Positions 1-64,000 of a stretch of 64,000 nt of DNA are shown here, in pieces. How positions within the stretch are numbered: position 1 is the stretch's first letter; the number at the start of each line of letters is the position of its first letter. The stretch is from positions 1-64,000 of the IMG/VR virus record IMGVR_UViG_3300032282_001282, one strand, 5' to 3'. Below the pieces are notes generated by a model. It worked only from the letters and a program-made list of their open reading frames with translations, was not told where the DNA came from and searched no databases. Source of the DNA: a virus. A program made the position numbers and the translations under genes.

Positions 1-87
1 CAAACAAAACCTTAAAGGCCATGAACGGAAATCTTCTTTGGCGTAGTGTAGGCTATTGCCAAACCATCCAATGAATAAATCAATCAA
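1..87 (-). CDS. hypothetical protein, 5' part only (runs off window)
   Basis: Read manually: TTG start overlapping the upstream TGA; open frame MIDLFIGWFGNSLHYAKEDFRSWPLRFCL continues to the window edge. Confidence 0.5.
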   Translation of the reverse strand, partial: MIDLFIGWFGNSLHYAKEDFRSWPLRFCL

Positions 88-344
88 AGTGTTTTACCTA
101 CTGTTTCGAGAATTGTATTCAATTCTTCGTGATCGGCATTAGTGTCTGTTAGTTTAGACTTTTGTGCGATCTTAATTGCTTTTTTAAGAATGGCCGGTTT
201 AATTTCCATTTCTTCAGCAATAGCTTTTACGGTATCACTAAGTCCAGCATTTAGGTCTTCAATTTCTTGAAGTACGGCTACGCCTTCGTTAATAATTTGT
301 GTGAGTTTGGCTTTTTGTTCGCCACTAAACATACGTGCTGGCAT
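84..344 (-). CDS. T4 DsbA/GapR-like double-stranded DNA-binding protein
   Basis: 86 aa helical protein with pattern EIEDLNAGLSDTVKAIAEEMEIKPAILKKAIKIA typical of this family; SD AGGAG. Confidence 0.6.
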   Translation of the reverse strand: MPARMFSGEQKAKLTQIINEGVAVLQEIEDLNAGLSDTVKAIAEEMEIKPAILKKAIKIAQKSKLTDTNADHEELNTILETVGKTL

Positions 345-368
345 TTGAATCTCCTGTGTAATTGACTT

Positions 369-397
369 AGTATATACTACTTATTTGATAAAAGCAA
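369..397 (-). promoter_or_regulatory. sigma70-like promoter TTGCTT-N17-TATACT
   Basis: Consensus-like hexamers with 17-nt spacing upstream of 344. Confidence 0.55.
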
Positions 398-411
398 GAG
401 TATTTTGGAAA

Positions 412-520
412 AGATGCTCACTTTAAAAACGCATTCCGGGGCACGACTCCCATACGTTCTTGCCCAGCAGCCGGGCAACCCTGAAGTAACCATAAGGTCC
501 TAAGGTAGGGTGTTCTTTTT
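412..520 (-). ncRNA. candidate structured ncRNA, family unknown
   Basis: GC-rich intergenic island with stems ACCCT/AGGGT, TTGCCC-GGCTGCT-GGGCAA and AGAACGTAT/ATGCGTTTT; possible loop-tail pseudoknot. Confidence 0.45.
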
Positions 521-1078
521 AATCTTTTGTTTTATTAACTTGATAACATTATCACTGAGTACAACTTCGTAGTGATTGCAGTCTACTTCTATCAAATCCA
601 TATTTGCATGATGACGTTGACTAGCAATAGTCACTACACCATCATTGGGCTCGTGCATAAACGGACTTTGTCCTTTTACGGTTACTATATTGGTCCAAGG
701 ATGCTGTATTTTAATTTTATCTGCCTGACGCATAACCCAACTACTAGGCCCAATATCACGCATTAAGCGGCTAAATGGTAAAAAGTATTTGGCATAGTCT
801 GCTACTTCAGCGCCGCCATATGGTGTACTTAGTGTAACAGCACCTTTGACAGAATCTGGCAAAGCATTGGCAAGATGCAGAGCATATATACCACCTAAAC
901 TGTGTGCAACAAAAAACAAATTGCCATATCCCTTTAATTGAACCTGCATGTCTATTAGATTATTTTCAAACCCGTTGCGACTGTCGTAATTAACAACTAT
1001 ACCATCGCCTATCTTACTTCTAATATAATTGAAGCTCTCACCGGTAGCACTAGCACCGTGAATATAGACTAATGTCAT
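500..1078 (-). CDS. alpha/beta hydrolase (lipase/esterase-like)
   Basis: YIHG oxyanion motif, AHSLGG nucleophile elbow, NDGVV Asp, C-terminal His. Confidence 0.85.
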   Translation of the reverse strand: MTLVYIHGASATGESFNYIRSKIGDGIVVNYDSRNGFENNLIDMQVQLKGYGNLFFVAHSLGGIYALHLANALPDSVKGAVTLSTPYGGAEVADYAKYFLPFSRLMRDIGPSSWVMRQADKIKIQHPWTNIVTVKGQSPFMHEPNDGVVTIASQRHHANMDLIEVDCNHYEVVLSDNVIKLIKQKIKKNTLP

Positions 1079-3093
1079 TTTTTACTCGCTACAAATCTTA
1101 AGTCTCTGCTAATTGAGCCTAATTCACGTTTCATTTGTGGTCCTGCTTTCTTTACATCACTACGTGCTACGTGTGTATCTGGTTCGTCTTGTGTAGTTAC
1201 ATTTACTGGCTTGTTAGTCTTAGTATCAAACCCGTGTACCGTAATGTTCTTGTAACGCTTTTCTAATTCTTGCCATACACGATAACCACCTTCGCTTTGT
1301 TTGTTATCGCTTACTAATGTTAGTCCTTGATTTAAGATTAAGAAAGCATAAAGGTCTGCGGCACGATAGCTATTCTTAGGTCCAGAGTACACACCTTGGA
1401 CAACAAAGCTATCACGATTAGTTTTATAAGGACGTCCTGTAGTACCCAATTGGCTTGTGCGTGTGCGTGTATCAAATACGTAGTAAGTGACAGTACCGCG
1501 ATCAGTCCACGACCATAGTTGAAAACCGTTGCCTATTTTAGCAACTAGGTCACCTAAGTATTCTGACTCTTGACCTTTGGGAATAGGTTTGCCGTCGTTA
1601 GGCATAACGTCTAAATGTTCACGTTTGCTTTTAGCTACACTAGGCACCATTGTTACTTCGTTTAGATCATTAAACAATTCGTAAACAGTAGACCCAGCAT
1701 GATCAGATACCTCAACACTATATCCCCAAGAGTTAGCATAACGCTGAACTAATCGGGTATATAAGTTAGATCTACTTTGATTATTGTTACTGTCGTTATC
1801 TTCTTTACTGGCACTAAAACGAATACGTTCTGGATGTCGTTTTTGAATAAATTTTTGTATTGCCGCTAATACTGTAGCAAATATTCTTTGTGCATCGCCT
1901 TCGCCTGTAACGTCTTGACTGTTGTTACGCCAAAATTCTACCACCCATTCTTCGTCACCATATGCACCATAGTCCATACTAAACATAATGCTTAAATTAG
2001 TACCATCGGGTAGTCGAACTAATGCATCAGATGATTCTTCACCTTGTTCCCATGTCATAGGATACGGCTGGTTAAATGTTTCTTTAACCTGATTGGGTAT
2101 TTGAAATACGCTGTATAAAATAGGATAGTCTTCATCACCGGTAAAGTTTTGTTCTATAGGCTTACGGCCACCTTCACGGGCAATGTGATCTGCAAATACT
2201 TGATTATATACTGCTTCTGGATTCTCGCAATAGTCTGCACTACTTTGGCAATCATCTGTAAAGCCTTCGTAGTGTATGCGATATGGGCCTATTTCATCCA
2301 CACCCGCATCTCCTGGTGTAAGATCATATAGGAAGTCTTCCACTTCAGCAGGCATGCGAGCTTCTTCTATAATACCTGTAGCACGACGTAAACGTAAATC
2401 AAAGTCTACATCGGACACGTAGTCACGAATAAACCGTTCATAATACTTTTGTGCAAGAGCAGGAGTATCTGCTTCAAAGCGATCTACTATCTGCGAGCCA
2501 CCCGCAGGACGATCAGCGTGATAGATTTCATAACCTTTGTTCAAACGTTCACGTGCTTGAGCCATGCGGTCCATTCTATTGCTAACCTGACGATCGGCTC
2601 TAGATAGATAACTTTGTAGAGTTTTGTCACTAACTTCTTTTAAAAATGTATCTGATAACTTTTTACAAAGTTCACGTAGTTTTGGATTATCAGTTTCTAT
2701 ACTGTCATCATGATCTTGTGTGGGATCTTTGTATCCACAGTAAACATGTTCAATGCCATATTCAGCAATTAGATCTTCACAGCTTTCGCCTGAACGTTCA
2801 TCCATTGGACGATTACATGGGCTTAGTGTAGTAACAATTATACAGTCAGGCGTTACATTAGCACAGCGTTCTAGAGCCGCACGTTCAGCGTGTACTCTAC
2901 GACCATCTTCAGCTTCGTAGTTAACACCATATACTAGATCACCACCTGGGCATACTACACAAGCTCCTACCATGCCATAAAACTCATCGTCGCTCGCTTG
3001 TCCGTTGAGAACCATCTCGCAACATTTAGCAAGTATACGGTCTAGTTCTTGTTGGGGGTCAGACTGGGCTGAAAGGATTTCTTGGACTATCAT
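1075..3093 (-). CDS. multidomain (polyvalent) protein: N-terminal RibD/cytidine-deaminase-like domain, C-terminal GNAT-like domain; probable head-packaged protein
   Basis: HAERAALE...LSPCNR...ESC zinc-deaminase motif; SDNKQSEGGYRVW near the C-terminus; domains separated by [LIV]-x-E linkers. Confidence 0.6.
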   Translation of the reverse strand: MIVQEILSAQSDPQQELDRILAKCCEMVLNGQASDDEFYGMVGACVVCPGGDLVYGVNYEAEDGRRVHAERAALERCANVTPDCIIVTTLSPCNRPMDERSGESCEDLIAEYGIEHVYCGYKDPTQDHDDSIETDNPKLRELCKKLSDTFLKEVSDKTLQSYLSRADRQVSNRMDRMAQARERLNKGYEIYHADRPAGGSQIVDRFEADTPALAQKYYERFIRDYVSDVDFDLRLRRATGIIEEARMPAEVEDFLYDLTPGDAGVDEIGPYRIHYEGFTDDCQSSADYCENPEAVYNQVFADHIAREGGRKPIEQNFTGDEDYPILYSVFQIPNQVKETFNQPYPMTWEQGEESSDALVRLPDGTNLSIMFSMDYGAYGDEEWVVEFWRNNSQDVTGEGDAQRIFATVLAAIQKFIQKRHPERIRFSASKEDNDSNNNQSRSNLYTRLVQRYANSWGYSVEVSDHAGSTVYELFNDLNEVTMVPSVAKSKREHLDVMPNDGKPIPKGQESEYLGDLVAKIGNGFQLWSWTDRGTVTYYVFDTRTRTSQLGTTGRPYKTNRDSFVVQGVYSGPKNSYRAADLYAFLILNQGLTLVSDNKQSEGGYRVWQELEKRYKNITVHGFDTKTNKPVNVTTQDEPDTHVARSDVKKAGPQMKRELGSISRDLRFVASKK

Positions 3094-3136
3094 AACCGTC
3101 GTCTTCGGGGTATACTGGGTATTCGTTTGGGGTCAT
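3059..3136 (-). CDS. 25-aa micropeptide MTPNEYPVYPEDDGYDSPRNPFSPV
   Basis: Found manually; ATGA overlap with the stop of the upstream gene; fills the intergenic gap. Confidence 0.55.
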   Translation of the reverse strand: MTPNEYPVYPEDDGYDSPRNPFSPV

Positions 3137-4239
3137 TTTAAACCAAAGTATTCTGGATTGTTTTCAGCGAAGCCACGCATAACAACACCAGCATTAGCAT
3201 TGGCTTCATTTTCTTGTGGTGTACCGGTTTCACCAGCACCAGCAGGTAAGTTACCCTCGGAGTCTTGTTTGTAATGTGTTAGTTCATGTGCTAGTGTGCG
3301 TAGTACATCAATCGGATGACGACCTGTTGTTACTAAGCGAATTGAACGTGTGTTTGGATCATATTGTCCAAATGTAGTATCCACTGGTTTGTCTAGTAAA
3401 ACAATTTTAGGAAGTTTTTCAATTCCTAATTGTTCTGCAATCCATGGAGTAAATTTTTTAACAAAATTGTTTACGTTATGTTCTGTGTCATTACCAGGAG
3501 TAGAGCTTTCCTCTATAGTACCAATGTAGTGATGATCGTGTACCTTAAAGCCTTTGCGGCGATAGTGTGCAATAGCGGCGTTGATGGCTTTGGCTGGATC
3601 TTCACCAGGAACACGTACAGTTCTCTGAATAGTCTCATCACGCTTGCTAACCATTGGATGGTTAGGGTCTGTTACAGTCAATGCAATACGATGAACTGTT
3701 TTACCTTGATCTTCTTTAATACGTTTGCCGTCTTTATTATATTTGCCAGATTCTCTCTTGGCTATAGCAATAGCGGCCGCTTGTGCATTGCCGCCTTCGT
3801 TCTTAACACAGTTGTTAACACGAGTGTCACCTTTGATTTTAGTACCAGCTTTGTGATAACCAGTCCAGCAACTTTTATCTAAACGTTGTTTAATTTTTGC
3901 TTCGGCAATAACTAATAACTGTTGTAGTTCTTCTACTGATTCACAATGCCATTTACGCAATGATTTATTAATACGGCTATCCGGATCACGTTTAGTCTTA
4001 GCACTAGTATTGTGTTTCTTCATGCCCTTCATACGAGCACAGAAACTCTTACGACGTTTAGCGTCTTTACTGCCTTTTTTAATTTCACTAGGTTTTTTAG
4101 TTACTGCTGTTTGTAATTTAGAACCAGGATGTTCTTTGCGATAGCTCTTAACACCCTTCTTGTTTAAGCCGCCATTTTTATTCTTGCCAGATTTTTTCTG
4201 CCAAGCCGCGGTTTCAATAATTAGTTCGTTTATTTTCAT
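3133..4239 (-). CDS. multidomain protein: basic N-terminal phage domain plus C-terminal zincin metallopeptidase-like domain
   Basis: MKINELIIE leader; RRKSFCARM basic domain; RTLAHELTH (HExxH) with downstream ENEANA. Confidence 0.6.
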   Translation of the reverse strand: MKINELIIETAAWQKKSGKNKNGGLNKKGVKSYRKEHPGSKLQTAVTKKPSEIKKGSKDAKRRKSFCARMKGMKKHNTSAKTKRDPDSRINKSLRKWHCESVEELQQLLVIAEAKIKQRLDKSCWTGYHKAGTKIKGDTRVNNCVKNEGGNAQAAAIAIAKRESGKYNKDGKRIKEDQGKTVHRIALTVTDPNHPMVSKRDETIQRTVRVPGEDPAKAINAAIAHYRRKGFKVHDHHYIGTIEESSTPGNDTEHNVNNFVKKFTPWIAEQLGIEKLPKIVLLDKPVDTTFGQYDPNTRSIRLVTTGRHPIDVLRTLAHELTHYKQDSEGNLPAGAGETGTPQENEANANAGVVMRGFAENNPEYFGLK

Positions 4240-4670
4240 TTGCTAGTAGCACGTAACATCCAAGCATGTTTACGGAATGCATCCATACGTTCTGCTAGGA
4301 AGTTAGAGAAACCGTGCTCTCCCTCTGCTTCTGCTATATCATAAACTTTCTTAAGAATTAAAACCATGTTATCAGCATCTTGCAATAGTTCAGCAACCAT
4401 TTGCTCTGCTGGTATTACGTTAGTTTCATCTTCAATCTGTGACAACATACTAAAGCGACTGTTACTACCGGGTGCATAACTACCTAGGCTACGAATCTTT
4501 TCTGCAAAGTCATCTACACTACCATACACTTCAGTATAGATCTTTTCAAACAAGGCATGCATCTCTTGGAAGTTAATACCTTCAACGTTCCAATGAAAGA
4601 AAGCGGCCTTTAGATAAAATGTAAATTGACTTGCAAATGCTATTTTAGCGGCTTTAACTAGATTGTTCAT
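4236..4670 (-). CDS. dps: Dps/ferritin-like DNA-protection protein
   Basis: FHWNVEG..F.EMH..FE..Y, DDFAEKIRSLG and HAWML motifs; start moved to MNNLVK (4670), adjacent to the upstream stop. Confidence 0.9.
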   Translation of the reverse strand: MNNLVKAAKIAFASQFTFYLKAAFFHWNVEGINFQEMHALFEKIYTEVYGSVDDFAEKIRSLGSYAPGSNSRFSMLSQIEDETNVIPAEQMVAELLQDADNMVLILKKVYDIAEAEGEHGFSNFLAERMDAFRKHAWMLRATSK

Positions 4671-4671
4671 A

Positions 4672-6651
4672 TTAATACTCGTTGTTCTGTAATTTTTGGA
4701 ATACTTGACGGACCCAGCCACTTACATCGCTAGAGCCAATTTCTTCTACATCACTATTCCAGTCAGCAACATCTTCAATAGCGGACATTACACGCTCAGG
4801 GCCAAACTGACTTAATAAACTTGCATGGCCGCCAATGATTCTGCGTAAGATTGCATTGTACACAGCATCTCTAGAATCATTTTGTGGCTCTAGGCCTTCT
4901 TTAGTCCATTGGTCGTGTTCACTAGACCATTGTCCTTGACCATCGCTCCATGAATCTTCGTTCATTGGGAAGAAACCGCTTTTACCTAAATGGTGTGCCT
5001 GCATCCATACTTTTAAGAATGGATATTTTTTCTTAATGCTACGAGCATGACGTTCTGCATCATCCATGCTACATTGTTTAGTAATAATACGCTTTGGTTC
5101 AGCATCTTTAGAACCTTGTGTCCAGATGCTGTATGTACCGTTGTCTTCTGGTTCTAGGCCTGCGTTGCGTTCCTGGTTACGAAGTTCGTCGTTTGCTCTT
5201 AATTTAGGAGCATTAGGATCAGCGGCACCGTGATTGTACCCACCTTCCGCCACACCTTGTGGTGTTTTGGGGTCGGCAAACAACGAGTCTATTGCTTTTT
5301 TGCCGCCATACAATATAGCTAACACAATGCCAGCAGGAATAGCATATTTAAAAGCCAGGGTAGCCAGATCAAATATAGTTTTTTCGTCGACAGCAGTACC
5401 CACTTTGGCAGTTATGTCTTTGGCAATGTCTGCCACAGAAGATCCAATTTCGTAGGCACCGGCACCAACTCCAATTTGTCCTGCATTTTTGGCTGCAATC
5501 TCTGCACCAGATTTAGCAACCTGTCCTACACCGCGAGCTCCTGCTTGTCCTACTTTCCCAACAACCTGTGCTATTTTTGGAGCGGCAGCCATAAACAGTC
5601 TTGCACCGAGTGCCAACAACGGCGCAATTTCATTTAATTTCTGTTCGTCAGTTAATTCCCTACCGGCTATTTGTCCCGCTGTGCTGCCGGCTGCACCACC
5701 CACTAATGCACCCATTGGTCCACCTACGGTGGCCCCAACAACTGCGCCGCCGACGCCGCCAGCAGTTCCACCGACGAATTCACCAGGCAAGCCTTCCGCC
5801 ACACCTTGTTGTTTTTCTTTTCTTTTTAGTTCACGTTTTTTACGAAGTGCCTGGCGCCCCGGCGTATTACCACCTTTATATCTTCCGGGCTCATCAAAGT
5901 CTTTGATCTTTTCCCACGCACCTTTAAGCGTATCAACTACGCCTTCTTCCATGTCTTGGTCAAATGCTTCTGGTGGGTTTTCTTTGAGCATACGCTCAAC
6001 TTGTGCAACCCAGGCACTGATATCACTGCTACCAATTTCATCTACATCACCCACATAGTCAGCAACGTTGTCAATTGCGGCACCTACTAGTTCAGGACCG
6101 TATTCTTTTAATAAGTCCAGCCGTTGTTTTAGTATACGGCGTGTGATAGCACCAGTGACTGGGCTGGCATCACTGAGTTGTTCTGTTACACCTTGTTGCT
6201 GTGCTACTTGTTGGCTTGGTGGAACCTGTGTTGGTTGCTTTGCTTCCGGGGATGATGCCCATTGTACAATAGATCTTTTTACATCAAGTGGAGCCATTTC
6301 CCATGTCTTAGGCTGAATGTGCGGTGTAACCTTAGGATCTGCATAAGAGATTTTTGTGGTGTTAGATACTGCACCATTTAGGCCTGAGCGATAATCAACT
6401 TGTACAACTTTACCATTGGATAATGTGTAATAATCAGTTGTTGGTTCAAATAATTCGTTTACTTTCTTTGGCAAGTCTTTATAGTCTTGCTTACGATCAG
6501 CACCATGGAATTCTTTAGCCACCGATTGTTTAATACCAACTTTCTTAGCAAACTTAGGATTATGTGCCGCGGCCGCCATTGTACGGAACTGTGCCTTAGA
6601 AACAGATTTTTCGTTTAATAGGTCTGGGCCAATGATATCATCTAAAAACAT
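4672..6651 (-). CDS. large polyprotein-like putative internal head protein with a duplicated EIGSSD domain and a glycine zipper
   Basis: Recurrent GV[AT]E/LNE/MNE linkers; two copies of a ~62 aa domain; GGxxGAxVG zipper. Confidence 0.55.
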   Translation of the reverse strand: MFLDDIIGPDLLNEKSVSKAQFRTMAAAAHNPKFAKKVGIKQSVAKEFHGADRKQDYKDLPKKVNELFEPTTDYYTLSNGKVVQVDYRSGLNGAVSNTTKISYADPKVTPHIQPKTWEMAPLDVKRSIVQWASSPEAKQPTQVPPSQQVAQQQGVTEQLSDASPVTGAITRRILKQRLDLLKEYGPELVGAAIDNVADYVGDVDEIGSSDISAWVAQVERMLKENPPEAFDQDMEEGVVDTLKGAWEKIKDFDEPGRYKGGNTPGRQALRKKRELKRKEKQQGVAEGLPGEFVGGTAGGVGGAVVGATVGGPMGALVGGAAGSTAGQIAGRELTDEQKLNEIAPLLALGARLFMAAAPKIAQVVGKVGQAGARGVGQVAKSGAEIAAKNAGQIGVGAGAYEIGSSVADIAKDITAKVGTAVDEKTIFDLATLAFKYAIPAGIVLAILYGGKKAIDSLFADPKTPQGVAEGGYNHGAADPNAPKLRANDELRNQERNAGLEPEDNGTYSIWTQGSKDAEPKRIITKQCSMDDAERHARSIKKKYPFLKVWMQAHHLGKSGFFPMNEDSWSDGQGQWSSEHDQWTKEGLEPQNDSRDAVYNAILRRIIGGHASLLSQFGPERVMSAIEDVADWNSDVEEIGSSDVSGWVRQVFQKLQNNEY

Positions 6652-7482
6652 TTACATATCCTTTTTAACTTGCTTTAACGCATCAGCTACTCGAGCTACC
6701 TGGTTTGAGTCACCAGTGGTTAATAATTTCTCAAGTTCTTGACCAAGTCCCATTGATACTTTTTTATCAGTTTGATCAGGAATAGCAGTAGGTGTATCTG
6801 TGGCCTTAATAGCAGTTTTAACTGCTTGGCTTGTGCTGGTTGGTAATGTAATGCCAGCAGACTTTAGTTTGTTTAAATTATTTTGTGTTTGTTGTACTGT
6901 CTGTGCTTGGTTGGCAACATCCTGTGGGTTTGTTGTAGAAGTAGCACCACCGCCCATGTTATTCTGTCCAGGGTTGTTAGCACCAAATTCCATCAAGCCT
7001 TTTTGTTTTTTAGTTTCTTCCCAACGAGCACGTAGCTTATCCATTAGTGTTGGCTGTACTCGCTCGCACTCTTGTTCAACACTTTCGCTTGCGCCAACCA
7101 ACCGACCTTTGAACGGATGTTCGCCATTGGCTTTCTTTGTGGCTTTTTCTGTTCCACGTACTTGGTCACCGGGTTTCTGTGATGGATTAGCAAATGGATA
7201 TGCGGCTTCAGCAACTCCACCAAACTGATCTTCTAAGCGATCAAATACTAATTCTTCAATACGTTCAAAATCATCATCAGGATGTAAACGATTGTCTATA
7301 GAAACATCGTTATAAATTTCTTGTACATAACGACCAGCAGGAGTATTGGCTGAAAATAGATTATACAATGCATCAAAGTCTTGGTTAGCAACAATTTCAC
7401 GCAACTCCAAATCGATTTCGCTCATTACACCTTCGTTGAGCTTTTTAAATGTTTGAAGAATGTTATAAAAATTGTTATCCAT
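6652..7482 (-). CDS. hypothetical protein (putative internal head protein)
   Basis: Leader ending KKLNE; GVAE and GLME linkers; contiguous operon. Confidence 0.55.
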   Translation of the reverse strand: MDNNFYNILQTFKKLNEGVMSEIDLELREIVANQDFDALYNLFSANTPAGRYVQEIYNDVSIDNRLHPDDDFERIEELVFDRLEDQFGGVAEAAYPFANPSQKPGDQVRGTEKATKKANGEHPFKGRLVGASESVEQECERVQPTLMDKLRARWEETKKQKGLMEFGANNPGQNNMGGGATSTTNPQDVANQAQTVQQTQNNLNKLKSAGITLPTSTSQAVKTAIKATDTPTAIPDQTDKKVSMGLGQELEKLLTTGDSNQVARVADALKQVKKDM

Positions 7483-7790
7483 TACTTTGGTGCCTTAAGT
7501 TTAACTGGGCCACCACGAGTAAGTGCGTTGGTGTAGCTTCCTAGTTTTTTGTTTACCTCTTTTTTACTAAACGAACCTTTTTCGCCTAGCTCTTGCATGA
7601 CTACAGCAACACTAGAACTCATTGATGAGCCGCCGGTAGCATCTTCTAGTAACTCGTTATATTGTGATTCAGCAGATTCAAACGTAAATTCAGGCATAAT
7701 TGATTCGGCAATTGGTGCCTTTACAGTAGTCGCAACTGCTTCTTCTACTGGTTGTTTGACTCTTGCATTAATAAAATCTGTTGTTTTCAT
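7482..7790 (-). CDS. hypothetical protein (putative internal head protein)
   Basis: MKTTDF start, LLEDATGG motif, late promoter upstream. Confidence 0.55.
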   Translation of the reverse strand: MKTTDFINARVKQPVEEAVATTVKAPIAESIMPEFTFESAESQYNELLEDATGGSSMSSSVAVVMQELGEKGSFSKKEVNKKLGSYTNALTRGGPVKLKAPK

Positions 7791-7813
7791 TGCTATTTCC
7801 GATGTTTTAATAT

Positions 7814-8095
7814 TTATTCAGTTACTACAAACTCGTGTGTATCTATAGGACTGTTGTTTACTGCTATATTCTTAATTTTAACGGTTCCAGTACCATAACC
7901 ATTAACTTGTTCTAGTGTTATTGTATGTCCGCCAGGTTTTAACCGAACTAACATACTTTCGGTGATGTAAATTTCTGCACCATTGTAAACAAAGTCTCTT
8001 TCGGTCATTAAAGTCTGATCAACAAACACACGATAACGTGGAGGAGTATCACCCCATGTAGCCTGTATGTCTGCTGTTATTTTAACTTCTTTCAT
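7814..8095 (-). CDS. hypothetical protein (beta-rich)
   Basis: ORF overlaps upstream stop; resembles 9103-9558 (W..PPRY.v.V.d). Confidence 0.6.
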   Translation of the reverse strand: MKEVKITADIQATWGDTPPRYRVFVDQTLMTERDFVYNGAEIYITESMLVRLKPGGHTITLEQVNGYGTGTVKIKNIAVNNSPIDTHEFVVTE

Positions 8096-9072
8096 TGTGC
8101 TTCACCAATATCAATTTCTCTACCACGTGCAATAGGACGGCGCCCTTGCTTTTTCATAAATTCTTCGTAACGTGCTAGTGCTTCAATTTTAGCTTTCATT
8201 GCACCTGCTCTATATAGCAAGTATTCTACATTAGAGTAGTTTTTAAATTTTAATTGGTTAATTAAATCATCTAACTGTTTAGTTAAACTGCTGGCCAGGG
8301 TTGGCTCATCCCAAGTACCCATGCCGCCACTTGGACGTATTTGTAAATTGGGCTTTTCTGGATCTTTATAAACTGTAGCTTCTTTAATACCTGCGGCTTT
8401 AGCAGTTTTAGGCAACTTAGTTGGGCGAGCCGGTTCAACTGCGGCCTGTGGTGCTAACTTATTATTCATAATCTGTTCAGCTTCACGAGTATAACGACCA
8501 AACAAATCTTTAACAATAGCCTGACGTGTCTTTTCATCTGCTTCTACATACTGAGCACGAATCTCTGACGCAGAAGTTGCTGGTTGTCCCAGTACAGTAA
8601 AGTTAAATGTAGGAACAGTCATAATATAACCGTGTTCCTGCATAGACTTTGTATCTTTAATATTTTCCAACCTTTGGAAATAAGCAGGTGAACCATCTTT
8701 TTTAGTCCAGCTTGCAAAGCGTGGATCTTCGGCCATGTCCTTTTCACTTACAGCAAATATAACAACGGTATTGTTAGGATCGTTTACAGTAACTTGCCCG
8801 CCGGCTAGTACGCTGTCAATTTGATATGGGCTAGTTGCTTGTACAACACGGTTAGCCGGAACACCGGTTAACTGCATAAAATATGCTTTTTCTGCAAAAG
8901 TAAAAGGGGACTTTGAAGTATCTGTTTTATTGCTGGTAGCAATAAACACGTTTGACCCACCAAATTTACCGCATAGCCACTCATAAACGGCATGATGCCC
9001 TTTGTGAAAGGGCTGGAATCTGCCAGGGTATATTACAAGTAGTGTTGGCTCTGCTAGTTCGGATATGTACAT
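8092..9072 (-). CDS. HxGH nucleotidyltransferase (cytidylyltransferase-like) with C-terminal extension
   Basis: YPGRFQPFHKGH and SASEIR motifs. Confidence 0.75.
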   Translation of the reverse strand: MYISELAEPTLLVIYPGRFQPFHKGHHAVYEWLCGKFGGSNVFIATSNKTDTSKSPFTFAEKAYFMQLTGVPANRVVQATSPYQIDSVLAGGQVTVNDPNNTVVIFAVSEKDMAEDPRFASWTKKDGSPAYFQRLENIKDTKSMQEHGYIMTVPTFNFTVLGQPATSASEIRAQYVEADEKTRQAIVKDLFGRYTREAEQIMNNKLAPQAAVEPARPTKLPKTAKAAGIKEATVYKDPEKPNLQIRPSGGMGTWDEPTLASSLTKQLDDLINQLKFKNYSNVEYLLYRAGAMKAKIEALARYEEFMKKQGRRPIARGREIDIGEAQ

Positions 9073-9100
9073 AGTAATAGTTTCTCTATTACTATATTTA
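9071..9100 (-). promoter_or_regulatory. late promoter TAAATA overlapping a 10-bp hairpin that sequesters the start codon
   Basis: ATAGTAATAG-AGAAA-CTATTACTAT(G); TAAATA at 9095-9100. Confidence 0.6.
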
Positions 9101-9102
9101 TC

Positions 9103-9558
9103 TTAAATGTTTTCTAGTAGCCAAATGTAGAAAGGGCTATCAAACGATAAAACCCAGGTGCCGTTCCACCCTAAATCAATACACATATCTAAATCGGGGC
9201 GGTTAGGATCGTCAGCAATAAACGTAGACTTTGAGTAAATTAAATTAGCCAGGTCAATTTCGTCTATTTCAACGCTTTTGATGTTTAACAATAGGTCTTT
9301 AACAATCTTAAACTCTGCAGAGCTAGAGTCATCTTTAACAACGTCGGAGTCTTCCTTGTTAATTAACTTAATTTTTAACTTACAAGGACCTTCTTCAATG
9401 TTGGCATCAAACTCTATGTACTCTACTTCGCCGGATGGCGCAGAAATGTTATCAATTTTAATAATTTGATCATTGACCATAATACCATAGCGGGGCTTTT
9501 TGTCCCAGTATGTACCTGCTAAACCAATTTTAAAATGTAAGTTTTCTACGTCAGCCAT
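9103..9558 (-). CDS. hypothetical protein
   Basis: 151 aa ORF in operon context. Confidence 0.7.
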   Translation of the reverse strand: MADVENLHFKIGLAGTYWDKKPRYGIMVNDQIIKIDNISAPSGEVEYIEFDANIEEGPCKLKIKLINKEDSDVVKDDSSSAEFKIVKDLLLNIKSVEIDEIDLANLIYSKSTFIADDPNRPDLDMCIDLGWNGTWVLSFDSPFYIWLLENI

Positions 9559-9569
9559 TGTAATTCCTA

Positions 9570-10466
9570 TTATTGTGCTGGTGCTGGTTGCGGATCTGCT
9601 TTTAGCGGACCGTCTAGTTTAGCGCCTTGTGCTTTTAATGTATCTTCAATGATACCAATAGATCCACGCTCGCTAATAGCAATCTTATCTAGGTCACCTG
9701 CGTACTCGTAGTGTCCAACGTGGTTCAACAATACTTTACTGTGTGCCCAAATTTCGCCACCAACTGCGGCCCAGCGACGGCAGAATAGCCAATCCTCTGA
9801 CAAATAATGTCCACGCTCATCAATCTTACAATCAAAGATAGAATACATCATTGGCTCGTACTGTTTGCCTAAGCCAACATCGTCGACATATTTGCATTCT
9901 GGATGAACTTCAATGAGTTTTTCGTACACATGACGCTTGAACATCAAGAAGCCTGTGCCCATAGTATCTACAGTAAAGATATCGCCTTGGATTTTAGTCT
10001 GTGGGCGTAAGTTAATAACATAGCTAACAGGCAATGCTTTCTTAGGATATAGTCCACCGATAACATCTTTGTCGTATGCCATCATTTGTAGAATTGATTC
10101 TGGTTGGAAGCGAATGTCTGCGTCAATGAACATAAAATGCGTAGCATCTTTGTTGGTCATCATCTTAGCCATTAAGTTATTACGAGCACGAGTAACCAAT
10201 GATTCATTAACCATTGTATCCAATGACCAGTTTAATCCTGCTTGTTGTGCTAATAGCACAAAACGCAAGAAGCTAGTCATAGTAGGTTCACTTACCATAC
10301 CACCGTAACATGGAATACCAATGTGTAAATGACACTTGCGGAAGTCAAAAGGAACACCTTGACCCTGTGGTTGTGCAACAGGCGCGGCCATTGCTTGCTT
10401 TTGTTTTGCGGCAGCGGCCTTAATAAGGTTCACAGCATCGCTTTGACTGATTTTTTTATCGCTCAT
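9570..10466 (-). CDS. GT-A fold glycosyltransferase-like protein
   Basis: IGIPCYGG, RARNNL, FMFIDADI (DxD), GTGFLM and SEDWLFC motifs. Confidence 0.75.
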   Translation of the reverse strand: MSDKKISQSDAVNLIKAAAAKQKQAMAAPVAQPQGQGVPFDFRKCHLHIGIPCYGGMVSEPTMTSFLRFVLLAQQAGLNWSLDTMVNESLVTRARNNLMAKMMTNKDATHFMFIDADIRFQPESILQMMAYDKDVIGGLYPKKALPVSYVINLRPQTKIQGDIFTVDTMGTGFLMFKRHVYEKLIEVHPECKYVDDVGLGKQYEPMMYSIFDCKIDERGHYLSEDWLFCRRWAAVGGEIWAHSKVLLNHVGHYEYAGDLDKIAISERGSIGIIEDTLKAQGAKLDGPLKADPQPAPAQ

Positions 10467-10492
10467 TGAGTTCTCTCTTTAATTAGTTGATT

Positions 10493-10660
10493 TTACGCTT
10501 TACTTACTTCGACAACAACTCCGTTGCCTAATAATTCTTCTGCTACTGATGCTAGTGCTGTTACAATATCTTCGTTAACTACAACAACAGCGCCTACACC
10601 ATCGTTTTTAACCAATTTACTGACAGTAATAACAATTACTTCTTCTTGAACTTTTGCCAT
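10493..10660 (-). CDS. small hypothetical protein (55 aa, MAKVQEEVIVITVSKLVK...)
   Basis: Found manually; SD AAGGAG; late promoter at 10690-10695. Confidence 0.7.
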   Translation of the reverse strand: MAKVQEEVIVITVSKLVKNDGVGAVVVVNEDIVTALASVAEELLGNGVVVEVSKA

Positions 10661-10688
10661 TTGTCACTCCTTGAAAAATGCTATGCTA

Positions 10689-11417
10689 TTATTTATTAGA
10701 CAGCACAACCAGCTCGTGAGTATTTGAAACTATGCCCGGACTTATTAGGTTTACAAAACTTAGTAAAGATAAGTCATTTACATAAAAGTAAACGTTCCAC
10801 ATAAAAGTGGTAGGTTTGGACAACATGTCAGCATTAGTTCTGGAAATTTTAACGTTTTCGGGTCCTAAGTTTTCTAAATACTTGTAGATGCTTTGTTTAA
10901 TATTAAAATCATAACGCCCATCACGTAGAATTACTTTATACTTAAAACCAACATCAACTCTACGTATAATAGAACCAGAATTTAAAATGTCTTCGGCATG
11001 CTTATCCACTGGACCAGATAGTATTTCAACACTGGTGTTAAATGGTACAAAATAGTTTTTTGCTATATCAATTAATTCGTGTTCATACTTAGAGTATATT
11101 TGAACTTTTGGTTCTTCTATACGAATTTTAACTGGTATAGTAGTATCTTGTTTTATTGTACGCAACTGTTCAAGCAAATCAGTATTGGCATTTTCCAAAT
11201 CTCTGTTGTTACGATAGCCCCAATACCCACCTGAGTTAAAGTTCTTTTGAACCAAACGTCTATGCTCTAACTCTTGATCCAACAAACCACGGCTGTCAAT
11301 TAAACGGCCGCCAGGGGCATGTAGGACCAATTTGTACAAGTATTGGTTGTAGTATTTTTTTGTAGTGTTAGCTACTGTAATATTAGGATTGAACCGAGTC
11401 CAGAATAATGTATCCAT
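10689..11417 (-). CDS. hypothetical protein
   Basis: 242 aa ORF overlapping the clpA 3' end. Confidence 0.7.
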   Translation of the reverse strand: MDTLFWTRFNPNITVANTTKKYYNQYLYKLVLHAPGGRLIDSRGLLDQELEHRRLVQKNFNSGGYWGYRNNRDLENANTDLLEQLRTIKQDTTIPVKIRIEEPKVQIYSKYEHELIDIAKNYFVPFNTSVEILSGPVDKHAEDILNSGSIIRRVDVGFKYKVILRDGRYDFNIKQSIYKYLENLGPENVKISRTNADMLSKPTTFMWNVYFYVNDLSLLSFVNLISPGIVSNTHELVVLSNK

Positions 11418-13671
11418 TGCTATCTATAGTTGGTGCAATAGGTGTATAGGTGTCTATTGCTGTAAATTTAAATTCATCATCAACATAATTGACTTCTACT
11501 ATTGTGTTAGCTGGAATAGCTTCAAACAGTATCTTTTTACTTAGGGGAACTTTAATCAAGTCGCTAATCTTGCGACCCAACGGACGAGCACCCATCTTAG
11601 GATCATATCCAACACCGACCAACTGTTCTACAGCTGACTCAGTAAGTCGGATTTTAATTGATTTTTCGCTGAGTAGATCATTAATTTCATTTACAAACTT
11701 AGCAACAATCTTCTTAATACTTAGATTATCAAGTTTATTGAATTTACAAATGCCATCTAAACGATTACGGAATTCTGGTTTAAAGAAGTCTTTAACAGCT
11801 TTATCATCTTCTCCTGACTTTTGCAGTTCACGACCAAAGCCAATGTTATTACGTTCACCATCGGCGGCGCCTAAGTTACTGGTTAAAATAACAATAGCGT
11901 TACGTGCATCTGCTTTCTTACCATTGCTTGACGTAATAGTACCCTCATCCATTAACTGTAACAAGATATTAGTTACATCTGGGTGTGCTTTTTCAATTTC
12001 ATCAAACAAGATAACACAGTTAGGATTCTTTTCAATATCGCTAATTAGCAAGCCACCGCCTAGGTTACTGTCGTCGTAGCCAACATAGCCCGGAGGAGCA
12101 CCAATTAGTTTTGCCGCGGCATGTTTTTCTTGGAACTCCGACATATCGTAACGCAAGAGTTTCATGCCCATACCTTCGGACAATAGTTTAGCAAATTCTG
12201 TTTTACCTGTACCTGTTGGGCCAAGGAACAAGAAGTTACCAATGGGTTTATTTATAGACTTAAGACCAGCACGGGCAACATAAATCTTTTCTAGTACAGT
12301 TTCAACAACTTGATCCTGTCCAAACAACTTGGTCTTGACTGTTTCTTCCAAGTTAACAAGACTCTTAGTGCTTTCGCTACCAATTTGCTCTGCTGGAATC
12401 TTAGTAAACTTGCTGATAATATCAACAATATGATTCTTACGCACAGTCCAACTCATTGCGTTAATCTTTAGTTTTGCCGCGGCAGTATCAATTAAGTCAA
12501 TAGCCTTGTCTGGTAGTTTCTTATCTGGTTGATAACGCACTGATAAATCAACTGCGGCATCAATGGCTTCATCACTGATCTGTCCGTTGTGGAATGCTTC
12601 AAAGTATTCACGTAGGCCACGTAGAATTTCTTTAGCAATAGCTGGTGTAGGTTCTTCAATAGTCATGCGTACAAATCGACGCATTAGAGCACGATCCTTT
12701 TCAAAGGATTGTGTGTATTCTTCCCATGTAGTACTTGCCAGAACTTTAATGTTACCTTTAGCCAGTGCCGGCTTGATCATGTTGGCAAAGTCTACTGAGC
12801 TATTGCTACCCGATCCTGCGCCACGCATTTGGTGTGCTTCATCAATAAACAATACTGTTTTGCCTTTGGCTTGTAGTGCGCCAATAACATCTTTAAACTT
12901 TTCTTCAAACTCACCGCGATACTTGCTACCTGCTAACAAACTACCAATGTCTAAGTTCCATACTGTATAATCACGTAGGTATTCAGGAACCTTACCTTCT
13001 GTAATGTTACGTGCAAGCCCTTCGGCAATAGCAGTCTTACCTACACCAGCGTCGCCGACCATTAATACGTTTGACTTGTTACGCTTGGCGAGGATCTGTG
13101 CTATTTCGTCTAGTTCAAACTCACGTCCTACTACAGGATCAATCTTGCCTTCTTTGGCTCGTACATTTAAGTTATCGCAGTACTCAGCTAAGATTTGATC
13201 GGCACGAGCATTTGCTGGAATACGACTGCGTTTAGTTTCTACATAGTTTTGATTGTAAAAATCAATTACTTGACTACGTTCCATGCCGTACTTGATAAAG
13301 AAGTAACTGGCATGACTGTTTGTTTCGTTTGAAATACTTAGGAAGATATCAATAATCTGTACGTGGTTACGTCCCGAGAATAGGACTTGTGTAAATGCAC
13401 GATTGAATACACGTTCTAGACTATGTGTTTTCTTTGGTACATAGTCTGCGTGTTTACTAATAATGTATGTTTGTTTTTGTAGATACTCTTCGATATCATT
13501 AACCATGGCATCAACATCAACACCAAATGCAAGCATTAACTCAGCCCAGGGCTTAAAAGTCATTAACCCATGTGCCAAATGTTCTAAGGTAACATATTCG
13601 TGATCGTATCTTTTTGCTTGCTCAGTTGCATTAGCAATAACTACTTCAATTTCGGGATTGTGTTGTATCAT
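11383..13671 (-). CDS. clpA: ATP-dependent Clp protease ATPase subunit ClpA
   Basis: Clp-N repeat, two AAA+ modules (GDAGVGKT, GPTGTGKT), KYRGEFEE, PPGYVG and IGF ClpP-binding loop. Confidence 0.95.
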   Translation of the reverse strand: MIQHNPEIEVVIANATEQAKRYDHEYVTLEHLAHGLMTFKPWAELMLAFGVDVDAMVNDIEEYLQKQTYIISKHADYVPKKTHSLERVFNRAFTQVLFSGRNHVQIIDIFLSISNETNSHASYFFIKYGMERSQVIDFYNQNYVETKRSRIPANARADQILAEYCDNLNVRAKEGKIDPVVGREFELDEIAQILAKRNKSNVLMVGDAGVGKTAIAEGLARNITEGKVPEYLRDYTVWNLDIGSLLAGSKYRGEFEEKFKDVIGALQAKGKTVLFIDEAHQMRGAGSGSNSSVDFANMIKPALAKGNIKVLASTTWEEYTQSFEKDRALMRRFVRMTIEEPTPAIAKEILRGLREYFEAFHNGQISDEAIDAAVDLSVRYQPDKKLPDKAIDLIDTAAAKLKINAMSWTVRKNHIVDIISKFTKIPAEQIGSESTKSLVNLEETVKTKLFGQDQVVETVLEKIYVARAGLKSINKPIGNFLFLGPTGTGKTEFAKLLSEGMGMKLLRYDMSEFQEKHAAAKLIGAPPGYVGYDDSNLGGGLLISDIEKNPNCVILFDEIEKAHPDVTNILLQLMDEGTITSSNGKKADARNAIVILTSNLGAADGERNNIGFGRELQKSGEDDKAVKDFFKPEFRNRLDGICKFNKLDNLSIKKIVAKFVNEINDLLSEKSIKIRLTESAVEQLVGVGYDPKMGARPLGRKISDLIKVPLSKKILFEAIPANTIVEVNYVDDEFKFTAIDTYTPIAPTIDSNGYIILDSVQS

Positions 13672-13679
13672 AAAAATAT

Positions 13680-14534
13680 TTATTGTTTATTGATTAATGA
13701 TCGAACAGTTTCTAGTTGTTCAGGAGAAAGGTTTTGTGGGACAGTAACACCTAGTTCTACAAATAAATCACCACGGCGACTTGAATTTATTTCATATAAT
13801 CCTTGTCCGGATAATCTAAATTTTATTCCCGGTTGTGCTCCAGGTGGAATGGTTAATTCGTACATTTTTCCATCTAACGTTGTAATATTTGTTTTACCAC
13901 CAACTGTTGCTACAAAGCAGTTTACACTAGTTTTAGTATATAAGTCAATACCGTTAATAGCAAAATTATTATCATTTAATACAGATATTTGTACATATAG
14001 ATCGCCACGTGGTATAGTGTTAAAAAGGTTATCACCTAAGCCACTGTATCTAATGTTATTACCGTTTGATATACCACGTGGGATATTTACTTCTACAGTT
14101 TCTCTATGTCCATTTGATGTTTGTACACTGATTGTTTTTCTTTGTTCTTCTAATGTACTTGCTAAGGTAACAGGCAATTCTATTCTTAGATCTTTATTGC
14201 GTTTTGGTTGTTGCTGTCTAAATTGCCCAAATGGATCTCCTCCACCAAAACCAAAGTTACGAAATATCTCGCCAATGTCATTAGGCATGTTACCATCGTT
14301 AGTATGCCAATGGAAACGCACTCCACCGGGACCGCCACCTTGTCGTTGCATATCATATTGCTGGCGCCGGTTTGGATCACTTAATGTGTCGTATGCTGTT
14401 TGTATTTCCTGGAATCGTTTTGTATCACCGCCCTTGTCTGGATGGTGTTGACTAGCGAGCCTACGATAGGCTTTTTTAAGTTCGTCGGCAGTAAAATTTT
14501 CGCCAACACCTAGTGTTTCGTAGTGTGTAGTCAT
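13680..14534 (-). CDS. dnaJ: DnaJ-class (CbpA-like) co-chaperone
   Basis: J-domain with HPD, G/F region, C-terminal domain, no zinc finger. Confidence 0.9.
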   Translation of the reverse strand: MTTHYETLGVGENFTADELKKAYRRLASQHHPDKGGDTKRFQEIQTAYDTLSDPNRRQQYDMQRQGGGPGGVRFHWHTNDGNMPNDIGEIFRNFGFGGGDPFGQFRQQQPKRNKDLRIELPVTLASTLEEQRKTISVQTSNGHRETVEVNIPRGISNGNNIRYSGLGDNLFNTIPRGDLYVQISVLNDNNFAINGIDLYTKTSVNCFVATVGGKTNITTLDGKMYELTIPPGAQPGIKFRLSGQGLYEINSSRRGDLFVELGVTVPQNLSPEQLETVRSLINKQ

Positions 14535-14540
14535 CCTTGT

Positions 14541-14569
14541 ATTATAAATGAAAAAGCCGGCAGAGTCAA
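14541..14569 (-). promoter_or_regulatory. sigma70 promoter TTGACT-N17-TATAAT, probably leaderless dnaJ mRNA
   Basis: -10 box ends 6 nt before the ATG; -35 box lies in the terminator hairpin. Confidence 0.65.
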
Positions 14570-14580
14570 ACTACCGGCTT
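14551..14580 (-). terminator. rho-independent terminator
   Basis: AAGCCGGTAG...CTGCCGGCTTTTT. Confidence 0.75.
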
Positions 14581-14597
14581 CCATATGATAAAGAAAA

Positions 14598-14783
14598 TTA
14601 CTTCTTTTTCTTGTCGTCTTTTTTGGCCGGTGCTTTTGGCTTGTCATCTGCTACTTTACCAGATGCTTCGGCTTTTTTATGCTTTTTAACTTTTTTTGGT
14701 GCTTGCTTGTCAGCCGCGTATGTTGGTGCAACTACAGTACTTGCAACCATTGCCGCTATTAAAATTGCTAAAAACTTTTTCAT
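14598..14783 (-). CDS. small secreted Lys/Ala-rich protein
   Basis: Signal peptide MKKFLAILIAAMVA...TYA; SD GGAGG. Confidence 0.7.
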   Translation of the reverse strand: MKKFLAILIAAMVASTVVAPTYAADKQAPKKVKKHKKAEASGKVADDKPKAPAKKDDKKKK

Positions 14784-14814
14784 TTAACTACCTCCGTGTT
14801 ATTATTATATATTA

Positions 14815-15318
14815 TTAAATGGCAGGAAACGACTGTTGTGGAACAACTTTTTGTCCATTTGCATTTACAGATGGAGAGCTTGATCCAAAGCCGCCACCAA
14901 AACTATTTGTTGTTGGTGCTGGCGCTGTACTCATGCTGTTTCCACCTAACGGTGTGCTACCAAAACCACTGCTTTGGATTGGAGCAGGAGGTGTGTATGT
15001 TGTACCTAATTGTGCGCCACCATTGTTGGCACCATTTAGTTTTTCCTGTGTACGACCGTATGCACTAACACCAATAATAGCACCCATAGCAATGTGGAAT
15101 AGTCCAGCACCTTGTAGTGTAATTGGTTGCCACTGTACGTTTACAGCACCGTGACCTAGGGTTTGTACAATACTCCACAGAATTGGGAATAATACAAAGT
15201 CAAACATACATACTACCATGTACATCCAACCCATCATTGGACGCCACTTTGAGTTCATCCAATCTTCTTTTTTCTTATCGCTGTCACTCATTGCTGAGTA
15301 TTCTTCTTTTGTTGGCAT
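14815..15318 (-). CDS. holin-like membrane protein (3TM-holin family-like)
   Basis: WRPMMGW...AYGRTQEK motif with hydrophobic helices; sits in the lysis cassette. Confidence 0.7.
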   Translation of the reverse strand: MPTKEEYSAMSDSDKKKEDWMNSKWRPMMGWMYMVVCMFDFVLFPILWSIVQTLGHGAVNVQWQPITLQGAGLFHIAMGAIIGVSAYGRTQEKLNGANNGGAQLGTTYTPPAPIQSSGFGSTPLGGNSMSTAPAPTTNSFGGGFGSSSPSVNANGQKVVPQQSFPAI

Positions 15319-15363
15319 TTCTAGCTCCTTTGTTGAACAACATTCTTATTGTTATTATAATAT

Positions 15364-15621
15364 TTATACGGCTAGGGCTATTGTTATTAACCCGTTTATT
15401 GCTACGTTTAATTTTTCCTTAAATGCAAGCTGACTCATGTCTTCTAGGATTGCTAACTGACTTTGTGCGTCTTTTAAGATTTCTGCTACTTCTGCATTTG
15501 ACATTTGTCCAACTTTAGCCTGCTCCACAATCATATTAATATCGTGTGCAAACTGTGCGAATGTTGGATCATTGCTATTAGCAATTTCTGCCAGGCTTTG
15601 TTGTATGTTGTCTAAATTCAT
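15364..15621 (-). CDS. hypothetical protein
   Basis: ORF in lysis operon. Confidence 0.65.
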   Translation of the reverse strand: MNLDNIQQSLAEIANSNDPTFAQFAHDINMIVEQAKVGQMSNAEVAEILKDAQSQLAILEDMSQLAFKEKLNVAINGLITIALAV

Positions 15622-16022
15622 CTTGGTCTTTGTCCGATCACGTGTTGTATTGTTTGAGCAGAGTGCTCAATGCTTTCAAACTTCAATTTACAAAATGTAG
15701 GGCTTACAGCATCGCCTTTGTTGTAGCGTTCTTTTAGTCCCTGTGCTATTTTGTTTAGCTCTTTACTGGCGTTAATTCCGTTGCTGTTACGTGGGATTTG
15801 TTCGCTGTAATTTTGAAACAAACTGGTCTTATAACTTATACTACCTGCGTTGGCCTTGCTTTTAACAGCGTCATCGCATTGTGTTTTAAACTCGCCTGCA
15901 TCGGTACGCACTTCTGTAATAATACGATATTCATTGGGATCAAACCCGGTCATCATATAAGCATCATACAGAGCACAACCGTTTAATGCTAACACTACTA
16001 CTGCTAGTAATATTTTTTTCAT
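15618..16022 (-). CDS. lipoprotein
   Basis: Lipobox LNGC. Confidence 0.7.
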   Translation of the reverse strand: MKKILLAVVVLALNGCALYDAYMMTGFDPNEYRIITEVRTDAGEFKTQCDDAVKSKANAGSISYKTSLFQNYSEQIPRNSNGINASKELNKIAQGLKERYNKGDAVSPTFCKLKFESIEHSAQTIQHVIGQRPR

Positions 16023-16285
16023 TTTACGCTTTCAAAGATACTACGTTGTGTTTTATACCATTCTATCCAACTATCTACTTTAATTCTGCATTCGTGGTAT
16101 TGTACGTAGTTGTCTGTAACAACTTTAACCACATCACTTAACTTATCTGTCTTAGTATCTACTTGTTCTAAATCAGGGCAGGCAGTGATTAATTCTGCAG
16201 GGACTTCGGGAAAGTGTCTGCTTACTGGTGTATTCAAACAGCCAGTTAACATTACTATTGGAATTAGGGCTAATAATTTTTTCAT
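16019..16285 (-). CDS. o-spanin (Rz1-like) lipoprotein
   Basis: Lipobox LTGC, P-x-x-P-x-E-L...CP motif, downstream of i-spanin. Confidence 0.7.
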   Translation of the reverse strand: MKKLLALIPIVMLTGCLNTPVSRHFPEVPAELITACPDLEQVDTKTDKLSDVVKVVTDNYVQYHECRIKVDSWIEWYKTQRSIFESVK

Positions 16286-16743
16286 TTACGACCCTTTTGA
16301 TTTTTAGCTGAATCGTTTAAAATATCAATTGCTTCGCGATCTATTTTACAATCAGCGTCAATTTTCTTTTCAACTTCTTTGATTCGTTCTTCGATTACAA
16401 CTTGCGTATCTTTAACAACTTTAACCTTGTCTCGATATTGTGTTTGTATAACTACGTTGGTTTCGCGGCTTTTTTCTTCTGCGACTTTAACCTTGGCTTC
16501 TAGATCAGCAACCTTGGCACGCCAAGCCATTTCAGTATTGTATCCGCCCTTGAAGTACACACCAAGTACAATTAACACAATACCAATTGGTCTTAAGAAT
16601 TGTACATAGTTACCGTAGAAGGGAATAAACTTGCCTAGCCAACCAGCAAACAATCCAGTCAGGCCAAGCGAAATGATTCCTATGTAGACCCAGTTTAGTA
16701 TAGCGTCGGGAATGAGTCCGACTATCCATTGTAATTGCCACAT
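16282..16743 (-). CDS. i-spanin (Rz-like)
   Basis: N-terminal TM segments followed by a coiled coil and C-terminal Cys; follows the endolysin. Confidence 0.65.
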   Translation of the reverse strand: MWQLQWIVGLIPDAILNWVYIGIISLGLTGLFAGWLGKFIPFYGNYVQFLRPIGIVLIVLGVYFKGGYNTEMAWRAKVADLEAKVKVAEEKSRETNVVIQTQYRDKVKVVKDTQVVIEERIKEVEKKIDADCKIDREAIDILNDSAKNQKGRK

Positions 16744-16745
16744 GA

Positions 16746-17369
16746 TTAAACGCCAAATACGTGTAGTGCGTGTTGATAATGTTTCTTACGATCATCAAGA
16801 CCCAATGTACCACCGTTGATACGTTTGGTCATTGTTAGGATATCACCGTTGTCTGCGTATTGGTTTAGATTGTTGGCTTCCCAGAACCAGCAAGCCGATT
16901 GTACACAGCCTTCAAAAGTCTGCATAAATTCTGTGATTTCTTCTAGAGGTGTATCGATACTTTCAGCAAACTTGCTGTAGTTTGATTTACCAGTTAACTG
17001 AATAAGTCCACGTCCGCAGTATTTCCAACCATCGCCCGACTCTTCTGGACCATTGCCCATACGGTTAGCGTAGGCACGATTAGCAATAGCTTCTGGCTTG
17101 TGTGCATAGTCATTTGCGTTTCCAGCATTGAAATACTTAGGCCATACACGGCATAGACTTTCTGCCTTGTAGTTTAAGTTTTCTTGAATAAAATTAAAGC
17201 CACCGGACTCGTGAGCACACTGAGCCAAGAAAGCCGCCACACGCTGTGGTGTATCAATTTCATAGTCGGGAAGAATTTTGCAAAGTGCTTCATACCAATG
17301 TTCTACATGGGTATTTTGCGGAATTATTTGTTGTAGTTGGTCTTGCGTAAAATTAAACTTGAAATCCAT
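16746..17369 (-). CDS. glycoside hydrolase family 19 endolysin
   Basis: AAFLAQCAHESGGF, GRGLIQLTGKSNY and TKRINGG motifs. Confidence 0.9.
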   Translation of the reverse strand: MDFKFNFTQDQLQQIIPQNTHVEHWYEALCKILPDYEIDTPQRVAAFLAQCAHESGGFNFIQENLNYKAESLCRVWPKYFNAGNANDYAHKPEAIANRAYANRMGNGPEESGDGWKYCGRGLIQLTGKSNYSKFAESIDTPLEEITEFMQTFEGCVQSACWFWEANNLNQYADNGDILTMTKRINGGTLGLDDRKKHYQHALHVFGV

Positions 17370-17384
17370 TTTGATTGCTCCTTA

Positions 17385-17933
17385 TTATCGAATTATGCCG
17401 GCTAGGTTCCTTAGACTTTCTGTGTAATCATTTGTAGGGGCCTTTGTATCAACAGGCAAACCCGCGGCTGTTTTTATTTGATCAATAGCTTCTTGACCAT
17501 ATGCTTGTTCGTATTCATCTGGGTTTGTTGGGATTAGTGATTCTAATGCTTCTAAACTTAGATTAGTTTCTTTATGGCTCTTGTAATAACGCACACGCCA
17601 ATCTTCTATTTTTTGATCGGTAACGTTCATTAGATCTTCCATAAGGTCCATGATATTTGTTGGAGCTTCTTCATTGCGATCTAGTTCAACAAATACAATG
17701 TAGCTACCGTCTTCCATTTCGCCTGAGCTTAGGTCTGCGTCAAGGATCCAGTCATAACCTTTTTCAACAAAGTTTACTAAATCTGTTGCAGGTTCTTTAC
17801 TATCAACTTTGAAACTTAGTACAACAACATCAGCGTCGTCACCAAGTTTGCTTTTAAATTCATCAATGTGTAACTCGGGATGAATTAGTCGTGCTAGATC
17901 ACCTTGTTCAAGGCCTTCAAATAAATTAGGCAT
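17385..17933 (-). CDS. conserved phage hypothetical protein
   Basis: Acidic ORF; start at MPNLFE overlaps the upstream stop. Confidence 0.65.
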   Translation of the reverse strand: MPNLFEGLEQGDLARLIHPELHIDEFKSKLGDDADVVVLSFKVDSKEPATDLVNFVEKGYDWILDADLSSGEMEDGSYIVFVELDRNEEAPTNIMDLMEDLMNVTDQKIEDWRVRYYKSHKETNLSLEALESLIPTNPDEYEQAYGQEAIDQIKTAAGLPVDTKAPTNDYTESLRNLAGIIR

Positions 17934-18486
17934 TTGTCGGCTCCTGTTGTGCATCTTGTTGCTCTAGGTCTTGATTAATTAGACCTTGTTGGTTTTGTGC
18001 TTCATTGTCAGCACCTGTTTCATAGGCTTGATCAATGTCTTCCATGTCAACGGTACCGCCTTCTAATTCCAACGCACCCTGTTCAATGTCAGCCATCAAT
18101 TTTTTAGGCATAGTAATTTCAACTAGCCAAATTGGGCTTTTAATCATCTTAGGAACTTTTGTGCCAGGTTGAAAATCGTTTGGAGTTTTTACCTTTATTG
18201 GATGTTCAAAGAAGTCACGTTTAAAGTTAACGTCGCAGTCATATTCGCTTAAACGTGCGGCACCTTTGGGATCGGGCATTTTTTTGTAAGGCCACATAAA
18301 AGTACATTTTACAAAATACTTTTCGTAGACGGGACCTTCAACTAGTTCACCTTGTTTCCAGTGTGCAAAAGCATACAGGTCAAGTTCATCTAAGACACGT
18401 TCAAAATCCAGCAAGGTATTAACTGCTGAATCTGTCATGAATATGTCTTTAGTATTCTTTAATAAGTCTCTTATATTAGCTGCCAT
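17926..18486 (-). CDS. conserved phage hypothetical protein
   Basis: 186 aa ORF with late promoter at 18495-18500. Confidence 0.7.
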   Translation of the reverse strand: MAANIRDLLKNTKDIFMTDSAVNTLLDFERVLDELDLYAFAHWKQGELVEGPVYEKYFVKCTFMWPYKKMPDPKGAARLSEYDCDVNFKRDFFEHPIKVKTPNDFQPGTKVPKMIKSPIWLVEITMPKKLMADIEQGALELEGGTVDMEDIDQAYETGADNEAQNQQGLINQDLEQQDAQQEPTNA

Positions 18487-18497
18487 AGTAAAAGTAT

Positions 18498-19760
18498 TTA
18501 TCTCTTACTTGGCTGTACGACCTTTAGCTTTCGATCCTTAACTATGCGATAATCGGTGTTGGATTTTGTAATATAATCGCGGTTTAGCAACGCCGGTGTT
18601 GCTTGGTATTTGGTAGTTCCAAAGTAATAATTAGGCGTAAAGTTAACTTTAAGGCCCGTAGGACGATCAAGTTCGTAGATAAGAAGGTCAGGACTGATAT
18701 TGTTTGCTAGGTGCTGTAAACCCGATTCCCATGCACTATATAGGTTAGTGCCTTCTAAATTTTTGTAAAACCAATGGTCCATTTCATTAAAGAAACTGTT
18801 ACTTGGCTTGCTAGTTTGCCAAGTTTCTAAATCATAATCTGGGTATATAATGCTCTTGGCAACGTGTTCGTATGCCGTACGTTCTTTGCTTAAATTACCC
18901 GACCAATTGACCATAAACTGTAAGTGTTGATTCTGCGGTAACTCAAACCAATTCTTAATCATGTGTACTTGTTTAACAACTAACTCGGGTAAATCAGGAG
19001 TCCAGTAAAATAATTCTGTAGTTATGTTTGTGTAGTCTCCAACAATGGGACTAGGATGATTACACATAACATCATTAAAATAAAAATACCAGTTGCTGTC
19101 AATGATAGTCATCCTGGGTTTATCAATTCCGTATAGCACACAGATCTTTTTACCAGTGTCGGCTAAGTCCCTGTGTTCTTTTGAATTTAAGTTATTGTGC
19201 TTATCACCGTGTCCGGGCTGGAACCAGTCACGAGTTGTGAATATCCAAGACTCATCTCGAGTTGTTTCTTGTTCAAACATAAACTCGCTGTAGTCATGGA
19301 ATGTTGTTTTAGTCTTTGGATAGTTAGTGCGTATCCAATCAAATAAAGGTTTAGCCGCAAACTCAGCTTCACCTAAGGTATTATTTGCGTTTGTAGTAAA
19401 TGCATCATATACAGCATCTTTGGCCGCTGTCTTGGGATAACGAAACACAACTTCATCTAAGTGTATACCGTTGAGTAAGAAACTAAAGATAGCAGTAGTA
19501 CTGTCACCACCGCCACTGGCTTCTATACGTATCCAATCGTACTTTTCACGTAATTGTACAGCCCTTAGTCTATACAGCTCACGCAAGTCTGTTTCTGGTT
19601 CTATTGACCAGTCACTTCGTGCAAAAACCAACTCGTTAAAATGCCAAGTTGGTTTCTGTCTTGTTTTTGAAGCATACAAGTAAGCCTGAGGCTTTGAATA
19701 AAAAACCTCAGACCCTACCTTGTAATATCCTAACTTAGGATTTTGTTCTATACCATGCAT
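18498..19760 (-). CDS. PP-loop (adenine nucleotide alpha-hydrolase) ATP pyrophosphatase-like protein, copy 1
   Basis: SGGGDS, HLDEVV, GIDKP and ELFYWTPDLPEL motifs. Confidence 0.7.
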   Translation of the reverse strand: MHGIEQNPKLGYYKVGSEVFYSKPQAYLYASKTRQKPTWHFNELVFARSDWSIEPETDLRELYRLRAVQLREKYDWIRIEASGGGDSTTAIFSFLLNGIHLDEVVFRYPKTAAKDAVYDAFTTNANNTLGEAEFAAKPLFDWIRTNYPKTKTTFHDYSEFMFEQETTRDESWIFTTRDWFQPGHGDKHNNLNSKEHRDLADTGKKICVLYGIDKPRMTIIDSNWYFYFNDVMCNHPSPIVGDYTNITTELFYWTPDLPELVVKQVHMIKNWFELPQNQHLQFMVNWSGNLSKERTAYEHVAKSIIYPDYDLETWQTSKPSNSFFNEMDHWFYKNLEGTNLYSAWESGLQHLANNISPDLLIYELDRPTGLKVNFTPNYYFGTTKYQATPALLNRDYITKSNTDYRIVKDRKLKVVQPSKR

Positions 19761-20668
19761 TACTGGTCTAGTTTAACACCAACTGTTAGTTTAGTCCAGT
19801 ATTCGTTTTGTTCATCAAACCAAGACTTTAGTTGCTTTTCAGGAACAGTGAACGCCTGGCAATAATCTAATGCGTAGGCATCGTGTACAGATTTTGCATT
19901 TTCAACTTTGAGTAAAATCTCGCGGATTTCTTTAGCCTTAGCTTCAGGGAACGAACTAGGAACCATAAAGTTATATGGTGTATTCATTTTAGCCAATGAT
20001 GCCGGGAAGCCTTGACTGCTCAAGTTAGGAAACTTACCAACTGGCTTAGGACCTGTAGTACCTAGGATATTTAAACGAACTTTATTATCTTCGCCAGTCC
20101 AACGTTCCATGTCGCCTACAAAACCAACAACAAAGTCAACCTGTCCGCCTACGCTACCAATAATAGCTTCAGTGGTACTTTTAAACGGAATGATAGTTGA
20201 ATCGGGGAATTTCTTTTGGAACTGTAGTGCAACTAAATGACTAACAACACCAAGACCACTGGTACCAATAGTTAAGTGTTTGTCTTTAGGAACATCACTC
20301 CATGTGCGATATTTAGGACTTGCAATAGCAAATGGTACGCTACATTGTGTCCAGATAGTTCTAAAGTCATTTACGTTCCAGCTTTCTTTAGGATAGAAGT
20401 TTGGACGTAACCAAAACGCACCAGATGTCATAAAAATGGTGTTAGGGTTATTTTTTACGTGATTTACTGCTACTGCTTGACCGCCACCGGGATAAGCATC
20501 TACTAAGAATTCATATTTCTTTTGTATAGCGTTTGCTTCTCTTGCTAGGTTGCGGGTGTAGTTAAATGAATTGTCAGCGGCGCTGAATCCATAAACGATT
20601 GTAACTTTATCTTGTGCTACGGCTGAAAAAGCCAGAGCCGCAAGTAGTACTGCTAAAATTTTCTTCAC
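19760..20668 (-). CDS. tctC: Bug/TctC tripartite tricarboxylate transporter substrate-binding protein
   Basis: Signal peptide; PGGG..AVN, GTSGLG..SHL and PFKS...A...VGGQVD motifs. Confidence 0.75.
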   Translation of the reverse strand: MKKILAVLLAALAFSAVAQDKVTIVYGFSAADNSFNYTRNLAREANAIQKKYEFLVDAYPGGGQAVAVNHVKNNPNTIFMTSGAFWLRPNFYPKESWNVNDFRTIWTQCSVPFAIASPKYRTWSDVPKDKHLTIGTSGLGVVSHLVALQFQKKFPDSTIIPFKSTTEAIIGSVGGQVDFVVGFVGDMERWTGEDNKVRLNILGTTGPKPVGKFPNLSSQGFPASLAKMNTPYNFMVPSSFPEAKAKEIREILLKVENAKSVHDAYALDYCQAFTVPEKQLKSWFDEQNEYWTKLTVGVKLDQ

Positions 20669-20691
20669 GAGAGATCTCCAATAAGTTTATA

Positions 20692-20721
20692 AGTTTACGA
20701 TATTACTCGTATGTTTGTCAA
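20692..20721 (-). promoter_or_regulatory. sigma70-like promoter TTGACA-N18-TAAACT
   Basis: Perfect -35 box upstream of tctC. Confidence 0.45.
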
Positions 20722-20850
20722 ATGTTTTATTTGGCTAGTAGAGAAATCTACTTACGGGAATCGGCGTTCTAGGCATAACATGCTAGTAAAAGAGTTTCGC
20801 TACTCTAGGCGTCAATGTGTAGTCCGACGTCGGAGGATCCGGCGTTGCTA
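20722..20850 (-). ncRNA. candidate late small RNA with four hairpins and repeated ACGCC motifs
   Basis: Directly downstream of TATAAATA (20855-20862); palindrome TCCGACGTCGGA; stems AGAGT/ACTCT, CTAGCAT/ATGCCTAG and GTAGA/TCTAC. Confidence 0.45.
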
Positions 20851-20867
20851 AATTTATTTATACTAGA

Positions 20868-22094
20868 TTAAAATCTGTCGGCAATTTCTACGCTGTAACG
20901 ACGATTGGGATTAGTATACTCTGCAGGACCAATTTTGTAAAATGGAGTTAAGAATCCAACAAAGCCTACTGCACGTTTTAATTCCCAATTAAAATACTTT
21001 GGGTCTACGTTGCGTTCAACAAATTCGATGCCAGCTCGCCAGCTTTGGTACAATTTGTGATTTTCAAATTGACTATAGAACCAATAATCCATTTCACTGT
21101 AGAAGTTAGTAGCAGGCTTACCGACTTGGAAAGTCATTTGATCATAGTCGGGGTATACCAAGGGTTTAATCATTGCTTCATAGGCTGTACGCTGTGCATT
21201 ACTATGATTAGGCCAGCGAGCTAAAAATTGTAAATGACTGTTTGCTGGTTGATTAAACCAGTTGCGTATCACGTGTGCTTGTTTTACACTTAGCTCGGGT
21301 AAATCAGGAGTCCAAAAGAAATACTCGTTAGTAATATTAGTATACTCACCCATGTCGGGGTTGGCGTAGTTAGCTTGGAAGTCGATAAAATACAAATACC
21401 ATTCGCCATCACGTATACACATCTTGGGTTTATCTATGCCGTAGAGTACGCAAATACTTTTTCCAGCGTCGGCTAAGATTCTGTGATTAATTGTTTGGTA
21501 ATTGGGAAATTTAGTAACGTGCCCTGGTTGTAAAAAGTCCTTGGCACTATATACCCAAGACTCATCACGGCCATCATTGGCCAGCATATCAGCAGAGTAA
21601 TCGTGTACTGTTATTTTAATATTAGGGTAGTGTGTCTTGAGCCAATTAAACAGTGGGCGAGTAGCGTACTCATATTCGCTTAGGTGATTTTCTGCGTGAA
21701 AGTTATTTTGTGTAATTGGAATCTTGCCTTCACCGGCTCTAGGATAACGAAACACAATTTCATCTAGGTGTATATCATTTAATAAAAAATTAAATAATGC
21801 CTGTGTGCTATCACTGCCACCACTGCACTCTAATCTAATATAATCGTACTTGTCTCGTAACTGTTGAGCACGAATACGATACAGTTCTTTCAAGCCAATT
21901 TCAGGTTCGTGTTCCCAGTCCTGGGCACCGTAGATTTCATTGTTAAAATTCCAATGCGGAAACTCGCCAGTCTTGGTTGCTTCAATTAAGGCCTGTACCT
22001 TGCTAAAGAAAACTTTATCGCCGACTGTGTAGTAACCTAACTTAGGATTGTTTTCTAAGTTAACATCATAAAACTTTGTTATAAATTTATTCAT
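20868..22094 (-). CDS. PP-loop ATP pyrophosphatase-like protein, copy 2
   Basis: SGGSDS, HLDEIV, GIDKP and EYFFWTPDLPEL motifs; clear paralog of 18498-19760. Confidence 0.7.
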   Translation of the reverse strand: MNKFITKFYDVNLENNPKLGYYTVGDKVFFSKVQALIEATKTGEFPHWNFNNEIYGAQDWEHEPEIGLKELYRIRAQQLRDKYDYIRLECSGGSDSTQALFNFLLNDIHLDEIVFRYPRAGEGKIPITQNNFHAENHLSEYEYATRPLFNWLKTHYPNIKITVHDYSADMLANDGRDESWVYSAKDFLQPGHVTKFPNYQTINHRILADAGKSICVLYGIDKPKMCIRDGEWYLYFIDFQANYANPDMGEYTNITNEYFFWTPDLPELSVKQAHVIRNWFNQPANSHLQFLARWPNHSNAQRTAYEAMIKPLVYPDYDQMTFQVGKPATNFYSEMDYWFYSQFENHKLYQSWRAGIEFVERNVDPKYFNWELKRAVGFVGFLTPFYKIGPAEYTNPNRRYSVEIADRF

Positions 22095-22819
22095 TAGAGA
22101 TTAATAACTAAATCTGGACTTGCACGTTTAAGTAATTCTAGTGTTGTTTCTGTTACGTTGCCTGTTACCTGTAGCATAGGACGATCATGCCAACCCATGT
22201 TACAAGTAGCGTGTGGAATGTCTTGCCATTCCCAAGTAATACAATCACCTGCTCGCCATTGTGTCCACATAGCGTTACCTAACTGAAACACCTGTCCTAA
22301 TTGCCAGTCGGTTAACATAATAGCAAAGCGTCGATAGACTTCGGGGTTTTCGTCAAACTTAGTGACCTTAAAACTATTTTCACGTATAGGATTACCGGGA
22401 AAGTTATCTATGTGTGTAACTAACATCTGTCCTGTACGTTGATTGTGGAAGTTAACGTCAGCTCTAGTAAGACCTAATATGTCTCGGATCATACTAAACA
22501 CACCAACGTTTGTTACGTTTTTGCGATCGTAAATTTCCATTTTAGGATCAGCACCGGCACGTATTAAATCAGCTTCTTCGGCACTGGCGGTATACAACTC
22601 GCCTTTTACTTTGTGTTTGTTACGGTCAGCCCAACCTGTTGCTTTCGATGTTGGCGTACATTGTTGTATAGCCGCTGTAAAATCGTAATTAAAACGACAA
22701 ACGTATGTATAACTGTCCTTACCCGGCTCAGGAGGCCGAGTGGGATCAAAATGCCAACGACTTGTAGCCTTTGTGCCTTCCCAACGGCTACCGTTCCAAT
22801 CTAAATATTTTTCTGTCAT
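22094..22819 (-). CDS. 2OG-Fe(II) oxygenase-like (DSBH fold) protein, copy 1
   Basis: HxD (HID)...PHAT.N...R..LQVTG triad pattern. Confidence 0.6.
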   Translation of the reverse strand: MTEKYLDWNGSRWEGTKATSRWHFDPTRPPEPGKDSYTYVCRFNYDFTAAIQQCTPTSKATGWADRNKHKVKGELYTASAEEADLIRAGADPKMEIYDRKNVTNVGVFSMIRDILGLTRADVNFHNQRTGQMLVTHIDNFPGNPIRENSFKVTKFDENPEVYRRFAIMLTDWQLGQVFQLGNAMWTQWRAGDCITWEWQDIPHATCNMGWHDRPMLQVTGNVTETTLELLKRASPDLVINL

Positions 22820-23779
22820 TTATTTTGTGGAGAGCGATTTAATTAACGGATTAAAAGTTTTTCTTAAATCTTCAACATGACTTTTAATACCTTGTGGGTA
22901 TAACTCTTCTTCAACGTAGAATACAAAGTTTAAGTCAGCATATTCTTTATACTCTGGACTACGTATTGCATCTGCAAAAACACGTTGATACCAATCGACT
23001 ATGTCCTTGGGTGCATTCGGTGGCAACAACAAACTCCATCCGCCATAGATATTAATGTTTCCTACTGAATCTCTTAGTAGTGGGACATTTGGTAACTGTG
23101 GCAACTTTTTATTACCAGTTAAGCCGATGAATTTAATTTTGCCTGCTTCAGCCAACGGCCTTGCAACAGCACTAGGTAATACGCCAAACTCAATACCGGC
23201 ATCACTGGCAACACTGGTTACAACCTGCGCCGGTCCTTGAAATTGAATATACTGTACCTGTTGATTTCCATTGGCTTTAAGCATCATGTATTCGTAGACC
23301 ATACGATGTGCTCCGCTACCAACTCCAACGTTAATAGGATTTTGTGTAGTCTGTAGTCTCTTTACAAATTCAGCCGGAGTGTTTGTTCGGCTGTCGGCTT
23401 TTGCAACCAAGGCCAGTGGACTCTTGCCAATGGTCATTATGTCGGTGAAACTATTGTAATTAAATTTTTTAACATCCGCTTGCCAAATATCGTTAGTAAC
23501 ATAGATACTCATTTGACTGGGAATTAAAATAGTATAACCGTCAGCTGGCGTAGTTACAAAACTGTTGAGAGCCACTACTCCATCTGCGCCAACTTTGTTT
23601 TCAAATATAAATTTAACATCAGGGTTGCGTTTAGAAATAATGTTTGCAATAGCTCTGAATGTAAGTTCATTACCTGTGCCTGGGCCATAACCTATCACTA
23701 CGTTAATTGGTTTAGTGGGTTCCCAAGCAAATGCGGCCAATGGAAATAGCAATAATGCTAATAGAAGTTTTTTTATCAT
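22820..23779 (-). CDS. tctC: Bug/TctC substrate-binding protein
   Basis: Signal peptide; YGPGTG, ENKVGADG and PADGYT motifs. Confidence 0.85.
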   Translation of the reverse strand: MIKKLLLALLLFPLAAFAWEPTKPINVVIGYGPGTGNELTFRAIANIISKRNPDVKFIFENKVGADGVVALNSFVTTPADGYTILIPSQMSIYVTNDIWQADVKKFNYNSFTDIMTIGKSPLALVAKADSRTNTPAEFVKRLQTTQNPINVGVGSGAHRMVYEYMMLKANGNQQVQYIQFQGPAQVVTSVASDAGIEFGVLPSAVARPLAEAGKIKFIGLTGNKKLPQLPNVPLLRDSVGNINIYGGWSLLLPPNAPKDIVDWYQRVFADAIRSPEYKEYADLNFVFYVEEELYPQGIKSHVEDLRKTFNPLIKSLSTK

Positions 23780-23825
23780 TTTGATTGAAATTCTGATGTG
23801 CCTAATACTTATACTAGTTTCTACA

Positions 23826-23854
23826 AGTATAAACTGTTATTTTATCAAAGTCAA
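23826..23854 (-). promoter_or_regulatory. sigma70 promoter TTGACT-N17-TATACT
   Basis: Upstream of the tctC-oxygenase-PP-loop operon. Confidence 0.6.
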
Positions 23855-23909
23855 GCCATGACCTAAATAATTTAGTAGACACCATGTCTACTATTTCAAG
23901 GAGGCAAAT

Positions 23910-24677
23910 TTGTCCAAACGACAACGAGGTAATAGAGCAGAGGCTCTAATTGTAGATAATCACAGTAGTTTTAGTAGTAATAATACAGTAAGGTTGGACT
24001 TGTATCAGAAACCTAGTAAGTTTCAACAACGCCCAATTACGCTGATCCCAAAAAGTCTTGCCCAAGAGACCTATATTGACCTATTAACCGATCCCGAAAA
24101 ACTTATAGTGTTTGCCACAGGCCCAGCGGGCACAGGCAAAACAATGCTGGCTGTACTGGCCGCACTCAAAGCATTTAGGGATGGCAAAATAGAACGTATA
24201 GTCGTAACAAGACCTGCTGTGGGAGTCGATGATGAAGAACATGGGTTTTTACCCGGAGACTTAAATGAAAAGATGGCTCCGTGGACTAGACCTATATTTG
24301 ACATAATCGGCGAATACTACCGCCAAACAGAAATCGTACGTATGCTAGATGAAAATCAAATTGAGATCAGTCCCCTAGCCTATATGAGAGGTAGAACATT
24401 TAAAAAATCGTGGATTATTGCAGACGAAATGCAAAACGCGACACCAAGTCAGATGAAAATGTTACTCACACGATTAGGGGAAGGCAGTAAAATGATCGTT
24501 ACAGGTGATACACGCCAAGCAGATAGACAGGAGGACGACAACGGATTGTTGGATTTCCAGCGTTTAGTAGAGGATTATCAACGCTGTAAATATGTGTCTG
24601 GAATCGAGTTCGATCACAGAGATATTCAACGACACCCTGCTGTGCTTGAAATTCTTAAAATTTACAAGGAGGTCTAG
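23910..24677 (+). CDS. phoH: PhoH-like ATPase
   Basis: GPAGTGKT, GFLPGDL.EK, YMRGRT, DEMQN and TGD..Q.D motifs; TTG start with AGGAGG. Confidence 0.95.
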   Translation: MSKRQRGNRAEALIVDNHSSFSSNNTVRLDLYQKPSKFQQRPITLIPKSLAQETYIDLLTDPEKLIVFATGPAGTGKTMLAVLAALKAFRDGKIERIVVTRPAVGVDDEEHGFLPGDLNEKMAPWTRPIFDIIGEYYRQTEIVRMLDENQIEISPLAYMRGRTFKKSWIIADEMQNATPSQMKMLLTRLGEGSKMIVTGDTRQADRQEDDNGLLDFQRLVEDYQRCKYVSGIEFDHRDIQRHPAVLEILKIYKEV

Positions 24678-24698
24678 TTTATACAAATTAGATAGAGT

Positions 24699-24722
24699 AA
24701 ACCCGGGATCTTCCCGGGTTTT
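24699..24722 (+). terminator. rho-independent terminator
   Basis: AAACCCGGGA-TCT-TCCCGGGTTTT. Confidence 0.8.
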
Positions 24723-24840
24723 GTTATACCCCCCACTAAATACTATAAATATTTCAAGTATGCCTTGCTGTGCCCCCCAAATTCACAAACATTATTTAAT
24801 TAAGGCATAAATATGTTTATATCACTAGGAGATTTACAAT

Positions 24841-25878
24841 ATGTCAGACCGCAGAAAAATTCGTTGGTTAATTGCCCACTTTCCGGTACACCTATTTCAA
24901 AGAACTGCCGAAGCATTTGGCCGCGAACTAGAAACTTTGTGCCCAGGACAATTTGAACTCGAAATCCACACTTTAGATACTTTTGCAGAAAAGTACAGCG
25001 ACAAGTATAGCAATATCAATAAGCGTATGCCACGCTTGCCAGGCTTAGAAGATAAGCAAGGAATTGCAAAGAAGCATGCCGCTACTGACGTTAAAGAAAT
25101 GTACGAAAAATGGGATACATTCTTTGATGGTTTGCGTGAAGGCGATTTCGAAATGAGCCAAACACAAGTATTTACAGTTGCTGAAAAATTACATAATAAA
25201 GATTTTGCCGCACTAGATTTACCATTCTTGTTTGACAATCACGACCACGTTAGCCGTGTATTAGATGGCGAAATTGGTGACGAGCTATGCAAAGGCCTAG
25301 AAAATGAAAAGATTCGTGGTTTAGCATTTACTTACTCCGGTGGTTATCGCATTATCGGTAGCACAAATGGTCTAAGCAACCTTAGTGATTTAGCACACAC
25401 AGATTTGATCGTTGCTAACCGTCCAAGCGAAGTATTGTTTGGCAATGGTTTTGGAACTCCAATCCTACGTCGCTCTGAAGTTGCTAACGCTAGTTTAGCT
25501 GAAGGTGTAAATGACGGCATGGCTGTTGAAACTACATACATTCGCTTTACTGGTAAGCACGTATTAAAAACAAATCACAGTATTTTCATGACAACTATCT
25601 TAACTGGTACTAAGTTCTTAGATAGTTTAACAGAAGACCAACGTAATGCATTTATGGTTGCCGCAAAGCGTGTAGCTAAGATCGAACGTGAGTGGTCTGT
25701 TGCAGATGCTGAAAAATACGAACGCGATGCTGTAACCAATGGTGTTACAATCATTGACTTGTCTGAAGAAGACCAGGCGTTGTTACAGAAGCGAGCAAAA
25801 CTAAGCTATCGCCATGTTGAAGACATGGGTATCGATGTAAACTTAGTAAAACGTATTATTGAACGTCGTAAAGATTAA
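24841..25878 (+). CDS. dctP: DctP-like TRAP substrate-binding protein lacking a signal peptide
   Basis: LDLPFLF..H.H...VLDG.IG, YSGGYR and TNH motifs; SD AGGAG directly upstream. Confidence 0.75.
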   Translation: MSDRRKIRWLIAHFPVHLFQRTAEAFGRELETLCPGQFELEIHTLDTFAEKYSDKYSNINKRMPRLPGLEDKQGIAKKHAATDVKEMYEKWDTFFDGLREGDFEMSQTQVFTVAEKLHNKDFAALDLPFLFDNHDHVSRVLDGEIGDELCKGLENEKIRGLAFTYSGGYRIIGSTNGLSNLSDLAHTDLIVANRPSEVLFGNGFGTPILRRSEVANASLAEGVNDGMAVETTYIRFTGKHVLKTNHSIFMTTILTGTKFLDSLTEDQRNAFMVAAKRVAKIEREWSVADAEKYERDAVTNGVTIIDLSEEDQALLQKRAKLSYRHVEDMGIDVNLVKRIIERRKD

Positions 25879-27002
25879 ATATCACCCACGTAATAACGTG
25901 GGCTGTATTTAGGAATAGTGCCCCGGCCGTTGAGAAACTCCGGGGCTATATTTTTGGCTAGATAATCTGCACCTTGTGCCCAAACATCACGTGCTCGACT
26001 AAACTGTTTTGTATTATAGAACCAAGTATCAAACTCATTGTCCCAATCGCTCTGCGGCTTGTCGACCTGGAACCACGTATTGTCCCATGTTGTTTGATAC
26101 ACAACTCCACGTAAGATCTTTTCCTTGGCAGTTTTAAATATACTGTTAGTACTAGACCAAATACGCTGATAGGTAGGATTGACTTGTAAGAATCGTAAGA
26201 AGGTATGACATTGTTTAGCAAGTATATCGCAAGCTTCAGGCGACCAGTAAAAGAATTCTACTGTGCTGTTATCGTATTCACCAAAGTTTGGATTGATGTT
26301 AATGTTATTAGCTGGCTTGTCTATAAACTGTAGATAGAGTTTGCCGTCAACAATAGTACACGGCGGCTTATCAATGCCTAGTATAATACCAATGTTTTGT
26401 CGGCTGTCAATACGTGAACGTACTTCTTTAACGTGGTAATAATTGTAACGTTGATTACCGCCAGGATTAATAACATCACGACTGTCTAACACCCAAGACT
26501 CGTCACGTGCTTTTAAGTAATAGGTTAAGATGTCTTTGCTAGAATCGTATACTGTAACCTTAGTATTAGGCATATTATCTGCAATCCATTGCATCTTATC
26601 CTTGACTGTTAGTTCATACTCGGCGTTTTGATTCCACGTTTCTGTAATTGCGGGATCTAGTACTAGGAAGTCAGTTTTACTTGCTTCAAAGATCCAGTTA
26701 GTAATAATTTCATCAATGTGCAGACCTTGACGATAGAATGACATTAGGATATTATGACTGTCTGCACCACCTGAGTAACTTAGGATAATGTAATCATATT
26801 GTTCACGTAGTTCACGTGCCCTACGATCATATAGTGCATCTAATGACAGTTCTGGTTCATGACTAAAATCGTACGCATCAAATACATCATTGTTAAACAC
26901 CCATTCAACAGGCAGTTTATTTTGTGTAGCGTGTAGCAAACAGCGGGCTTTGCTGGCAAATGCTTGATTGCCAGCAATATAATATCCTAAGGATTTATTC
27001 AT
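25875..27002 (-). CDS. PP-loop ATP pyrophosphatase-like protein, copy 3
   Basis: YSGGADSHN, HIDEII, GIDKP and EFFYWSP motifs. Confidence 0.7.
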   Translation of the reverse strand: MNKSLGYYIAGNQAFASKARCLLHATQNKLPVEWVFNNDVFDAYDFSHEPELSLDALYDRRARELREQYDYIILSYSGGADSHNILMSFYRQGLHIDEIITNWIFEASKTDFLVLDPAITETWNQNAEYELTVKDKMQWIADNMPNTKVTVYDSSKDILTYYLKARDESWVLDSRDVINPGGNQRYNYYHVKEVRSRIDSRQNIGIILGIDKPPCTIVDGKLYLQFIDKPANNININPNFGEYDNSTVEFFYWSPEACDILAKQCHTFLRFLQVNPTYQRIWSSTNSIFKTAKEKILRGVVYQTTWDNTWFQVDKPQSDWDNEFDTWFYNTKQFSRARDVWAQGADYLAKNIAPEFLNGRGTIPKYSPRYYVGDI

Positions 27003-27907
27003 TATTGTAGTGGCTTAACTTTTGCGGCTTGCTCGCGCCAGAACTTAACCTGTTGGTTAAACCAGCTAACTGTTTGTGCCCAGGTAAAATCTGCTGGTGT
27101 TGAAAACTCTCTAGCATAACCAGCTTGTACATCCGGTGCCCGGTTAGCTACACGTAGTAGCTCATATAGCTCTCGAACTTTTTCTGCAGGCATCTCAGTA
27201 CTAGCAACAATAACAGTATTGGTACTTACATTTTCAAATCCTTTGATACCTTGGCTTGCTAAAGTTGGGTGGCCTTTGATGCTACGTGTTCCTGTTAGGC
27301 CTAGCACACTTGTCAAATTTGCGTCAACTGCGCCTTCAATTTCACTTAACCAGTTCCAACCAGTATCAATATGTCGACCTAATACATCTTTATTGGCATC
27401 TACTAAACTAGTGTAATTAACAATACGAACACCGCTATAATGTTCGCCTAAAATACTTCCCATTAAATTACTGTGGCTACCATAACCGCTGATTGATGTC
27501 GTAAACCCATAGTCTTTCTTTATATCTTTGACGCTTTTGTATTGTGTACTAAAGAGTGCAACTGGTGCGCCAAGGGTTTGAACTAATACTGGTTGAAAAC
27601 TTTCTGCGGCATATCCTGTTTCTTTATCAAAGTTTGGCCGAATAAAGAACGTGCTTGTGCCACCGAGTAATGTATTCTTAGGATTATCCAATATATACTT
27701 TGCGGCTACTGCACCACCTGCACCAGGTTTAGTTTCAAAAACAAACTCGTACTTGGTTTGATTCTTATTAAGATCTGCTACCATAGCACGATAAAAGTTT
27801 GCTTGGTTAGCGGCAGGACTAAAACCCCAGACTAAGGTAATTCTTTCTGCGGCCATTGCCGTGACTGAAGCGGCCATAAGTGCGGCCAACACTATTTTTT
27901 TAAACAT
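27002..27907 (-). CDS. tctC: Bug/TctC substrate-binding protein
   Basis: Signal peptide; ETKPGAGG and PTLASQG motifs. Confidence 0.75.
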   Translation of the reverse strand: MFKKIVLAALMAASVTAMAAERITLVWGFSPAANQANFYRAMVADLNKNQTKYEFVFETKPGAGGAVAAKYILDNPKNTLLGGTSTFFIRPNFDKETGYAAESFQPVLVQTLGAPVALFSTQYKSVKDIKKDYGFTTSISGYGSHSNLMGSILGEHYSGVRIVNYTSLVDANKDVLGRHIDTGWNWLSEIEGAVDANLTSVLGLTGTRSIKGHPTLASQGIKGFENVSTNTVIVASTEMPAEKVRELYELLRVANRAPDVQAGYAREFSTPADFTWAQTVSWFNQQVKFWREQAAKVKPLQ

Positions 27908-27916
27908 TTAATTTTC

Positions 27917-28651
27917 CTATTTGAAATTTCTTACATTGAACTTGGGATCAGTACGATCTGTTCTAAGTCCAGTTACTTGCAAAGTCATGCGGCTATGCTC
28001 ACTTGCATTGGCTGTGGCGTGTGGAACATTTGGCCAATCATGCATATGAACTTCTCCGGCTCTCCATTGTTGATATACAGAGTTACCATATATCATAAAC
28101 TGTCCGGGCTTCCAATCTTCTAACATAACAGTAGCACGGACAATATCTAAAGGATCGTAACCATAGTCCTGGTTATCAGGATTACCATTACCATCCCGGT
28201 AAAACAATCTTTGTATTGGGTCTATGTGTGCTGTAAACATTTGCCCAGTTTTTTGTACATGACAACGAGAGTGTGTCACACTAAAATTAAAACTGTCAAT
28301 AACTTTTTGTAATTCAGGAAACTCTGTAAAGTCATCAAAGACATCAGTTAATTCGATTTGATCGAGATTGCCACCGCCCCGAGCAATATCAGACTTGCGT
28401 TTGTCGATGCCCAGTACAATTTGCTTGGAACCACCTGTATAGGTAATGTTGTTCCAAGTGGCAGAAAAACTGCGATTGCGTATAACAGGAAGGTAGTCGT
28501 TCCACGTTACTGGAACACTACCTAATACCATAAATGTTGAGTTGGGTCTGTCTTGTTTAAAATTATCAAAGTGGTAAGAGCTTTTTGTCTTTGACCACTC
28601 CCATACGCTATCGTAATCTGCTAGAGTTTTTGGTTTATTTGAGTTTTCCAT
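27917..28651 (-). CDS. 2OG-Fe(II) oxygenase-like protein, copy 2
   Basis: HIDP...PHATAN...R..LQVTG; paralog of 22094-22819. Confidence 0.6.
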   Translation of the reverse strand: MENSNKPKTLADYDSVWEWSKTKSSYHFDNFKQDRPNSTFMVLGSVPVTWNDYLPVIRNRSFSATWNNITYTGGSKQIVLGIDKRKSDIARGGGNLDQIELTDVFDDFTEFPELQKVIDSFNFSVTHSRCHVQKTGQMFTAHIDPIQRLFYRDGNGNPDNQDYGYDPLDIVRATVMLEDWKPGQFMIYGNSVYQQWRAGEVHMHDWPNVPHATANASEHSRMTLQVTGLRTDRTDPKFNVRNFK

Positions 28652-29597
28652 TTGTTAATTGATCAAGCAGTCCTGAGCTAAAATAAGTGTTAAACTTATT
28701 ATACAGTCCTGCTGTTGCAGATACAAATTTTTCTTTTTCATTTGCAGTCATGCGTACAGTAGGAATGCCTTGCTCAGCGGCACGTTTTTGAATTACAACA
28801 TTATCGGCTAGGCTATGATCACGTTCGATTTGAGCGGCTCTCATAGCGGCACGAGCAAAAATGCCCTGTACCTTTTCACCTAAGGCTAACCAAGTTTGTT
28901 GGTTGATAATTAAACTGGTTAGGAACAAGCTGTGTTCGTTATCATTAATATGTGTAGTTTGCTTATCGTGGCCTAGTACAAAGAAACGAGTGTAAGTAGT
29001 TTCACCACCATCAACACGACCAGTTTCTAAACTAGCTTCTAAGTCTTCGATAAACATTGGAACTGGAGTAGAGCCAACGGCCTTGAAAGTTTCAACTGCT
29101 ACTGGGTTATTACCACAGCCGATATTCATACTAGCAAAATCGCCAATGGATTCGATTGCACGATTACTTGGAACAATACGGAAACCACCTGAGTAAGTAA
29201 ATGCTAGTCCACGGATATTGCTATTATCAGCAACTTTGGCCAACATGTGTTGCCCAACTGGACCATCAATAACTTGACGTGCTTGCTCATCGCTGTTGAA
29301 TAAGAATGGCATTGTTAGTGCATACATATCTTTGTCAACACGACCTAAAGTACTTGCATAAACTGTAGCCATGTCAATAATACCATTATCAACTAAACCG
29401 ATAACACGCTCACGGTCTGTAGTGTGTTCTGTTAAATTATCTTTAGCAATAGCGTTCCATTCTTTAAGATCTAGAACATTAATTGTATATTGACCGTTGG
29501 TTTCTGTATAAACTTCTTCGGCAAAGCTCTTAGCGGCTTCAATAAAAACATGGTAAGGCTCATGGGCCAATACCCAGTTTAGGGTGTACTTTTGCAT
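28635..29597 (-). CDS. dctP: DctP-like TRAP substrate-binding protein lacking a signal peptide
   Basis: MPFLF, YSGGFR, G.TPVPM...L..G.VDG.E motifs; SD AGGAG. Confidence 0.8.
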   Translation of the reverse strand: MQKYTLNWVLAHEPYHVFIEAAKSFAEEVYTETNGQYTINVLDLKEWNAIAKDNLTEHTTDRERVIGLVDNGIIDMATVYASTLGRVDKDMYALTMPFLFNSDEQARQVIDGPVGQHMLAKVADNSNIRGLAFTYSGGFRIVPSNRAIESIGDFASMNIGCGNNPVAVETFKAVGSTPVPMFIEDLEASLETGRVDGGETTYTRFFVLGHDKQTTHINDNEHSLFLTSLIINQQTWLALGEKVQGIFARAAMRAAQIERDHSLADNVVIQKRAAEQGIPTVRMTANEKEKFVSATAGLYNKFNTYFSSGLLDQLTNGKLK

Positions 29598-29632
29598 TTT
29601 GGGGTCTCCTGTTGGACTGCTACTTGATATAA

Positions 29633-30229
29633 TTATTTATCTACAGGACCGGCAATAATACTATAAACTTCTTCCCAGTTTTTAACTGTACGCACACCAT
29701 CGTGATAGTGATTCATATTATGCCCGTGTTCCATTAACAGAGCATTTAATCCCAAATTTGCACCCAATTCAGCGTTTTGCGGTTTATCTTCAATCCACCA
29801 GCAACCTGTGTCGCGGTATGGGTATAGTGCTTCATCTTTGTCTGCGCCTGTGGCCAAACAAACAACACGTTGGAATACCGTATCTCCAAATAGTTTACTT
29901 AGATTCATTTCCCTAAGTCGTTGTGCATTTGGGTCTGTGCTTAGGCTAGTAATACAATGGAAAACATACCCATGTTCTTCGTGTAGCTTTTTAACATAGT
30001 GTATGGCATCACGTAACGGAGGCAAGAAACCAATTGCGGCACTTTCGTTAAACATCTTAATTAGACGTTTGCCTTGGTCCTTACTAATACCGTACCTTGT
30101 GCCAATATCATAGTTAAATTCACCACCGGGTAGTTTTTCAAATCCGTGTGTTTCTAACCAAATATTAAATGCGTACTCCCAATTGAGTAACACACCATCT
30201 GCATCTACTAATATAACTGATTCTTTCAT
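29633..30229 (-). CDS. HAD-superfamily phosphatase / 5'-nucleotidase-like (T4 gp30.2-like)
   Basis: LVDADGVL, ITSLS and WIEDK motifs. Confidence 0.8.
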   Translation of the reverse strand: MKESVILVDADGVLLNWEYAFNIWLETHGFEKLPGGEFNYDIGTRYGISKDQGKRLIKMFNESAAIGFLPPLRDAIHYVKKLHEEHGYVFHCITSLSTDPNAQRLREMNLSKLFGDTVFQRVVCLATGADKDEALYPYRDTGCWWIEDKPQNAELGANLGLNALLMEHGHNMNHYHDGVRTVKNWEEVYSIIAGPVDK

Positions 30230-30681
30230 TCTGCTCCTTTTGTTAGTTCACATACTAACATAAAATGATCGTATGCTTGTCTAACACTTTCATGTTTCAA
30301 TAGTTTGTCTGCTTCTGCTTGCATAGCGTGTACACCAGCTTCGGCACAATCACGGATGCTGAGTCCTTGTAGTGTACACAGCTCGTCACCAAAGGCTTCA
30401 GCAAGAGCATGCCAAGCTCGTTTCTGCTCTGGGGTAACAGTCGCCTGTTTTGGGCGTAGTTCACTGGCCTTTTGTATAGCCTTACATATAGCATCTTCTG
30501 CTATACGGCTAGCGGCTATCATTGGTGCGTAAGCAGGATCGACATTATACCTACGACTAGAACCACCTGGGTATACACTTAGCAAGTGATGGCCTTTGGG
30601 TAATGCGTCCATTAGTTCAGTATCGTACTCATATACTGGAACATATCGACGGCCTTCTTTTTTGTAATACAACTGCTTCAT
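30226..30681 (-). CDS. hypothetical protein
   Basis: ORF in operon. Confidence 0.7.
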   Translation of the reverse strand: MKQLYYKKEGRRYVPVYEYDTELMDALPKGHHLLSVYPGGSSRRYNVDPAYAPMIAASRIAEDAICKAIQKASELRPKQATVTPEQKRAWHALAEAFGDELCTLQGLSIRDCAEAGVHAMQAEADKLLKHESVRQAYDHFMLVCELTKGAE

Positions 30682-31349
30682 AGTACTTTTACATAATTTA
30701 GATTTGTAACACGAGCATTACCGCGGTACTTGTCTTTGTTATGTGCTTTAACTTTACCTTGGATACGGCCTGCTTCAATAATTTTCTTATTGTCCTTAGC
30801 CCAATAAAAAATCAAATCCCCATTGTCGTCATTGCCGTATACTGCATAACAATCCATACTAGGGACATATCGGCTTTCAATAATTGAAAAATTTACAACA
30901 ATTTTTTCGCCAATTTTGCCAACAAAATTACTTTGGTGTTCGTAACGAGCACTTACTTCGCGGATCTGATCTTTTTTCTTTTGATCGTGGGCAAGTTTTG
31001 GAGCCCATGCAAGTAGCCCAATATCTCGTATGTTGAGATTTTCGTTGCCGAGTATTTCTGCAATTTTATGAAGGAATTGATTTGAGCTACCCTTGGTCAA
31101 GGTTTGCATTATATGTGTCTGTTGCAGGAAAGACACAATGTCTTCGGCTTCAGCACGATGCGAATCTTTAATTTCAAAATTTGATGTTTGATTTAGCACA
31201 CCAAGGATAATTTCTCTGTTGGGTGCTAGTTTTTCTGGGCCGTTGGCATCACGAACAACTTTTTGTTGGTTGTGTTCAAAGGCGGCAACTGCTACTGCAA
31301 GAGCCTGAATAGTAGAAAAATGTTTTTGCTTATTCACAGGCAACTCCAT
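30678..31349 (-). CDS. hypothetical protein with possible C-terminal OB fold
   Basis: FVGKIGEK...GKVKAH...T.LNYVK pattern. Confidence 0.6.
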   Translation of the reverse strand: MELPVNKQKHFSTIQALAVAVAAFEHNQQKVVRDANGPEKLAPNREIILGVLNQTSNFEIKDSHRAEAEDIVSFLQQTHIMQTLTKGSSNQFLHKIAEILGNENLNIRDIGLLAWAPKLAHDQKKKDQIREVSARYEHQSNFVGKIGEKIVVNFSIIESRYVPSMDCYAVYGNDDNGDLIFYWAKDNKKIIEAGRIQGKVKAHNKDKYRGNARVTNLNYVKVL

Positions 31350-31365
31350 ATTTAAGATATGCTAT

Positions 31366-31394
31366 ATTATAGCATATTGGGAATATTGGGTCAA
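31366..31394 (-). promoter_or_regulatory. early promoter TTGACC-N17-TATAAT with ATTCCCAATATG spacer motif
   Basis: One of four copies sharing the spacer motif. Confidence 0.75.
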
Positions 31395-31636
31395 CCTTTT
31401 TTGATCTGGGAAATGTAGCGGTGTAGCTCGCTTAAATAGGCACTTTGATTGCTCATTTTGCCTTCTAAATCACGTACCCTGCGATTTAAGTTTTGGTTTT
31501 CAGACTGCAATTGGTCCATGGTAACTTTGTTATCTTTAAGTACTTTTTCGTGACTTAGTAAGTTAGGGCGTGGTGGCGCATTAGGGTCCACCGGACGCTT
31601 CTTCTTTACCTTGTACATACTTTTGATATCTATCAT
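31391..31636 (-). CDS. hypothetical coiled-coil protein
   Basis: ORF in operon. Confidence 0.65.
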   Translation of the reverse strand: MIDIKSMYKVKKKRPVDPNAPPRPNLLSHEKVLKDNKVTMDQLQSENQNLNRRVRDLEGKMSNQSAYLSELHRYISQIKKG

Positions 31637-31956
31637 ACGTAATATTTATCGCCTAGTACACTTGGTACCTTGATACAAACGGTATAGGTATCTTCTAAAT
31701 ATACACATTCAAGAGTTTCTCCTGCCCTAACTTCGAATATATCACCTTTGACAAAATGCTCGCCGTTGGCAATAACATGTCCTTCGGTGATTAAACTTAG
31801 TTCTTTGGCAATTTTATGAACGTGCTTGGGGCTAATATCATCCTTAGGGTTAAACTGATAACTTACTTCAAACTTGTCAGTTTTCCAGATAGCACGATCA
31901 AATGCACCAATGAACCAGCCACGGTCACCGCTTTCACTCAGCTTGAACCGTTTCAT
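31633..31956 (-). CDS. cupin-fold protein
   Basis: RGWFIG.F, H.HK...E and K.PS..GDK motifs. Confidence 0.6.
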   Translation of the reverse strand: MKRFKLSESGDRGWFIGAFDRAIWKTDKFEVSYQFNPKDDISPKHVHKIAKELSLITEGHVIANGEHFVKGDIFEVRAGETLECVYLEDTYTVCIKVPSVLGDKYYV

Positions 31957-32302
31957 CTTTCTTTTCTTCTTCTTTAGGAATAAATTGTTCTAGGTAGGCC
32001 AAATCTAATTCAGCCATTACTGTGGCTACTTCTTTTGGATAACCCTCTAAGAAGTATTTAAAAAGACTATCAAAGTCTTTTTGTTCAGTGTCGTAGCGAT
32101 TTTGTACAACAGTTTTTTTATTAAGATTTAGTACAACTCCAGCGTACTGTTGATCTTTACCGGACAGGCCTTTGGTAAACTCAACACGTTCGTCGAATTG
32201 AATATTCTTTGGATCTTTATTCCAGCCAGGTTGTTCTGTGCGAACTCCGCGGCGTGGTTTCATTACATAAAATGCTACAAGGTGTAGGTCTTTGATTTTC
32301 AT
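31934..32302 (-). CDS. hypothetical protein
   Basis: ORF in operon. Confidence 0.65.
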   Translation of the reverse strand: MKIKDLHLVAFYVMKPRRGVRTEQPGWNKDPKNIQFDERVEFTKGLSGKDQQYAGVVLNLNKKTVVQNRYDTEQKDFDSLFKYFLEGYPKEVATVMAELDLAYLEQFIPKEEEKKDETVQAE

Positions 32303-33216
32303 AGTTGTGTAAGCTCGATTAAAGTTGCTGATAAGTTAATTTCAGGATCAGCACACATTGGGTGATTAACCAATCCTTTGCGGATTGCCAAGATAGCTTG
32401 GTCTTGTTTTTCTGGATCCTTAGACCACAGTTCCAAATTGTCGTACATCCAACGGAATAACCCGTCCATATCTTCCATACTGGCTTGTGTACAAATTGCT
32501 TGTCGACCTTCTCTAATTTTTCCAGCCTTAAACAATTCTACAGCACCAAGACGCCAGTCTTTAACAGCACGATCATTTTCACCGGGCTTGTCTAGACGTC
32601 CTGTAGTTGAGTTTGCTTGTACAAGATTTAGACATTTACGCAGATCTGGATATGTTGCTTTGACATAGCTGTCAAGCGTATCCAAATCAAACTCAACATT
32701 TTCTGATACCAAGATAGTGGCAATACGAGCAGTAAATTCTGTCAAGTCTGTTTTATCGATATGGAAACCTTGACAACGACTGTGTAAAGCATCCATAATT
32801 TTATGTGGTTTGTTACAAGTTAAAATAAATCGAACTTGTGCCGCATACTGTTCTAATGCACCACGCAACAATGCTTGACTGTTCGGAGTCAAATAGTCTG
32901 CTTCGTCTAGCAAAACAATCTTTAAATGTCCAAACGGCATAGTACTAGCAAAACCCAGTACCTTGTCACGCATGTCATCAACTTTGGTTTCATTAGATGC
33001 ATTAATATGCAATACATCATAATCATCAATGCCCAACTCGTTGATAAGAACTTTGGCTAGCGTAGTTTTACCTGTGCCCGGACTACCGCTTAGTAGAATA
33101 TGTGGAATTGATTTTTCTTTTACCCAAGATTCAATTTGCTGTTTTTGTCCAGCGTCAGTGAACACATAATCTTGTATCGTTTTGGGACGATACTTTTCTG
33201 TCCAGAGTTCTTTCAT
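32299..33216 (-). CDS. clamp loader ATPase subunit (T4 gp44/RFC-like)
   Basis: WTEKYRP, GSPGTGKT, INAS, DEAD and SRC motifs. Confidence 0.93.
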   Translation of the reverse strand: MKELWTEKYRPKTIQDYVFTDAGQKQQIESWVKEKSIPHILLSGSPGTGKTTLAKVLINELGIDDYDVLHINASNETKVDDMRDKVLGFASTMPFGHLKIVLLDEADYLTPNSQALLRGALEQYAAQVRFILTCNKPHKIMDALHSRCQGFHIDKTDLTEFTARIATILVSENVEFDLDTLDSYVKATYPDLRKCLNLVQANSTTGRLDKPGENDRAVKDWRLGAVELFKAGKIREGRQAICTQASMEDMDGLFRWMYDNLELWSKDPEKQDQAILAIRKGLVNHPMCADPEINLSATLIELTQL

Positions 33217-33428
33217 TTATTACCTTTAAAAAATTTGATTAAGTTGTAAAAGCGTGCCTTGTAAGGACTATCCATAATTTGTTGCGCCAGGCTCGGAACG
33301 TGAGGGCAACGTCCTTGTTTCCAATCGCAAGTGTCTTCAATGACTCGGCGACAAACGCTACATTTAGGTGGCTTTTTTACTGCGGCTGTTTGGATTTTAG
33401 TATCTGCAATACTCTGTCTTGTTCCCAT
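33213..33428 (-). CDS. small Cys-rich hypothetical protein
   Basis: CxxC...C...CPH. Confidence 0.55.
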   Translation of the reverse strand: MGTRQSIADTKIQTAAVKKPPKCSVCRRVIEDTCDWKQGRCPHVPSLAQQIMDSPYKARFYNLIKFFKGNK

Positions 33429-33610
33429 TTATCTTCCCCGACAAAAGTTGGTAGTTGGTCATATTGATCGTCTAGCCAACATTTTAGCATATATAATTCA
33501 TGCTTACAAGACATTTGAGTATATCCGTCGTTGTAGGCGCTATGTATTTCGCCCAAACTTGTGCGAATAGCGGCATAGGCTTGATCTAGATTAGGTTTAC
33601 GAAATCCCAT
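33377..33610 (-). CDS. hypothetical protein
   Basis: ORF in operon. Confidence 0.6.
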   Translation of the reverse strand: MGFRKPNLDQAYAAIRTSLGEIHSAYNDGYTQMSCKHELYMLKCWLDDQYDQLPTFVGEDKWEQDRVLQILKSKQPQ

Positions 33611-33759
33611 TAGCTAGGAATCATGTGTGGGAGATAAGGAACGTTACGAGGACCGTGACGTTGTTCAAATAGCCGTTTTGCTTCTTGAGCATTAGCCGCA
33701 TACACTCGATCTTTCTTTTCGCCCTCGGGTGTCTTTACGGTTGTTTCGTACATTGGCAT
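33610..33759 (-). CDS. small hypothetical protein (MPMYETTV...)
   Basis: Start moved to the Met just after the groES stop. Confidence 0.6.
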   Translation of the reverse strand: MPMYETTVKTPEGEKKDRVYAANAQEAKRLFEQRHGPRNVPYLPHMIPS

Positions 33760-33763
33760 AGAT

Positions 33764-34138
33764 TTACCAGCGTGACTTGCTGTCGATCTGAGTTGCGTTG
33801 GAAAGTGTATCATCGCCTTCGGGCTCCTCGTCTGATACTAATAGTATATCATTTGGATCAATACGACGTATAGTTACTTCGCCTGATTGGTCTTCAATAG
33901 TAACACCGCGGGTCCAACGACCATGTGCTACTAGGATCCATTGTCCAATTTTAATATCTTCTTGCTCTGGGCCTGTAGCATACACCCTGGCCCAACGTGG
34001 ACGAATACCGGCGCCACGTCCATCATCATTTAGCAAGTAAATACCACTGCTTAATTTACGTTCTTTGAAATTCATATCTGCTACTAACACATGATCATTA
34101 AGTGCTCGTAAGCTGTCTATTTTGATTGGTTTAAACAT
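33764..34138 (-). CDS. groES: GroES-like co-chaperonin
   Basis: LRALNDHVLV, SGIYL, V.A.GP...IK.G..ILV and DIL motifs. Confidence 0.8.
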   Translation of the reverse strand: MFKPIKIDSLRALNDHVLVADMNFKERKLSSGIYLLNDDGRGAGIRPRWARVYATGPEQEDIKIGQWILVAHGRWTRGVTIEDQSGEVTIRRIDPNDILLVSDEEPEGDDTLSNATQIDSKSRW

Positions 34139-34140
34139 AA

Positions 34141-34587
34141 TTATATTCTAGTCGGTCCAGTTTTCTTATTCGGCTTTGGCAATGGTTTCTGTACCACAGT
34201 AGCAGTTTTGGCTACAGCACTTGCCAGGCTACCACGTACTAAAGGAGCCGCAGGTTCTTCGGTTGCTATTTCTTCTTTGATAGGTTCGGTTAAATTAGCA
34301 CCAAGGTTAAACAATTCTTGAGCTTGATTTTTAGCAATAGCCGCTTCACGTGCCGCAAATATAGCAGGATCATTTGGGCTATATGTTTGTACAGGTGCAT
34401 CAACACCAACAGCATAGGCTTTGTCCATGAGCTCATTACGACCAACTGCAACACCAGCACCGGGACCTAATAGATCACCGCGGGCATTGACTTTCATGTT
34501 ACCAACTGCAATAGTATTTTCATTGGCTAGTTTGATTTTATCCAAATCAACAGCCCTACCTCGAGCAGTTTTGTATATTTTCGACAT
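34141..34587 (-). CDS. hypothetical protein
   Basis: AVGNMKVNARGD motif; late promoter at 34610-34617. Confidence 0.7.
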   Translation of the reverse strand: MSKIYKTARGRAVDLDKIKLANENTIAVGNMKVNARGDLLGPGAGVAVGRNELMDKAYAVGVDAPVQTYSPNDPAIFAAREAAIAKNQAQELFNLGANLTEPIKEEIATEEPAAPLVRGSLASAVAKTATVVQKPLPKPNKKTGPTRI

Positions 34588-34628
34588 TAGAAATTCTCCT
34601 TAACGCACATATTTATAAACGGCGTAGT

Positions 34629-35156
34629 TTACTTTAAAAATTCTTCGATTGGTAAATCATAGTATAAACTATTGACTTTGTGTACACCAATTAAGTATAG
34701 CACATAACTGGCTACACTACTACCTCTACCTAGTCCCCAAACCACATTGTTTTCACGCATGGTGTCAACAAAGTATTTTAGAAACTTTAACAAATTAAAC
34801 GCATTGCGTTCTTGAAACAACAATAGCTCTTGGCCAACTCTTTGTAGTTCTTCTTCTGTGACACATTTGCTCAGCACATATTGGGCTATATCTAATTCTT
34901 TATAAGAGTCGGGCATGTGCCAATGCTGTTGCTGTGACCAATCAAATAATTCAATTGGTACTTCTTCCCTAGCATTAATAGGAACGTAGGATTTTACAGT
35001 TGGGAAGTCTGCATAAGTTTTGTGTACAGATTTATTGTACACACCCGGCTGATCCGAAACTTGGAATCTAGTTAAATCTAAATTGGGGTTTTGATAAAGC
35101 ATATCACAGAGTTCATCTTCTGTAGTATATGCTTGACCATACACGTCATATTTCAT
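34629..35156 (-). CDS. dnaE: stand-alone fragment of DNA polymerase III alpha (DnaE)
   Basis: RVGQEL...WGLGRGSSVASYVLYLIGV..V...Y.L..E.FL signature; ends before the catalytic PDxD. Confidence 0.75.
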   Translation of the reverse strand: MKYDVYGQAYTTEDELCDMLYQNPNLDLTRFQVSDQPGVYNKSVHKTYADFPTVKSYVPINAREEVPIELFDWSQQQHWHMPDSYKELDIAQYVLSKCVTEEELQRVGQELLLFQERNAFNLLKFLKYFVDTMRENNVVWGLGRGSSVASYVLYLIGVHKVNSLYYDLPIEEFLK

Positions 35157-35389
35157 TGAATGTCGATGATTTTTTTGAACTGTTTAGAATTCTTTTCCAT
35201 CTCTTCTAACTGTCGACGATTTCTTTCGTCAAGTTCTCGTTGATAATCACCCAGTAGTAATTGTAGTTGCTGAACCATATCCGCACGGCCCATACGGTAT
35301 GAAGTGTTTAGGCGTTTGACTAACTCACTGTGCTTAGTGGTTAATTCATCCATTGTTAATTTAGAAAGGTCTGGGGTTAACGGGTGCAT
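35153..35389 (-). CDS. hypothetical coiled-coil protein
   Basis: Start MHPLTPDL overlaps the upstream stop. Confidence 0.65.
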   Translation of the reverse strand: MHPLTPDLSKLTMDELTTKHSELVKRLNTSYRMGRADMVQQLQLLLGDYQRELDERNRRQLEEMEKNSKQFKKIIDIQ

Positions 35390-35682
35390 TAGTTTGGTAT
35401 CAAAACAGTTCTGTAGCATTGACAATTACTGTCAAGTATCTGTTCCCAGTGATACCCAACTGGTGGAGTATATACCGTTGGCGCTGGTTGTTGAACTATA
35501 ACAGGCTGTTGTTGAACGACTACAGGTGGATAATAATATGGTTGCCGAGCTAGACTATAACCAACTACCCCGCCAATTACAGCAGGGCCTACCCAATATC
35601 CGCCTCTCCAGTAACCGTGTCCGTGTGCATTAGCAGAACCGATTACAGCAAATAAACTGAGTGCAATTAAAATCTTTTTCAT
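35389..35682 (-). CDS. small secreted Pro/Val/Tyr-rich protein
   Basis: Signal peptide, Gly-rich segment, PVVVQQQP repeats. Confidence 0.7.
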   Translation of the reverse strand: MKKILIALSLFAVIGSANAHGHGYWRGGYWVGPAVIGGVVGYSLARQPYYYPPVVVQQQPVIVQQPAPTVYTPPVGYHWEQILDSNCQCYRTVLIPN

Positions 35683-35713
35683 AGCAACCTCCTATATGGT
35701 AGTATACTATATT

Positions 35714-35741
35714 TAACGCACCAGGTCAACCTTTAGTTGAC
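35714..35741 (-). promoter_or_regulatory. ECF-like promoter or operator GTCAAC-N16-GCGTTA
   Basis: Same motif and spacing recur at 54752-54779. Confidence 0.45.
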
Positions 35742-35745
35742 AGGG

Positions 35746-37332
35746 TTAAACTCTATACCAAACGTTCGAAGCAAATCCATTTATGGTGCTTGCAAACTGT
35801 AAAGTAATTGAAGTGTTACCAGAAATATTTGGGAAGGTACTTGATACATCCGATTTTGGCAAATATTTAATAACTGGACTACCAAAACTTCCAGGATAAA
35901 TGTTTGCGCCACCATTTAAACCATTACGTGTAATGTTGGCCAGGAACACCATCTTAACTGTTTGTCCGTGTACTGGGCGACGTGGTAATTCGATGTTAGC
36001 ATAAGTTAGGTTAGCATTGATACCATCAGTGTCAATAATAACTGTACTGATGTTGTCTGGAATAACATAAGTGTTGCCAGAGTTATTATTACTAATAAAA
36101 CTTTGAACAGTAAAGCCAGTGTCAACTTTACGACCTGTTGTAGCTATGTTACCATTGATAGTGACATTACCGTAGAAGGTTGTACTTTGATCGTTTTCAA
36201 TTCCAACAGCTTGTTTTAAGAAACCAGCACGACCATCTGGTGAGGTCATCATAACAATGTTACCACCTAGGCCGCCCCAGGCATTAGCACCCTTGGCAAA
36301 AAAGTTGATACTGGCTTCTTGTGCAATGGTTACTGTATTAGTATTTGTAGTTAAGTCGTGATAGTTGCTATAAGCGTATGAACCAAAATAACCTAGGTAG
36401 TCGCCATTTTGTACAACCTGTACATTGGCGTTGGCTAAGAATCCACGTGCGGCTGTAACGCTGTAGCCAGCTACTTGTCCGCCGCCACCGGCTAATTCGT
36501 TATAGCTTACATTGGCAGTTGATAAGTTGCCAATGGTAACACTATTAATAGAACCGTTGGCACTGATACGATCGCCGCCAGTTTCGAGAGCCAACACCGG
36601 CTCAAAGCCATCACCGTAGCCAACTAGTAGTGTAGGCAATACGGTATTGTTAAAATATAATTCTGGGTCACGGAAACTTACACGATTACGTGATACGTCA
36701 AAAATTTGATAAGAGTCACCGCCGTCAATTGAGCTAAAGTCAAAAATGTAGTCGCCTTCTACGTCAAATTTAATTGTGTGTGAAAGATCTAGGTTTTCTG
36801 TAGAACCTGCAATGTCTGATACACCAACGTTGATTTTTGGATCTAGGGTAATAGTGTGGTATCTATTATTAATCTTAATCCAAACACGCATAACACCATA
36901 ACCAAGAGCACCATTACCAAAGTTGTTTTGTCCAGGCCAACCAATTAACTGAATATTAATAGTACCTTCATCATCACTGATAGGTGTAGCAAGTTTCTGG
37001 AAGTTAGCACCGTTACTAGATGCACCTGTACTACCAAAATCTAAAATTGTTGTTTGTCCTAAAAGAATAGTTCCTTTGTCAATTAAACTTTGTGTCCATG
37101 CAGTTAATTGAGGACGCTTAATTTGCGAACCAGCCATATCATTGTTTAGAGTCTGGCCATTTAAAGCACTGGTTAAAATTGCTTTGTTTTGTAGGTCGCT
37201 AATTTCGTTTTCAGCGTAGGTAAAGTTATTCTTAATGTTTGTGAAATTATCACGGAAACCTTGGCTGGAATTGTCTTGCCCTGCTACTGGGAAAGTACCG
37301 TCAATGTTATATGGGTTAATGTTTGATGCCAT
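35746..37332 (-). CDS. virion structural protein (tail/baseplate-associated)
   Basis: N-terminal PVAGQDNSSQGFRDNF shared with 37379-37975; Asn/Gly/Thr-rich; late promoter. Confidence 0.6.
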   Translation of the reverse strand: MASNINPYNIDGTFPVAGQDNSSQGFRDNFTNIKNNFTYAENEISDLQNKAILTSALNGQTLNNDMAGSQIKRPQLTAWTQSLIDKGTILLGQTTILDFGSTGASSNGANFQKLATPISDDEGTINIQLIGWPGQNNFGNGALGYGVMRVWIKINNRYHTITLDPKINVGVSDIAGSTENLDLSHTIKFDVEGDYIFDFSSIDGGDSYQIFDVSRNRVSFRDPELYFNNTVLPTLLVGYGDGFEPVLALETGGDRISANGSINSVTIGNLSTANVSYNELAGGGGQVAGYSVTAARGFLANANVQVVQNGDYLGYFGSYAYSNYHDLTTNTNTVTIAQEASINFFAKGANAWGGLGGNIVMMTSPDGRAGFLKQAVGIENDQSTTFYGNVTINGNIATTGRKVDTGFTVQSFISNNNSGNTYVIPDNISTVIIDTDGINANLTYANIELPRRPVHGQTVKMVFLANITRNGLNGGANIYPGSFGSPVIKYLPKSDVSSTFPNISGNTSITLQFASTINGFASNVWYRV

Positions 37333-37378
37333 TTAGCTGTATCCTGTTTATTAAGTATTTATCACGTATTTTGGCACA

Positions 37379-37975
37379 TTAACTTAATGTAACGTTGGCC
37401 CATTTGGTACCATTGTACACCTGTATATTGCCAGTGGTATAATTGTATACAGTCATTCCGCGGGATGGATTGATTGCATTAACCTGTGCTGTTGTTAGAT
37501 TTGCAAACTGAATAGCACTAGATAGAGTAATTGTATTGGCTCCAATATTGCCAGTATATGTAGGCAAATAAGATCCAGTAGCTATTGCCGCATTAGCCGC
37601 TGTTACGTTAGCTTGTACCCCTGTAATCAAATTAGTCAGGGTAGAACTCAAGCTGACGTTGTTTGCCAAACTTTGATCAATTTCTAATAAAGTATCTAAT
37701 GCTAATGGAGCACCTGCAATAAGGTCAGTTACAATAGTCTGCATTGATGTAACACTGGATTGTAAAGATCCAACGTTTGCAATAATATTGCCCATGCCGC
37801 TGATAGTACTGTTTATAGTAATAACATTACTTTGTATGTCTGTAATTTCTTTTGCCGCAGTTGCAAAATTGTTTTTAATGTTAATATAGTTGGTTCTAAA
37901 TCCCTGCGTGTCGTTGTCTTGACCTGCAATCGGGTAAGTTGCGTCTATATTAGAAGGATTGATCTGTGATGCCAT
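37379..37975 (-). CDS. virion structural protein (fibre-like)
   Basis: Shared N-terminal domain; GAPLALDTLLEI..SL and GMTVYNYTT..IQVYNGTKW fibre motifs. Confidence 0.65.
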   Translation of the reverse strand: MASQINPSNIDATYPIAGQDNDTQGFRTNYINIKNNFATAAKEITDIQSNVITINSTISGMGNIIANVGSLQSSVTSMQTIVTDLIAGAPLALDTLLEIDQSLANNVSLSSTLTNLITGVQANVTAANAAIATGSYLPTYTGNIGANTITLSSAIQFANLTTAQVNAINPSRGMTVYNYTTGNIQVYNGTKWANVTLS

Positions 37976-40900
37976 TAGTTAAACACTCCATATTGTGGGA
38001 ATTTAACATATTTATCCTGAGTATTAGGCTCGTAATATTTGTCCCTAAAGTTAAAGAATCGTGTACCACCTTTATTAAAGGTTGTTCGAGTAGCAATAGT
38101 ATTTGCCGCTTGGTAACGATATACTTCGTAAAACGGTACGTTTTGTCCCGGTTTTAAATTCAAGCTGTAGAATACAATAGCACTAGTATATGTCTTACCA
38201 CTTAAGATTCTAATGTGACGATTTAATTCAACAGTTTGTACAAAGAATAAGTTTACAACATCATTAACAATTTGTATTTCCCAGATACCTCCACGTTGGT
38301 TCTCAACTTTATAGTAACTAACAATTCCGTTACCTGAGTCAGCATTACCAGCAGATGTAGCAACAAATCTATCGCCAGCATTAATAACACCATTGATGTT
38401 GGGTTTAGCACCAAGTGTTGCAAAATTGGTTGTACCTATACCTTCGATAGTGTATGTAATACCAGGGACAACGTCGCTGGCGCTGATAACAGTTTTAGAT
38501 TGTGCGTGTTCTAAGAAACCCGGAACAATCTTGTATTGGTCAAATGGAACGGCACCGTAGCCTTCAACAGTTGAGGTAGTAATATCATCACCGCCATATA
38601 ATTCTGTATAATCGACCCAGCCATCATATGTGCCGGCATTGTTAAATTTTTCTTGCTGTATGAATACTAGTCGTTGGCCACTAAAGAAGTTATCAAGTCC
38701 GTCGATACCACCATTGGCCTGGATGTATTCTAAAGGACGACCGTTGATTTCACTGAAAGGTACAGTAACGCCGTAGTCAACTGTGTAGTCAATGGATCCA
38801 ATGTTTTTATTTGGTAAAGAATCAAACGTAGTCTCAGTACTTGTTTTGTATGTGTCTGTTGCTGGATCAAAGTTTGTACTATAGAAGTCATCAACAATAT
38901 ATCGGTCAGACTTAAATTCGATTCGATTAAAGTTAATGCCCGAGTTTCTTAGACGATATGCAATTAGATTACTCTTTCCAGGCTTGGTGTGAGCTATTAC
39001 AATACCTTTAGTAAATCCCAACGGAGTTTTAAATTTGTTTGGGCTTGTTGGATCTGGTTGGTTGCTGGTCATCCACTCAGGTAAACTGTTTTGGTCTTCG
39101 TAGTTAACACCTGCAATTAATCTTGCTATCATATCTTTTGTAGTGTTTGGATATACTACCGTATGAGTTACGCCATTGCTGTCCACATAAGGATTTTTTA
39201 CAAACAAATCAATTTCTAGCCCAGGGCCTTGTCCTTGTAAATTTTCTTCAGGATCTAACACTTCGAGATACACAACTTCGTACTTAGGAACATATTTGTC
39301 ATCGAGTACTACGGCTGTTTTAATATCGCCGAATGTATATGTTTTAGTATAATGGTTCTTTTGCATCGCGGCTGTAAATTCAGCCATCACCTTAGACTTT
39401 AATCCAGGAAGAAATAACATTTCTAAATTTTTATTAATACCAAACCAAGGATCATCTGGTCTATAAATTAAATCGTAATCTGTTTCGTTAGTAAAATAAT
39501 TTTTGTTTGTAACTACAGATGTATAAATCTGTCGTTGATCAAATGTTGGCATGGCACGTAGATACAAATTCTTATATGGATTTGGATCTATTACATTCAA
39601 TGTTAGTGTAAATTCTTTAAGAGCATATACCGTTGCTAGTGTGTCATCTAAACTGTCAGCAACCTTAACAGTAAAGTTAAATGTGCGATCAACAGTTAAT
39701 TTATTACCATCAAATGTAGTAGCATAGTCATCTAAGGTAAATGCTTCAAAACTTACACGGCCACTAATTTCGCCACTTGGTAATAACTGTAACCCCTGTG
39801 GTAATTCCACCAAGGTACCCGATCGGTCAAATAGTTTGTAATATAATTTTTTACCAATGGTGCTAGTTGCAGAAATTGCTAGTTCACTAATAGATCCATT
39901 GTTAATAGTTCCGAGATTAGTAGGACTATTCCAAACAATATTATTGTTAATGTCGCCGTAGACTGGTAGTGTAAAGAATACTGTTTTACTACTGTATGTT
40001 TGTCCGTTCTGTACCTTGCTTACAAAAACACCAAAGGTATATTCTTGATATGGGGTTGTCTGGGCACTTAGTTTTCCATAAACCCAACCAGAGCCAGCGT
40101 CAAGTTGTACACCGGGCAAGTTACTAATACCAGTACTACCATCCACATAACTACTAAAACCAACACCACTACGTAAACCTGTGTCAGTTGAAAATCCAGC
40201 GCCGCCTTCATCACCACCACCGACACCTGCACCACCGTAGTCAAAACCTGCATCAATGCCGGCTACATAAGCATCAAAGGTTCCAATGGTATTGGATATG
40301 TTGTAGGCCAATTCTCTACCTTGGAAATCGTACCCATCAATTTTAAAAGCATAGTTACTGTTTTGTCGCCCAGCTGGTAATACAGTACTGGTATTTCTAA
40401 TAACAGGTACATATACATCACCGATGTCGGCTGTTAGTTGTGTATTGTTTAATGGCAAGTCACTATCAGCAGTCCAACTGTTTCTTCCTACAATTTGTAG
40501 TATGTATTTTTGTTTAACGTAGTCAGCGCCATCATAAGCACGTATTGTAAAACTGTAACTCTCTGATTGATTTATATTGTTAAAGTCGTATGGGCCAAAG
40601 TCGTAATCTTGTTCTGCGGTAATAATGCCAGTGTCAAACCCGCTAGGAGTTTTATAAGTAACATCTCCGTCGTATCCATCAGGTCCCCACGGACCAACGT
40701 TTTGAACAGGATTAATGTATCCGCTTATTATACCATCCGCTGACAAAGTAACACCCGGTGGGAGTTCTCCATCATCTAATGTCCACTCAATTCGAGCGTT
40801 AGGATTTAATTCAATTAATTTTAATTGTTGATAATAAAACGCACCATCAACTGCACTACCTAAGTCATATGGTTCAACTCGTATAGCATCTTTTGCCGGT

Positions 40901-41859
40901 GGACGTCTTGGTAAAATAATTGGTTCTGTTTTATTTGTAATTGTAAATGCAAATGATCTATCAGTAACAAGGTTAGCAGTATTAGTTGCACGAATTGTGA
41001 ATCTAAATTCTTCTTCTTTGATGTTTTGTGTTTCAGTAATAGTTGGAGTACCTTGTAAGTATCCATTGGTATAAACAACACCTCCGCTGACATAATCACC
41101 AAAGTCAGTGCGTCCGTTAACAGGATTTAGTAAGAGACTATCGTAATATAATTCAAAATAAGGACTTGCACCTGGTGCCACATCCGCCAATGGTTGCACT
41201 GGTAATCCGTTGTCTTTGTTAATGCCCAACATCTTAACATAGTACTTGTTACCATTTAACTCTGTTGTTCCAGTAAGACCTTTGAAGTGTACAATTTGTC
41301 CATAGAAAAAATTAACATCAACTGCGGCACGAACAATCATTGGATTTGTTTTTAGTACAGCTCTAATGTTATGTGATTTAGCAGTGACTAATTGTAAGCC
41401 CGACGGCAATTGCCCAGATATAAAACTATATTGTATAGCTGAATTGTTGCTGTCTACTGCTTCAAGTTCTTGACTAAAGAAGCCCGAATCGGATGTATAT
41501 TTGCCAACAGATCCGCCTGCGGTTACCCAAGTTATTTTGTTAGCATTAGTATAATTTGTAACTTCTATGTTAAATGCACAGTCAGCATATTTTCCTGATA
41601 TTGGATCTAATGCTCTGATAGTAAAGTTATAAGTTTGTGTAGAATAGTATGTGCCGCTTGGTGCCGCAAAACTTGGGATACCCGATATAACACCAGTGCG
41701 ACCTAATGTTAGTCCAACTGGAAGTTTACCACCAATTAGTACGTAGGTTAAATCTCTATTACTAACTGTGTCTACAGCTGATACAGTAATAGTCGTAGTT
41801 TGACCTATGACAGCCCTTGCAAGCGGTCCAGGGGCAGTATTCCAAATTAAGTTTACCAT
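37975..41859 (-). CDS. large Ig-like-repeat virion protein (baseplate wedge-like)
   Basis: Repeated G.LP.GL.L...G.ISG and F.FTIRA motifs. Confidence 0.7.
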   Translation of the reverse strand: MVNLIWNTAPGPLARAVIGQTTTITVSAVDTVSNRDLTYVLIGGKLPVGLTLGRTGVISGIPSFAAPSGTYYSTQTYNFTIRALDPISGKYADCAFNIEVTNYTNANKITWVTAGGSVGKYTSDSGFFSQELEAVDSNNSAIQYSFISGQLPSGLQLVTAKSHNIRAVLKTNPMIVRAAVDVNFFYGQIVHFKGLTGTTELNGNKYYVKMLGINKDNGLPVQPLADVAPGASPYFELYYDSLLLNPVNGRTDFGDYVSGGVVYTNGYLQGTPTITETQNIKEEEFRFTIRATNTANLVTDRSFAFTITNKTEPIILPRRPPAKDAIRVEPYDLGSAVDGAFYYQQLKLIELNPNARIEWTLDDGELPPGVTLSADGIISGYINPVQNVGPWGPDGYDGDVTYKTPSGFDTGIITAEQDYDFGPYDFNNINQSESYSFTIRAYDGADYVKQKYILQIVGRNSWTADSDLPLNNTQLTADIGDVYVPVIRNTSTVLPAGRQNSNYAFKIDGYDFQGRELAYNISNTIGTFDAYVAGIDAGFDYGGAGVGGGDEGGAGFSTDTGLRSGVGFSSYVDGSTGISNLPGVQLDAGSGWVYGKLSAQTTPYQEYTFGVFVSKVQNGQTYSSKTVFFTLPVYGDINNNIVWNSPTNLGTINNGSISELAISATSTIGKKLYYKLFDRSGTLVELPQGLQLLPSGEISGRVSFEAFTLDDYATTFDGNKLTVDRTFNFTVKVADSLDDTLATVYALKEFTLTLNVIDPNPYKNLYLRAMPTFDQRQIYTSVVTNKNYFTNETDYDLIYRPDDPWFGINKNLEMLFLPGLKSKVMAEFTAAMQKNHYTKTYTFGDIKTAVVLDDKYVPKYEVVYLEVLDPEENLQGQGPGLEIDLFVKNPYVDSNGVTHTVVYPNTTKDMIARLIAGVNYEDQNSLPEWMTSNQPDPTSPNKFKTPLGFTKGIVIAHTKPGKSNLIAYRLRNSGINFNRIEFKSDRYIVDDFYSTNFDPATDTYKTSTETTFDSLPNKNIGSIDYTVDYGVTVPFSEINGRPLEYIQANGGIDGLDNFFSGQRLVFIQQEKFNNAGTYDGWVDYTELYGGDDITTSTVEGYGAVPFDQYKIVPGFLEHAQSKTVISASDVVPGITYTIEGIGTTNFATLGAKPNINGVINAGDRFVATSAGNADSGNGIVSYYKVENQRGGIWEIQIVNDVVNLFFVQTVELNRHIRILSGKTYTSAIVFYSLNLKPGQNVPFYEVYRYQAANTIATRTTFNKGGTRFFNFRDKYYEPNTQDKYVKFPQYGVFN

Positions 41860-41862
41860 GTG

Positions 41863-44730
41863 TTACTCTAAACCTAAATGACGTTTAATGTCTTTCAATT
41901 CGCGTCTTAATTCTTTGATACCTTCAATTAGTAATGGAGCAAACTTTTCGTAACGTACAGTCAAGTACTGTTCATCAATTGGGGCAGGTGCTACAATCTC
42001 TGGCATCTGACGTAGTGTATCTTGAGCCGACACACCAACTTCGCGTTTAACTTCATAACCTAATGCTTGTGCTGTTTCGTTGGCTTCATAGTAGAAACCA
42101 GTTAACTGATCAATCTTGTCTAGGGCATTATCAATAACACCTAAACGTGTTTTTAATCTGTCGTCTGAGTAGTAAGCAGTAATGTTGTTAGTAGCACGTA
42201 TCTCACCAGTTGTTCCACTGGCCGCTGTACCAACACCTAAACTAGCATGTTGTACACTTGCTGTAGTAGAGATATTTTGTATAGCAACAGAAGTCAATCC
42301 AGTAACTCGACCAAAGGTATCAGTGCTAACAACAGGCACAGCAGTTGTACTACCAGCAGTTGTGACTCCGGGGCCTATAGTAGTTAATGTAATGTTGCTA
42401 CCGCTGAGTGTTAGGTTACCTGTGCCAGTTGTAGTACTAATTACACGATTACCATTGTCAAATAATCTTGTAGCACGTAGACCAATGTTACTGTTCCAGT
42501 CGCTATTAGAAGAATTTAATGTTATAGAACCAAATGGTGTTATAAAACCTGCGCCATTGGCAGCATTAAGAGAAACTGCATTGGCCGCCGCTACATAATA
42601 TAAATCATTTGTAGTTACAGCAGTTGCATCAACGGTAGTAGTTACACCATTGACCCACAGGCTACCGCCAATATAAACATTGTTGGTAAAGTATGAACCT
42701 GGTGTTGTTACTGTTAAGTTACCAGCAACAACATTATTACCAGTTAAAATACTTGTTCCAGTTAAGGTTGTTGTACCGCTGACACCTAGACCAGTTAGTG
42801 TACCGAGGCTAGTAATGAAAGGTTGTGCATTGCTTAGAGTGCCAATAGTACCAGTTAATACTGTTCCGGTATTACCGATAGTCGGAGCTGTAACACTACT
42901 ACCGACTAAGAATGGAGCCTGTACGTTTTGTAAAGCAATTAAACTGGTCGTACCAATTTGGTTAGTAATTGTTAAACTACCAAATGTTGGTGTTCCAGTA
43001 TTTCTTAAATCCTGGCCCATGGTAAGGTTGAAAGTACCATTACCAACAGTAGTAACAATACCGTTAGTAGATGTAATTGCCAAGTTACCACCAACGAATA
43101 CGTTACCTGTACCGTTAGAACCAACTAAGGTAATTGGACTAACTTGTAGTAACTGAGCTTGTGTAGCACGACCCTTAGAGTCAAATGTAACTTGTGGTAT
43201 GTAGGTAGTAGTACCATAGCTTCCGGCAATAATACCAGTAGGAGTAAGATTGAAACCTGTGTTCCAACCACTGACTAAATTAGATGTAATCTCAGAAGTG
43301 TTAGCGTATGTGACTGTAATGTATGGAACACCGTTGGCAAATCTATGACCGTCGGAATATAAATTAGTAATTACAGCACTAGTAGCATTAAGGTTACCAT
43401 TTAATGTTGGTGCACCAATGTTACCGGCTACACTCAATGATGACAATGTACCAAGACTTGTAATCAGTGGTTGTGCTGGTAATGCTACTAAACCTTGTAG
43501 CGTTCCGTTGAATTGTGTTGCGGCAATGTTGGCAACAGCAACGTTACCTGACGCTGTAAATGTTTGGAATGATACAGTACCACCAGTGGCAGTTAAACTA
43601 TTAACACCGACACTGGTAGCTTGAATACTGTTTGCTGTCAGTGTAGGTAGTACACCGAGGCTGGTAATGTTTGGTTGATCTGGAGTTTGAATTTGACCCC
43701 ATAGTGGTCCAACTAAAATACCTGCAGAAATATTTCCAAGTACACTTAGGCCGCCGTCGATACGAACAGCACCAGACCCTAGTCCAGTACTTTGTGTAAC
43801 AGATAAGAAACGTGTATCACCAGTGATTAGGCCGCCTTGATAGAAAGTACCAAAGCCAACCATGTCAGTAGTAACAACTACACCTGATCCAGAGCCAACA
43901 GTAATAAAACCATCAACGTGTACGTTACCGTTGATACTGCCTGATACGTTTAAGTTTTGAATATTAGCACGTTGGCTATTAATATTACCAAAGGCAGTTC
44001 CGTAGATAATTGAGTTGCCGGACATGATCAACGCATTGGCTGTTCCGACGTTACTTAAGAATAAACTACCAACGTGTATGTTACCATAGACACCACCAGA
44101 CACAACACTATTAGCTGATATACTTACATCGTAATCGACTACTTTATAAATGAAGTCATTGGTTTGATATTGCAAACCAAAATAAGCATAGGCATTTGAA
44201 CTGTTTTTATTGTACTTGCCCAATACACCAATATCTTTAATATCGCCCGGGGACAAGTTAGCGTGTAGTAATAAAATACCAGCATCACTAGAAGCCGCAA
44301 CCTGTGTGGATGAAATAACTTTACCAGCGTAAATGTTACCAAAGAAGTGTGTTGGGCTACCTAAGTTTTGTACTGAGTTACCCGATGGAACAATATCAGT
44401 ATGCGGTACAATATAGTTGTAAAAGTCAGCTTGTCCTGTTGCTACTAGGTTAGCAGTAACATTAACCGTTGGAGCATTTAGAGTATTGACAAATAAGTTT
44501 GATGTAAAAGCACCATTGTTACCAATAGTATTACCAACAACTAGGTTACTTAGTGTACCGTTGTTGGCCTTTATAGAAGGAAACTCAACAAGATCGCTAC
44601 TTAAATATGTGTTAAGTTCTTGAAAGTTTTCGTCAGTGTAAATAAACGCTGTTCTAATTTCATCACCGGTACCATCATTGGGCGATACGCCAACGTTAAT
44701 ACTTGTAATAGAAGAGTTCCATTTTGCCAT
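41863..44730 (-). CDS. tail fibre/spike with gp9/gp10-like N-terminus and C-terminal intramolecular chaperone (peptidase S74-like)
   Basis: INVG..PNDGTGD.IR.AF; QP.ITSLG.L repeats; YYSDDRLK...GVSAQ...PE...LIEGIKEL. Confidence 0.85.
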   Translation of the reverse strand: MAKWNSSITSINVGVSPNDGTGDEIRTAFIYTDENFQELNTYLSSDLVEFPSIKANNGTLSNLVVGNTIGNNGAFTSNLFVNTLNAPTVNVTANLVATGQADFYNYIVPHTDIVPSGNSVQNLGSPTHFFGNIYAGKVISSTQVAASSDAGILLLHANLSPGDIKDIGVLGKYNKNSSNAYAYFGLQYQTNDFIYKVVDYDVSISANSVVSGGVYGNIHVGSLFLSNVGTANALIMSGNSIIYGTAFGNINSQRANIQNLNVSGSINGNVHVDGFITVGSGSGVVVTTDMVGFGTFYQGGLITGDTRFLSVTQSTGLGSGAVRIDGGLSVLGNISAGILVGPLWGQIQTPDQPNITSLGVLPTLTANSIQATSVGVNSLTATGGTVSFQTFTASGNVAVANIAATQFNGTLQGLVALPAQPLITSLGTLSSLSVAGNIGAPTLNGNLNATSAVITNLYSDGHRFANGVPYITVTYANTSEITSNLVSGWNTGFNLTPTGIIAGSYGTTTYIPQVTFDSKGRATQAQLLQVSPITLVGSNGTGNVFVGGNLAITSTNGIVTTVGNGTFNLTMGQDLRNTGTPTFGSLTITNQIGTTSLIALQNVQAPFLVGSSVTAPTIGNTGTVLTGTIGTLSNAQPFITSLGTLTGLGVSGTTTLTGTSILTGNNVVAGNLTVTTPGSYFTNNVYIGGSLWVNGVTTTVDATAVTTNDLYYVAAANAVSLNAANGAGFITPFGSITLNSSNSDWNSNIGLRATRLFDNGNRVISTTTGTGNLTLSGSNITLTTIGPGVTTAGSTTAVPVVSTDTFGRVTGLTSVAIQNISTTASVQHASLGVGTAASGTTGEIRATNNITAYYSDDRLKTRLGVIDNALDKIDQLTGFYYEANETAQALGYEVKREVGVSAQDTLRQMPEIVAPAPIDEQYLTVRYEKFAPLLIEGIKELRRELKDIKRHLGLE

Positions 44731-44788
44731 AAGCTCAAAATCCTATATATAGCTTATTTATCGGATCGAGCTAAAGGTCTGTTTTCGG

Positions 44789-45115
44789 CTATGCTGGGCT
44801 AAAACTTGATCCGCATCCGCAGGTTGTTTGTGCGTTGGGGTTTTTGATAGTAAAACTAGCACCATAAAGATCATCTTTATAGTCTATTTCTGCACCAGTT
44901 AAGTACTGGCTACTCATTGAATCTACCAGGATATGTACGCCGTTTATGTCCAGGTCAAAGTCGTCTTCGTTGGCCATTTCGTCTAAGGTAAATCCGTACT
45001 GCATACCCGAGCATCCGCCACCTTGGACAAATACACGTAATTTAATTGCTGGGTTATTTTCTTCAGCAATTATGTCTTGAATTTTTTCTTTTGCGGTTTC
45101 TGTAATTGTAATCAT
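44789..45115 (-). CDS. erpA: iron-sulfur cluster insertion protein ErpA/IscA (HesB family)
   Basis: [11 protein letters not shown] and [14 protein letters not shown] motifs. Confidence 0.93.
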
Positions 45116-45116
45116 A

Positions 45117-45521
45117 TTAATTTTCGGGTCCTAGGCTTGCTCTATAAGCTGATGCAATATCCCACCATTCTCCGGGGAAAAATTCTACTTCTAATATTGC
45201 AGACGGTACTGCTTTTGGTACTATAATTTCGTTGTCATCGCGTTCAATACCGTTGGGATTTTCAGGGTATGCACCAAACAGTTGAACTAAATCTGCCCAA
45301 CGAGCACGAAACATAGTAGCTTCTGATTTGTCTACGTGATAGTAACAGTCTGCTGGATCGTAGGCAAAGTAAACTCCAGGTCCAGCATAACCTGTTTTGC
45401 TTGGTCTTAGGCCGTGTTGTGCTACGCTGTTTAACCCTTGACTTTGGTCAGGCAAGTAGCTGGCATGATAAACATATTCGCCAGGTTGTCGACTTTCTCT
45501 AAAAATATCTCGTATTCTCAT
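45117..45521 (-). CDS. ADP-ribosyltransferase/Tpt1-like fold protein
   Basis: YHAS...GLRP...GVYFA...E.IVP..VP pattern. Confidence 0.5.
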
Positions 45522-46060
45522 AGTCTTCTATTAACGGCGTCCCAATCAATAATGCGCCAAATGTTATCTAGGTACTTGGCTTTGTTAGAACCATACTGTT
45601 CTTGCCAAGCGTGTTCCCACATATCTACTAGTAGAGCTATGTCGGTACGTTTTTGATGATTGCGTATGGTTTTAATAACCCCACTTTTACTAAGATAAAT
45701 CCAGCCCGATCCTTGGACTTTCATTGCTTCTTCTTTGAAGTGCTTTTTGAAATCAACAAAATTAGTGTGATGTCTATTAATAATATCCAAAATAGTGCCA
45801 TGTGGTCTACTTACTCCTGGTCGTTTAAATTGACTAAAGAATATAGCGTGTAGATAAGCACCAGCTTCGTTAAAGCGGTCATCACCTTCACCTTTGTTGT
45901 AACGGTCAACATAGCCTTTGTAGAGTTTGCCGTAATGTAAATCAATCAAGGCACTACTCATAACAGGGCTAAGGCCCGACTTACTGTAAGGCAATTTTAT
46001 TTGCTTTAACTCAGTTTTGTTTTTAGATTCTAATAGATCAATGGTATCGCGTATATCCAT
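45518..46060 (-). CDS. sod: Fe/Mn superoxide dismutase
   Basis: LPY...L.P, LHYGK, GAYLH..FF, QGSGW and DMWEHA motifs. Confidence 0.9.
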   Translation of the reverse strand: MDIRDTIDLLESKNKTELKQIKLPYSKSGLSPVMSSALIDLHYGKLYKGYVDRYNKGEGDDRFNEAGAYLHAIFFSQFKRPGVSRPHGTILDIINRHHTNFVDFKKHFKEEAMKVQGSGWIYLSKSGVIKTIRNHQKRTDIALLVDMWEHAWQEQYGSNKAKYLDNIWRIIDWDAVNRRL

Positions 46061-46064
46061 ACTA

Positions 46065-46289
46065 CTATTTAGTGCGATATACCACCCGTCCTCTAGTAAG
46101 GTCGTATGGACTCATTTCTACTTCTACTGAGTCACCCATTAATATGCGTATATTATGCTGTCTTAGTTTGCCACCGATTGTGGCTGTGATTTTTGATTTT
46201 TGTTCATTGTCTAGAATAACTCTGAACATTGCGTTTGGTAGTACTTCATCAACGGTTCCGCTGAATCGTAGCAGGTCTTCTTTGCTCAC
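46065..46289 (-). CDS. infA: translation initiation factor IF-1
   Basis: [13 protein letters not shown]...GKLR...[20 protein letters not shown]. Confidence 0.95.
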
Positions 46290-46323
46290 TTGTAAAATTA
46301 TCTCCTTAAAAAGTGCTTAGTAT

Positions 46324-46728
46324 TTAGCGGCGCATCCTGCTGATATCAACCGCTTCTTCATCAGAGAAAATTGGCACAGCATTAGATTTGTGCATAGTAC
46401 CAATACCTTTGATTTTAGTGCCAGTATAGACTTTGTCGGCGGGCTTGGGACAAGGGCCACCTGTAAAAGGCAAACTGTTGATCTTTTGTGTCACTCGCCC
46501 TGGGGGAATAGTAAGCGAGTAGACGTCTTGGAGCTCAGTGGGTTTTTTGGTAACTGTAACAGTTTTGCCACTGAATCGCGGAGCCTCTTTATCAAACTTA
46601 CGCAACCGTTCTTCCCAGTCACGTTTTAGATTCTCCGCTTGGCGTTTAGCTTCTGCACTGGCCCACTTGCGTTTGCCTTTCTTTTTGCCGGTAGTACTAA
46701 GCCACGGGCCTTCGAGATGCATAGTCAT
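46324..46728 (-). CDS. conserved phage hypothetical protein
   Basis: YTG..IKGIGTMHKSNAVPIF motif. Confidence 0.7.
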   Translation of the reverse strand: MTMHLEGPWLSTTGKKKGKRKWASAEAKRQAENLKRDWEERLRKFDKEAPRFSGKTVTVTKKPTELQDVYSLTIPPGRVTQKINSLPFTGGPCPKPADKVYTGTKIKGIGTMHKSNAVPIFSDEEAVDISRMRR

Positions 46729-46743
46729 ATATGTATAGTGTAG

Positions 46744-47100
46744 TTAAGAAGAAATACGGTCAGTACCTTTGCGTGGCTCCCAGCCAGTGCCTTCGGCAAT
46801 AAAATGCTCTGAAGGCAAATAAAAGATATGTTTAGGAAATCGTTGTTTTAGTCGCTCGATAATTTCTTCGTGGTTGCGACCCTGCGCCAAAAATTCATTG
46901 TCGTCATCATCGTACCAAAGTATATGATCATCGGTGATTTTTTCTTCGCGGACACGGTGTACAATATTGTCAAGATGCTTACGAATTTTGTCTTCAAATT
47001 CTTTAGTATCGCCCTTAACAGCATCTAGCATACCAATAATGATATTGGCTAAAAACCAAGTCGAAACCGCCCAAATTAGATAAAATGTAAAATCATCCAT
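46744..47100 (-). CDS. hypothetical membrane-anchored protein
   Basis: N-terminal TM segment; late promoter 5 nt upstream. Confidence 0.65.
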   Translation of the reverse strand: MDDFTFYLIWAVSTWFLANIIIGMLDAVKGDTKEFEDKIRKHLDNIVHRVREEKITDDHILWYDDDDNEFLAQGRNHEEIIERLKQRFPKHIFYLPSEHFIAEGTGWEPRKGTDRISS

Positions 47101-47128
47101 GTTTGTATTTACTAGTTATTGAGCATTT

Positions 47129-47157
47129 ATTATAACATATTGGGAATTAATGATCAA
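47129..47157 (-). promoter_or_regulatory. early promoter TTGATC-N17-TATAAT with ATTCCCAATATG
   Basis: Repeat of the spacer motif. Confidence 0.7.
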
Positions 47158-47365
47158 CTTCATCTACACGATCTAGCACTTGTTTGGCGTACCAGCCCAT
47201 ACGCCCTTCTGGGTCCATACGCTGTATATCTTCCAGGCCAATCCGCATCAACTCCATTTGTTGCTCAGCACGATATACACGATTACGTAGGTTGCTGGCT
47301 TGCATCCACGACATGAGCATAGATATAAACTTGGCAATAAGAATATTCCAATTGATCATAGCCAA
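47147..47365 (-). CDS. hypothetical protein
   Basis: ORF in operon. Confidence 0.55.
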   Translation of the reverse strand: MAMINWNILIAKFISMLMSWMQASNLRNRVYRAEQQMELMRIGLEDIQRMDPEGRMGWYAKQVLDRVDEVDH

Positions 47366-47592
47366 CGCAACCTAAAATGTACAAGATCACGGGCATCTTC
47401 AAATCTAAAACTAAAGCCTACTGTGCTTTCGTATCCGTGTATGTGGTAACGTCCACCCGGTGCTGTTTCTAACCATTTAAGTATTTCTCTAATAGGGTAG
47501 TGTGGCCCTTCTAGTACATCACGCCAGAGTACGATAGCCTCAAACCAATGTTTGGGTGGCGGCCATAGTTGGTCTGATGGAACGTGTATCAT
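47356..47592 (-). CDS. small F-x-L-[KR]-W family protein
   Basis: C-terminus FRFEDARDLVHFRLRW. Confidence 0.65.
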   Translation of the reverse strand: MIHVPSDQLWPPPKHWFEAIVLWRDVLEGPHYPIREILKWLETAPGGRYHIHGYESTVGFSFRFEDARDLVHFRLRWL

Positions 47593-47846
47593 TTAAATTT
47601 TAGACTAAAGATAGTAGCATCTTTTCCATCGATAAAGTAAAACGCGGCAACTTCATCAAACATAGCACTGACATCAGCTGTTTCTACTATCTCTGAATAT
47701 ATTAAACTTAGATTTTGTTCACGGCACCAACGTTTCATTTGCCAAAGGCGAAACGCAGGATCGCCAACTAGGACCTGATGGCATCGGTCTAAAACTTCTT
47801 TAGGCGGAACTGGAATACTATGATTGTTTACGTACATTATGACCAC
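47589..47846 (-). CDS. small F-x-L-[KR]-W family protein
   Basis: C-terminus FYFIDGKDATIFSLKF. Confidence 0.65.
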   Translation of the reverse strand: MVIMYVNNHSIPVPPKEVLDRCHQVLVGDPAFRLWQMKRWCREQNLSLIYSEIVETADVSAMFDEVAAFYFIDGKDATIFSLKFK

Positions 47847-48109
47847 CTCAATGACATTAGAGTATAAAGTCTTTCGTGTACATCAAATGTATCTAGCACA
47901 CGATAACGGTACTGTGAAGTAGTATGCTCATACCACAGGTTGTTTTCTTGCTCACGTATCCAAGGAGTAACCCTGGGTTCAACATGAACTACAAACCATT
48001 TTTCTCCATCAACTACCGCAGAGTCAACAACTTCAAAACGATTCCGTTGCACGGCACGTGGCACAACGGTTGCTCGATTGGTTAATGCACGTTTCTTTTT
48101 CATCCCCAC
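47837..48109 (-). CDS. small F-x-L-[KR]-W family protein (divergent)
   Basis: C-terminus FDVHERLYTLMSLRW. Confidence 0.6.
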   Translation of the reverse strand: MGMKKKRALTNRATVVPRAVQRNRFEVVDSAVVDGEKWFVVHVEPRVTPWIREQENNLWYEHTTSQYRYRVLDTFDVHERLYTLMSLRWS

Positions 48110-48402
48110 CTCAGCAAAAACATAGTGCGGTCGGCATCATGGTTAAAATGTAAAACCATGCCTTCTTGTCTAATACCTGGATACTGACCCATCCACTTTT
48201 CTATAGCCTGTTGATTATTAACCCAATGTACATAGTCCTCAATAATCAACAATAGCTCGCCATCTGTTGGACTTTTAGCCGGAATAAACTTTCCGCCAGT
48301 GGTCATTTGTATTACCCCGTTAAGAAACGTAAGTTCCTGCCCGTTGTGTTCTACAGTAACCTGTGTCAGCGTGGGAGTAATTTCTTTGTAGGTCTTTTTC
48401 AT
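48100..48402 (-). CDS. small F-x-L-[KR]-W family protein
   Basis: C-terminus LHFNHDADRTMFLLRW. Confidence 0.65.
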   Translation of the reverse strand: MKKTYKEITPTLTQVTVEHNGQELTFLNGVIQMTTGGKFIPAKSPTDGELLLIIEDYVHWVNNQQAIEKWMGQYPGIRQEGMVLHFNHDADRTMFLLRWG

Positions 48403-48716
48403 ACCAAAGATTCGATATCTTTACAAATAAGTTTGAGCCACACTAGTTCTTGTTCGTCAACTCGATCCCAGCCCAGCTCGGATATCGGCCCTTTGATCAA
48501 GCTGGTACCATTGGCATTTTCTAGCCACACACGTCGACTATGTGTTTGTGCTTCTTCGTGCAAATGGCGCCAACCTATAGTATCAGGTTTAAGATCTGTA
48601 ATGCTCAGATATCTAATGTCTTGTCCAAAGACTGTAGTATCTTCGTAAATTTCGTAATAGTAGTTGATCATTTTTCTACCCACTGCTCGCATTTCATACG
48701 TGCTGTTGGTTCCCAT
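48399..48716 (-). CDS. hypothetical protein
   Basis: ORF in operon; true start may be MINYYY. Confidence 0.55.
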   Translation of the reverse strand: MGTNSTYEMRAVGRKMINYYYEIYEDTTVFGQDIRYLSITDLKPDTIGWRHLHEEAQTHSRRVWLENANGTSLIKGPISELGWDRVDEQELVWLKLICKDIESLV

Positions 48717-48925
48717 TCTTCATTGTATAGAAAATATTCAGCCTGGCTACCATTGTCGCCATCTTCCTGCATCATTTTGCTAATTTCAGGAAAGTAGTTT
48801 AGGAATGCTTGGCCAAACCTATAGTCTGGTGCTTGCAGACGTGTCCATACCAAGTGTTTAAGAAACTCTTCGTATCGTTCTCGTGTTATTTTATACTGAT
48901 AAGGGTTTGCTTTATACTCTGGCAT
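48668..48925 (-). CDS. hypothetical protein
   Basis: RFGQAFLN motif. Confidence 0.6.
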   Translation of the reverse strand: MPEYKANPYQYKITRERYEEFLKHLVWTRLQAPDYRFGQAFLNYFPEISKMMQEDGDNGSQAEYFLYNEEWEPTARMKCEQWVEK

Positions 48926-49169
48926 TCATGCCCCATTTTAACTTAAAAAATGTGCAGTCTTTTTCTTCTAGATGACCTACTATGTCGACTCGGTATCCAT
49001 AGCTTTCAGGATCGGGTATACAATGAAATACTATTTCTCCTACAGCGTGGTCCATTACCCACTGACCATGTTCTGTCTGTTGCCACTCGTGTATAGGGAA
49101 GCCTGCATACAAATATGGGTCTTCAACATCGCCCATTTTAAAAGAATAAAGGCGTAACTTAACTGTCAT
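48912..49169 (-). CDS. small F-x-L-[KR]-W family protein
   Basis: C-terminus LEEKDCTFFKLKW. Confidence 0.65.
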   Translation of the reverse strand: MTVKLRLYSFKMGDVEDPYLYAGFPIHEWQQTEHGQWVMDHAVGEIVFHCIPDPESYGYRVDIVGHLEEKDCTFFKLKWGMNARV

Positions 49170-49420
49170 TACACCAATCTTCTACCGACAAATTCCACAG
49201 CAATTTCATCTTCACTACGTCGCCGTCCTGCAGTCTTAAGTTGAAACATAAGTGCATCCTGCTCATCGTCAAAGGTAAAATCCATAAAATTTTCTGTGGG
49301 ATGAAACTGCATACGCTCGCCGGGTAAGCCAAAGGTCTCCACAGTCCATGCCAGTAGTTCGTTCCACATATGATCTTTATCATATGGATTTTCCCAAGGT
49401 ACTCTAATTGTTATCGACAT
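49169..49420 (-). CDS. small F-x-L-[KR]-W family protein
   Basis: FTFDDEQDALMFQLK. Confidence 0.65.
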   Translation of the reverse strand: MSITIRVPWENPYDKDHMWNELLAWTVETFGLPGERMQFHPTENFMDFTFDDEQDALMFQLKTAGRRRSEDEIAVEFVGRRLV

Positions 49421-49646
49421 GCTGTTCCTTTAGTATTTCCCAGGCACTATTGTGCCAATCTCTAAGCCACGGAGTACCATCACATTCTTCAACGTGCCGC
49501 ATCACTGCAACACGACCAGCTGTTTCCATGGCCTCACCCAAAAAGAAACTGAACAATCGTTCGCCGTTCTTGTTAATTACTATTGACATAGAGCCCGGTT
49601 CTATGTTCCAGGAATAATTATCTATTGCCATTTTAATCGAAACCAA
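49404..49646 (-). CDS. hypothetical protein
   Basis: ORF in operon. Confidence 0.55.
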   Translation of the reverse strand: MVSIKMAIDNYSWNIEPGSMSIVINKNGERLFSFFLGEAMETAGRVAVMRHVEECDGTPWLRDWHNSAWEILKEQHVDNN

Positions 49647-49810
49647 TTGGCTTTTTTTGTGTCGTTAAATGAAAAGGTATACACTGGGCGTAAATCAGCC
49701 ATGTGTAAATTCCAATCGTCTCTGTTGATATGTGATTGACACCACTCAGATGCCGCATTACATTTATCAACGCCGTTAATTACAACTGTATAAGGTAAGT
49801 TTGTGTTCAT
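49622..49810 (-). CDS. small F-x-L-[KR]-W family protein
   Basis: C-terminus FSFNDTKKANWFRLKW; promoter CTGACA-N17-TATAAT ends 5 nt upstream. Confidence 0.65.
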   Translation of the reverse strand: MNTNLPYTVVINGVDKCNAASEWCQSHINRDDWNLHMADLRPVYTFSFNDTKKANWFRLKWQ

Positions 49811-49830
49811 ACCTTATTATACATTATTTG

Positions 49831-50241
49831 CTATTTCTTGTCAGCGTTTTCGGCAGAACAACATAGTGCTTCAAGAGTTTTATAGTGTTCGTATGCTTGT
49901 TTGAGAGCTTCAAATTCTTTGAGCTTTTTTGGGTCCGGTACAAGTATGGCAAGTCGATCTTGCAAGGTCTTTAAGGTCTCTCGGAGGCTCATACCATCTA
50001 GTTCAATATCTGATTCGGTTATTTTAACTTTACCTACAGTCATATTTGGGCTTGTTTGTGTAGTCCAACTTGGAGCATATCCGCTGGTACCAGAGCCCGA
50101 AATAATATATGGACTAGTTAATACTGTTCCGCTACCCCCACCAGCTATTGTTATATTACCTGTGTATGGGCCGGCGTTGACTGTATATGTAGGTGGTATT
50201 GTTATATTTGAGTAATTTGCCATTGTGTTCTTTCTGGCCAA
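49831..50241 (-). CDS. hypothetical protein
   Basis: S/T/G-rich N-terminus; RLAILVPD coiled-coil C-terminus; start uncertain. Confidence 0.6.
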   Translation of the reverse strand: MARKNTMANYSNITIPPTYTVNAGPYTGNITIAGGGSGTVLTSPYIISGSGTSGYAPSWTTQTSPNMTVGKVKITESDIELDGMSLRETLKTLQDRLAILVPDPKKLKEFEALKQAYEHYKTLEALCCSAENADKK

Positions 50242-50242
50242 G

Positions 50243-50270
50243 AAAAAGCCTATACGGTTAAGTATAGGCT
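50243..50270 (-). terminator. rho-independent terminator after porin
   Basis: AGCCTATAC-N6-GTATAGGCT followed by a T run. Confidence 0.8.
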
Positions 50271-50293
50271 CTTTGCGTTACGTTGTCAACTGA

Positions 50294-51451
50294 TTAGAAG
50301 CGATGTGTCATACCAACCACATAAGCGTTTTGAGTAGTTCCTGTAGAAGCTACCACGCTTGGGTATGTTGCTGTTCCGTATAGTGAACCATAGTTTGCAC
50401 CACCAGCACCATATGGAGCAAATCCACTAGTACCTTTGTTGGCAGTAGAAGCTACACCAATGTAAGCAGTGGTACGCTTGCTAAAGTTGTAGTCACCCAC
50501 TAGACTCCAGGTTTGCGAACCATTAGCAGAACTGATATTGTCTTTGAGATTGTAATAACCAGCAGTCACATCAACCTTGGAAGTTGCATTATACTTGACA
50601 CTTACTTGACGTAGATCAAAGTCTGTGTTAGCGGCATTGGCACCATTTGGGTTTTGGAAGTTTGCCCAACCAGCGGCTACCTTGAACTTGTCAATGGTGT
50701 AGTTACCACCGATAGTTGTTGTTTCAGCAGTTGCTAACCCAGCGGCACTATTAGATGTCTGATAACTGGCAGAACCATTAAACGCACCACGAGTATAAGC
50801 CAATGCATACAAACGACGGCTACTTGCATCCAACGCACCAAAAGTTGTGTTATCGGCTACACCGCCAGTTGTGTATTGTACAGAACCTTTGAAGCCTGCA
50901 ATCACTGGAGTGTCTAAACGAACAGCGTTACTCAGGAATGTTGTACCAGTCATGGTAGCAAGACCAGTCTTGGCTGTGCTTGTGCCACCAAAGGTAGAAC
51001 CATCATTCCAGTAGTTCAAAGAACCACCAAAGTTACGGCCTGCGTTAACGTCACCAACTGCAAATGATTCAAATGCCAAGTTGTCTTGACGACCTAGAGT
51101 CATACGACCCAAGCCGGTGTTGTCTAGATAAACGTTTGCGCCACGGCTGAACACGTTGTTTGCTGTGCCCGAACTTGAACTTGCACCTTGGCTACCATCG
51201 GCTGGATTGATCTGTGATTCAATTTTGAATCCAGCTTTTGTACCGCCACCTAAATCTTCTGTACCAGTAAAACCAATACGGCTGGTCCACATTGGTGAAC
51301 TGAGGACTTGGGTCGCGTTTTGACCTGCTGTTCCAACGTTGGTTGCGTTAACAACACCAATGTCCATGATACCATAGACACTAACGTTTGATTGAGCGTG
51401 GGCGATGCCAAAACTTAAGGCAAGGCTTACCGCTAATAGTAGTTTCTTCAT
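50294..51451 (-). CDS. Gram-negative general-diffusion porin (betaproteobacterial type)
   Basis: Signal peptide; SNVSVYG.MD.G, SRIGF.G.EDLGGG, Y.FSKRT and terminal GMTHRF motifs. Confidence 0.9.
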   Translation of the reverse strand: MKKLLLAVSLALSFGIAHAQSNVSVYGIMDIGVVNATNVGTAGQNATQVLSSPMWTSRIGFTGTEDLGGGTKAGFKIESQINPADGSQGASSSSGTANNVFSRGANVYLDNTGLGRMTLGRQDNLAFESFAVGDVNAGRNFGGSLNYWNDGSTFGGTSTAKTGLATMTGTTFLSNAVRLDTPVIAGFKGSVQYTTGGVADNTTFGALDASSRRLYALAYTRGAFNGSASYQTSNSAAGLATAETTTIGGNYTIDKFKVAAGWANFQNPNGANAANTDFDLRQVSVKYNATSKVDVTAGYYNLKDNISSANGSQTWSLVGDYNFSKRTTAYIGVASTANKGTSGFAPYGAGGANYGSLYGTATYPSVVASTGTTQNAYVVGMTHRF

Positions 51452-51606
51452 TGTAAAATTTTCCTTTTTTTATTAAGATCGATAGTTAAACTATCTTGGT
51501 TGATATTAACATAACTGTAGTCGTTATGTCAATAGACTGCTTTTTTATTTAGTGGTAGTTGGCTATACCAGTTTAAAAAAGATTCTTTTTTGGCGTAATT
51601 TGGCCA

Positions 51607-52386
51607 TTAACTACTACTATAACTAGCTTTTAATGTATTTTCTAGTTTAGTTGTATCAGCACAAGTATAGGCTTGGTAACTGTTTTTTAGTTCGGCGGGC
51701 ATTGGAACAACATCAATGGGTACATCAAATAATTGAGCTACACTATAAAAACTTCTTGGTTGACCAGTACCTACGTTCCATACTCCGGACTCTTTAACGT
51801 TTAAAAACTTCATGTGCGTATCTACAACACGACCAACGTGAATAAAATCTCTACAGTATTTTTCACTGTTTTCAAAAACTTCAATTCGACCTAGAGTCTT
51901 GGCCTGCTGTTGGAATTGCATAAAAGGACTTGCTTGGTTGCCTTTGTGTTCTTCGCCGTTGGGACCATAGACATTAAAGTATCGAAACCCTTGTGCTGTA
52001 AAACTACTAGGATTGTTTTGCACATAGCGTTCAAACAAATACTTTGACCAAGCATAAGGTGTGCGTGGATCAACAGGAGCATCTTCTTTAAAAGTACTTA
52101 CTAGACCGTAGACGCTTGCAGAGCTTGCATATTGAAATTTTACTCTAACACTTTTACAATCTTCGTAAAGCTGAATACTAAAATCTAAATTTTGTCTAAG
52201 TACTTTTTCAATGTCACGCTCAGTAGTGCTACTAATAGCACCAAGGTGTATACACCAGTTGTGTCCTGATATTTGTGGATAAGGATCTCCCCACTCGTAT
52301 GTAGTAACTTCGTGACCTTCGGCTTGCAGTCTAAGTAACATATGGCCACCAATGAAACCACGGTGGCCTGTTAATAAAATTTTCAT
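51607..52386 (-). CDS. hldD: ADP-L-glycero-D-manno-heptose 6-epimerase-like SDR
   Basis: TG..GFIG, GAISSTTE, YASSASVYG, Y..SK, FRYFNVYGP.E.HKG.QAS and YQ.YTCAD motifs. Confidence 0.85.
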   Translation of the reverse strand: MKILLTGHRGFIGGHMLLRLQAEGHEVTTYEWGDPYPQISGHNWCIHLGAISSTTERDIEKVLRQNLDFSIQLYEDCKSVRVKFQYASSASVYGLVSTFKEDAPVDPRTPYAWSKYLFERYVQNNPSSFTAQGFRYFNVYGPNGEEHKGNQASPFMQFQQQAKTLGRIEVFENSEKYCRDFIHVGRVVDTHMKFLNVKESGVWNVGTGQPRSFYSVAQLFDVPIDVVPMPAELKNSYQAYTCADTTKLENTLKASYSSS

Positions 52387-52742
52387 CGCTGACTATCGCC
52401 CTTGCCTACTCGGTAATTGTCCTCTACAGAGTCTGGCGTAGAAACTTCAATAACTGTACCTGCTTTAATACATTCTAATTGATGCGGCATACAAGGAGTA
52501 TTATGCCAAGTATCGCCTTCATTTAATTCTACTTCATAAACCGAAGCATCCTTGGTATCAATATGTCGGACAATAAATTTACCCGATTGTATATACCAAG
52601 TTTCTTCTTTGTCTTTATGGAAGTGCATACTAAATTTACAACCTGTTTCAAAGTTCATAAACTTGCCGCAATATTTGTCGTTAGTGGCCCAGATAAATTC
52701 TGAACCCCACCCCTTTGGTACTAAACCTTTTAATTTTGTCAT
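52383..52742 (-). CDS. cupin (sugar-phosphate isomerase-like)
   Basis: KGWG.E, SMHFH..K.ETW and EVSTPD..EDNYR motifs. Confidence 0.75.
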   Translation of the reverse strand: MTKLKGLVPKGWGSEFIWATNDKYCGKFMNFETGCKFSMHFHKDKEETWYIQSGKFIVRHIDTKDASVYEVELNEGDTWHNTPCMPHQLECIKAGTVIEVSTPDSVEDNYRVGKGDSQR

Positions 52743-53491
52743 TTGATTTCCTCTAAAGTAGGCGCATAGTTTCCTAGGTGCTGTACTGTAACTGCACTGG
52801 CACGTATAGCAAACTCAATTGCCTGTTCCATATTTTTTGTATTTAGATATTCATATGTAAGGGCAGACAAGAATGTATCTCCTGCGCCACATACATCGGC
52901 AACTTCAACGGGTTCAGCGTCAAAGTCAAAGCCATTCCAAAAAGCACCTTCAGCACCCATTGTAATAATTAGGTACCCGGGGTCTGGAACGCTTGTAACA
53001 AGACCTGCTTCTAGTTGGTTGATTTTAATATAGCAACCATTGATAGATTTTAAGTCTGTTTTCTTAGTGTCAACAAATATAGGGCCAACAAATTCCTTAC
53101 GCAATTCTTCTATTAATTCGTAACTAACTGTGCCCTTATTATAATCGCTAATAACTATAGCATCGTAGATGTCGGGGATTTCGCTGGCAAAACTAAGCGG
53201 ACTAGATACTTGATCATCGTCAATGCGAACTATATGTTGTTTGCTACGACTATCAATCAGTCTAGTCTTAGTAGATGTTTTACCATGTAGGAAGTTTACA
53301 TTACATCCAAGTGCTACTAGGTTAGCATATACATTACCAGCCATACCAGGCTTAGAGTCTGTGCCGCGTGGTACAAACACCGGTACAGGTGCTTCGGGAC
53401 TAACACGATCTACAGTACCGTACTGATATACGTCTGTGCAGTTATCCCCGATTAATAATATGTTGAATTTTTTTTGTGCTTGAGTACTCAT
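52739..53491 (-). CDS. hldE: heptose-7-phosphate kinase (HldE/RfaE domain I, PfkB family)
   Basis: RVSPEAPVPV, ISDYNKG and DVCGAGDTF motifs. Confidence 0.85.
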   Translation of the reverse strand: MSTQAQKKFNILLIGDNCTDVYQYGTVDRVSPEAPVPVFVPRGTDSKPGMAGNVYANLVALGCNVNFLHGKTSTKTRLIDSRSKQHIVRIDDDQVSSPLSFASEIPDIYDAIVISDYNKGTVSYELIEELRKEFVGPIFVDTKKTDLKSINGCYIKINQLEAGLVTSVPDPGYLIITMGAEGAFWNGFDFDAEPVEVADVCGAGDTFLSALTYEYLNTKNMEQAIEFAIRASAVTVQHLGNYAPTLEEIK

Positions 53492-53834
53492 CGATTCTTT
53501 CAAAAAATACAATTTGTGGGCATACCTCTTCCCCCACTATAGGCTTTCCTCGATAGTCACTACCTTTAACCATTATACTACAGTTCTTGATAATGTCAAC
53601 TAGCTCTGCGTCGGTGCCAAAAATTTTAACTTCGTCAACAGAACGCAAATTTTCTAATAGAGTTTTTCTTTCTACTTCATTGTTAACTGGCCGTGAGGGA
53701 CCTTTTAGACTGCGTACACGGCTATCGGAATCAATGGCTACAACTAGATAATCACCAAGGGATTTAGCATAATTTAATAATGCTAAGTGCCCGAGGTGCA
53801 ATACATCAAAGGTACCATTTACTACTATTTTGAC
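53442..53834 (-). CDS. hldE: heptose-1-phosphate adenylyltransferase (HldE/RfaE domain II)
   Basis: NGTFDVLHLGH, KGPSRPVN, KGSDY and SSTKKI motifs; GTG start inferred. Confidence 0.85.
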   Translation of the reverse strand, partial: VKIVVNGTFDVLHLGHLALLNYAKSLGDYLVVAIDSDSRVRSLKGPSRPVNNEVERKTLLENLRSVDEVKIFGTDAELVDIIKNCSIMVKGSDYRGKPIVGEEVCPQIVFFERIDEYSSTKKIQHIINRG

Positions 53835-54223
53835 TGCTCTGCTAATTCTTTGTACCCTGCCCAACTTGGGTGAATGCCATCTGGCTGTAGTTGCTTAATT
53901 GGCAATACTACATCGCCATAATATGCGGCTACCTTTTTAACTGTTTCTTGGATGTCGGGTTTAATAGCCGGCAAAATCCAATAGACCCTTTCAGCTTTAG
54001 TCAGCTGACGAATAGTGCGTAATTCTGTTTCAGTCTTAACATACTTGTGATCATTTGATCCTAGACTAATAATAACAGTCTTAGCTTCGTACGGTGCTTT
54101 GTCAACGTTCTTATTAACCCATTGATAACTATTGATTCCGCCCTTGGCAATTACACTACATTCTTTTTTAAACTGATGGGTACCAACAGCAATACTGTCG
54201 CCCATTATTAAACACTCTAACAT
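53825..54223 (-). CDS. SGNH-hydrolase-like protein
   Basis: GDSIA, SLGSND and DGIHP motifs. Confidence 0.75.
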   Translation of the reverse strand: MLECLIMGDSIAVGTHQFKKECSVIAKGGINSYQWVNKNVDKAPYEAKTVIISLGSNDHKYVKTETELRTIRQLTKAERVYWILPAIKPDIQETVKKVAAYYGDVVLPIKQLQPDGIHPSWAGYKELAEQSK

Positions 54224-54256
54224 TATACGTAACTTTCTTCAATTTGATGTAATAAT

Positions 54257-54285
54257 AGTATATAGTAACTTGACAAAATAGTCAA
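54257..54285 (-). promoter_or_regulatory. sigma70 promoter TTGACT-N17-TATACT for the heptose operon
   Basis: Consensus-like hexamers. Confidence 0.6.
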
Positions 54286-54301
54286 GAAAAAACCTGAGGT
54301 T

Positions 54302-54547
54302 TTATCCCCAGGTTTCTTCATACTTCATAAGTGCTAACTGTCTAGCTAACCATAATCTAAATTTTACACGATCCGATAATTCAATGTCCTCTTGGACTAG
54401 CTTACCAAAATCTTTACTTCTTAGATTACGACCAAAGGTGACATCATCATCGACAATAATGTCATCATTGTCTTCTAGATTACTTAGCGGCCGGCTTAGC
54501 TTCAGCCTTAGGTGCGTCTTTCTTAACAGAGTTGCTTTTTGTGGCAT
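54302..54547 (-). CDS. hypothetical protein, start uncertain
   Basis: Protein-like C-terminus (LSDRVKFRLWLARQLAL..Y...WG); nearest in-frame ATG lies inside the upstream gene. Confidence 0.4.
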   Translation of the reverse strand: MPQKATLLRKTHLRLKLSRPLSNLEDNDDIIVDDDVTFGRNLRSKDFGKLVQEDIELSDRVKFRLWLARQLALMKYEETWG

Positions 54548-54704
54548 CTTCTGCTTTTTTGTGCTCCTTCTTGGCTTCTGGTTTAACTTCTGCCTTAGCT
54601 GGTGCTGAAGCGGCAGGCGCAGGATTTGCAGGAGCCTTGGCAGGTTCTGCGGCAAATGCTGTTAGTGCCAATGCTGAAACGATGGTTGCGATAAGTGCTT
54701 TCAT
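54480..54704 (-). CDS. small secreted Ala/Pro/Lys-rich protein
   Basis: Signal peptide MKALIATIVSALALTAFA. Confidence 0.7.
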   Translation of the reverse strand: MKALIATIVSALALTAFAAEPAKAPANPAPAASAPAKAEVKPEAKKEHKKAEDATKSNSVKKDAPKAEAKPAAK

Positions 54705-54751
54705 TTTGAATTTCCTTTTAGGTTATACACAATTCTCACTGTGTACATATA

Positions 54752-54779
54752 TAACGCATGGACCAACTGGTTAGTTGAC
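54752..54779 (-). promoter_or_regulatory. ECF-like promoter or operator GTCAAC-N16-GCGTTA
   Basis: Repeat of 35714-35741. Confidence 0.45.
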
Positions 54780-54793
54780 AGCGTTATATAAAA

Positions 54794-55624
54794 TTATACA
54801 TCAAAACTAAAACTTGGATCAAATTGTTCAGCACGATCTTCGTAGTACTTGTAACCACGTGGGTTGCAAAGAACACGAGTTGAACCAAGCATATAATCAA
54901 ACGTATCGTGAGTATGTCCGTGAGTCCACACTTTAATCTGTGGGTTATCCAGGATAAACTCGCTTAGGTCCGAACTGTAGCCACCATTGGTTAAATGGTC
55001 ACCTTGGTAACGTGGTTTGATACTGACCTTGCTAGGTGCATGGTGTGTTACTACCACAAACTTACGATCTACTTTACCTTCAACAGTTTCGCGAATAAAG
55101 TTACGGGTTTTCCAATGATCTTCCTCAGTGCGTTCTGGAGTAAGACGGTGGTACACCGACTTAGCTTCGTTAAACATAGTTACTTGACGATAGTCGTTCA
55201 TGTAGTTTTGCAAATGAAAGCGAGTATGCGGATCACCCTTGTTCATATCAGTCCACAATGTTCCGCCAACAAAAGTAACATCTTCTAGATCGTAAGTTTC
55301 GTTTTCTAGTAGATGTATGTTGCTAGGCAACTGCTCTTTGATATGATTGTAGGTCTTTTGGTATTGGAAACCATAGTGTTCGTGGTTACCCATAACATAA
55401 ATGACTTCTTTATACTTGCTACATTCTTCCTCAAGGAAGCGAAAGAAACGATCAGGTCGTTGATCGGTACGCTCGTGCTCAAGCAAGACCATGTCCCGAT
55501 TGTACATTTCTTTTTTGATACGTTTTGCTTCGCACACATCACCAGACAAGATTAAGACATCGCCACCGGGCAATGTAAGGTCCGCAAATTCGAGATGCAA
55601 GTCCGACATTAAATTGATACGCAT
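54794..55624 (-). CDS. calcineurin-like metallophosphoesterase
   Basis: SDLH, GD, GNHE, THH and HGHTH motifs. Confidence 0.9.
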   Translation of the reverse strand: MRINLMSDLHLEFADLTLPGGDVLILSGDVCEAKRIKKEMYNRDMVLLEHERTDQRPDRFFRFLEEECSKYKEVIYVMGNHEHYGFQYQKTYNHIKEQLPSNIHLLENETYDLEDVTFVGGTLWTDMNKGDPHTRFHLQNYMNDYRQVTMFNEAKSVYHRLTPERTEEDHWKTRNFIRETVEGKVDRKFVVVTHHAPSKVSIKPRYQGDHLTNGGYSSDLSEFILDNPQIKVWTHGHTHDTFDYMLGSTRVLCNPRGYKYYEDRAEQFDPSFSFDV

Positions 55625-55625
55625 T

Positions 55626-56303
55626 TTAGTCCCATAGATTTTGATAATATTTTCCAAACAACACGAAGCCGTTTTGGATACGCTTTTGTACTTTTTCGAT
55701 GCCTTTCCAATCGTACTTTAAAGTATGATTAGGTCCGTCTTGCATCTGGAACATAGTGGCCTTACCGTTCTCATCCCACTCGCAGGCTACAGTTTTATAG
55801 TCTGCTACACCAGAACGATATGCTTCTTGCCAGTCATCGTTGAGCTTGTGTTCAAACGCAAAGATCATTTCGTCTAGTACCCAATCCCAACGCTTAAAGT
55901 GATTAGCATCGGTGTCCCACTCGTTTTCCTTAGGAGGTGCTTCTGTGCTACGCAGGCCTAGCCCTTTAGGAACATCCTTGTCATCAACGTGAGGTGCACC
56001 ATGTTTGGTTTCCTTTAGCTGTTTTAGCATAGGTAGTGCAATTTGTCCTAGAGTATGATCCATTGACCAAGTATCGTAACGATCAATTTTAACATAGTCA
56101 ATCTTTGGGTGTACAAAGTCTAAAAACTTTTGCAACGCAGAGCAAATAGGATTTAAGCGATCAACCCACTTGGTATACGTGTGGTTAGGTTTGTCTTCGT
56201 GGTTATAAAAGACGTCATCATCTTTTTCCCAGAAGCAAACTTTCTTTAGAATAGTATATGGTGACAGCCAATGATCACGATAATTCGAGAAATAGACTTT
56301 CAT
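55626..56303 (-). CDS. conserved phage hypothetical protein
   Basis: DTWSMDHTL...FGKYYQNLWD. Confidence 0.7.
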   Translation of the reverse strand: MKVYFSNYRDHWLSPYTILKKVCFWEKDDDVFYNHEDKPNHTYTKWVDRLNPICSALQKFLDFVHPKIDYVKIDRYDTWSMDHTLGQIALPMLKQLKETKHGAPHVDDKDVPKGLGLRSTEAPPKENEWDTDANHFKRWDWVLDEMIFAFEHKLNDDWQEAYRSGVADYKTVACEWDENGKATMFQMQDGPNHTLKYDWKGIEKVQKRIQNGFVLFGKYYQNLWD

Positions 56304-56355
56304 TGAAATTCCTTAGTTGACAATATGTTATTATATGATATTTTGAATTACTTGT

Positions 56356-56727
56356 CTACGGTAATTCAACAAATCTTCTAGTTGTTAGCAACCATCCAAT
56401 TTGTCCAAAATCAGTTTCGATTTCTTCGGTAACGTAACTTTCTTCAACAAAACCTGCAAAGTCTATGCCTTTGAATCCGGTACCTGAGCAGTACCAATCT
56501 ATGTAACTTTCGTCTTCTCGAATTTCAGAAACTAGATCTGCCGCATAACGCCAATTACAGTCCCACGTAATGTTTTTGAGTATTCCCCAGACATCTTTGG
56601 GTACGTAAGAGTTGTTACACAATGCCGCATACAAATTTTGAGCGTAAATTTCACGCTTACGAACTTTTGTTGTTATCCAGTCCGTACCCCGTATATCTCG
56701 CTCTAAGTTAAAAACTTTGCGTGGCAT
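56356..56727 (-). CDS. hypothetical protein (paralog of 58022-58405)
   Basis: YAQNLYAALCN...YIDWYCSG; late promoter 5 nt upstream. Confidence 0.65.
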   Translation of the reverse strand: MPRKVFNLERDIRGTDWITTKVRKREIYAQNLYAALCNNSYVPKDVWGILKNITWDCNWRYAADLVSEIREDESYIDWYCSGTGFKGIDFAGFVEESYVTEEIETDFGQIGWLLTTRRFVELP

Positions 56728-56751
56728 AATACTATTTAAGCCATGCAAAAC

Positions 56752-56777
56752 AAAAAAGGCGCACTAGGCGCCTTTTT
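56752..56777. terminator. bidirectional rho-independent terminator
   Basis: AAAAAAGGCGC-ACTAG-GCGCCTTTTT. Confidence 0.8.
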
Positions 56778-56794
56778 GACAGTATTTAAACTGA

Positions 56795-57088
56795 TTAGGC
56801 TACTAGGCCAGCTGCCATTGCTTTGTAAGCGATAGCAACCATTTTACGGCTAGCTTCACCATGGCGATACTCAGTTACTTTAACGCCATTGCCAGCAGTA
56901 CGTTGGTTGCCATAGATAGCATAACCACGGGCACGGATGTCGCTAATAGTAGCGGTTGGGTTCTTGATACCAAAACGCTTAGAAATTTGAGCTGGGCTCA
57001 AAGTTTCGCGATTGATTACCAATGCCTGGAACAATTTACCTTGCTTAGTTTTAAGATCAAACTTCTTTAGTTTTACAGAAATAGACAT
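56795..57088 (-). CDS. winged-HTH DNA-binding protein
   Basis: LSPAQISKRFGIKNPTATISDIR..GY.I. Confidence 0.6.
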   Translation of the reverse strand: MSISVKLKKFDLKTKQGKLFQALVINRETLSPAQISKRFGIKNPTATISDIRARGYAIYGNQRTAGNGVKVTEYRHGEASRKMVAIAYKAMAAGLVA

Positions 57089-57172
57089 GATGTCTCCTTT
57101 TAAGTTAATACGCTGTCATCAACAGCATTTACGTATTATGCACGAATTTTTTGCATTGTGCAACAACTATTT

Positions 57173-57784
57173 TTACCGAACCTTAATACCTTTACCCAGA
57201 ATTGTACCATAAATGGGTGCTTCGTGTGTAAACAATACTTCAAACCCGTGATTCAGTAAAAACGGAACTGCCGCACCCGACTTTCCTGTGTAGTGCCCAA
57301 AATAAGGATTGTACCAAGTATCATCGCATATGACAATACTTACAGGAGCCAAGGCCTTCAAGGCCAACTCGGCCTGCCGCAAATGGGCACGTTGGCTATT
57401 AACATTATTCATTTCTAAACCCAGTTCAGAATAACGTTGTTTTTGTTCTTCAATGAAATCAATTTTTTTGTCTGGGTGCCAATCCCAATCAAAATTGTCT
57501 AAGTACAATAGACTAATAAAACCAATGTGTGCAGGAAACTGCTGTAAGAAGTCTTCGCCTGTGCTGTTTACAACATCAACTGTGGGCAAGTCTAACAAGC
57601 GAATGATATCACAGTGATGTGGGTCAACATCGACTGTAGTCAAAAACCTTCCACGCATTTCGCCCCATTTGGCCAGCACTTGTGTACTGCCGTCATCACC
57701 TGACCGTCCTGTGCCAATCTCTACCCAGACGCCTTTGGTTAATTGATCTAGGTATTGTTCTGCGTGTTTAAATACCTGGCCCAT
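57173..57784 (-). CDS. class I SAM-dependent methyltransferase-like protein
   Basis: VEIGT, TVDVD, LLYLD and ICDDT...GK motifs. Confidence 0.65.
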   Translation of the reverse strand: MGQVFKHAEQYLDQLTKGVWVEIGTGRSGDDGSTQVLAKWGEMRGRFLTTVDVDPHHCDIIRLLDLPTVDVVNSTGEDFLQQFPAHIGFISLLYLDNFDWDWHPDKKIDFIEEQKQRYSELGLEMNNVNSQRAHLRQAELALKALAPVSIVICDDTWYNPYFGHYTGKSGAAVPFLLNHGFEVLFTHEAPIYGTILGKGIKVR

Positions 57785-58017
57785 TACTTTTTAAGTTCTT
57801 CTAGTACCAGTCGTTTGCTACGTTCAACATCTTCGTCGGCCATTGCTTTAATAAAGCGGCCGCCAAAAATATTAACTAGATCTAATACAGCTTCTTTGCC
57901 TTGATCAGTTAAATGACAATAATCATGACCCACATTTGAATGATAAAAATACTTTGAATCTTGTAGTAACTCTTTGATACTGCCAACCATCATTTTTTCA
58001 ACATCGTTTGATCGCAT
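57784..58017 (-). CDS. hypothetical protein
   Basis: Start moved to MRSNDVEK. Confidence 0.6.
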   Translation of the reverse strand: MRSNDVEKMMVGSIKELLQDSKYFYHSNVGHDYCHLTDQGKEAVLDLVNIFGGRFIKAMADEDVERSKRLVLEELKK

Positions 58018-58021
58018 ACGT

Positions 58022-58405
58022 TTAATCCTCATCCTTAGGCCACTCACTTGGATGCCAACCCAGAGTTGCAAAATCTTTAAGTATTTCATCTGTTACAGTT
58101 CCTTCGCCCACATAGCCCTTGGTGCCACTTTCATCACCATTGCCTAATCCACTGCCCATTCCCGAGCAGTACCAATCCATGTAGTCTCCTCCACGGCCCT
58201 GAAATTGTGCCACAATACCACCAGCACTACGCCAACTACATGACCAGTAGTCATCTTTAAGTACTGGCCACACTTCAGCTTTTTGCCAGCGTATGTTGCA
58301 CATGGACGCATATACGTTCTGTGCGTAGGTTTCGCTGGATCTTATTTTATCTAAAAACCATTGACAGTTACTTAGATCTTTAAATAAATCTTGTTGCTCT
58401 TGCAT
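58022..58405 (-). CDS. hypothetical protein (paralog of 56356-56727)
   Basis: YAQNVYASMCN...YMDWYCSG. Confidence 0.65.
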   Translation of the reverse strand: MQEQQDLFKDLSNCQWFLDKIRSSETYAQNVYASMCNIRWQKAEVWPVLKDDYWSCSWRSAGGIVAQFQGRGGDYMDWYCSGMGSGLGNGDESGTKGYVGEGTVTDEILKDFATLGWHPSEWPKDED

Positions 58406-58578
58406 TAATCAATTACTTTACTAACTACAATACGACCTTGTTCTACTTGCCAAAGCAGAGTATCGCCTTCACGCCAACCAGCATGAATTAAAACATCGTC
58501 CGGCAATGGCAAAATTAGATCTCCAGTTTCGGGATCTTCTTCGACTGTAACAGTCCATGCTCGTTCATTATTTTCCAT
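58405..58578 (-). CDS. AbrB/MazE-like small DNA-binding protein (57 aa)
   Basis: Found manually: ...EEDPETGDLILPLPDDVLIHAGWREGDTLLW... Confidence 0.65.
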   Translation of the reverse strand: MENNERAWTVTVEEDPETGDLILPLPDDVLIHAGWREGDTLLWQVEQGRIVVSKVID

Positions 58579-58873
58579 CAATAACCTTTATCTCTAGTAC
58601 ATTGGCGACTCGAAAGCTACGCCATTCGTTTTTATCCAGGCAAAACACACTTAAAGTTTCGGGCTTGTATAAACGAGTTTGGTGAAACTCGTTGGCATCA
58701 CGCTGTGGCATTGCCGCTTCACGTAGAGTGCAGGGCATAGTGCGTACAGTACCATCTACTTTAGTAAATGTTACTTCGCAGTCGTGTTCGTGTAGCAAAT
58801 GACGCAGTTCTCTATTTCTAGAATCTAGATCTAAAAAATCAGCAGGCTCGTTGTATCTGATACCGTATGTCAT
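58568..58873 (-). CDS. WYL-like SH3-fold protein
   Basis: VTFTKVDGTVRTMPCTL...D..EWRSFR motif. Confidence 0.7.
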   Translation of the reverse strand: MTYGIRYNEPADFLDLDSRNRELRHLLHEHDCEVTFTKVDGTVRTMPCTLREAAMPQRDANEFHQTRLYKPETLSVFCLDKNEWRSFRVANVLEIKVIDGK

Positions 58874-59037
58874 TATTCTTCCTTGCCGCGACTACGACTT
58901 CCTTTAACACGGGCCGCAAGTTCTTCAACTCTAACATGGTCCTTGATAAACTGACGTCGATGTTGCGGGTTCATAATTGTTGCCGCAATACGTTTAACTG
59001 ATTTTGAAATTTTTACAGCACGTGGATCATACGACAT
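58873..59037 (-). CDS. small basic hypothetical protein
   Basis: MSYDPRAVKISKSVKR...; start overlaps the upstream gene end. Confidence 0.55.
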   Translation of the reverse strand: MSYDPRAVKISKSVKRIAATIMNPQHRRQFIKDHVRVEELAARVKGSRSRGKEE

Positions 59038-59275
59038 TGCGAATCCTTTCTTCATCTTTTGAGTGCATTCTACCCGGCTCTCTATTAGTATAAAACTTTT
59101 CATCAGGAATTGCAACCACCATAATTTGATCCATTGTATTGCAATATGGGTCAAGTGGATTAGCATACTTAATAATAGCACACTTAGTTTCTTCACCTTC
59201 TTCAAATCGTTCTAGCTTAGCCAATAGGGTAAGTAGGTTACGCTTTGACAGATAAATTCTTTCTTCAGGGTACAT
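59027..59275 (-). CDS. hypothetical protein
   Basis: LSKRNLLTLLAKL motif; SD AAGGA. Confidence 0.65.
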   Translation of the reverse strand: MYPEERIYLSKRNLLTLLAKLERFEEGEETKCAIIKYANPLDPYCNTMDQIMVVAIPDEKFYTNREPGRMHSKDEERIRNVV

Positions 59276-59360
59276 AATAGTCCTTAAATTACTGGTACAT
59301 TACTGCTGGTTAAATGTATAAACAACAATACCGTTATTGCAACACAAAAAACACAGTCAA

Positions 59361-59465
59361 TCATACAACGAGTCCAATCAATAGGCCGAGGCCAAATGAC
59401 ATAATACATACCCACATTAGTGCAAGTGGGTACCAAATATGATGCTCTAAGATTTTTTTAATCAA
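59361..59465 (-). CDS. 34-aa single-TM peptide
   Basis: Found manually; TTGA overlap with the ligase stop; MIKKILEHHIWYPLALMWVCIMSFGLGLLIGLVV. Confidence 0.45.
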   Translation of the reverse strand: MIKKILEHHIWYPLALMWVCIMSFGLGLLIGLVV

Positions 59466-60772
59466 ATCTTTTCGCCTGCTTCAAATCCACGGAAGCCTTT
59501 AAAGCGGGGGAACCTTAGACTGTACGATCCGTCTTGGTTTTGTGTAACAGCGTCTGCACGTACTTCGACAATATTACCAACAAGGTTATCCCGACTGGCC
59601 CAATAAGTAATGCGATTATCATCTGTAAGTCCGCTTCCGACATTGGTGCGAATAAGTTTACCATCATCCATTCCTTCGACAATTAATGCACCCAGTCGGC
59701 CTACGTTCTTACCTGTACCTTCTTCAGTGCCTACTACAGTTAGTGAAACTTCAATAAAGGGTTTAAGTTTAAGCCATGCCACGCTACGCTTACATTCGTA
59801 AATAGCATCAGGATCTTTGATCATAATACCTTCGTAGCCACCGGCAACTGCCTGTGCGTTAATCATTTTAAATCGTTCTTGGCCTTTAATAGTGTCAAGG
59901 TCAACAAGTTCTTGTCCCAGCACACTGACGTTGGGCATAAACTCTTTAAGGGGGTCATACCAAATCTTTAGTGCATTACTACGTTCACGCTGGCTAACAT
60001 GACCAATGCCTTCTTTAAACTCACGCAAAGTAATGATATCAAACAAATTAAGTACAGCATCATTGGCATTGACATCACTCTTACGATGCACCTGACGCAT
60101 AAGGTCTTGGAAACTGCTAGACATTACTTCGCCGTCAAATACCATTGGCTCTTGCAAGTATTTGGCATGACGTGCAAACTGATCTTTGATGTGCGGAAAG
60201 TTTACCAGTTCCTTACCATTTCGACTATACTGATCAACATGGCCACTAGGAAAAACGATAGTGATAACCCGTACCCCATCAAGTTTAACTTCCACCAATC
60301 TGGATCCTTGTACTTTACTTTCATGATTTGCACTATCATGTGCAAGCTGGCAACTAAAGACAGGAATAACAAAATTTGCATTGATTTTCTCCACCATCTT
60401 GTTAATGGTTTTTTCACTTACACCACAACGTAGGTCTTTAATAAGAATAAGTCTGTACCACTTATTCCATTCGTCCTCACGAGCATTTAGACGCAAAAAG
60501 TTTACAGCAGTACGAGCCGCATCGCCGGTAAGTTCACGCTTGCTCAATTGTTCAGCAATACGCCAAAAGTTATCGGGACTAATACCTTTACCGTTGCCGG
60601 ACTTTTCTTCTACTTGTTTAATACCAAAAGTAATCATAGAGTCCAATGCGGCACGGGCACCGCGGAAGAACTCAACATTGTTGGCTTGAGCTTCACGCTC
60701 AACAACAGATTCTTTGAACAAGCGACTGTTATCGCTTTCAAGTTCTTGTACAACTTCCCAGGGTTTCAGCAT
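59462..60772 (-). CDS. ATP-dependent DNA ligase
   Basis: KLDGVR, FDGE, EGIMIK, WLKLK and SLRFPRF motifs. Confidence 0.95.
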   Translation of the reverse strand: MLKPWEVVQELESDNSRLFKESVVEREAQANNVEFFRGARAALDSMITFGIKQVEEKSGNGKGISPDNFWRIAEQLSKRELTGDAARTAVNFLRLNAREDEWNKWYRLILIKDLRCGVSEKTINKMVEKINANFVIPVFSCQLAHDSANHESKVQGSRLVEVKLDGVRVITIVFPSGHVDQYSRNGKELVNFPHIKDQFARHAKYLQEPMVFDGEVMSSSFQDLMRQVHRKSDVNANDAVLNLFDIITLREFKEGIGHVSQRERSNALKIWYDPLKEFMPNVSVLGQELVDLDTIKGQERFKMINAQAVAGGYEGIMIKDPDAIYECKRSVAWLKLKPFIEVSLTVVGTEEGTGKNVGRLGALIVEGMDDGKLIRTNVGSGLTDDNRITYWASRDNLVGNIVEVRADAVTQNQDGSYSLRFPRFKGFRGFEAGEKI

Positions 60773-60797
60773 TGGAGCTCCTAATTAATATACAGTT

Positions 60798-60826
60798 ATT
60801 ATAGCATTATGAACAATACGGGTCAA
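60798..60826 (-). promoter_or_regulatory. sigma70 promoter TTGACC-N17-TATAAT (extended -10)
   Basis: Upstream of ligase. Confidence 0.7.
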
Positions 60827-61104
60827 GCAGATAGCATGGCCCACATTGTGGTTTGTTCCAAATCTTTTTCAAACTCTGGATAGACTTGGTCCAAATTATT
60901 TTTGTCTACTTTACGATATCCTTTATCGGATTTTTTATAAATCAACTTATCAAGGTCTCGTGAAGTTCCGGTGAATGCTTTGGTTTGCAATTTCTTACCA
61001 CGTCTACCCCAAACGGTAGTGTAGTTATTCTTACCTAGTTCAAGTACAATCCACACTTTGTCGTGGTTGTCTTCTTTGCACCAACCAATCCAACGATAGT
61101 CCAT
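60823..61104 (-). CDS. WGR-domain-like protein
   Basis: HDKVW...WGRRG...K..KGY. Confidence 0.6.
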   Translation of the reverse strand: MDYRWIGWCKEDNHDKVWIVLELGKNNYTTVWGRRGKKLQTKAFTGTSRDLDKLIYKKSDKGYRKVDKNNLDQVYPEFEKDLEQTTMWAMLSA

Positions 61105-61649
61105 TATTTCTCCTCAGGGGGATTGTGCGGTGTAAGTCCAGTTTCTTCTACACCTTCTTTGTACCATGTAGTAACTTCGTCTTCGTTTTCAGCTTCCCAT
61201 TCAGCCATTGACTCACTGATGCAGTATGCGTCATCTAATTCTTGCGGTAATTGTTGTACTACATCACTAGAGCTCATGCTGGATAAGTCGTAATAGTCGT
61301 CGCTTCCGTTTTCCCACACGCCAGCAAATGCCGAACCAGACTCATAATATGTTGCATAAACTGTAAAGCCTAAGTCAATAAATTTCTCATAGGCCGCAAT
61401 GGGCGGCGACCATGCAGAGTCAAAGTAAAAAACAATTTCGTTATCGTCCCAAGTTTGGATACCGTTACCATCGCCCACGTCCCACTTAGTGCCCCAATTG
61501 GCCACAGACCAGTCATAGTCCCATTCACCAGTTGGGTTGGGGATAAACTCGTTTAAGAACTTACCTTCGGCAAATGCCGCTTTAGCACGAACAATCATTG
61601 CAGGATCGTCGTGTGTAAGAGTTAGCGTATTACCGCACCAATTAGGCAT
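61104..61649 (-). CDS. YubB/DUF1281-like ferredoxin-fold protein
   Basis: MPNWC.N, NWGTKWD, FDSAWSPP and YYE.G..F.G motifs. Confidence 0.65.
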   Translation of the reverse strand: MPNWCGNTLTLTHDDPAMIVRAKAAFAEGKFLNEFIPNPTGEWDYDWSVANWGTKWDVGDGNGIQTWDDNEIVFYFDSAWSPPIAAYEKFIDLGFTVYATYYESGSAFAGVWENGSDDYYDLSSMSSSDVVQQLPQELDDAYCISESMAEWEAENEDEVTTWYKEGVEETGLTPHNPPEEK

Positions 61650-62086
61650 TATGCAGTCTCCTGTGTTGACTTAATTACAGCTTCGTGCAAAGGCGTAAAC
61701 TCTTTACGATATGCACTCACATACCAAACACCTGAATCCATAATGTAGTAGAATTCGGCGCCCGAGCCATCGTAATAGTCCATCCATTCCGCTTCGCTAC
61801 CAAAGCTCTTAAACTCAGTACCTTCTTCGCCGCGGTCACGGCCGTAAAATGTAGTCCAGGTGGCTTCTTCACTGCCCTCTACAGCACGTAGATCGAATGA
61901 ATGTTGCAGACCAATTTCTTCACGAAGGCTACTGATGTCACCTAGTGCTACCAGGTTGTTGGCCTTGGCGCTGTTATAGTGCTCAAGCAAGATAGCACCG
62001 TTATGTTCAATATAACCATCCCAATGGCAATAAACTGCCTTAATGCGATCACCGTGTTTTACAGCAATAGTTGAACGAGTACCCAT
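61649..62086 (-). CDS. conserved phage hypothetical protein
   Basis: MGTRSTI...YCHWDGY...YGRDRGE. Confidence 0.7.
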   Translation of the reverse strand: MGTRSTIAVKHGDRIKAVYCHWDGYIEHNGAILLEHYNSAKANNLVALGDISSLREEIGLQHSFDLRAVEGSEEATWTTFYGRDRGEEGTEFKSFGSEAEWMDYYDGSGAEFYYIMDSGVWYVSAYRKEFTPLHEAVIKSTQETA

Positions 62087-62430
62087 TATGCAATCTCCTT
62101 AACATGTTTACAATCGCCACGGAATGTATATCCGGGACAGCTACATTTTAGCATATTGTCGATTTTTTCAACAACATACACATCACCTTTAGAACCAGTA
62201 AATTCCCACTTTTCAGTTTTTACATCGTCTAAACTTACTTCACCTAACTCACGCACTTCACGAAATGTTCTACGACGTGCATCAAACGTGTACGGCTTCT
62301 TGAATACTGTTACTTCTTCTGTACCTGCCTTAAGGTAACCGTACATCTTACTTTTATCTGTGGTTAGTAGATAAATGTGATTGGGCGTAGGGCTTGCCCA
62401 ATCTGCGGTTGTTTCTTTGTAGAACTTCAT
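62086..62430 (-). CDS. SWIM zinc-finger protein
   Basis: CSCPGYTFRGDCKH. Confidence 0.7.
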   Translation of the reverse strand: MKFYKETTADWASPTPNHIYLLTTDKSKMYGYLKAGTEEVTVFKKPYTFDARRRTFREVRELGEVSLDDVKTEKWEFTGSKGDVYVVEKIDNMLKCSCPGYTFRGDCKHVKEIA

Positions 62431-62774
62431 TAGTCTAAACGGCTACCAGCGTATGCACGGAAACCATATTTCTCAAAAACCTTTGCCGCGGCACGAGCAC
62501 CTTCTTCTTTGGTGTCAATGTTTTGGCAATGCAAATCGCTAGGGTTCCAAATACTGAAGGCCTTGTTATAGTTCTGCTCCAAACCTGCGGCCTTGAGCGT
62601 CTTGCCCAATTTGGTATTACCTTTGACGCCAAAAATTTCAACCCAGGCAAAGCCACAAGCAAACTGATCTTGACCGCCCAAACGTTCTTGGAAAAACTTT
62701 TCAGCGGCTTCGCGAGCGGCTTGTTTAGCTTCGGCTACAATAGCAACAACTTGATCTTTAGTGTAATCCATCAC
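62430..62774 (-). CDS. conserved phage hypothetical protein
   Basis: ACGFAWV...Q....KE.GA.A.A...SRLD. Confidence 0.7.
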   Translation of the reverse strand: MMDYTKDQVVAIVAEAKQAAREAAEKFFQERLGGQDQFACGFAWVEIFGVKGNTKLGKTLKAAGLEQNYNKAFSIWNPSDLHCQNIDTKEEGARAAAKVFEKYGFRAYAGSRLD

Positions 62775-62800
62775 AGGCTCCTTTTAATTACGATACACAT

Positions 62801-62829
62801 AGTATAACATTTTGGGAATTTCGGGTCTA
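62801..62829 (-). promoter_or_regulatory. early promoter TAGACC-N17-TATACT with ATTCCCAAAATG
   Basis: Repeat of the spacer motif. Confidence 0.7.
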
Positions 62830-62837
62830 CCGAAATC

Positions 62838-63116
62838 TTACATGGACCAATATGTTTCACTTGCAGGACTGCAACAATTTGGGGTATTAACATCTTCCTC
62901 AAATGTCTTGCCCGTCATTAGGTTAGTACGGGTAACCATACGGGGTTTATAACTGTCACGAGTAATAATTTGAAGTTGGTTAGCACTCCAACCTGCTTTA
63001 TTAATCAAACGGGTTACTGTAGCCTTTGCGGCACCCCAAGTCTTGTATGCACGAGTCTTGTTTGGGCCGTCTGTAACAATAAGACCAGTACCCTTAGAAA
63101 CAATGTAAAAACTCAT
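62838..63116 (-). CDS. hypothetical protein
   Basis: Start moved to MSFYIV (SD AAGGAG); C-terminus NTPNCCSPASETYWSM. Confidence 0.7.
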   Translation of the reverse strand: MSFYIVSKGTGLIVTDGPNKTRAYKTWGAAKATVTRLINKAGWSANQLQIITRDSYKPRMVTRTNLMTGKTFEEDVNTPNCCSPASETYWSM

Positions 63117-63146
63117 TTTCAGCTCCTTTTTACTTACTATACCCAT

Positions 63147-63175
63147 ATTATAGCATTTTGGGAATTTAGGGTAAA
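63147..63175 (-). promoter_or_regulatory. early promoter TTTACC-N17-TATAAT with ATTCCCAAAATG
   Basis: Repeat of the spacer motif. Confidence 0.7.
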
Positions 63176-63191
63176 CCAAAATTTTAGGTAT

Positions 63192-63216
63192 AAAAAAGCC
63201 CCTTTTACGGGGCTTT
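63192..63216 (-). terminator. rho-independent terminator
   Basis: AAAGCCCC-GTAAAA-GGGGCTTTTTT. Confidence 0.8.
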
Positions 63217-63241
63217 AAAGTGTGGGTTTTTCGCAACAATA

Positions 63242-64000
63242 TTATTGTACGTTTTTCTTGGTTTTTTCTAATATTTTAAATGTCTTATTCTGTATTGTAC
63301 GCAAATCCTCAAACGAGCCACCGGCGTTTATAACGCCCGATGTTTTGAGTCTTTCTGCGTATACAGGATTTTTCAACCCTTCCTCAACCACGAGATGTAT
63401 TCTAGCCACAGTTGCTAAATCAGTACCAGCCGGCGCAAATAGTCCATACCAAATGTTCATGTCTAATTCGGGGTGCTTCTTGGATAACGCTGGTAATTTA
63501 ACAGAAGGATTTAATTCGTTGACCGTATGGCTTCCTTCGGGAGTCAGTGCGGCAATAAATTTAATTTTTCCAGCCTGCCATTGTGGCTTTAGTGTACCCA
63601 GTGAATCAATTGAAAAATCCACATTGCCGGCCATCAAATCAATCAGTGCTGGGCCGCCACCTTTGTAGTTGATAATCTGTGGTGCTGGTAATTTTTCCAA
63701 TTTGGCCCAGTATGTAAACAAGTTGGCATTGTGATTGGACCAGTGTGCTATGTTGAATTTGTTGGGATTTTTGCGTACATAGTCCTTGAGTTCTTCATAG
63801 TTGTTAACAGGACTGTTTGCAGGAACAGCAAGAATAAATGTGGCAATACCCATTGGGATAATTGGAGAGAAACTGGCCGGTGTATATTCTATATTTTCTT
63901 GTGCAGTCTTGAAAACAATATTACTGTCCAAGGTACCTTGACTGACCATGAATACTGTGTGTCCGTCTGGATTGGCCTTGGCCACATAGTTGGCGGCAAT
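63242..64000 (-). CDS. tctC: Bug/TctC substrate-binding protein (5' end outside window)
   Basis: A.PDGHT, YKGGGPALIDLMAGNVD and WYGLFAPAGT motifs. Confidence 0.9.
   Translation of the reverse strand: MAANYVAKANPDGHTVFMVSQGTLDSNIVFKTAQENIEYTPASFSPIIPMGIATFILAVPANSPVNNYEELKDYVRKNPNKFNIAHWSNHNANLFTYWAKLEKLPAPQIINYKGGGPALIDLMAGNVDFSIDSLGTLKPQWQAGKIKFIAALTPEGSHTVNELNPSVKLPALSKKHPELDMNIWYGLFAPAGTDLATVARIHLVVEEGLKNPVYAERLKTSGVINAGGSFEDLRTIQNKTFKILEKTKKNVQ

Follow-up and report, generated by a model that had tools for sequence, protein, structure and literature searches.

The island lies at positions 18498-29597 of the window, the 64,000-nt stretch of DNA that was analysed, and derives from an uncultured giant (~360 kb) T4-like phage. 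An ORF check located all eleven ORFs of the island at the stated coordinates, among them three PP-loop paralogs bearing an SGGxDS motif, three TctC/Bug-like proteins with a signal peptide, two 2OG/Fe oxygenases and two DctP-like proteins. The tight packing described in an earlier sequence-only reading of this DNA was borne out, with neighbouring genes abutting or overlapping by 1-17 nt. One gene run, DctPa-Oxy3-Tct3-PP3, is on the minus strand with DctPa first. A fourth, divergent PP-loop and TctC pair was found at ~63.2-65.4 kb of the record, outside the window. The family assignments of that reading (PP-loop adenylating enzyme, DSBH 2OG oxygenase, and Bug and DctP binding proteins) also stood, and our literature search found no published account of such an island.

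The three PP-loop genes are all encoded on the minus strand. PP1 (18498..19760, 420 aa; SGGGDS) belongs to the AsnB-fold family and its start overlaps the stop of Tct1; PP2 (20868..22094, 408 aa) is the paralog that was modelled; the start of PP3 (25875..27002, 375 aa) overlaps the stop of Tct3. The proteins had been described as paralogs with shared motifs, and this was confirmed: identities are 50% and 36%, PP1 is nearest to PP2, and SGGxDS, H-x-DE, GIDKP, FxW-P and KQxH are invariant in all three. SGG[GSA]DS is invariant in the paralogs and in 28-40 diverse members of the family, and the family as a whole conserves SGGxDS, an Asp after it, GxDKP and KQ. The PP-loop proteins had no match to any Pfam, PHROG or NCBIfam model, and none of 40 family members matched Pfam or NCBIfam, PF00733 included. 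Profiles of the PP-loop proteins likewise found no AsnB-class match among PDB sequences.

The AlphaFold model of PP2 (pLDDT 82) has the synthetase-domain fold, a Rossmann-like PP-loop core followed by a helical C-terminal part, and lies nearest to asparagine synthetase B and beta-lactam synthetase. Its best structural match was E. coli AsnB (1ct9; Z 11.2, rmsd 5.0, 289 residues aligned), followed by human ASNS, beta-lactam synthetase, TsnB9 and carbapenam synthetase; scores included Z 9.9 for 9b6c, 8.8 for 1jgt and 8.5 for 7ylz, and Foldseek aligned the model with 1q19 at E 2.4e-4. Plain PP-loop enzymes matched one domain only, at Z ≤7.5. The phage proteins thus resemble the AsnB-class amide and lactam synthetases (1ct9, ASNS, 1jgt, 1q15, 7ylz) in the SGGxDS motif and in a two-part fold shared over ~290 residues at Z 8-11.2. 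They differ in lacking detectable sequence homology to that class, in deriving almost exclusively from metagenomes and viral contigs (~2,000 clusters at 50% identity), and in having a short N-terminal stub of only ~60-80 residues upstream of the PP-loop in place of the Ntn glutaminase domain and its N-terminal Cys. As judged from the model, the PP-loop proteins are adenylating enzymes with an asparagine-synthetase-B synthetase fold that lack the glutaminase domain. By analogy, adenylation of a carboxylate followed by attack of an amine would be the expected chemistry; because profiles against PDB and Pfam detected no homology to AsnB, this proposal is drawn from fold and motifs.

Lasso cyclases, too, have the AsnB fold and lack an active glutaminase domain. 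We therefore considered RiPP-type macrolactam synthesis, in which the PP-loop enzymes would act like lasso cyclases and close a ring in a small precursor peptide. Short conserved ORFs (95 and 122 aa) do precede PP2 in 23-28 relatives, but they are absent from this window. Leader-peptidase, transglutaminase-like and RRE genes were not seen, the PP proteins are ~400 aa in length, and the binding proteins would be left unexplained. We regard this explanation as highly improbable.

A second comparison is with CmoY of Synechococcus phage S-B43, an asparagine-synthetase homologue that amidates a DNA base by ligating glycine to 5-carboxymethylcytosine; its main cluster lacks a working glutamine route, it is highly diversified in uncultured phages, and its gene adjoins CmoA and CmoX (PMC12783734). 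The island proteins are similarly phage-encoded, of AsnB type and diversified among uncultured phages. The existence of such diverse phage ligases, together with radical SAM and methyltransferase genes near some islands, would suit a role in which the PP-loop enzymes join an amine or acid to phage DNA, tRNA or protein and the binding proteins supply the donor. Unlike CmoY, however, the PP-loop proteins have solute-binding proteins and permeases as neighbours, and their tight, repeatedly reshuffled linkage likewise involves permeases and exported binding proteins rather than DNA enzymes. No tie to the CmoA/CmoX DNA-modification pathway itself was detected: in this record and four near-complete relatives CmoA and CmoX were not found, with PF00145 in 0/5 records and no TIGR00740 (CmoA) match above cut-off. 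The window has no tRNA gene, and 50,697 GenBank phage records gave no tblastn match to PP2, to PP3 or to a remote member of the family. The PP-loop proteins are not known tRNA- or DNA-modifying enzymes, and we consider hypermodification of a macromolecule quite unlikely.

Two of the PP-loop genes are accompanied by an oxygenase gene. Oxy2 (22094..22819, minus strand, 241 aa) and Oxy3 (27917..28651, minus strand, 244 aa) are paralogs with 29% identity (E 3e-23), and neither matched Pfam. The HxD...H motif and an Arg at +10 identified in Oxy2 correspond to H136, D138, H203 and R213, which are invariant in 12 oxygenase sequences. All 50 best structural matches of the oxygenase model (pLDDT 74) were 2OG oxygenases (Z 8.5-11.5, the highest with 1e5r at 11.5), while the alignment with AtsK/TauD across the distal His and Arg was weak (E 0.1). 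Both proteins are DSBH 2OG oxygenases in which the facial triad and the 2OG-binding Arg are present.

The beta-lactams of the clavam and carbapenem pathways are products of AsnB-fold enzymes that act together with 2OG oxygenases. The same pairing occurs here, with 1jgt and 1q15 among the structural matches of PP2, and it allows a scheme in which the ligases and oxygenases build a small amide-linked molecule, such as a chelator, signal or antibiotic-like compound, from cellular acids; it would leave the cell and be recaptured or sensed by the exported TctC-like proteins. Diversification of the island paralogs and the natural-product-like tailoring genes of remote islands (desaturase-like, radical SAM, NMO-like and halogenase-like) fit such a scheme; these tailoring genes are as compatible with biosynthesis as with salvage and so count against an import model. 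On the other side, we saw neither an exporter nor a scaffold-forming enzyme (NRPS, PKS, crotonase or NIS synthetase) in the window, the commonest minimal islands described below are too small for a biosynthetic pathway, and the permease genes present in relatives are of the binding-protein-dependent import type. We judge synthesis and recapture to be unlikely.

All three TctC/Bug-like proteins are encoded on the minus strand and have Sec-type leaders. Tct2 (22820..23779, 319 aa) is an exported member of the TctC/Bug family (PF03401, 82 bits) that aligned over its full length with solved Bug proteins at E 4e-15 to 1e-11, Bug27 and BugD giving ~5e-15. Tct1 (19760..20668, 302 aa, GTG start) scored 26.3 bits, just below the PF03401 cut-off of 27 bits. 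Tct3 (27002..27907, 301 aa) had no Pfam match and is TctC-like through its 29% identity to Tct1, its sole tie to the family. A hydrophobic N-terminus is present in 73/76 TctC-like proteins. In Betaproteobacteria, the majority of Bug genes have no TctAB next to them. The island proteins resemble the known Bug/TctC proteins (BugD 2f5x, Bug27 2qpq and terephthalate-binding TphC 8hka) in the full-length match of Tct2, in their signal peptides and in the lack of an adjacent TctAB; they differ in being phage-encoded and translationally coupled to a cytoplasmic ligase, and Tct1 and Tct3 are very divergent. Essentially no TctC-like proteins were found in GenBank phage records, where there was one doubtful match.

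The DctP-like proteins are different with respect to export. DctPa (28635..29597, minus strand, 320 aa) and DctPb (24841..25878, plus strand, 345 aa, convergent with PP3) share 29% identity (E 3e-38) and match PF03480 or NF037995, the latter at 139 bits (DctPa) and 73 bits. Their clade, which is largely viral (~1,000 members of 312-320 aa), resembles DctP-family TRAP proteins (4p47, 4n8y, SiaP and TeaA) in profile match and in full-length alignment with solute-binding proteins of this family. R140 of the clade lines up with the 'GFR' Arg of 4p47, and the Arg aligned with the TRAP carboxylate-binding Arg is kept in 21/24 sequences, both window copies included. Unlike those proteins, the phage copies are leaderless and lack DctQM: PF06808 found no DctQ/DctM partner either in this record or in the four relatives that are 97-100% complete. 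A signal peptide, scored as a hydrophobic N-terminus, was found in 0/45 phage DctP-like proteins, DctPa and DctPb included, the ORFs as listed beginning at the earliest possible start codon downstream of a stop. The N-terminus 'RWVLAHEP' is conserved, and in many relatives the gene consists of two overlapping ORFs. Because none of the 45 has a signal peptide, the phage DctP-like proteins are probably cytoplasmic and not secreted receptors. No precedent for the role of a cytoplasmic DctP-like protein was found, which counts against the reading favoured below.

Linkage between PP-loop and binding-protein genes held up across other phage genomes, so that the sequence-only reading was not refuted by the test it had set itself on this point. 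TctC- and/or DctP-like genes lie within 4 kb of PP genes in 48/52 related loci with flanks, and in a second, remote sample the linkage was seen in 35/48 loci. A fixed unit of TctC followed by PP was not supported, since the genes stay adjacent while 47 kinds of gene order occur in 76 loci and every pairwise order of PP-loop (P), TctC-like (T) and DctP-like (D) genes is found; the commonest minimal islands are P, PD, PT and PDT. Congruence of the PP and TctC trees, named there as a check, was not observed: PP1 is nearest PP2, yet Tct1 is nearest Tct3. This counts against import and conversion as well.

The claim that no transporter is present was correct for the window, for the 86-kb record, where neither TctA nor DctM was found, and for four 97-100% complete relatives. 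It failed for other relatives. One (G005) carries TctB and TctA, TctA-like genes directly adjoin PP or DctP-like genes in nine loci, and at one locus (L053), also among those with TctA/TctB-type genes, an MFS permease follows the DctP-like gene. These genes point to import through a TTT permease and not to a receptor-only system. Exported TctC-like decoys might instead occupy or block TTT permeases of the host, or sensors that depend on binding proteins. Competitors could in this way be starved, superinfecting phages kept out or signalling rewired, and the cytoplasmic proteins would be unrelated cargo. The lack of a permease in this record and its complete relatives agrees with such interference, and sigma-70-like promoters of Tct1 and Tct2 (consensus matches only) would suit early expression. 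It leaves unexplained, however, why TctC-like genes are translationally coupled to PP genes and stay next to them, why the DctP-like clade is leaderless and why some relatives add TctA/TctB, and we find it very improbable.

We believe that the island is best read as a phage auxiliary set for taking up small carboxylates (organic or amino acids) and transforming them, by import followed by ATP-dependent amidation, a reading to which we assign a probability of about 0.5. It builds on the enzyme folds with their catalytic motifs, on which proteins carry an export signal and which do not, on gene linkage that is conserved, on permease genes in some relatives and on the RNA structure described below; the direction of import and the amide-forming chemistry are what we infer. 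The three TctC/Bug-like proteins would bind the acids in the periplasm and hand them to a TTT permease, the relatives' own in some cases and here a putative host TctAB; since TctA and DctM are missing from the record and from its near-complete relatives, import would depend on the host. Within the cytoplasm, DctP-like proteins, which have no leader, would bind the same or related acids, the three PP-loop enzymes would adenylate the carboxyl group with ATP and then join it to ammonia or a different amine as an amide or lactam, and the optional 2OG/Fe(II) oxygenases would hydroxylate substrate or product. The sequence-only reading had proposed that the island makes and senses a metabolite. Its functional link between PP-loop and binding proteins is retained, but import and conversion fits better because binding-protein-dependent transporters import. 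Cyanophage PstS is a phage-supplied periplasmic binding protein that works with a host membrane transporter during infection. If acids are imported, the phage binding proteins would likewise serve the host's transporter, although they are of the TTT/TRAP instead of the ABC class, occur as several diversified copies, and are coupled in the island to cytoplasmic conversion enzymes and a structured RNA.

The structured RNA (20733..20848, minus strand) sits within the 199-nt gap between PP2 and Tct1 and forms a multi-stem junction with three ACGCC motifs; the covariance-model match spans 20705-20867, and Rfam has no entry for it. Compensatory changes were found in 13/18 pairs. Paired cells amounted to 97%, compared with 80.5% in shuffles, and 120 cells were changed on both sides, compared with 35 (0/500 shuffles reached either value); slid controls gave 58% at most. 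Among 50 matches to the model, the next gene was DctP-like in 30 (up to 36 if six in which the longest ORF overlaps the RNA match are added) and TctC-like in 12. A covarying structure placed upstream of binding-protein genes is what characterizes a leader RNA, and it may control these genes in a riboswitch-like manner or as a protein-binding leader. Immediately upstream of it is a T4-late-promoter-like box, TATAAATA (20855..20862, minus strand), whose ATAAATA hardly varies across 36 aligned loci. The sigma-70-like promoter of Tct1, TTGACA-N18-TAAACT (20692..20721, minus strand), lies between the RNA and the gene; consequently the RNA may be a leader on late transcripts only, or a separate small RNA. 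The TTGACA recurs in several relatives. A terminator-like hairpin (25884..25903, both strands) separates the convergent DctPb and PP3 genes.

Genes at and around the island (18498-29597) point to a T4-like phage as its probable source. These are a gp44-type clamp-loader ATPase (32299-33216, minus strand), an NT5C-like 5′-nucleotidase (29633-30229, minus strand), a GH19 chitinase/lysozyme-like protein that is a probable endolysin (16746-17369, minus strand), and PhoH, which lies mid-island on the opposite strand (23910-24677, plus strand). PhoH and the NT5C-like gene accompany the island in many relatives. No tRNA genes were found in the window. The IMG/VR virus record spans 86 kb, of which the window covers the first 64 kb, and CheckV puts the record at 24% complete; the whole genome would thus be roughly 360 kb.

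All ORFs named by the sequence-only reading are present where it placed them. In coding order on the minus strand, the island consists of DctPa-Oxy3-Tct3-PP3 (29597 to 25875), Tct2-Oxy2-PP2 (23779 to 20868), a gap of 199 nt between PP2 and Tct1, and Tct1-PP1 (20668 to 18498). PhoH and DctPb are encoded on the plus strand between the first two runs. PP denotes the PP-loop proteins, Tct the TctC/Bug-like binding proteins, DctP the DctP-like proteins and Oxy the putative 2OG/Fe(II) oxygenases. Neighbouring genes are packed so that their start and stop codons touch or overlap at nearly all junctions. The paralogy claimed from the sequence is real, and the members of all four sets are related: the PP paralogs share 50% and 36% identity along with common SGGxDS, HxDE, GIDKP, FxW-P and KQxH motifs, Oxy2 and Oxy3 are 29% identical (E 3e-23), DctPa and DctPb are 29% identical (E 3e-38), and Tct1-3 are 17-29% identical among themselves. 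Outside the window, the same record carries a fourth, divergent PP gene followed by a TctC-like gene (G000:C1 ~63242-65388); the PP protein is 27% identical to PP1 and its partner 26% identical to Tct2. Using megablast and tblastn against GenBank phages, we found the island region unmatched, and a PADLOC defence-system search with ten proteins gave zero matches. In PHROGs, the only island proteins with matches were PhoH and DctPb, the latter to one unnamed family.

The PP proteins had no match in Pfam, PHROGs, NCBIfam or PADLOC, and profiles of 3, 27 or 40 members found no solved structure by sequence. The family is large: 1,206 proteins were retrieved by a word-indexed search, and when 1.84 billion cluster representatives were searched exhaustively with a profile there were 1,977 matches at E ≤0.001 and 1,138 at E ≤1e-30, with lengths mostly of 365-435 aa among the best matches listed. 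None of 40 sampled members contains a Pfam domain. Members sit on contigs of up to 374 kb, and viral sequences make up 99-100% of the closest clusters in the ESM Atlas. Three family members queried by tblastn against 50,697 GenBank phage records gave no match. An AlphaFold model of PP2 (pLDDT 82, pTM 0.84) had as its top match asparagine synthetase B of E. coli (Z 11.2, 289 residues), an alignment that covers model residues 3-380; human ASNS, beta-lactam synthetase, the hydroxyamidotransferase TsnB9 and carbapenam synthetase came next. The single-domain PP-loop enzymes CysD, LarE, TilS, NAD and GMP synthetases and QueC aligned only with the core of the model (Z ≤7.5). AsnB-class synthetases have a glutaminase domain, whereas the PP proteins have only ~60-80 residues ahead of the PP-loop and lack the N-terminal Cys, so the glutaminase domain is missing. 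From the fold matches, the motifs and this missing domain, we infer that the PP proteins are a new virus-associated branch of AsnB-fold ATP-dependent, carboxylate-adenylating amide/lactam synthetases, a predicted chemistry read from fold and motifs. A phage AsnB homologue has been described in the CmoA/CmoX/CmoY pathway, where it ligates glycine to 5-carboxymethylcytosine (PMC12783734). That pathway is not present here: a search of this record and four near-complete relatives found no C5-methyltransferase, and in none of the five did CmoA score above the cut-off.

In order to place the PP genes in context, we fetched 79 loci with the PP family. PP genes were the commonest family (75 loci, 120 copies), followed by DctP-like genes in 53 loci and TctC-like genes in 52. 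For 52 loci the flanks reached 3 kb or more in each direction; in 48 of these a TctC-like gene, a DctP-like gene or both lay no further than 4 kb from PP. Gene order was highly variable, with 47 different arrangements in 76 loci. Abbreviating PP, TctC-like and DctP-like genes as P, T and D, the ordered adjacencies were P-T 28, P-D 23, T-P 21, D-T 19, P-P 18 and T-D 15, and many neighbouring pairs had overlapping stop and start codons. Because the linkage survives such heavy reshuffling, function explains the adjacency better than inherited synteny does. For a second sample we used PP subfamilies that share only 30-35% identity with the first set; single-protein queries (P0220, P0253) gave nothing, and an alignment-based search succeeded. 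In this remote sample the linkage was present in 35 of 48 loci with flanks. The sequence-only reading had named a lack of such linkage in other genomes as a ground for its refutation, and the two samples therefore do not refute it on this point. Duplication of a TctC-PP pair as a unit was rejected because PP1 is nearest PP2 but Tct1 is nearest Tct3, and all gene orders occur.

Among the binding proteins, Tct2 clearly belongs to the Bug/TctC family (PF03401, 82 bits; Bug27 and BugD at E ~5e-15), Tct1 is borderline as TctC/Bug, and Tct3 was assigned through its similarity to Tct1. A Sec-type hydrophobic N-terminus was present in 73 of 76 TctC-like proteins across related loci and in 0 of 45 full-length DctP-like proteins. 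The latter open with a conserved ‘RWVLAHEP’, which coincides with the start of mature TRAP binding proteins. From the leader in one set and its absence in the other, the TctC-like proteins are predicted to be exported and the DctP-like proteins cytoplasmic, a split that is systematic across relatives. The DctP-like clade numbers ~1,000 proteins, 312-320 aa in length, whose clusters are 81-100% viral. In TRAP binding proteins an Arg binds the ligand carboxylate; 21 of 24 DctP-like proteins, DctPa and DctPb among them, retain an Arg aligned with it. DctP and TctC matches in GenBank phages were of low identity and in unannotated or bacterial-looking records. Literature searches on phage TctC, DctP or TRAP binding proteins, and on asparagine synthetase in jumbo phages or the PP ligase family, found nothing relevant.

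The proposed absence of a transporter was correct in part. No TctA or DctM was found in the 86-kb record or in four 97-100% complete relatives (349-374 kb), but other relatives do carry permease genes. The genome containing the closest relative of the Tct2-Oxy2-PP2 unit, G005, encodes TctB and TctA (458 bits) beside a tryptophan-halogenase-like gene (L090, G005:C1:108000-127000, at 3100-7063), ~12 kb from its island. TctA-like genes adjoin PP or DctP-like genes in 9 loci. Membrane transport genes lie in or near the islands of L053 (11179-15979), L163 (9131-10447) and L022 (12307-13644); the order in L053 is PP, TctA-like, structured RNA, secreted 276-aa protein, structured RNA, DctP-like and MFS permease. 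Binding-protein-dependent secondary transporters are importers. Together with the permease-bearing relatives, this thus ties the island to probable uptake, which would normally proceed through a host TTT permease.

The oxygenase gene is optional, being present in 9 of 52 related loci. Residues H136-x-D138, H203 and R213 are invariant in all 12 homologues, and all 50 best structural matches of the oxygenase model (pLDDT 74) are 2OG/Fe(II) oxygenases, including proline 3-hydroxylase (Z 11.5), prolyl hydroxylases and AspH. An alternative to uptake is a biosynthetic route whose product would be recaptured by the binding proteins. This alternative is kept alive because remote islands hold tailoring-type genes, namely desaturase-like, radical SAM, nitronate-monooxygenase (NMO)-like, QueC-like and halogenase-like genes. 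Fatty-acid-desaturase-like, QueC-like (a second PP-loop family), nitronate-monooxygenase-like and radical SAM genes directly adjoin remote PP genes; such added enzyme genes are found in L094 (7177-7992 and 12880-13797), L128 (6135-7046), L133 (4819-6327) and L143 (4487-5767).

Dozens of loci conserve the 199-nt stretch that separates PP2 from Tct1. Alignment of 36 copies revealed a near-invariant ATAAATA box and, after it, an element of ~116 nt that contains several hairpins and three ACGCC motifs. In the window this RNA (20733-20848, minus strand) lies directly downstream of a TATAAATA box. RNAalifold predicted 18 pairs, 13 of them with compensatory changes. In the alignment 97% of cells are paired versus 80.5% in shuffles, and 120 cells are changed on both sides versus 35 in shuffles, a level reached by 0 of 500 shuffles; slid controls were at most 58% paired. 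An extra terminal hairpin, GTAGA...TCTAC, shows covariation as judged by eye. A covariance model found 50 copies in 57 sources, all on the island coding strand, with one match in the window (20705-20867, minus strand). The gene after the RNA is DctP-like in 30 cases and TctC-like in 12; the DctP-like count rises to as many as 36 if six cases are added in which the RNA match is overlapped by the longest called ORF. Rfam gave no match at E ≤1 over 17000-31000. These data suggest a regulatory role, either riboswitch-like or protein-binding. Between the RNA and Tct1 in the window there is a consensus match to a sigma-70-like promoter, TTGACA-N18-TAAACT, and the RNA may consequently act as a leader in late transcripts alone or exist as a small RNA of its own. 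Across the whole window TATAAATA is not enriched (5 observed versus 6.4 expected), and sigma-70-like and terminator-like matches are at background level, so that only position and conservation speak for the promoter assignments.

The mechanism that we consider most likely, at a probability of about one half, combines carboxylate capture and import, cytoplasmic binding, amide or lactam formation, hydroxylation and RNA-tuned expression. Exported TctC-like proteins would capture small carboxylates and feed a TTT permease, and cytoplasmic DctP-like proteins would bind the imported acids. The PP enzymes would adenylate a carboxyl group and convert it into an amide or lactam, a step that would trap the imported acid as well; hydroxylation would fall to the oxygenases, and the RNA would tune binding-protein expression. 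Three diverged PP/TctC sets suggest several ligands. We speculate that amino acids are attractive candidates, since BugD and BugE bind Asp and Glu, the PP2 model matches asparagine synthetase best, and the top oxygenase matches are amino-acid or prolyl/aspartyl hydroxylases. PstS is a precedent for a phage-supplied binding protein that serves a host transporter, and the same concept would apply to the island.

A more specific and doubtful version makes this the giant phages' own ligand-controlled pathway. Exported TctC would feed the TTT permease, a transporter-type binding protein relocated to the cytoplasm would pass the acid to a new family of glutaminase-less AsnB-fold ligases, and a new riboswitch class would sense the same metabolite and set binding-protein expression. 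If true, this would be the first cytoplasmic TRAP binding protein to act as substrate carrier of an enzyme, and a new class of viral auxiliary metabolism. If the reading of import and conversion holds, large aquatic phages go beyond borrowing single host genes and possess a modular, fast-reshuffled system for small-acid import and conversion, with a bearing on viral redirection of carbon and nitrogen flow in lakes and seas. The island parts belong to known superfamilies, and three components are undescribed: the ligase family (~2,000 sequence clusters with no Pfam, PHROGs or NCBIfam entry), the RNA motif and the clade of DctP-like proteins predicted to be cytoplasmic. The system could also be a source of new biocatalysts for amide formation and of a new class of regulatory RNA.

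Several smaller features were also observed. A GC-rich hairpin at 25884-25903, terminator-like on both strands, lies at the 4-nt overlap of the convergent DctPb and PP3 genes. A pair of small conserved ORFs, of 95 and 122 aa and neither with a Pfam match, lies directly upstream of the PP2-type gene in L053 (9277-9934) and in 23-28 other loci; both are absent from the window. No RiPP accessory genes were seen. In many relatives the DctP-like gene is present as two ORFs of ~160 aa that overlap by 4-17 nt (L006 12654-13632, L026 10525-11476, L029 7961-9005; also L038, L047, L054, L059, L060, L070, L074, L077, L082 and L083). Because the split recurs across loci, it marks either a genuine protein in two pieces or programmed frameshifting. 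Finally, a secreted 276-aa protein without a Pfam match (L053 12635-13465, L022 13654-14463) occupies the usual TctC-like position, with a copy of the RNA ahead of it in L053; it is possibly a binding protein that has diverged strongly.

Follow-up and report, generated by a model that had tools for sequence, protein, structure and literature searches.

Two intact DctP-family genes lie within the analysed window, which comprises the first 64,000 nucleotides of an 86-kb record of a giant uncultured phage (IMG/VR record IMGVR_UViG_3300032282_001282; a fragment estimated to be 24% complete). The first gene, denoted DctP-A, stands alone on the plus strand. The second, denoted DctP-B, is the first gene of a tight four-gene operon on the minus strand that continues with genes for a 2OG/Fe(II)-oxygenase-like protein, a TctC-like binding protein and a PP-loop enzyme. 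Paralogues of these three neighbours are found on the other side of DctP-A.

Features of the DctP-A/DctP-B region (positions refer to the window).
Feature	Position	Strand	Characteristics
TctC-like binding protein 1	19760-20668	-	Sec signal peptide
Structured RNA leader	20722-20862	-	follows an invariant ATAAATA; precedes TctC-like gene 1
PP-loop enzyme 1	20868-22094	-	408 aa; motif ECSGGSDS; paralogue of PP-loop enzyme 2
2OG-oxygenase-like paralogue 1	22094-22819	-	241 aa; 25% identical to the copy at 27917-28651
TctC-like binding protein 2	22820-23779	-	Sec signal peptide
ATAAATA heptamer (second copy, TATAAATA)	24744-24751		90 nt before the DctP-A ATG
ATAAATA heptamer	24807-24813	+	28 nt before the DctP-A ATG
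AGGAG	24827-24831		9 nt before the DctP-A ATG
DctP-A	24841-25878	+	345 aa; leaderless; ~28-aa insertion in domain I; Ile188 at the SiaP-Arg147 position; R170 (GGYR) and R235 (ETTYIR) kept
PP-loop enzyme 2	25875-27002	-	375 aa; motif SYSGGADS; no glutaminase domain
TctC/Bug-like binding protein 3	27002-27907	-	Sec signal peptide (MFKKIVLAALMAASVTAMAAE)
2OG/Fe(II)-oxygenase-like protein	27917-28651	-	244 aa; start overlaps the DctP-B stop by 17 nt
DctP-B	28635-29597	-	320 aa; leaderless; Gly160 at the SiaP-Arg147 position; R140 (GGFR) and R204 (ETTYTR) kept
AGGAG	29610-29606	-	9 nt before the DctP-B ATG
ATAAATA heptamer	29634-29640	-	37 nt before the DctP-B ATG; overlaps the stop codon of the NT5C-like gene

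DctP-A and DctP-B are full-length family members without an export signal

To establish the family assignment, both proteins were compared with profile libraries. DctP-B matched Pfam DctP (PF03480) at 1e-43 (150.1 bits, profile positions 9-283 of 286) and DctP-A at 5e-24 (85.4 bits, positions 46-281 of 286; cut-off 23.4 bits); the NCBIfam TRAP_S1 profile (NF037995) yielded 139 bits and 73 bits (72.9), respectively, against a cut-off of 50. PDB hits extended down to 1e-25, and homology to solved TRAP binding proteins (for example H. influenzae SiaP, 4p47, 4n8y, IseP 8t9t and TeaA 2vpn) was clear over the whole two-domain protein, although the two-lobed type II fold with a hinge and a closable cleft is inferred from full-length sequence alignment only. 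About 991 homologues of DctP-B were found, the top 120 of which are all 312-347 aa long.

Next we asked whether a signal peptide could have been missed through a wrongly assigned start, a possibility that the earlier note had named as one that would overturn its observation. An in-frame stop lies 4 codons upstream of DctP-A and 13 codons upstream of DctP-B, with no start codon in between, and the first conserved strand (W-[VL]-[LI]-A-H) begins at residue 8-9. The N-termini are hydrophilic: the highest 10-residue hydropathy within the first 35 residues is 1.57 for DctP-A and 1.15 for DctP-B, compared with 2.46-3.11 for the three TctC-like proteins, which carry typical Sec leaders. The 'RR' of DctP-A is not a Tat signal, because it lies in the first strand of the mature fold and is replaced by KK or PRT in relatives.

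HMMER pairwise alignments to solved TRAP binding proteins (4p47, 4n8y and 4xfe; 4p9k, 4p47 and 4pdd) placed their 'lKiR/lKmR' arginine opposite Gly160 of DctP-B (MNIGC) and Ile188 of DctP-A (TDLIV). The G-[FY]-R arginine (SiaP Arg127 position) and the 'DLPFLF' and 'VDG.E' motifs are kept, whereas 'E-N-P' is replaced by 'E-T-T-Y-x-R', which introduces a new arginine. The SiaP Arg147 equivalent is the carboxylate selectivity filter and is present in 96.8% of DctP-family binding proteins, and SiaP variants mutated at Arg147 could be engineered to accept sialylamide (PMC4646407). DctP-A and DctP-B belong to the ~3% of the family lacking this residue, together with Csal_0678, which binds ethanolamine, and T. 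pallidum Tp0957, which has a hydrophobic pocket (summarised in PMC4646407); the hydrophobic substitution in the DctP-A clade resembles the Phe and Ala cases, but those proteins are exported components of transporters.

Both genes are preceded by late-promoter-like motifs, as the earlier note had claimed on the basis of TAAATA. This hexamer alone is weak (50 copies in the window), and strict TATAAATA is not enriched (5 copies observed, 6.4 expected). The heptamer ATAAATA is informative: of its 16 copies, 13 lie 5-150 nt upstream of a same-strand gene start and 7 fall in the 6.6% of the window that is non-coding. Collectively, these data confirm the observation made in the earlier note, namely that two DctP-like proteins, each starting shortly after an AGGAG, lack both a signal peptide and the canonical arginine while the TctC-like proteins are exported in type.

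The leaderless state is a conserved character of two large phage clades

To determine whether this is a local oddity, we collected relatives from IMG/VR. By pattern scan, the phage clades headed by DctP-B and DctP-A, which have not been described, comprise 349 and 198 loci, respectively; the DctP-A clade has at least 120 protein clusters. Of the ORFs fetched, 83 of 84 DctP-B-type and 89 of 90 DctP-A-type phage ORFs are leaderless, whereas all 51 phage TctC-like ORFs in the same loci keep Sec leaders. Relatives bearing a signal peptide occurred only on Bdellovibrionota and Elusimicrobiota contigs. These orphan, uncharacterised proteins are the closest cellular relatives (33-40% identity) and share the W-V-L-A-H-E-P, F-T-Y-S-G-G-F-R and E-[ST]-T-Y-x-R signature. 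dN/dS values of 0.05-0.14 for DctP-B and 0.22-0.40 for DctP-A indicate purifying selection, the value for DctP-A against its closest relative (0.40) being fairly high. Because the tree was rooted by midpoint only, the direction of signal-peptide loss rests mainly on the ancestral state of the whole DctP family.

Loss of the canonical arginine is in contrast a feature of sub-clades: 67 of 84 DctP-B-type phage ORFs keep it. The arginines of GG[FY]R and ETTYxR are nearly invariant, so that loss of the Arg147 equivalent does not by itself show a non-acid ligand.

It is conceivable that the DctP-likes have become enzymes that catalyse a step on the bound molecule, as cyclohexadienyl dehydratase and THI5 evolved from binding proteins. 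Precedent exists for enzymes evolving from solute-binding proteins (PMC7683729), and invariant polar residues (H12, T134, S136, Y202, R204, H222) do line the conserved motifs. However, the same residues are already present in the exported bacterial relatives. The binding-site signature (W8, H12, GLAFTYSGG, T201, R204, E258-R259) is shared by exported bacterial and leaderless phage members, and no new conserved, catalytic-looking set of residues accompanies leader loss. We consider this reading unlikely.

Leaderless DctP genes are linked to predicted enzymes and to uptake genes

We then examined the neighbouring genes. The AF2 model of PP-loop enzyme 2 (pLDDT 88) aligned (VIA-align) to AsnB residues 141-515 with a Z score of 11.2 (1ct9), followed by human ASNS (9b6c, 10.3), beta-lactam synthetase (1jgt, 10.1) and carbapenam synthetase (8.6), and above generic PP-loop enzymes (7.8 or less); the model was also searched with Foldseek, and the assignment is that of an asparagine-synthetase-B-class synthetase domain without the N-terminal Ntn glutaminase domain. 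Its clusters in the Atlas are virus-only. The oxygenase-like protein at 27917-28651 gave no Pfam, PDB or NCBIfam sequence hit. Alignment revealed an invariant H142-x-D144...H211 and R221, and its AF2 model (pLDDT 74) matched proline 3-/4-hydroxylases and EctD in Foldseek with probability 1.0 but a TM of only 0.4-0.49. The neighbour folds are predicted and match at moderate scores. TctC-like protein 2 matched Pfam TctC at 6e-23 and protein 1 at 6e-6, just under the cut-off; protein 3 had no Pfam hit of its own but matched the other TctC-like genes by tblastn and has 84-88% identical orthologues in two of the loci collected (L003 and L017).

Among 38 DctP-B-type phage loci with flanks of at least 4 kb, 32 have a module partner within 5 kb (PP-loop 22, TctC 20, oxygenase-like 6, and a gene denoted X200 3), whereas none of the signal-peptide-bearing bacterial loci, whose neighbours are varied, do. 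Of 38 DctP-A-type loci, 17 have a PP-loop gene nearby. Six of the 38 DctP-B-type and 21 of the 38 DctP-A-type loci show none of the partner genes within 5 kb; the clustering could therefore partly reflect a general accessory-gene island rather than one pathway.

Eight phage loci (L172, L174 and L187-L192) carry dctQ, dctM and a signal-peptide-bearing DctP, as checked with Pfam in L190, where these genes lie between a leaderless A-type and a leaderless B-type copy. In Bdellovibrionota, the operon order is MFS permease, X200 and leaderless DctP. No DctM (PF06808) or TctA gene was detected in the present record or in four 94-100% complete relatives of 345-374 kb. A host permease cannot be excluded, but it would be on the wrong side of the membrane for a cytoplasmic binding protein.

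These findings bear on the possibility that the leaderless proteins reach the periplasm or the medium by a non-classical route or at lysis and serve host or phage TRAP permeases as ordinary binding proteins. The presence of dctQM beside leaderless copies in a few phages, and the retention of the carboxylate arginine in most DctP-B-type members, would be compatible with it. In those same loci, however, a separate DctP with a signal peptide sits directly after dctM, and the TctC-like genes of the same operons keep their leaders; together with the absence of DctM from the four near-complete relatives, this makes the possibility improbable.

The RNA leader upstream of TctC-like gene 1 was recovered by blastn at 72-85% identity in 18 loci. 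It comprises 22 pairs, 11 of which show compensatory changes, and has no Rfam match. In other phages it directly precedes the leaderless DctP gene. This riboswitch-like element is a candidate sensor for the module, which weighs against a role of the DctP-likes as ligand-dependent regulators that switch an enzyme, a permease (from the inside) or gene expression. The solute-binding-protein fold is widely reused for sensing, two divergent paralogues occur per genome, and permease genes are linked in L190-type phages and in Bdellovibrionota; on the other hand, there is no DNA-binding or signalling domain, and no fused longer forms were found. A regulatory role remains possible but doubtful.

Discussion

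We propose, with a probability of about 0.5, that DctP-A and DctP-B are cytoplasmic small-molecule binding proteins that descend from exported TRAP-type solute-binding proteins, have permanently lost their export signal, and work late in infection as the intracellular arm of a phage 'capture-and-convert' module. In this view, exported TctC-like proteins would present an organic-acid-type solute to a membrane permease, which would be the host's TctAB here and a phage-encoded TRAP QM or a bacterial MFS permease in relatives. The leaderless DctP-likes would bind that solute, or a derivative of it, as a sink or carrier; the AsnB-like PP-loop enzyme would adenylate and amidate (or cyclise) it, and the oxygenase-like enzyme would tailor it. 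These steps are inferred from gene content and synteny. With the canonical arginine replaced and the two other arginines kept, both copies probably hold the ligand in a shifted geometry or prefer a neutralised (for example amidated) form. Family membership, the absence of any export signal, the arginine substitutions, clade-wide conservation, purifying selection and synteny are demonstrated by the analysis, whereas cytoplasmic location, expression and its late timing, ligand binding, contacts with and hand-over to the enzymes are inferred, and the ligand class is a guess from family chemistry.

The interpretation offered in the earlier note is thus supported in part. Its suggestion of repurposed intracellular ligand binders linked to the adjacent enzymes fits the comparative evidence, but loss of the canonical arginine is not a property of the phage family: most leaderless DctP-B-type members keep that residue. 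Its alternative, a sponge for a host immune signal, considered here as a second messenger such as a cyclic nucleotide, is not supported and appears very unlikely. In its favour are only the general fact that phages use high-affinity cytoplasmic binders as sponges and the missing arginine in these two copies. Against it, the promoter motifs are late-type rather than early, the genes are embedded in enzyme and uptake operons across hundreds of loci rather than in a setting typical of counter-defence genes, leaderless homologues sit in ordinary bacterial MFS operons, and the binding-site signature is shared with exported relatives. PADLOC, which covers defence systems, returned nothing, and no resemblance to any known sponge (such as Tad1, Tad2 or Acb2) was seen in searches that did not include an anti-defence library.

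Phages also borrow host-type solute-binding proteins as auxiliary uptake genes, as exemplified by cyanophage PstS, and this probably applies to the TctC-like genes of the module. PstS-type proteins keep their export signal and plug into a host transporter; the DctP-likes described here have no such signal and are linked to predicted enzymes. A more far-reaching reading, which is speculative and unlikely on present evidence, is that large uncultured phages run a self-contained small-molecule pathway late in infection, in which exported TctC/TRAP binding proteins pull in an amino-acid-like organic acid, cytoplasmic DctP-derived proteins trap it and its products, and a glutaminase-less AsnB-type enzyme paired with a 2OG oxygenase, the same enzyme pairing as in carbapenem and clavulanate biosynthesis, converts it into an amide or lactam under the control of a new riboswitch-like RNA. 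The arginine-less copies in this window would then be the product-specific (neutral amide) binders.

TRAP-type binding proteins are, in the textbook view, extracytoplasmic and defined by one carboxylate-clamping arginine. Taken together, our data indicate that a whole radiation of them, in hundreds of uncultured large phages and some predatory bacteria, has moved, by inference from its missing leaders, into the cytoplasm and has in sub-clades dispensed with that arginine. Practically, the radiation would provide ready-made cytoplasmic binding scaffolds for biosensor design. It is tied to exported binding proteins and to a virus-only enzyme family predicted to form amides in an ATP-dependent manner. 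If the function is confirmed, it would show a new use of the binding-protein fold as an intracellular metabolite trap or carrier, and would also reveal an undescribed way for phages to take up and chemically convert a host-environment metabolite.

Identification of two leaderless DctP-family proteins

The DNA under study is the first 64 kb of an 86,283-bp IMG/VR virus record that is rated 24% complete by CheckV. The clamp-loader protein encoded on it is 56.6% identical to that of the 287-kb Pseudomonas jumbo phage PA5oct, and four related contigs carrying the same genes are 345-374 kb long and 94-100% complete. The record is therefore a fragment of an uncultured jumbo phage distantly related to T4. 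A search for near-identical DNA among cultured phage records returned none.

To establish the family of the two proteins, denoted DctP-A and DctP-B, their sequences were compared with profile libraries. DctP-A matches Pfam DctP (PF03480) at 5e-24 and DctP-B at 1e-43, the latter match covering profile positions 9-283 of 286; NCBIfam TRAP_S1 is also passed. Next we asked whether either protein could carry an export signal. An in-frame TAG lies 4 codons before the DctP-A ATG and a TAA lies 13 codons before the DctP-B ATG, with no start codon between, and AGGAG lies 9 nt before each ATG. The first 35 residues have a maximum 10-residue hydropathy of 1.57 and 1.15, respectively, whereas the three TctC-like proteins of the same cluster score 2.46-3.11 and have textbook Sec leaders. 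A Tat signal in DctP-A ('SDRRK') was considered and rejected, because the RR is not conserved in the clade and lies in the first strand of the mature protein.

HMMER alignments to solved TRAP binding proteins place their conserved 'K-I/M-R' arginine opposite Gly160 of DctP-B (4p47, 4n8y, 4xfe) and Ile188 of DctP-A (4p9k, 4p47, 4pdd), while the 'G-F/Y-R' arginine is kept in both proteins. The ungapped offset of 13 in the SiaP hit (query 72-256 to chain 59-243) maps R140 to SiaP 127, G160 to 147 and T200 to Asn187; this residue mapping is inferred from the offset and was not read from a printed alignment.

The late promoters proposed in the earlier note rested on the hexamer TAAATA, which is too common to be meaningful (50 copies in the window), and the strict T4 late promoter TATAAATA is not enriched. 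The heptamer ATAAATA, in contrast, is enriched: it occurs 16 times, with 13 copies lying 5-150 nt upstream of a same-strand gene start and 7 copies in the 6.6% of the sequence that is non-coding. It is invariant at the 5' edge of a conserved RNA element in 14 of 15 aligned phage loci. It lies 28 and 90 nt before DctP-A and 37 nt before DctP-B, so that a late-type promoter is plausible for both. Collectively, these data confirm what the earlier note had observed, namely that two DctP-like proteins lack both a signal peptide and the canonical carboxylate-binding arginine.

Coordinates of the features described (window positions unless a locus handle precedes them; L-numbers denote individual homologous loci retrieved for comparison)
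Feature	Position	Strand	Size
DctP-A	24841-25878	+	345 aa
DctP-B	28635-29597	-	320 aa
DctP-B operon	29597 down to 25875	-
Second cassette	23779 down to 19760
Structured RNA element	20722-20862	-	140 nt
NT5C-like 5'-nucleotidase/HAD gene	29633-30229	-
Fourth TctC-like gene, running off the window	63305-64000	-
Phage TRAP transporter locus	L190:7989-13671
MFS permease, X200, leaderless DctP-like operon	L096:8141-10951
MFS permease, X200, leaderless DctP-like operon	L122:8162-10948
PP-loop gene of the second family	L083:3784-4956		~390 aa

Conservation of the leaderless state

DctP-B has about 991 homologues at E below 1e-5, of which the best 120 (44-93% identity) are all 312-347 aa long and lie on contigs of up to 374 kb. 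DctP-A has at least 120 clusters at 44% identity or more, on contigs of up to 363 kb. Pattern scans of IMG/VR confirmed 349 and 198 loci for the DctP-B and DctP-A types, respectively. In the loci that were retrieved, 83 of 84 DctP-B-type and 89 of 90 DctP-A-type ORFs have no signal peptide at any possible start, as judged by a hydropathy heuristic and not by SignalP. The single exception in each set (the DctP-B orthologue of one contig, retrieved as L017 and L154) arises from an upstream TTG that yields an implausible leader. By tblastn against cultured phage records, both DctPs gave only weak hits (<27% identity), mostly to short unannotated or bacterial-looking records. A search for fused longer forms of DctP-B found none, which is weak evidence. 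Searches of the literature for phage-encoded or cytoplasmic DctP/TRAP binding proteins found no description of them in the collection searched.

A scan of one genome per prokaryotic species found 72 loci, mostly from Bdellovibrionota (Bacteriovorax, Bdellovibrio, Pseudobdellovibrio) and Elusimicrobiota. Many of these have obvious Sec leaders in front of the same W-V-L-A-H-E-P first strand, for example L093, L091 and L087. All other DctP-family proteins are exported, so the leaderless state is most simply derived; a midpoint-rooted FastTree agrees, although the rooting is weak. The genes are under purifying selection, with dN/dS values of 0.05-0.14 for DctP-B and 0.22-0.40 for DctP-A.

Loss of the canonical arginine is narrower than the earlier note had assumed and is a sub-clade feature. 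Among the 84 DctP-B-type phage ORFs, 67 keep it, and the 17 that lack it are the close relatives of DctP-B (Gly, Ser or Ala) and of DctP-A (Ile). The 312-aa copy in L190 is one relative that retains the arginine. In the wider DctP-A clade the column is variable (V 17, R 16, K 13, I 11, Q 8, L 6 and others). By contrast, the 'GG[FY]R' arginine is kept in 78/84 and 90/90 phage ORFs, and the arginine of 'E-[ST]-T-Y-x-R', which replaces the canonical 'E-N-P', is kept in 155/158 and 88/90 ORFs overall. Fischer et al. (PMC4646407) showed that Arg147 is the carboxylate selectivity filter, that it is present in 96.8% of the family, that Arg-less members bind atypical ligands such as ethanolamine or have hydrophobic pockets, and that SiaP variants mutated at Arg147 could be engineered to accept sialylamide. 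DctP-A and DctP-B would therefore either hold an acid through the two remaining arginines or prefer a neutral derivative, two alternatives that the sequence does not distinguish.

Genomic surroundings and predicted folds of the neighbours

DctP-B is the first gene of a tightly packed operon, in which it is followed by a 244-aa protein (its start overlaps the DctP-B stop by 17 nt), TctC-like 3 and a 375-aa PP-loop protein (PP-loop 2). The second cassette runs TctC-like 2, a 241-aa paralogue, a 408-aa PP-loop paralogue, the RNA element and TctC-like 1. DctP-A lies between the two cassettes, convergent with PP-loop 2. An NT5C-like gene (PHROG 420) sits directly upstream of DctP-B, and the candidate DctP-B promoter overlaps its stop codon; this adjacency is conserved in L003, L004 and L023. 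A fourth TctC-like gene (Pfam TctC 1.3e-35) lies at the window edge, far from the cluster. PADLOC gave no hits for the DctP-likes or their neighbours.

Sequence searches of the PP-loop and 241-244-aa proteins against Pfam, NCBIfam and PDB gave nothing significant; their identities rest on predicted folds. The PP-loop protein has no hit in cultured phages, and in the ESM Atlas the PP-loop proteins fall in virus-only 'hypothetical' clusters. A confident AF2 model (pLDDT 88) aligns best to the synthetase domain of E. coli asparagine synthetase B (Z 11.2), human ASNS (10.3), beta-lactam synthetase (10.1), carbapenam synthetase (8.6) and TsnB9 (8.5), which stand above generic PP-loop enzymes at 7.8 or less; Foldseek agrees. 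There is no glutaminase domain. The 241-244-aa proteins have an invariant H-x-D...H and a later Arg, and their moderate model (pLDDT 74) matches 2OG/Fe(II) oxygenases that act on free amino acids, namely proline 3- and 4-hydroxylases and EctD (TM 0.4-0.49).

Of 38 DctP-B-type phage loci with at least 4 kb on both sides, 32 have a partner within 5 kb: a PP-loop gene in 22, a TctC-like gene in 20, an oxygenase-like gene in 6 and X200, a 200-aa protein of no known family, in 3. Of 38 DctP-A-type loci, 17 have a PP-loop gene nearby. The PP-loop genes come from two families that hhalign relates at 92% probability, over the N-terminus and the PP-loop. The second family (motif YYSGGIDS, C-terminal NNNNGQK motif) adjoins leaderless DctP genes in L083 and relatives (L084, L095, L108, L138, L042, L048, L031, L040, L025, L022). 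All 51 phage TctC-like ORFs have Sec leaders. In the genome set, partner genes occur only next to leaderless copies and never next to signal-peptide-bearing ones. The exported bacterial relatives are orphans with unrelated neighbours. Three of the five MAGs checked (the genomes of L093, L126 and L084) show no DctM gene at all; the DctP-like gene is exported in L093 and L126 and leaderless in L084. This sub-family may work without a TRAP permease even in bacteria, although the genomes are incomplete.

In Bdellovibrionota contigs that are clearly bacterial, with flagellin and Crp-type regulator genes nearby, a leaderless copy ends a conserved operon of MFS permease, X200 and DctP-like gene (L096 and L122; also L092, L097, L098, L100, L103 and L104). 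X200 also accompanies the DctP-like gene in phage loci L047, L014/L015 and L040. It has no Pfam hit, and its comparison with the oxygenase-like family by hhalign indicated no relation (probability 0.6%); its invariant PHTD...H...R motif is only suggestive. Eight phage loci from at least two lineages (L172, L174 and L187-L192) encode a complete TRAP transporter consisting of DctQ, DctM and a DctP with a signal peptide. In L190 it is flanked by one leaderless DctP-A-type gene and one leaderless DctP-B-type gene and is followed by a gene like a ring-hydroxylating oxygenase alpha subunit. Neither the present record nor the four near-complete relatives encode DctM or TctA, and the exported TctC-likes would therefore have to use a host permease.

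A conserved RNA element shared by both types of binding protein

The intergenic RNA element, which follows an invariant ATAAATA, is 72-85% identical at the nucleotide level in 18 phage loci whose proteins are far more diverged. RNAalifold predicts 22 pairs, 11 of them with compensatory double changes, and an Rfam search of positions 19000-31000 returned no match. The element looks riboswitch-like. Here it precedes TctC-like 1 and is absent in front of DctP-A and DctP-B, whereas in L023, L034, L038, L052, L068, L069 and L109 it lies immediately upstream of the leaderless DctP gene. This ties the exported and non-exported binding proteins to one control element.

Proposed role

The most economical reading is that the two proteins bind a small molecule in the cytoplasm, late in infection, as the intracellular arm of a capture-and-convert module; we give this a probability of about 0.5. 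The missing leaders, the arginine replacements and the conserved gene neighbourhoods are seen in the sequences themselves, whereas cytoplasmic location, ligand binding and late expression are inferred from them. The binding-site signature (W8, H12, G-L-A-F-T-Y-S-G-G, T201, R204, E258-R259) is shared by exported bacterial and leaderless phage members, and no new conserved residue set accompanies leader loss, which favours a binder over a new enzyme; an enzymatic role is unlikely but remains possible. A sensor or regulator is a tentative alternative, and export by a non-classical route is more doubtful still. The idea that the proteins act as sponges for an immune signal has nothing specific in its favour and fits poorly with the late-type promoters, the embedding in operons and the bacterial MFS operons. 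The interpretation offered in the earlier note, that of repurposed intracellular ligand binders which might serve the adjacent enzymes or act as sponges for a host immune or metabolic signal, is partly supported. The pairing of a glutaminase-less synthetase of the asparagine synthetase B class with a 2OG oxygenase is the same as in carbapenem and clavulanate biosynthesis, and it suggests amide or lactam formation on an amino-acid-like acid, which is speculation built on predicted folds. Across the phage and bacterial contexts, the recurring theme is an uptake device, that is, an exported binding protein and/or a permease, together with a non-exportable DctP-like protein and predicted acid-modifying enzymes.
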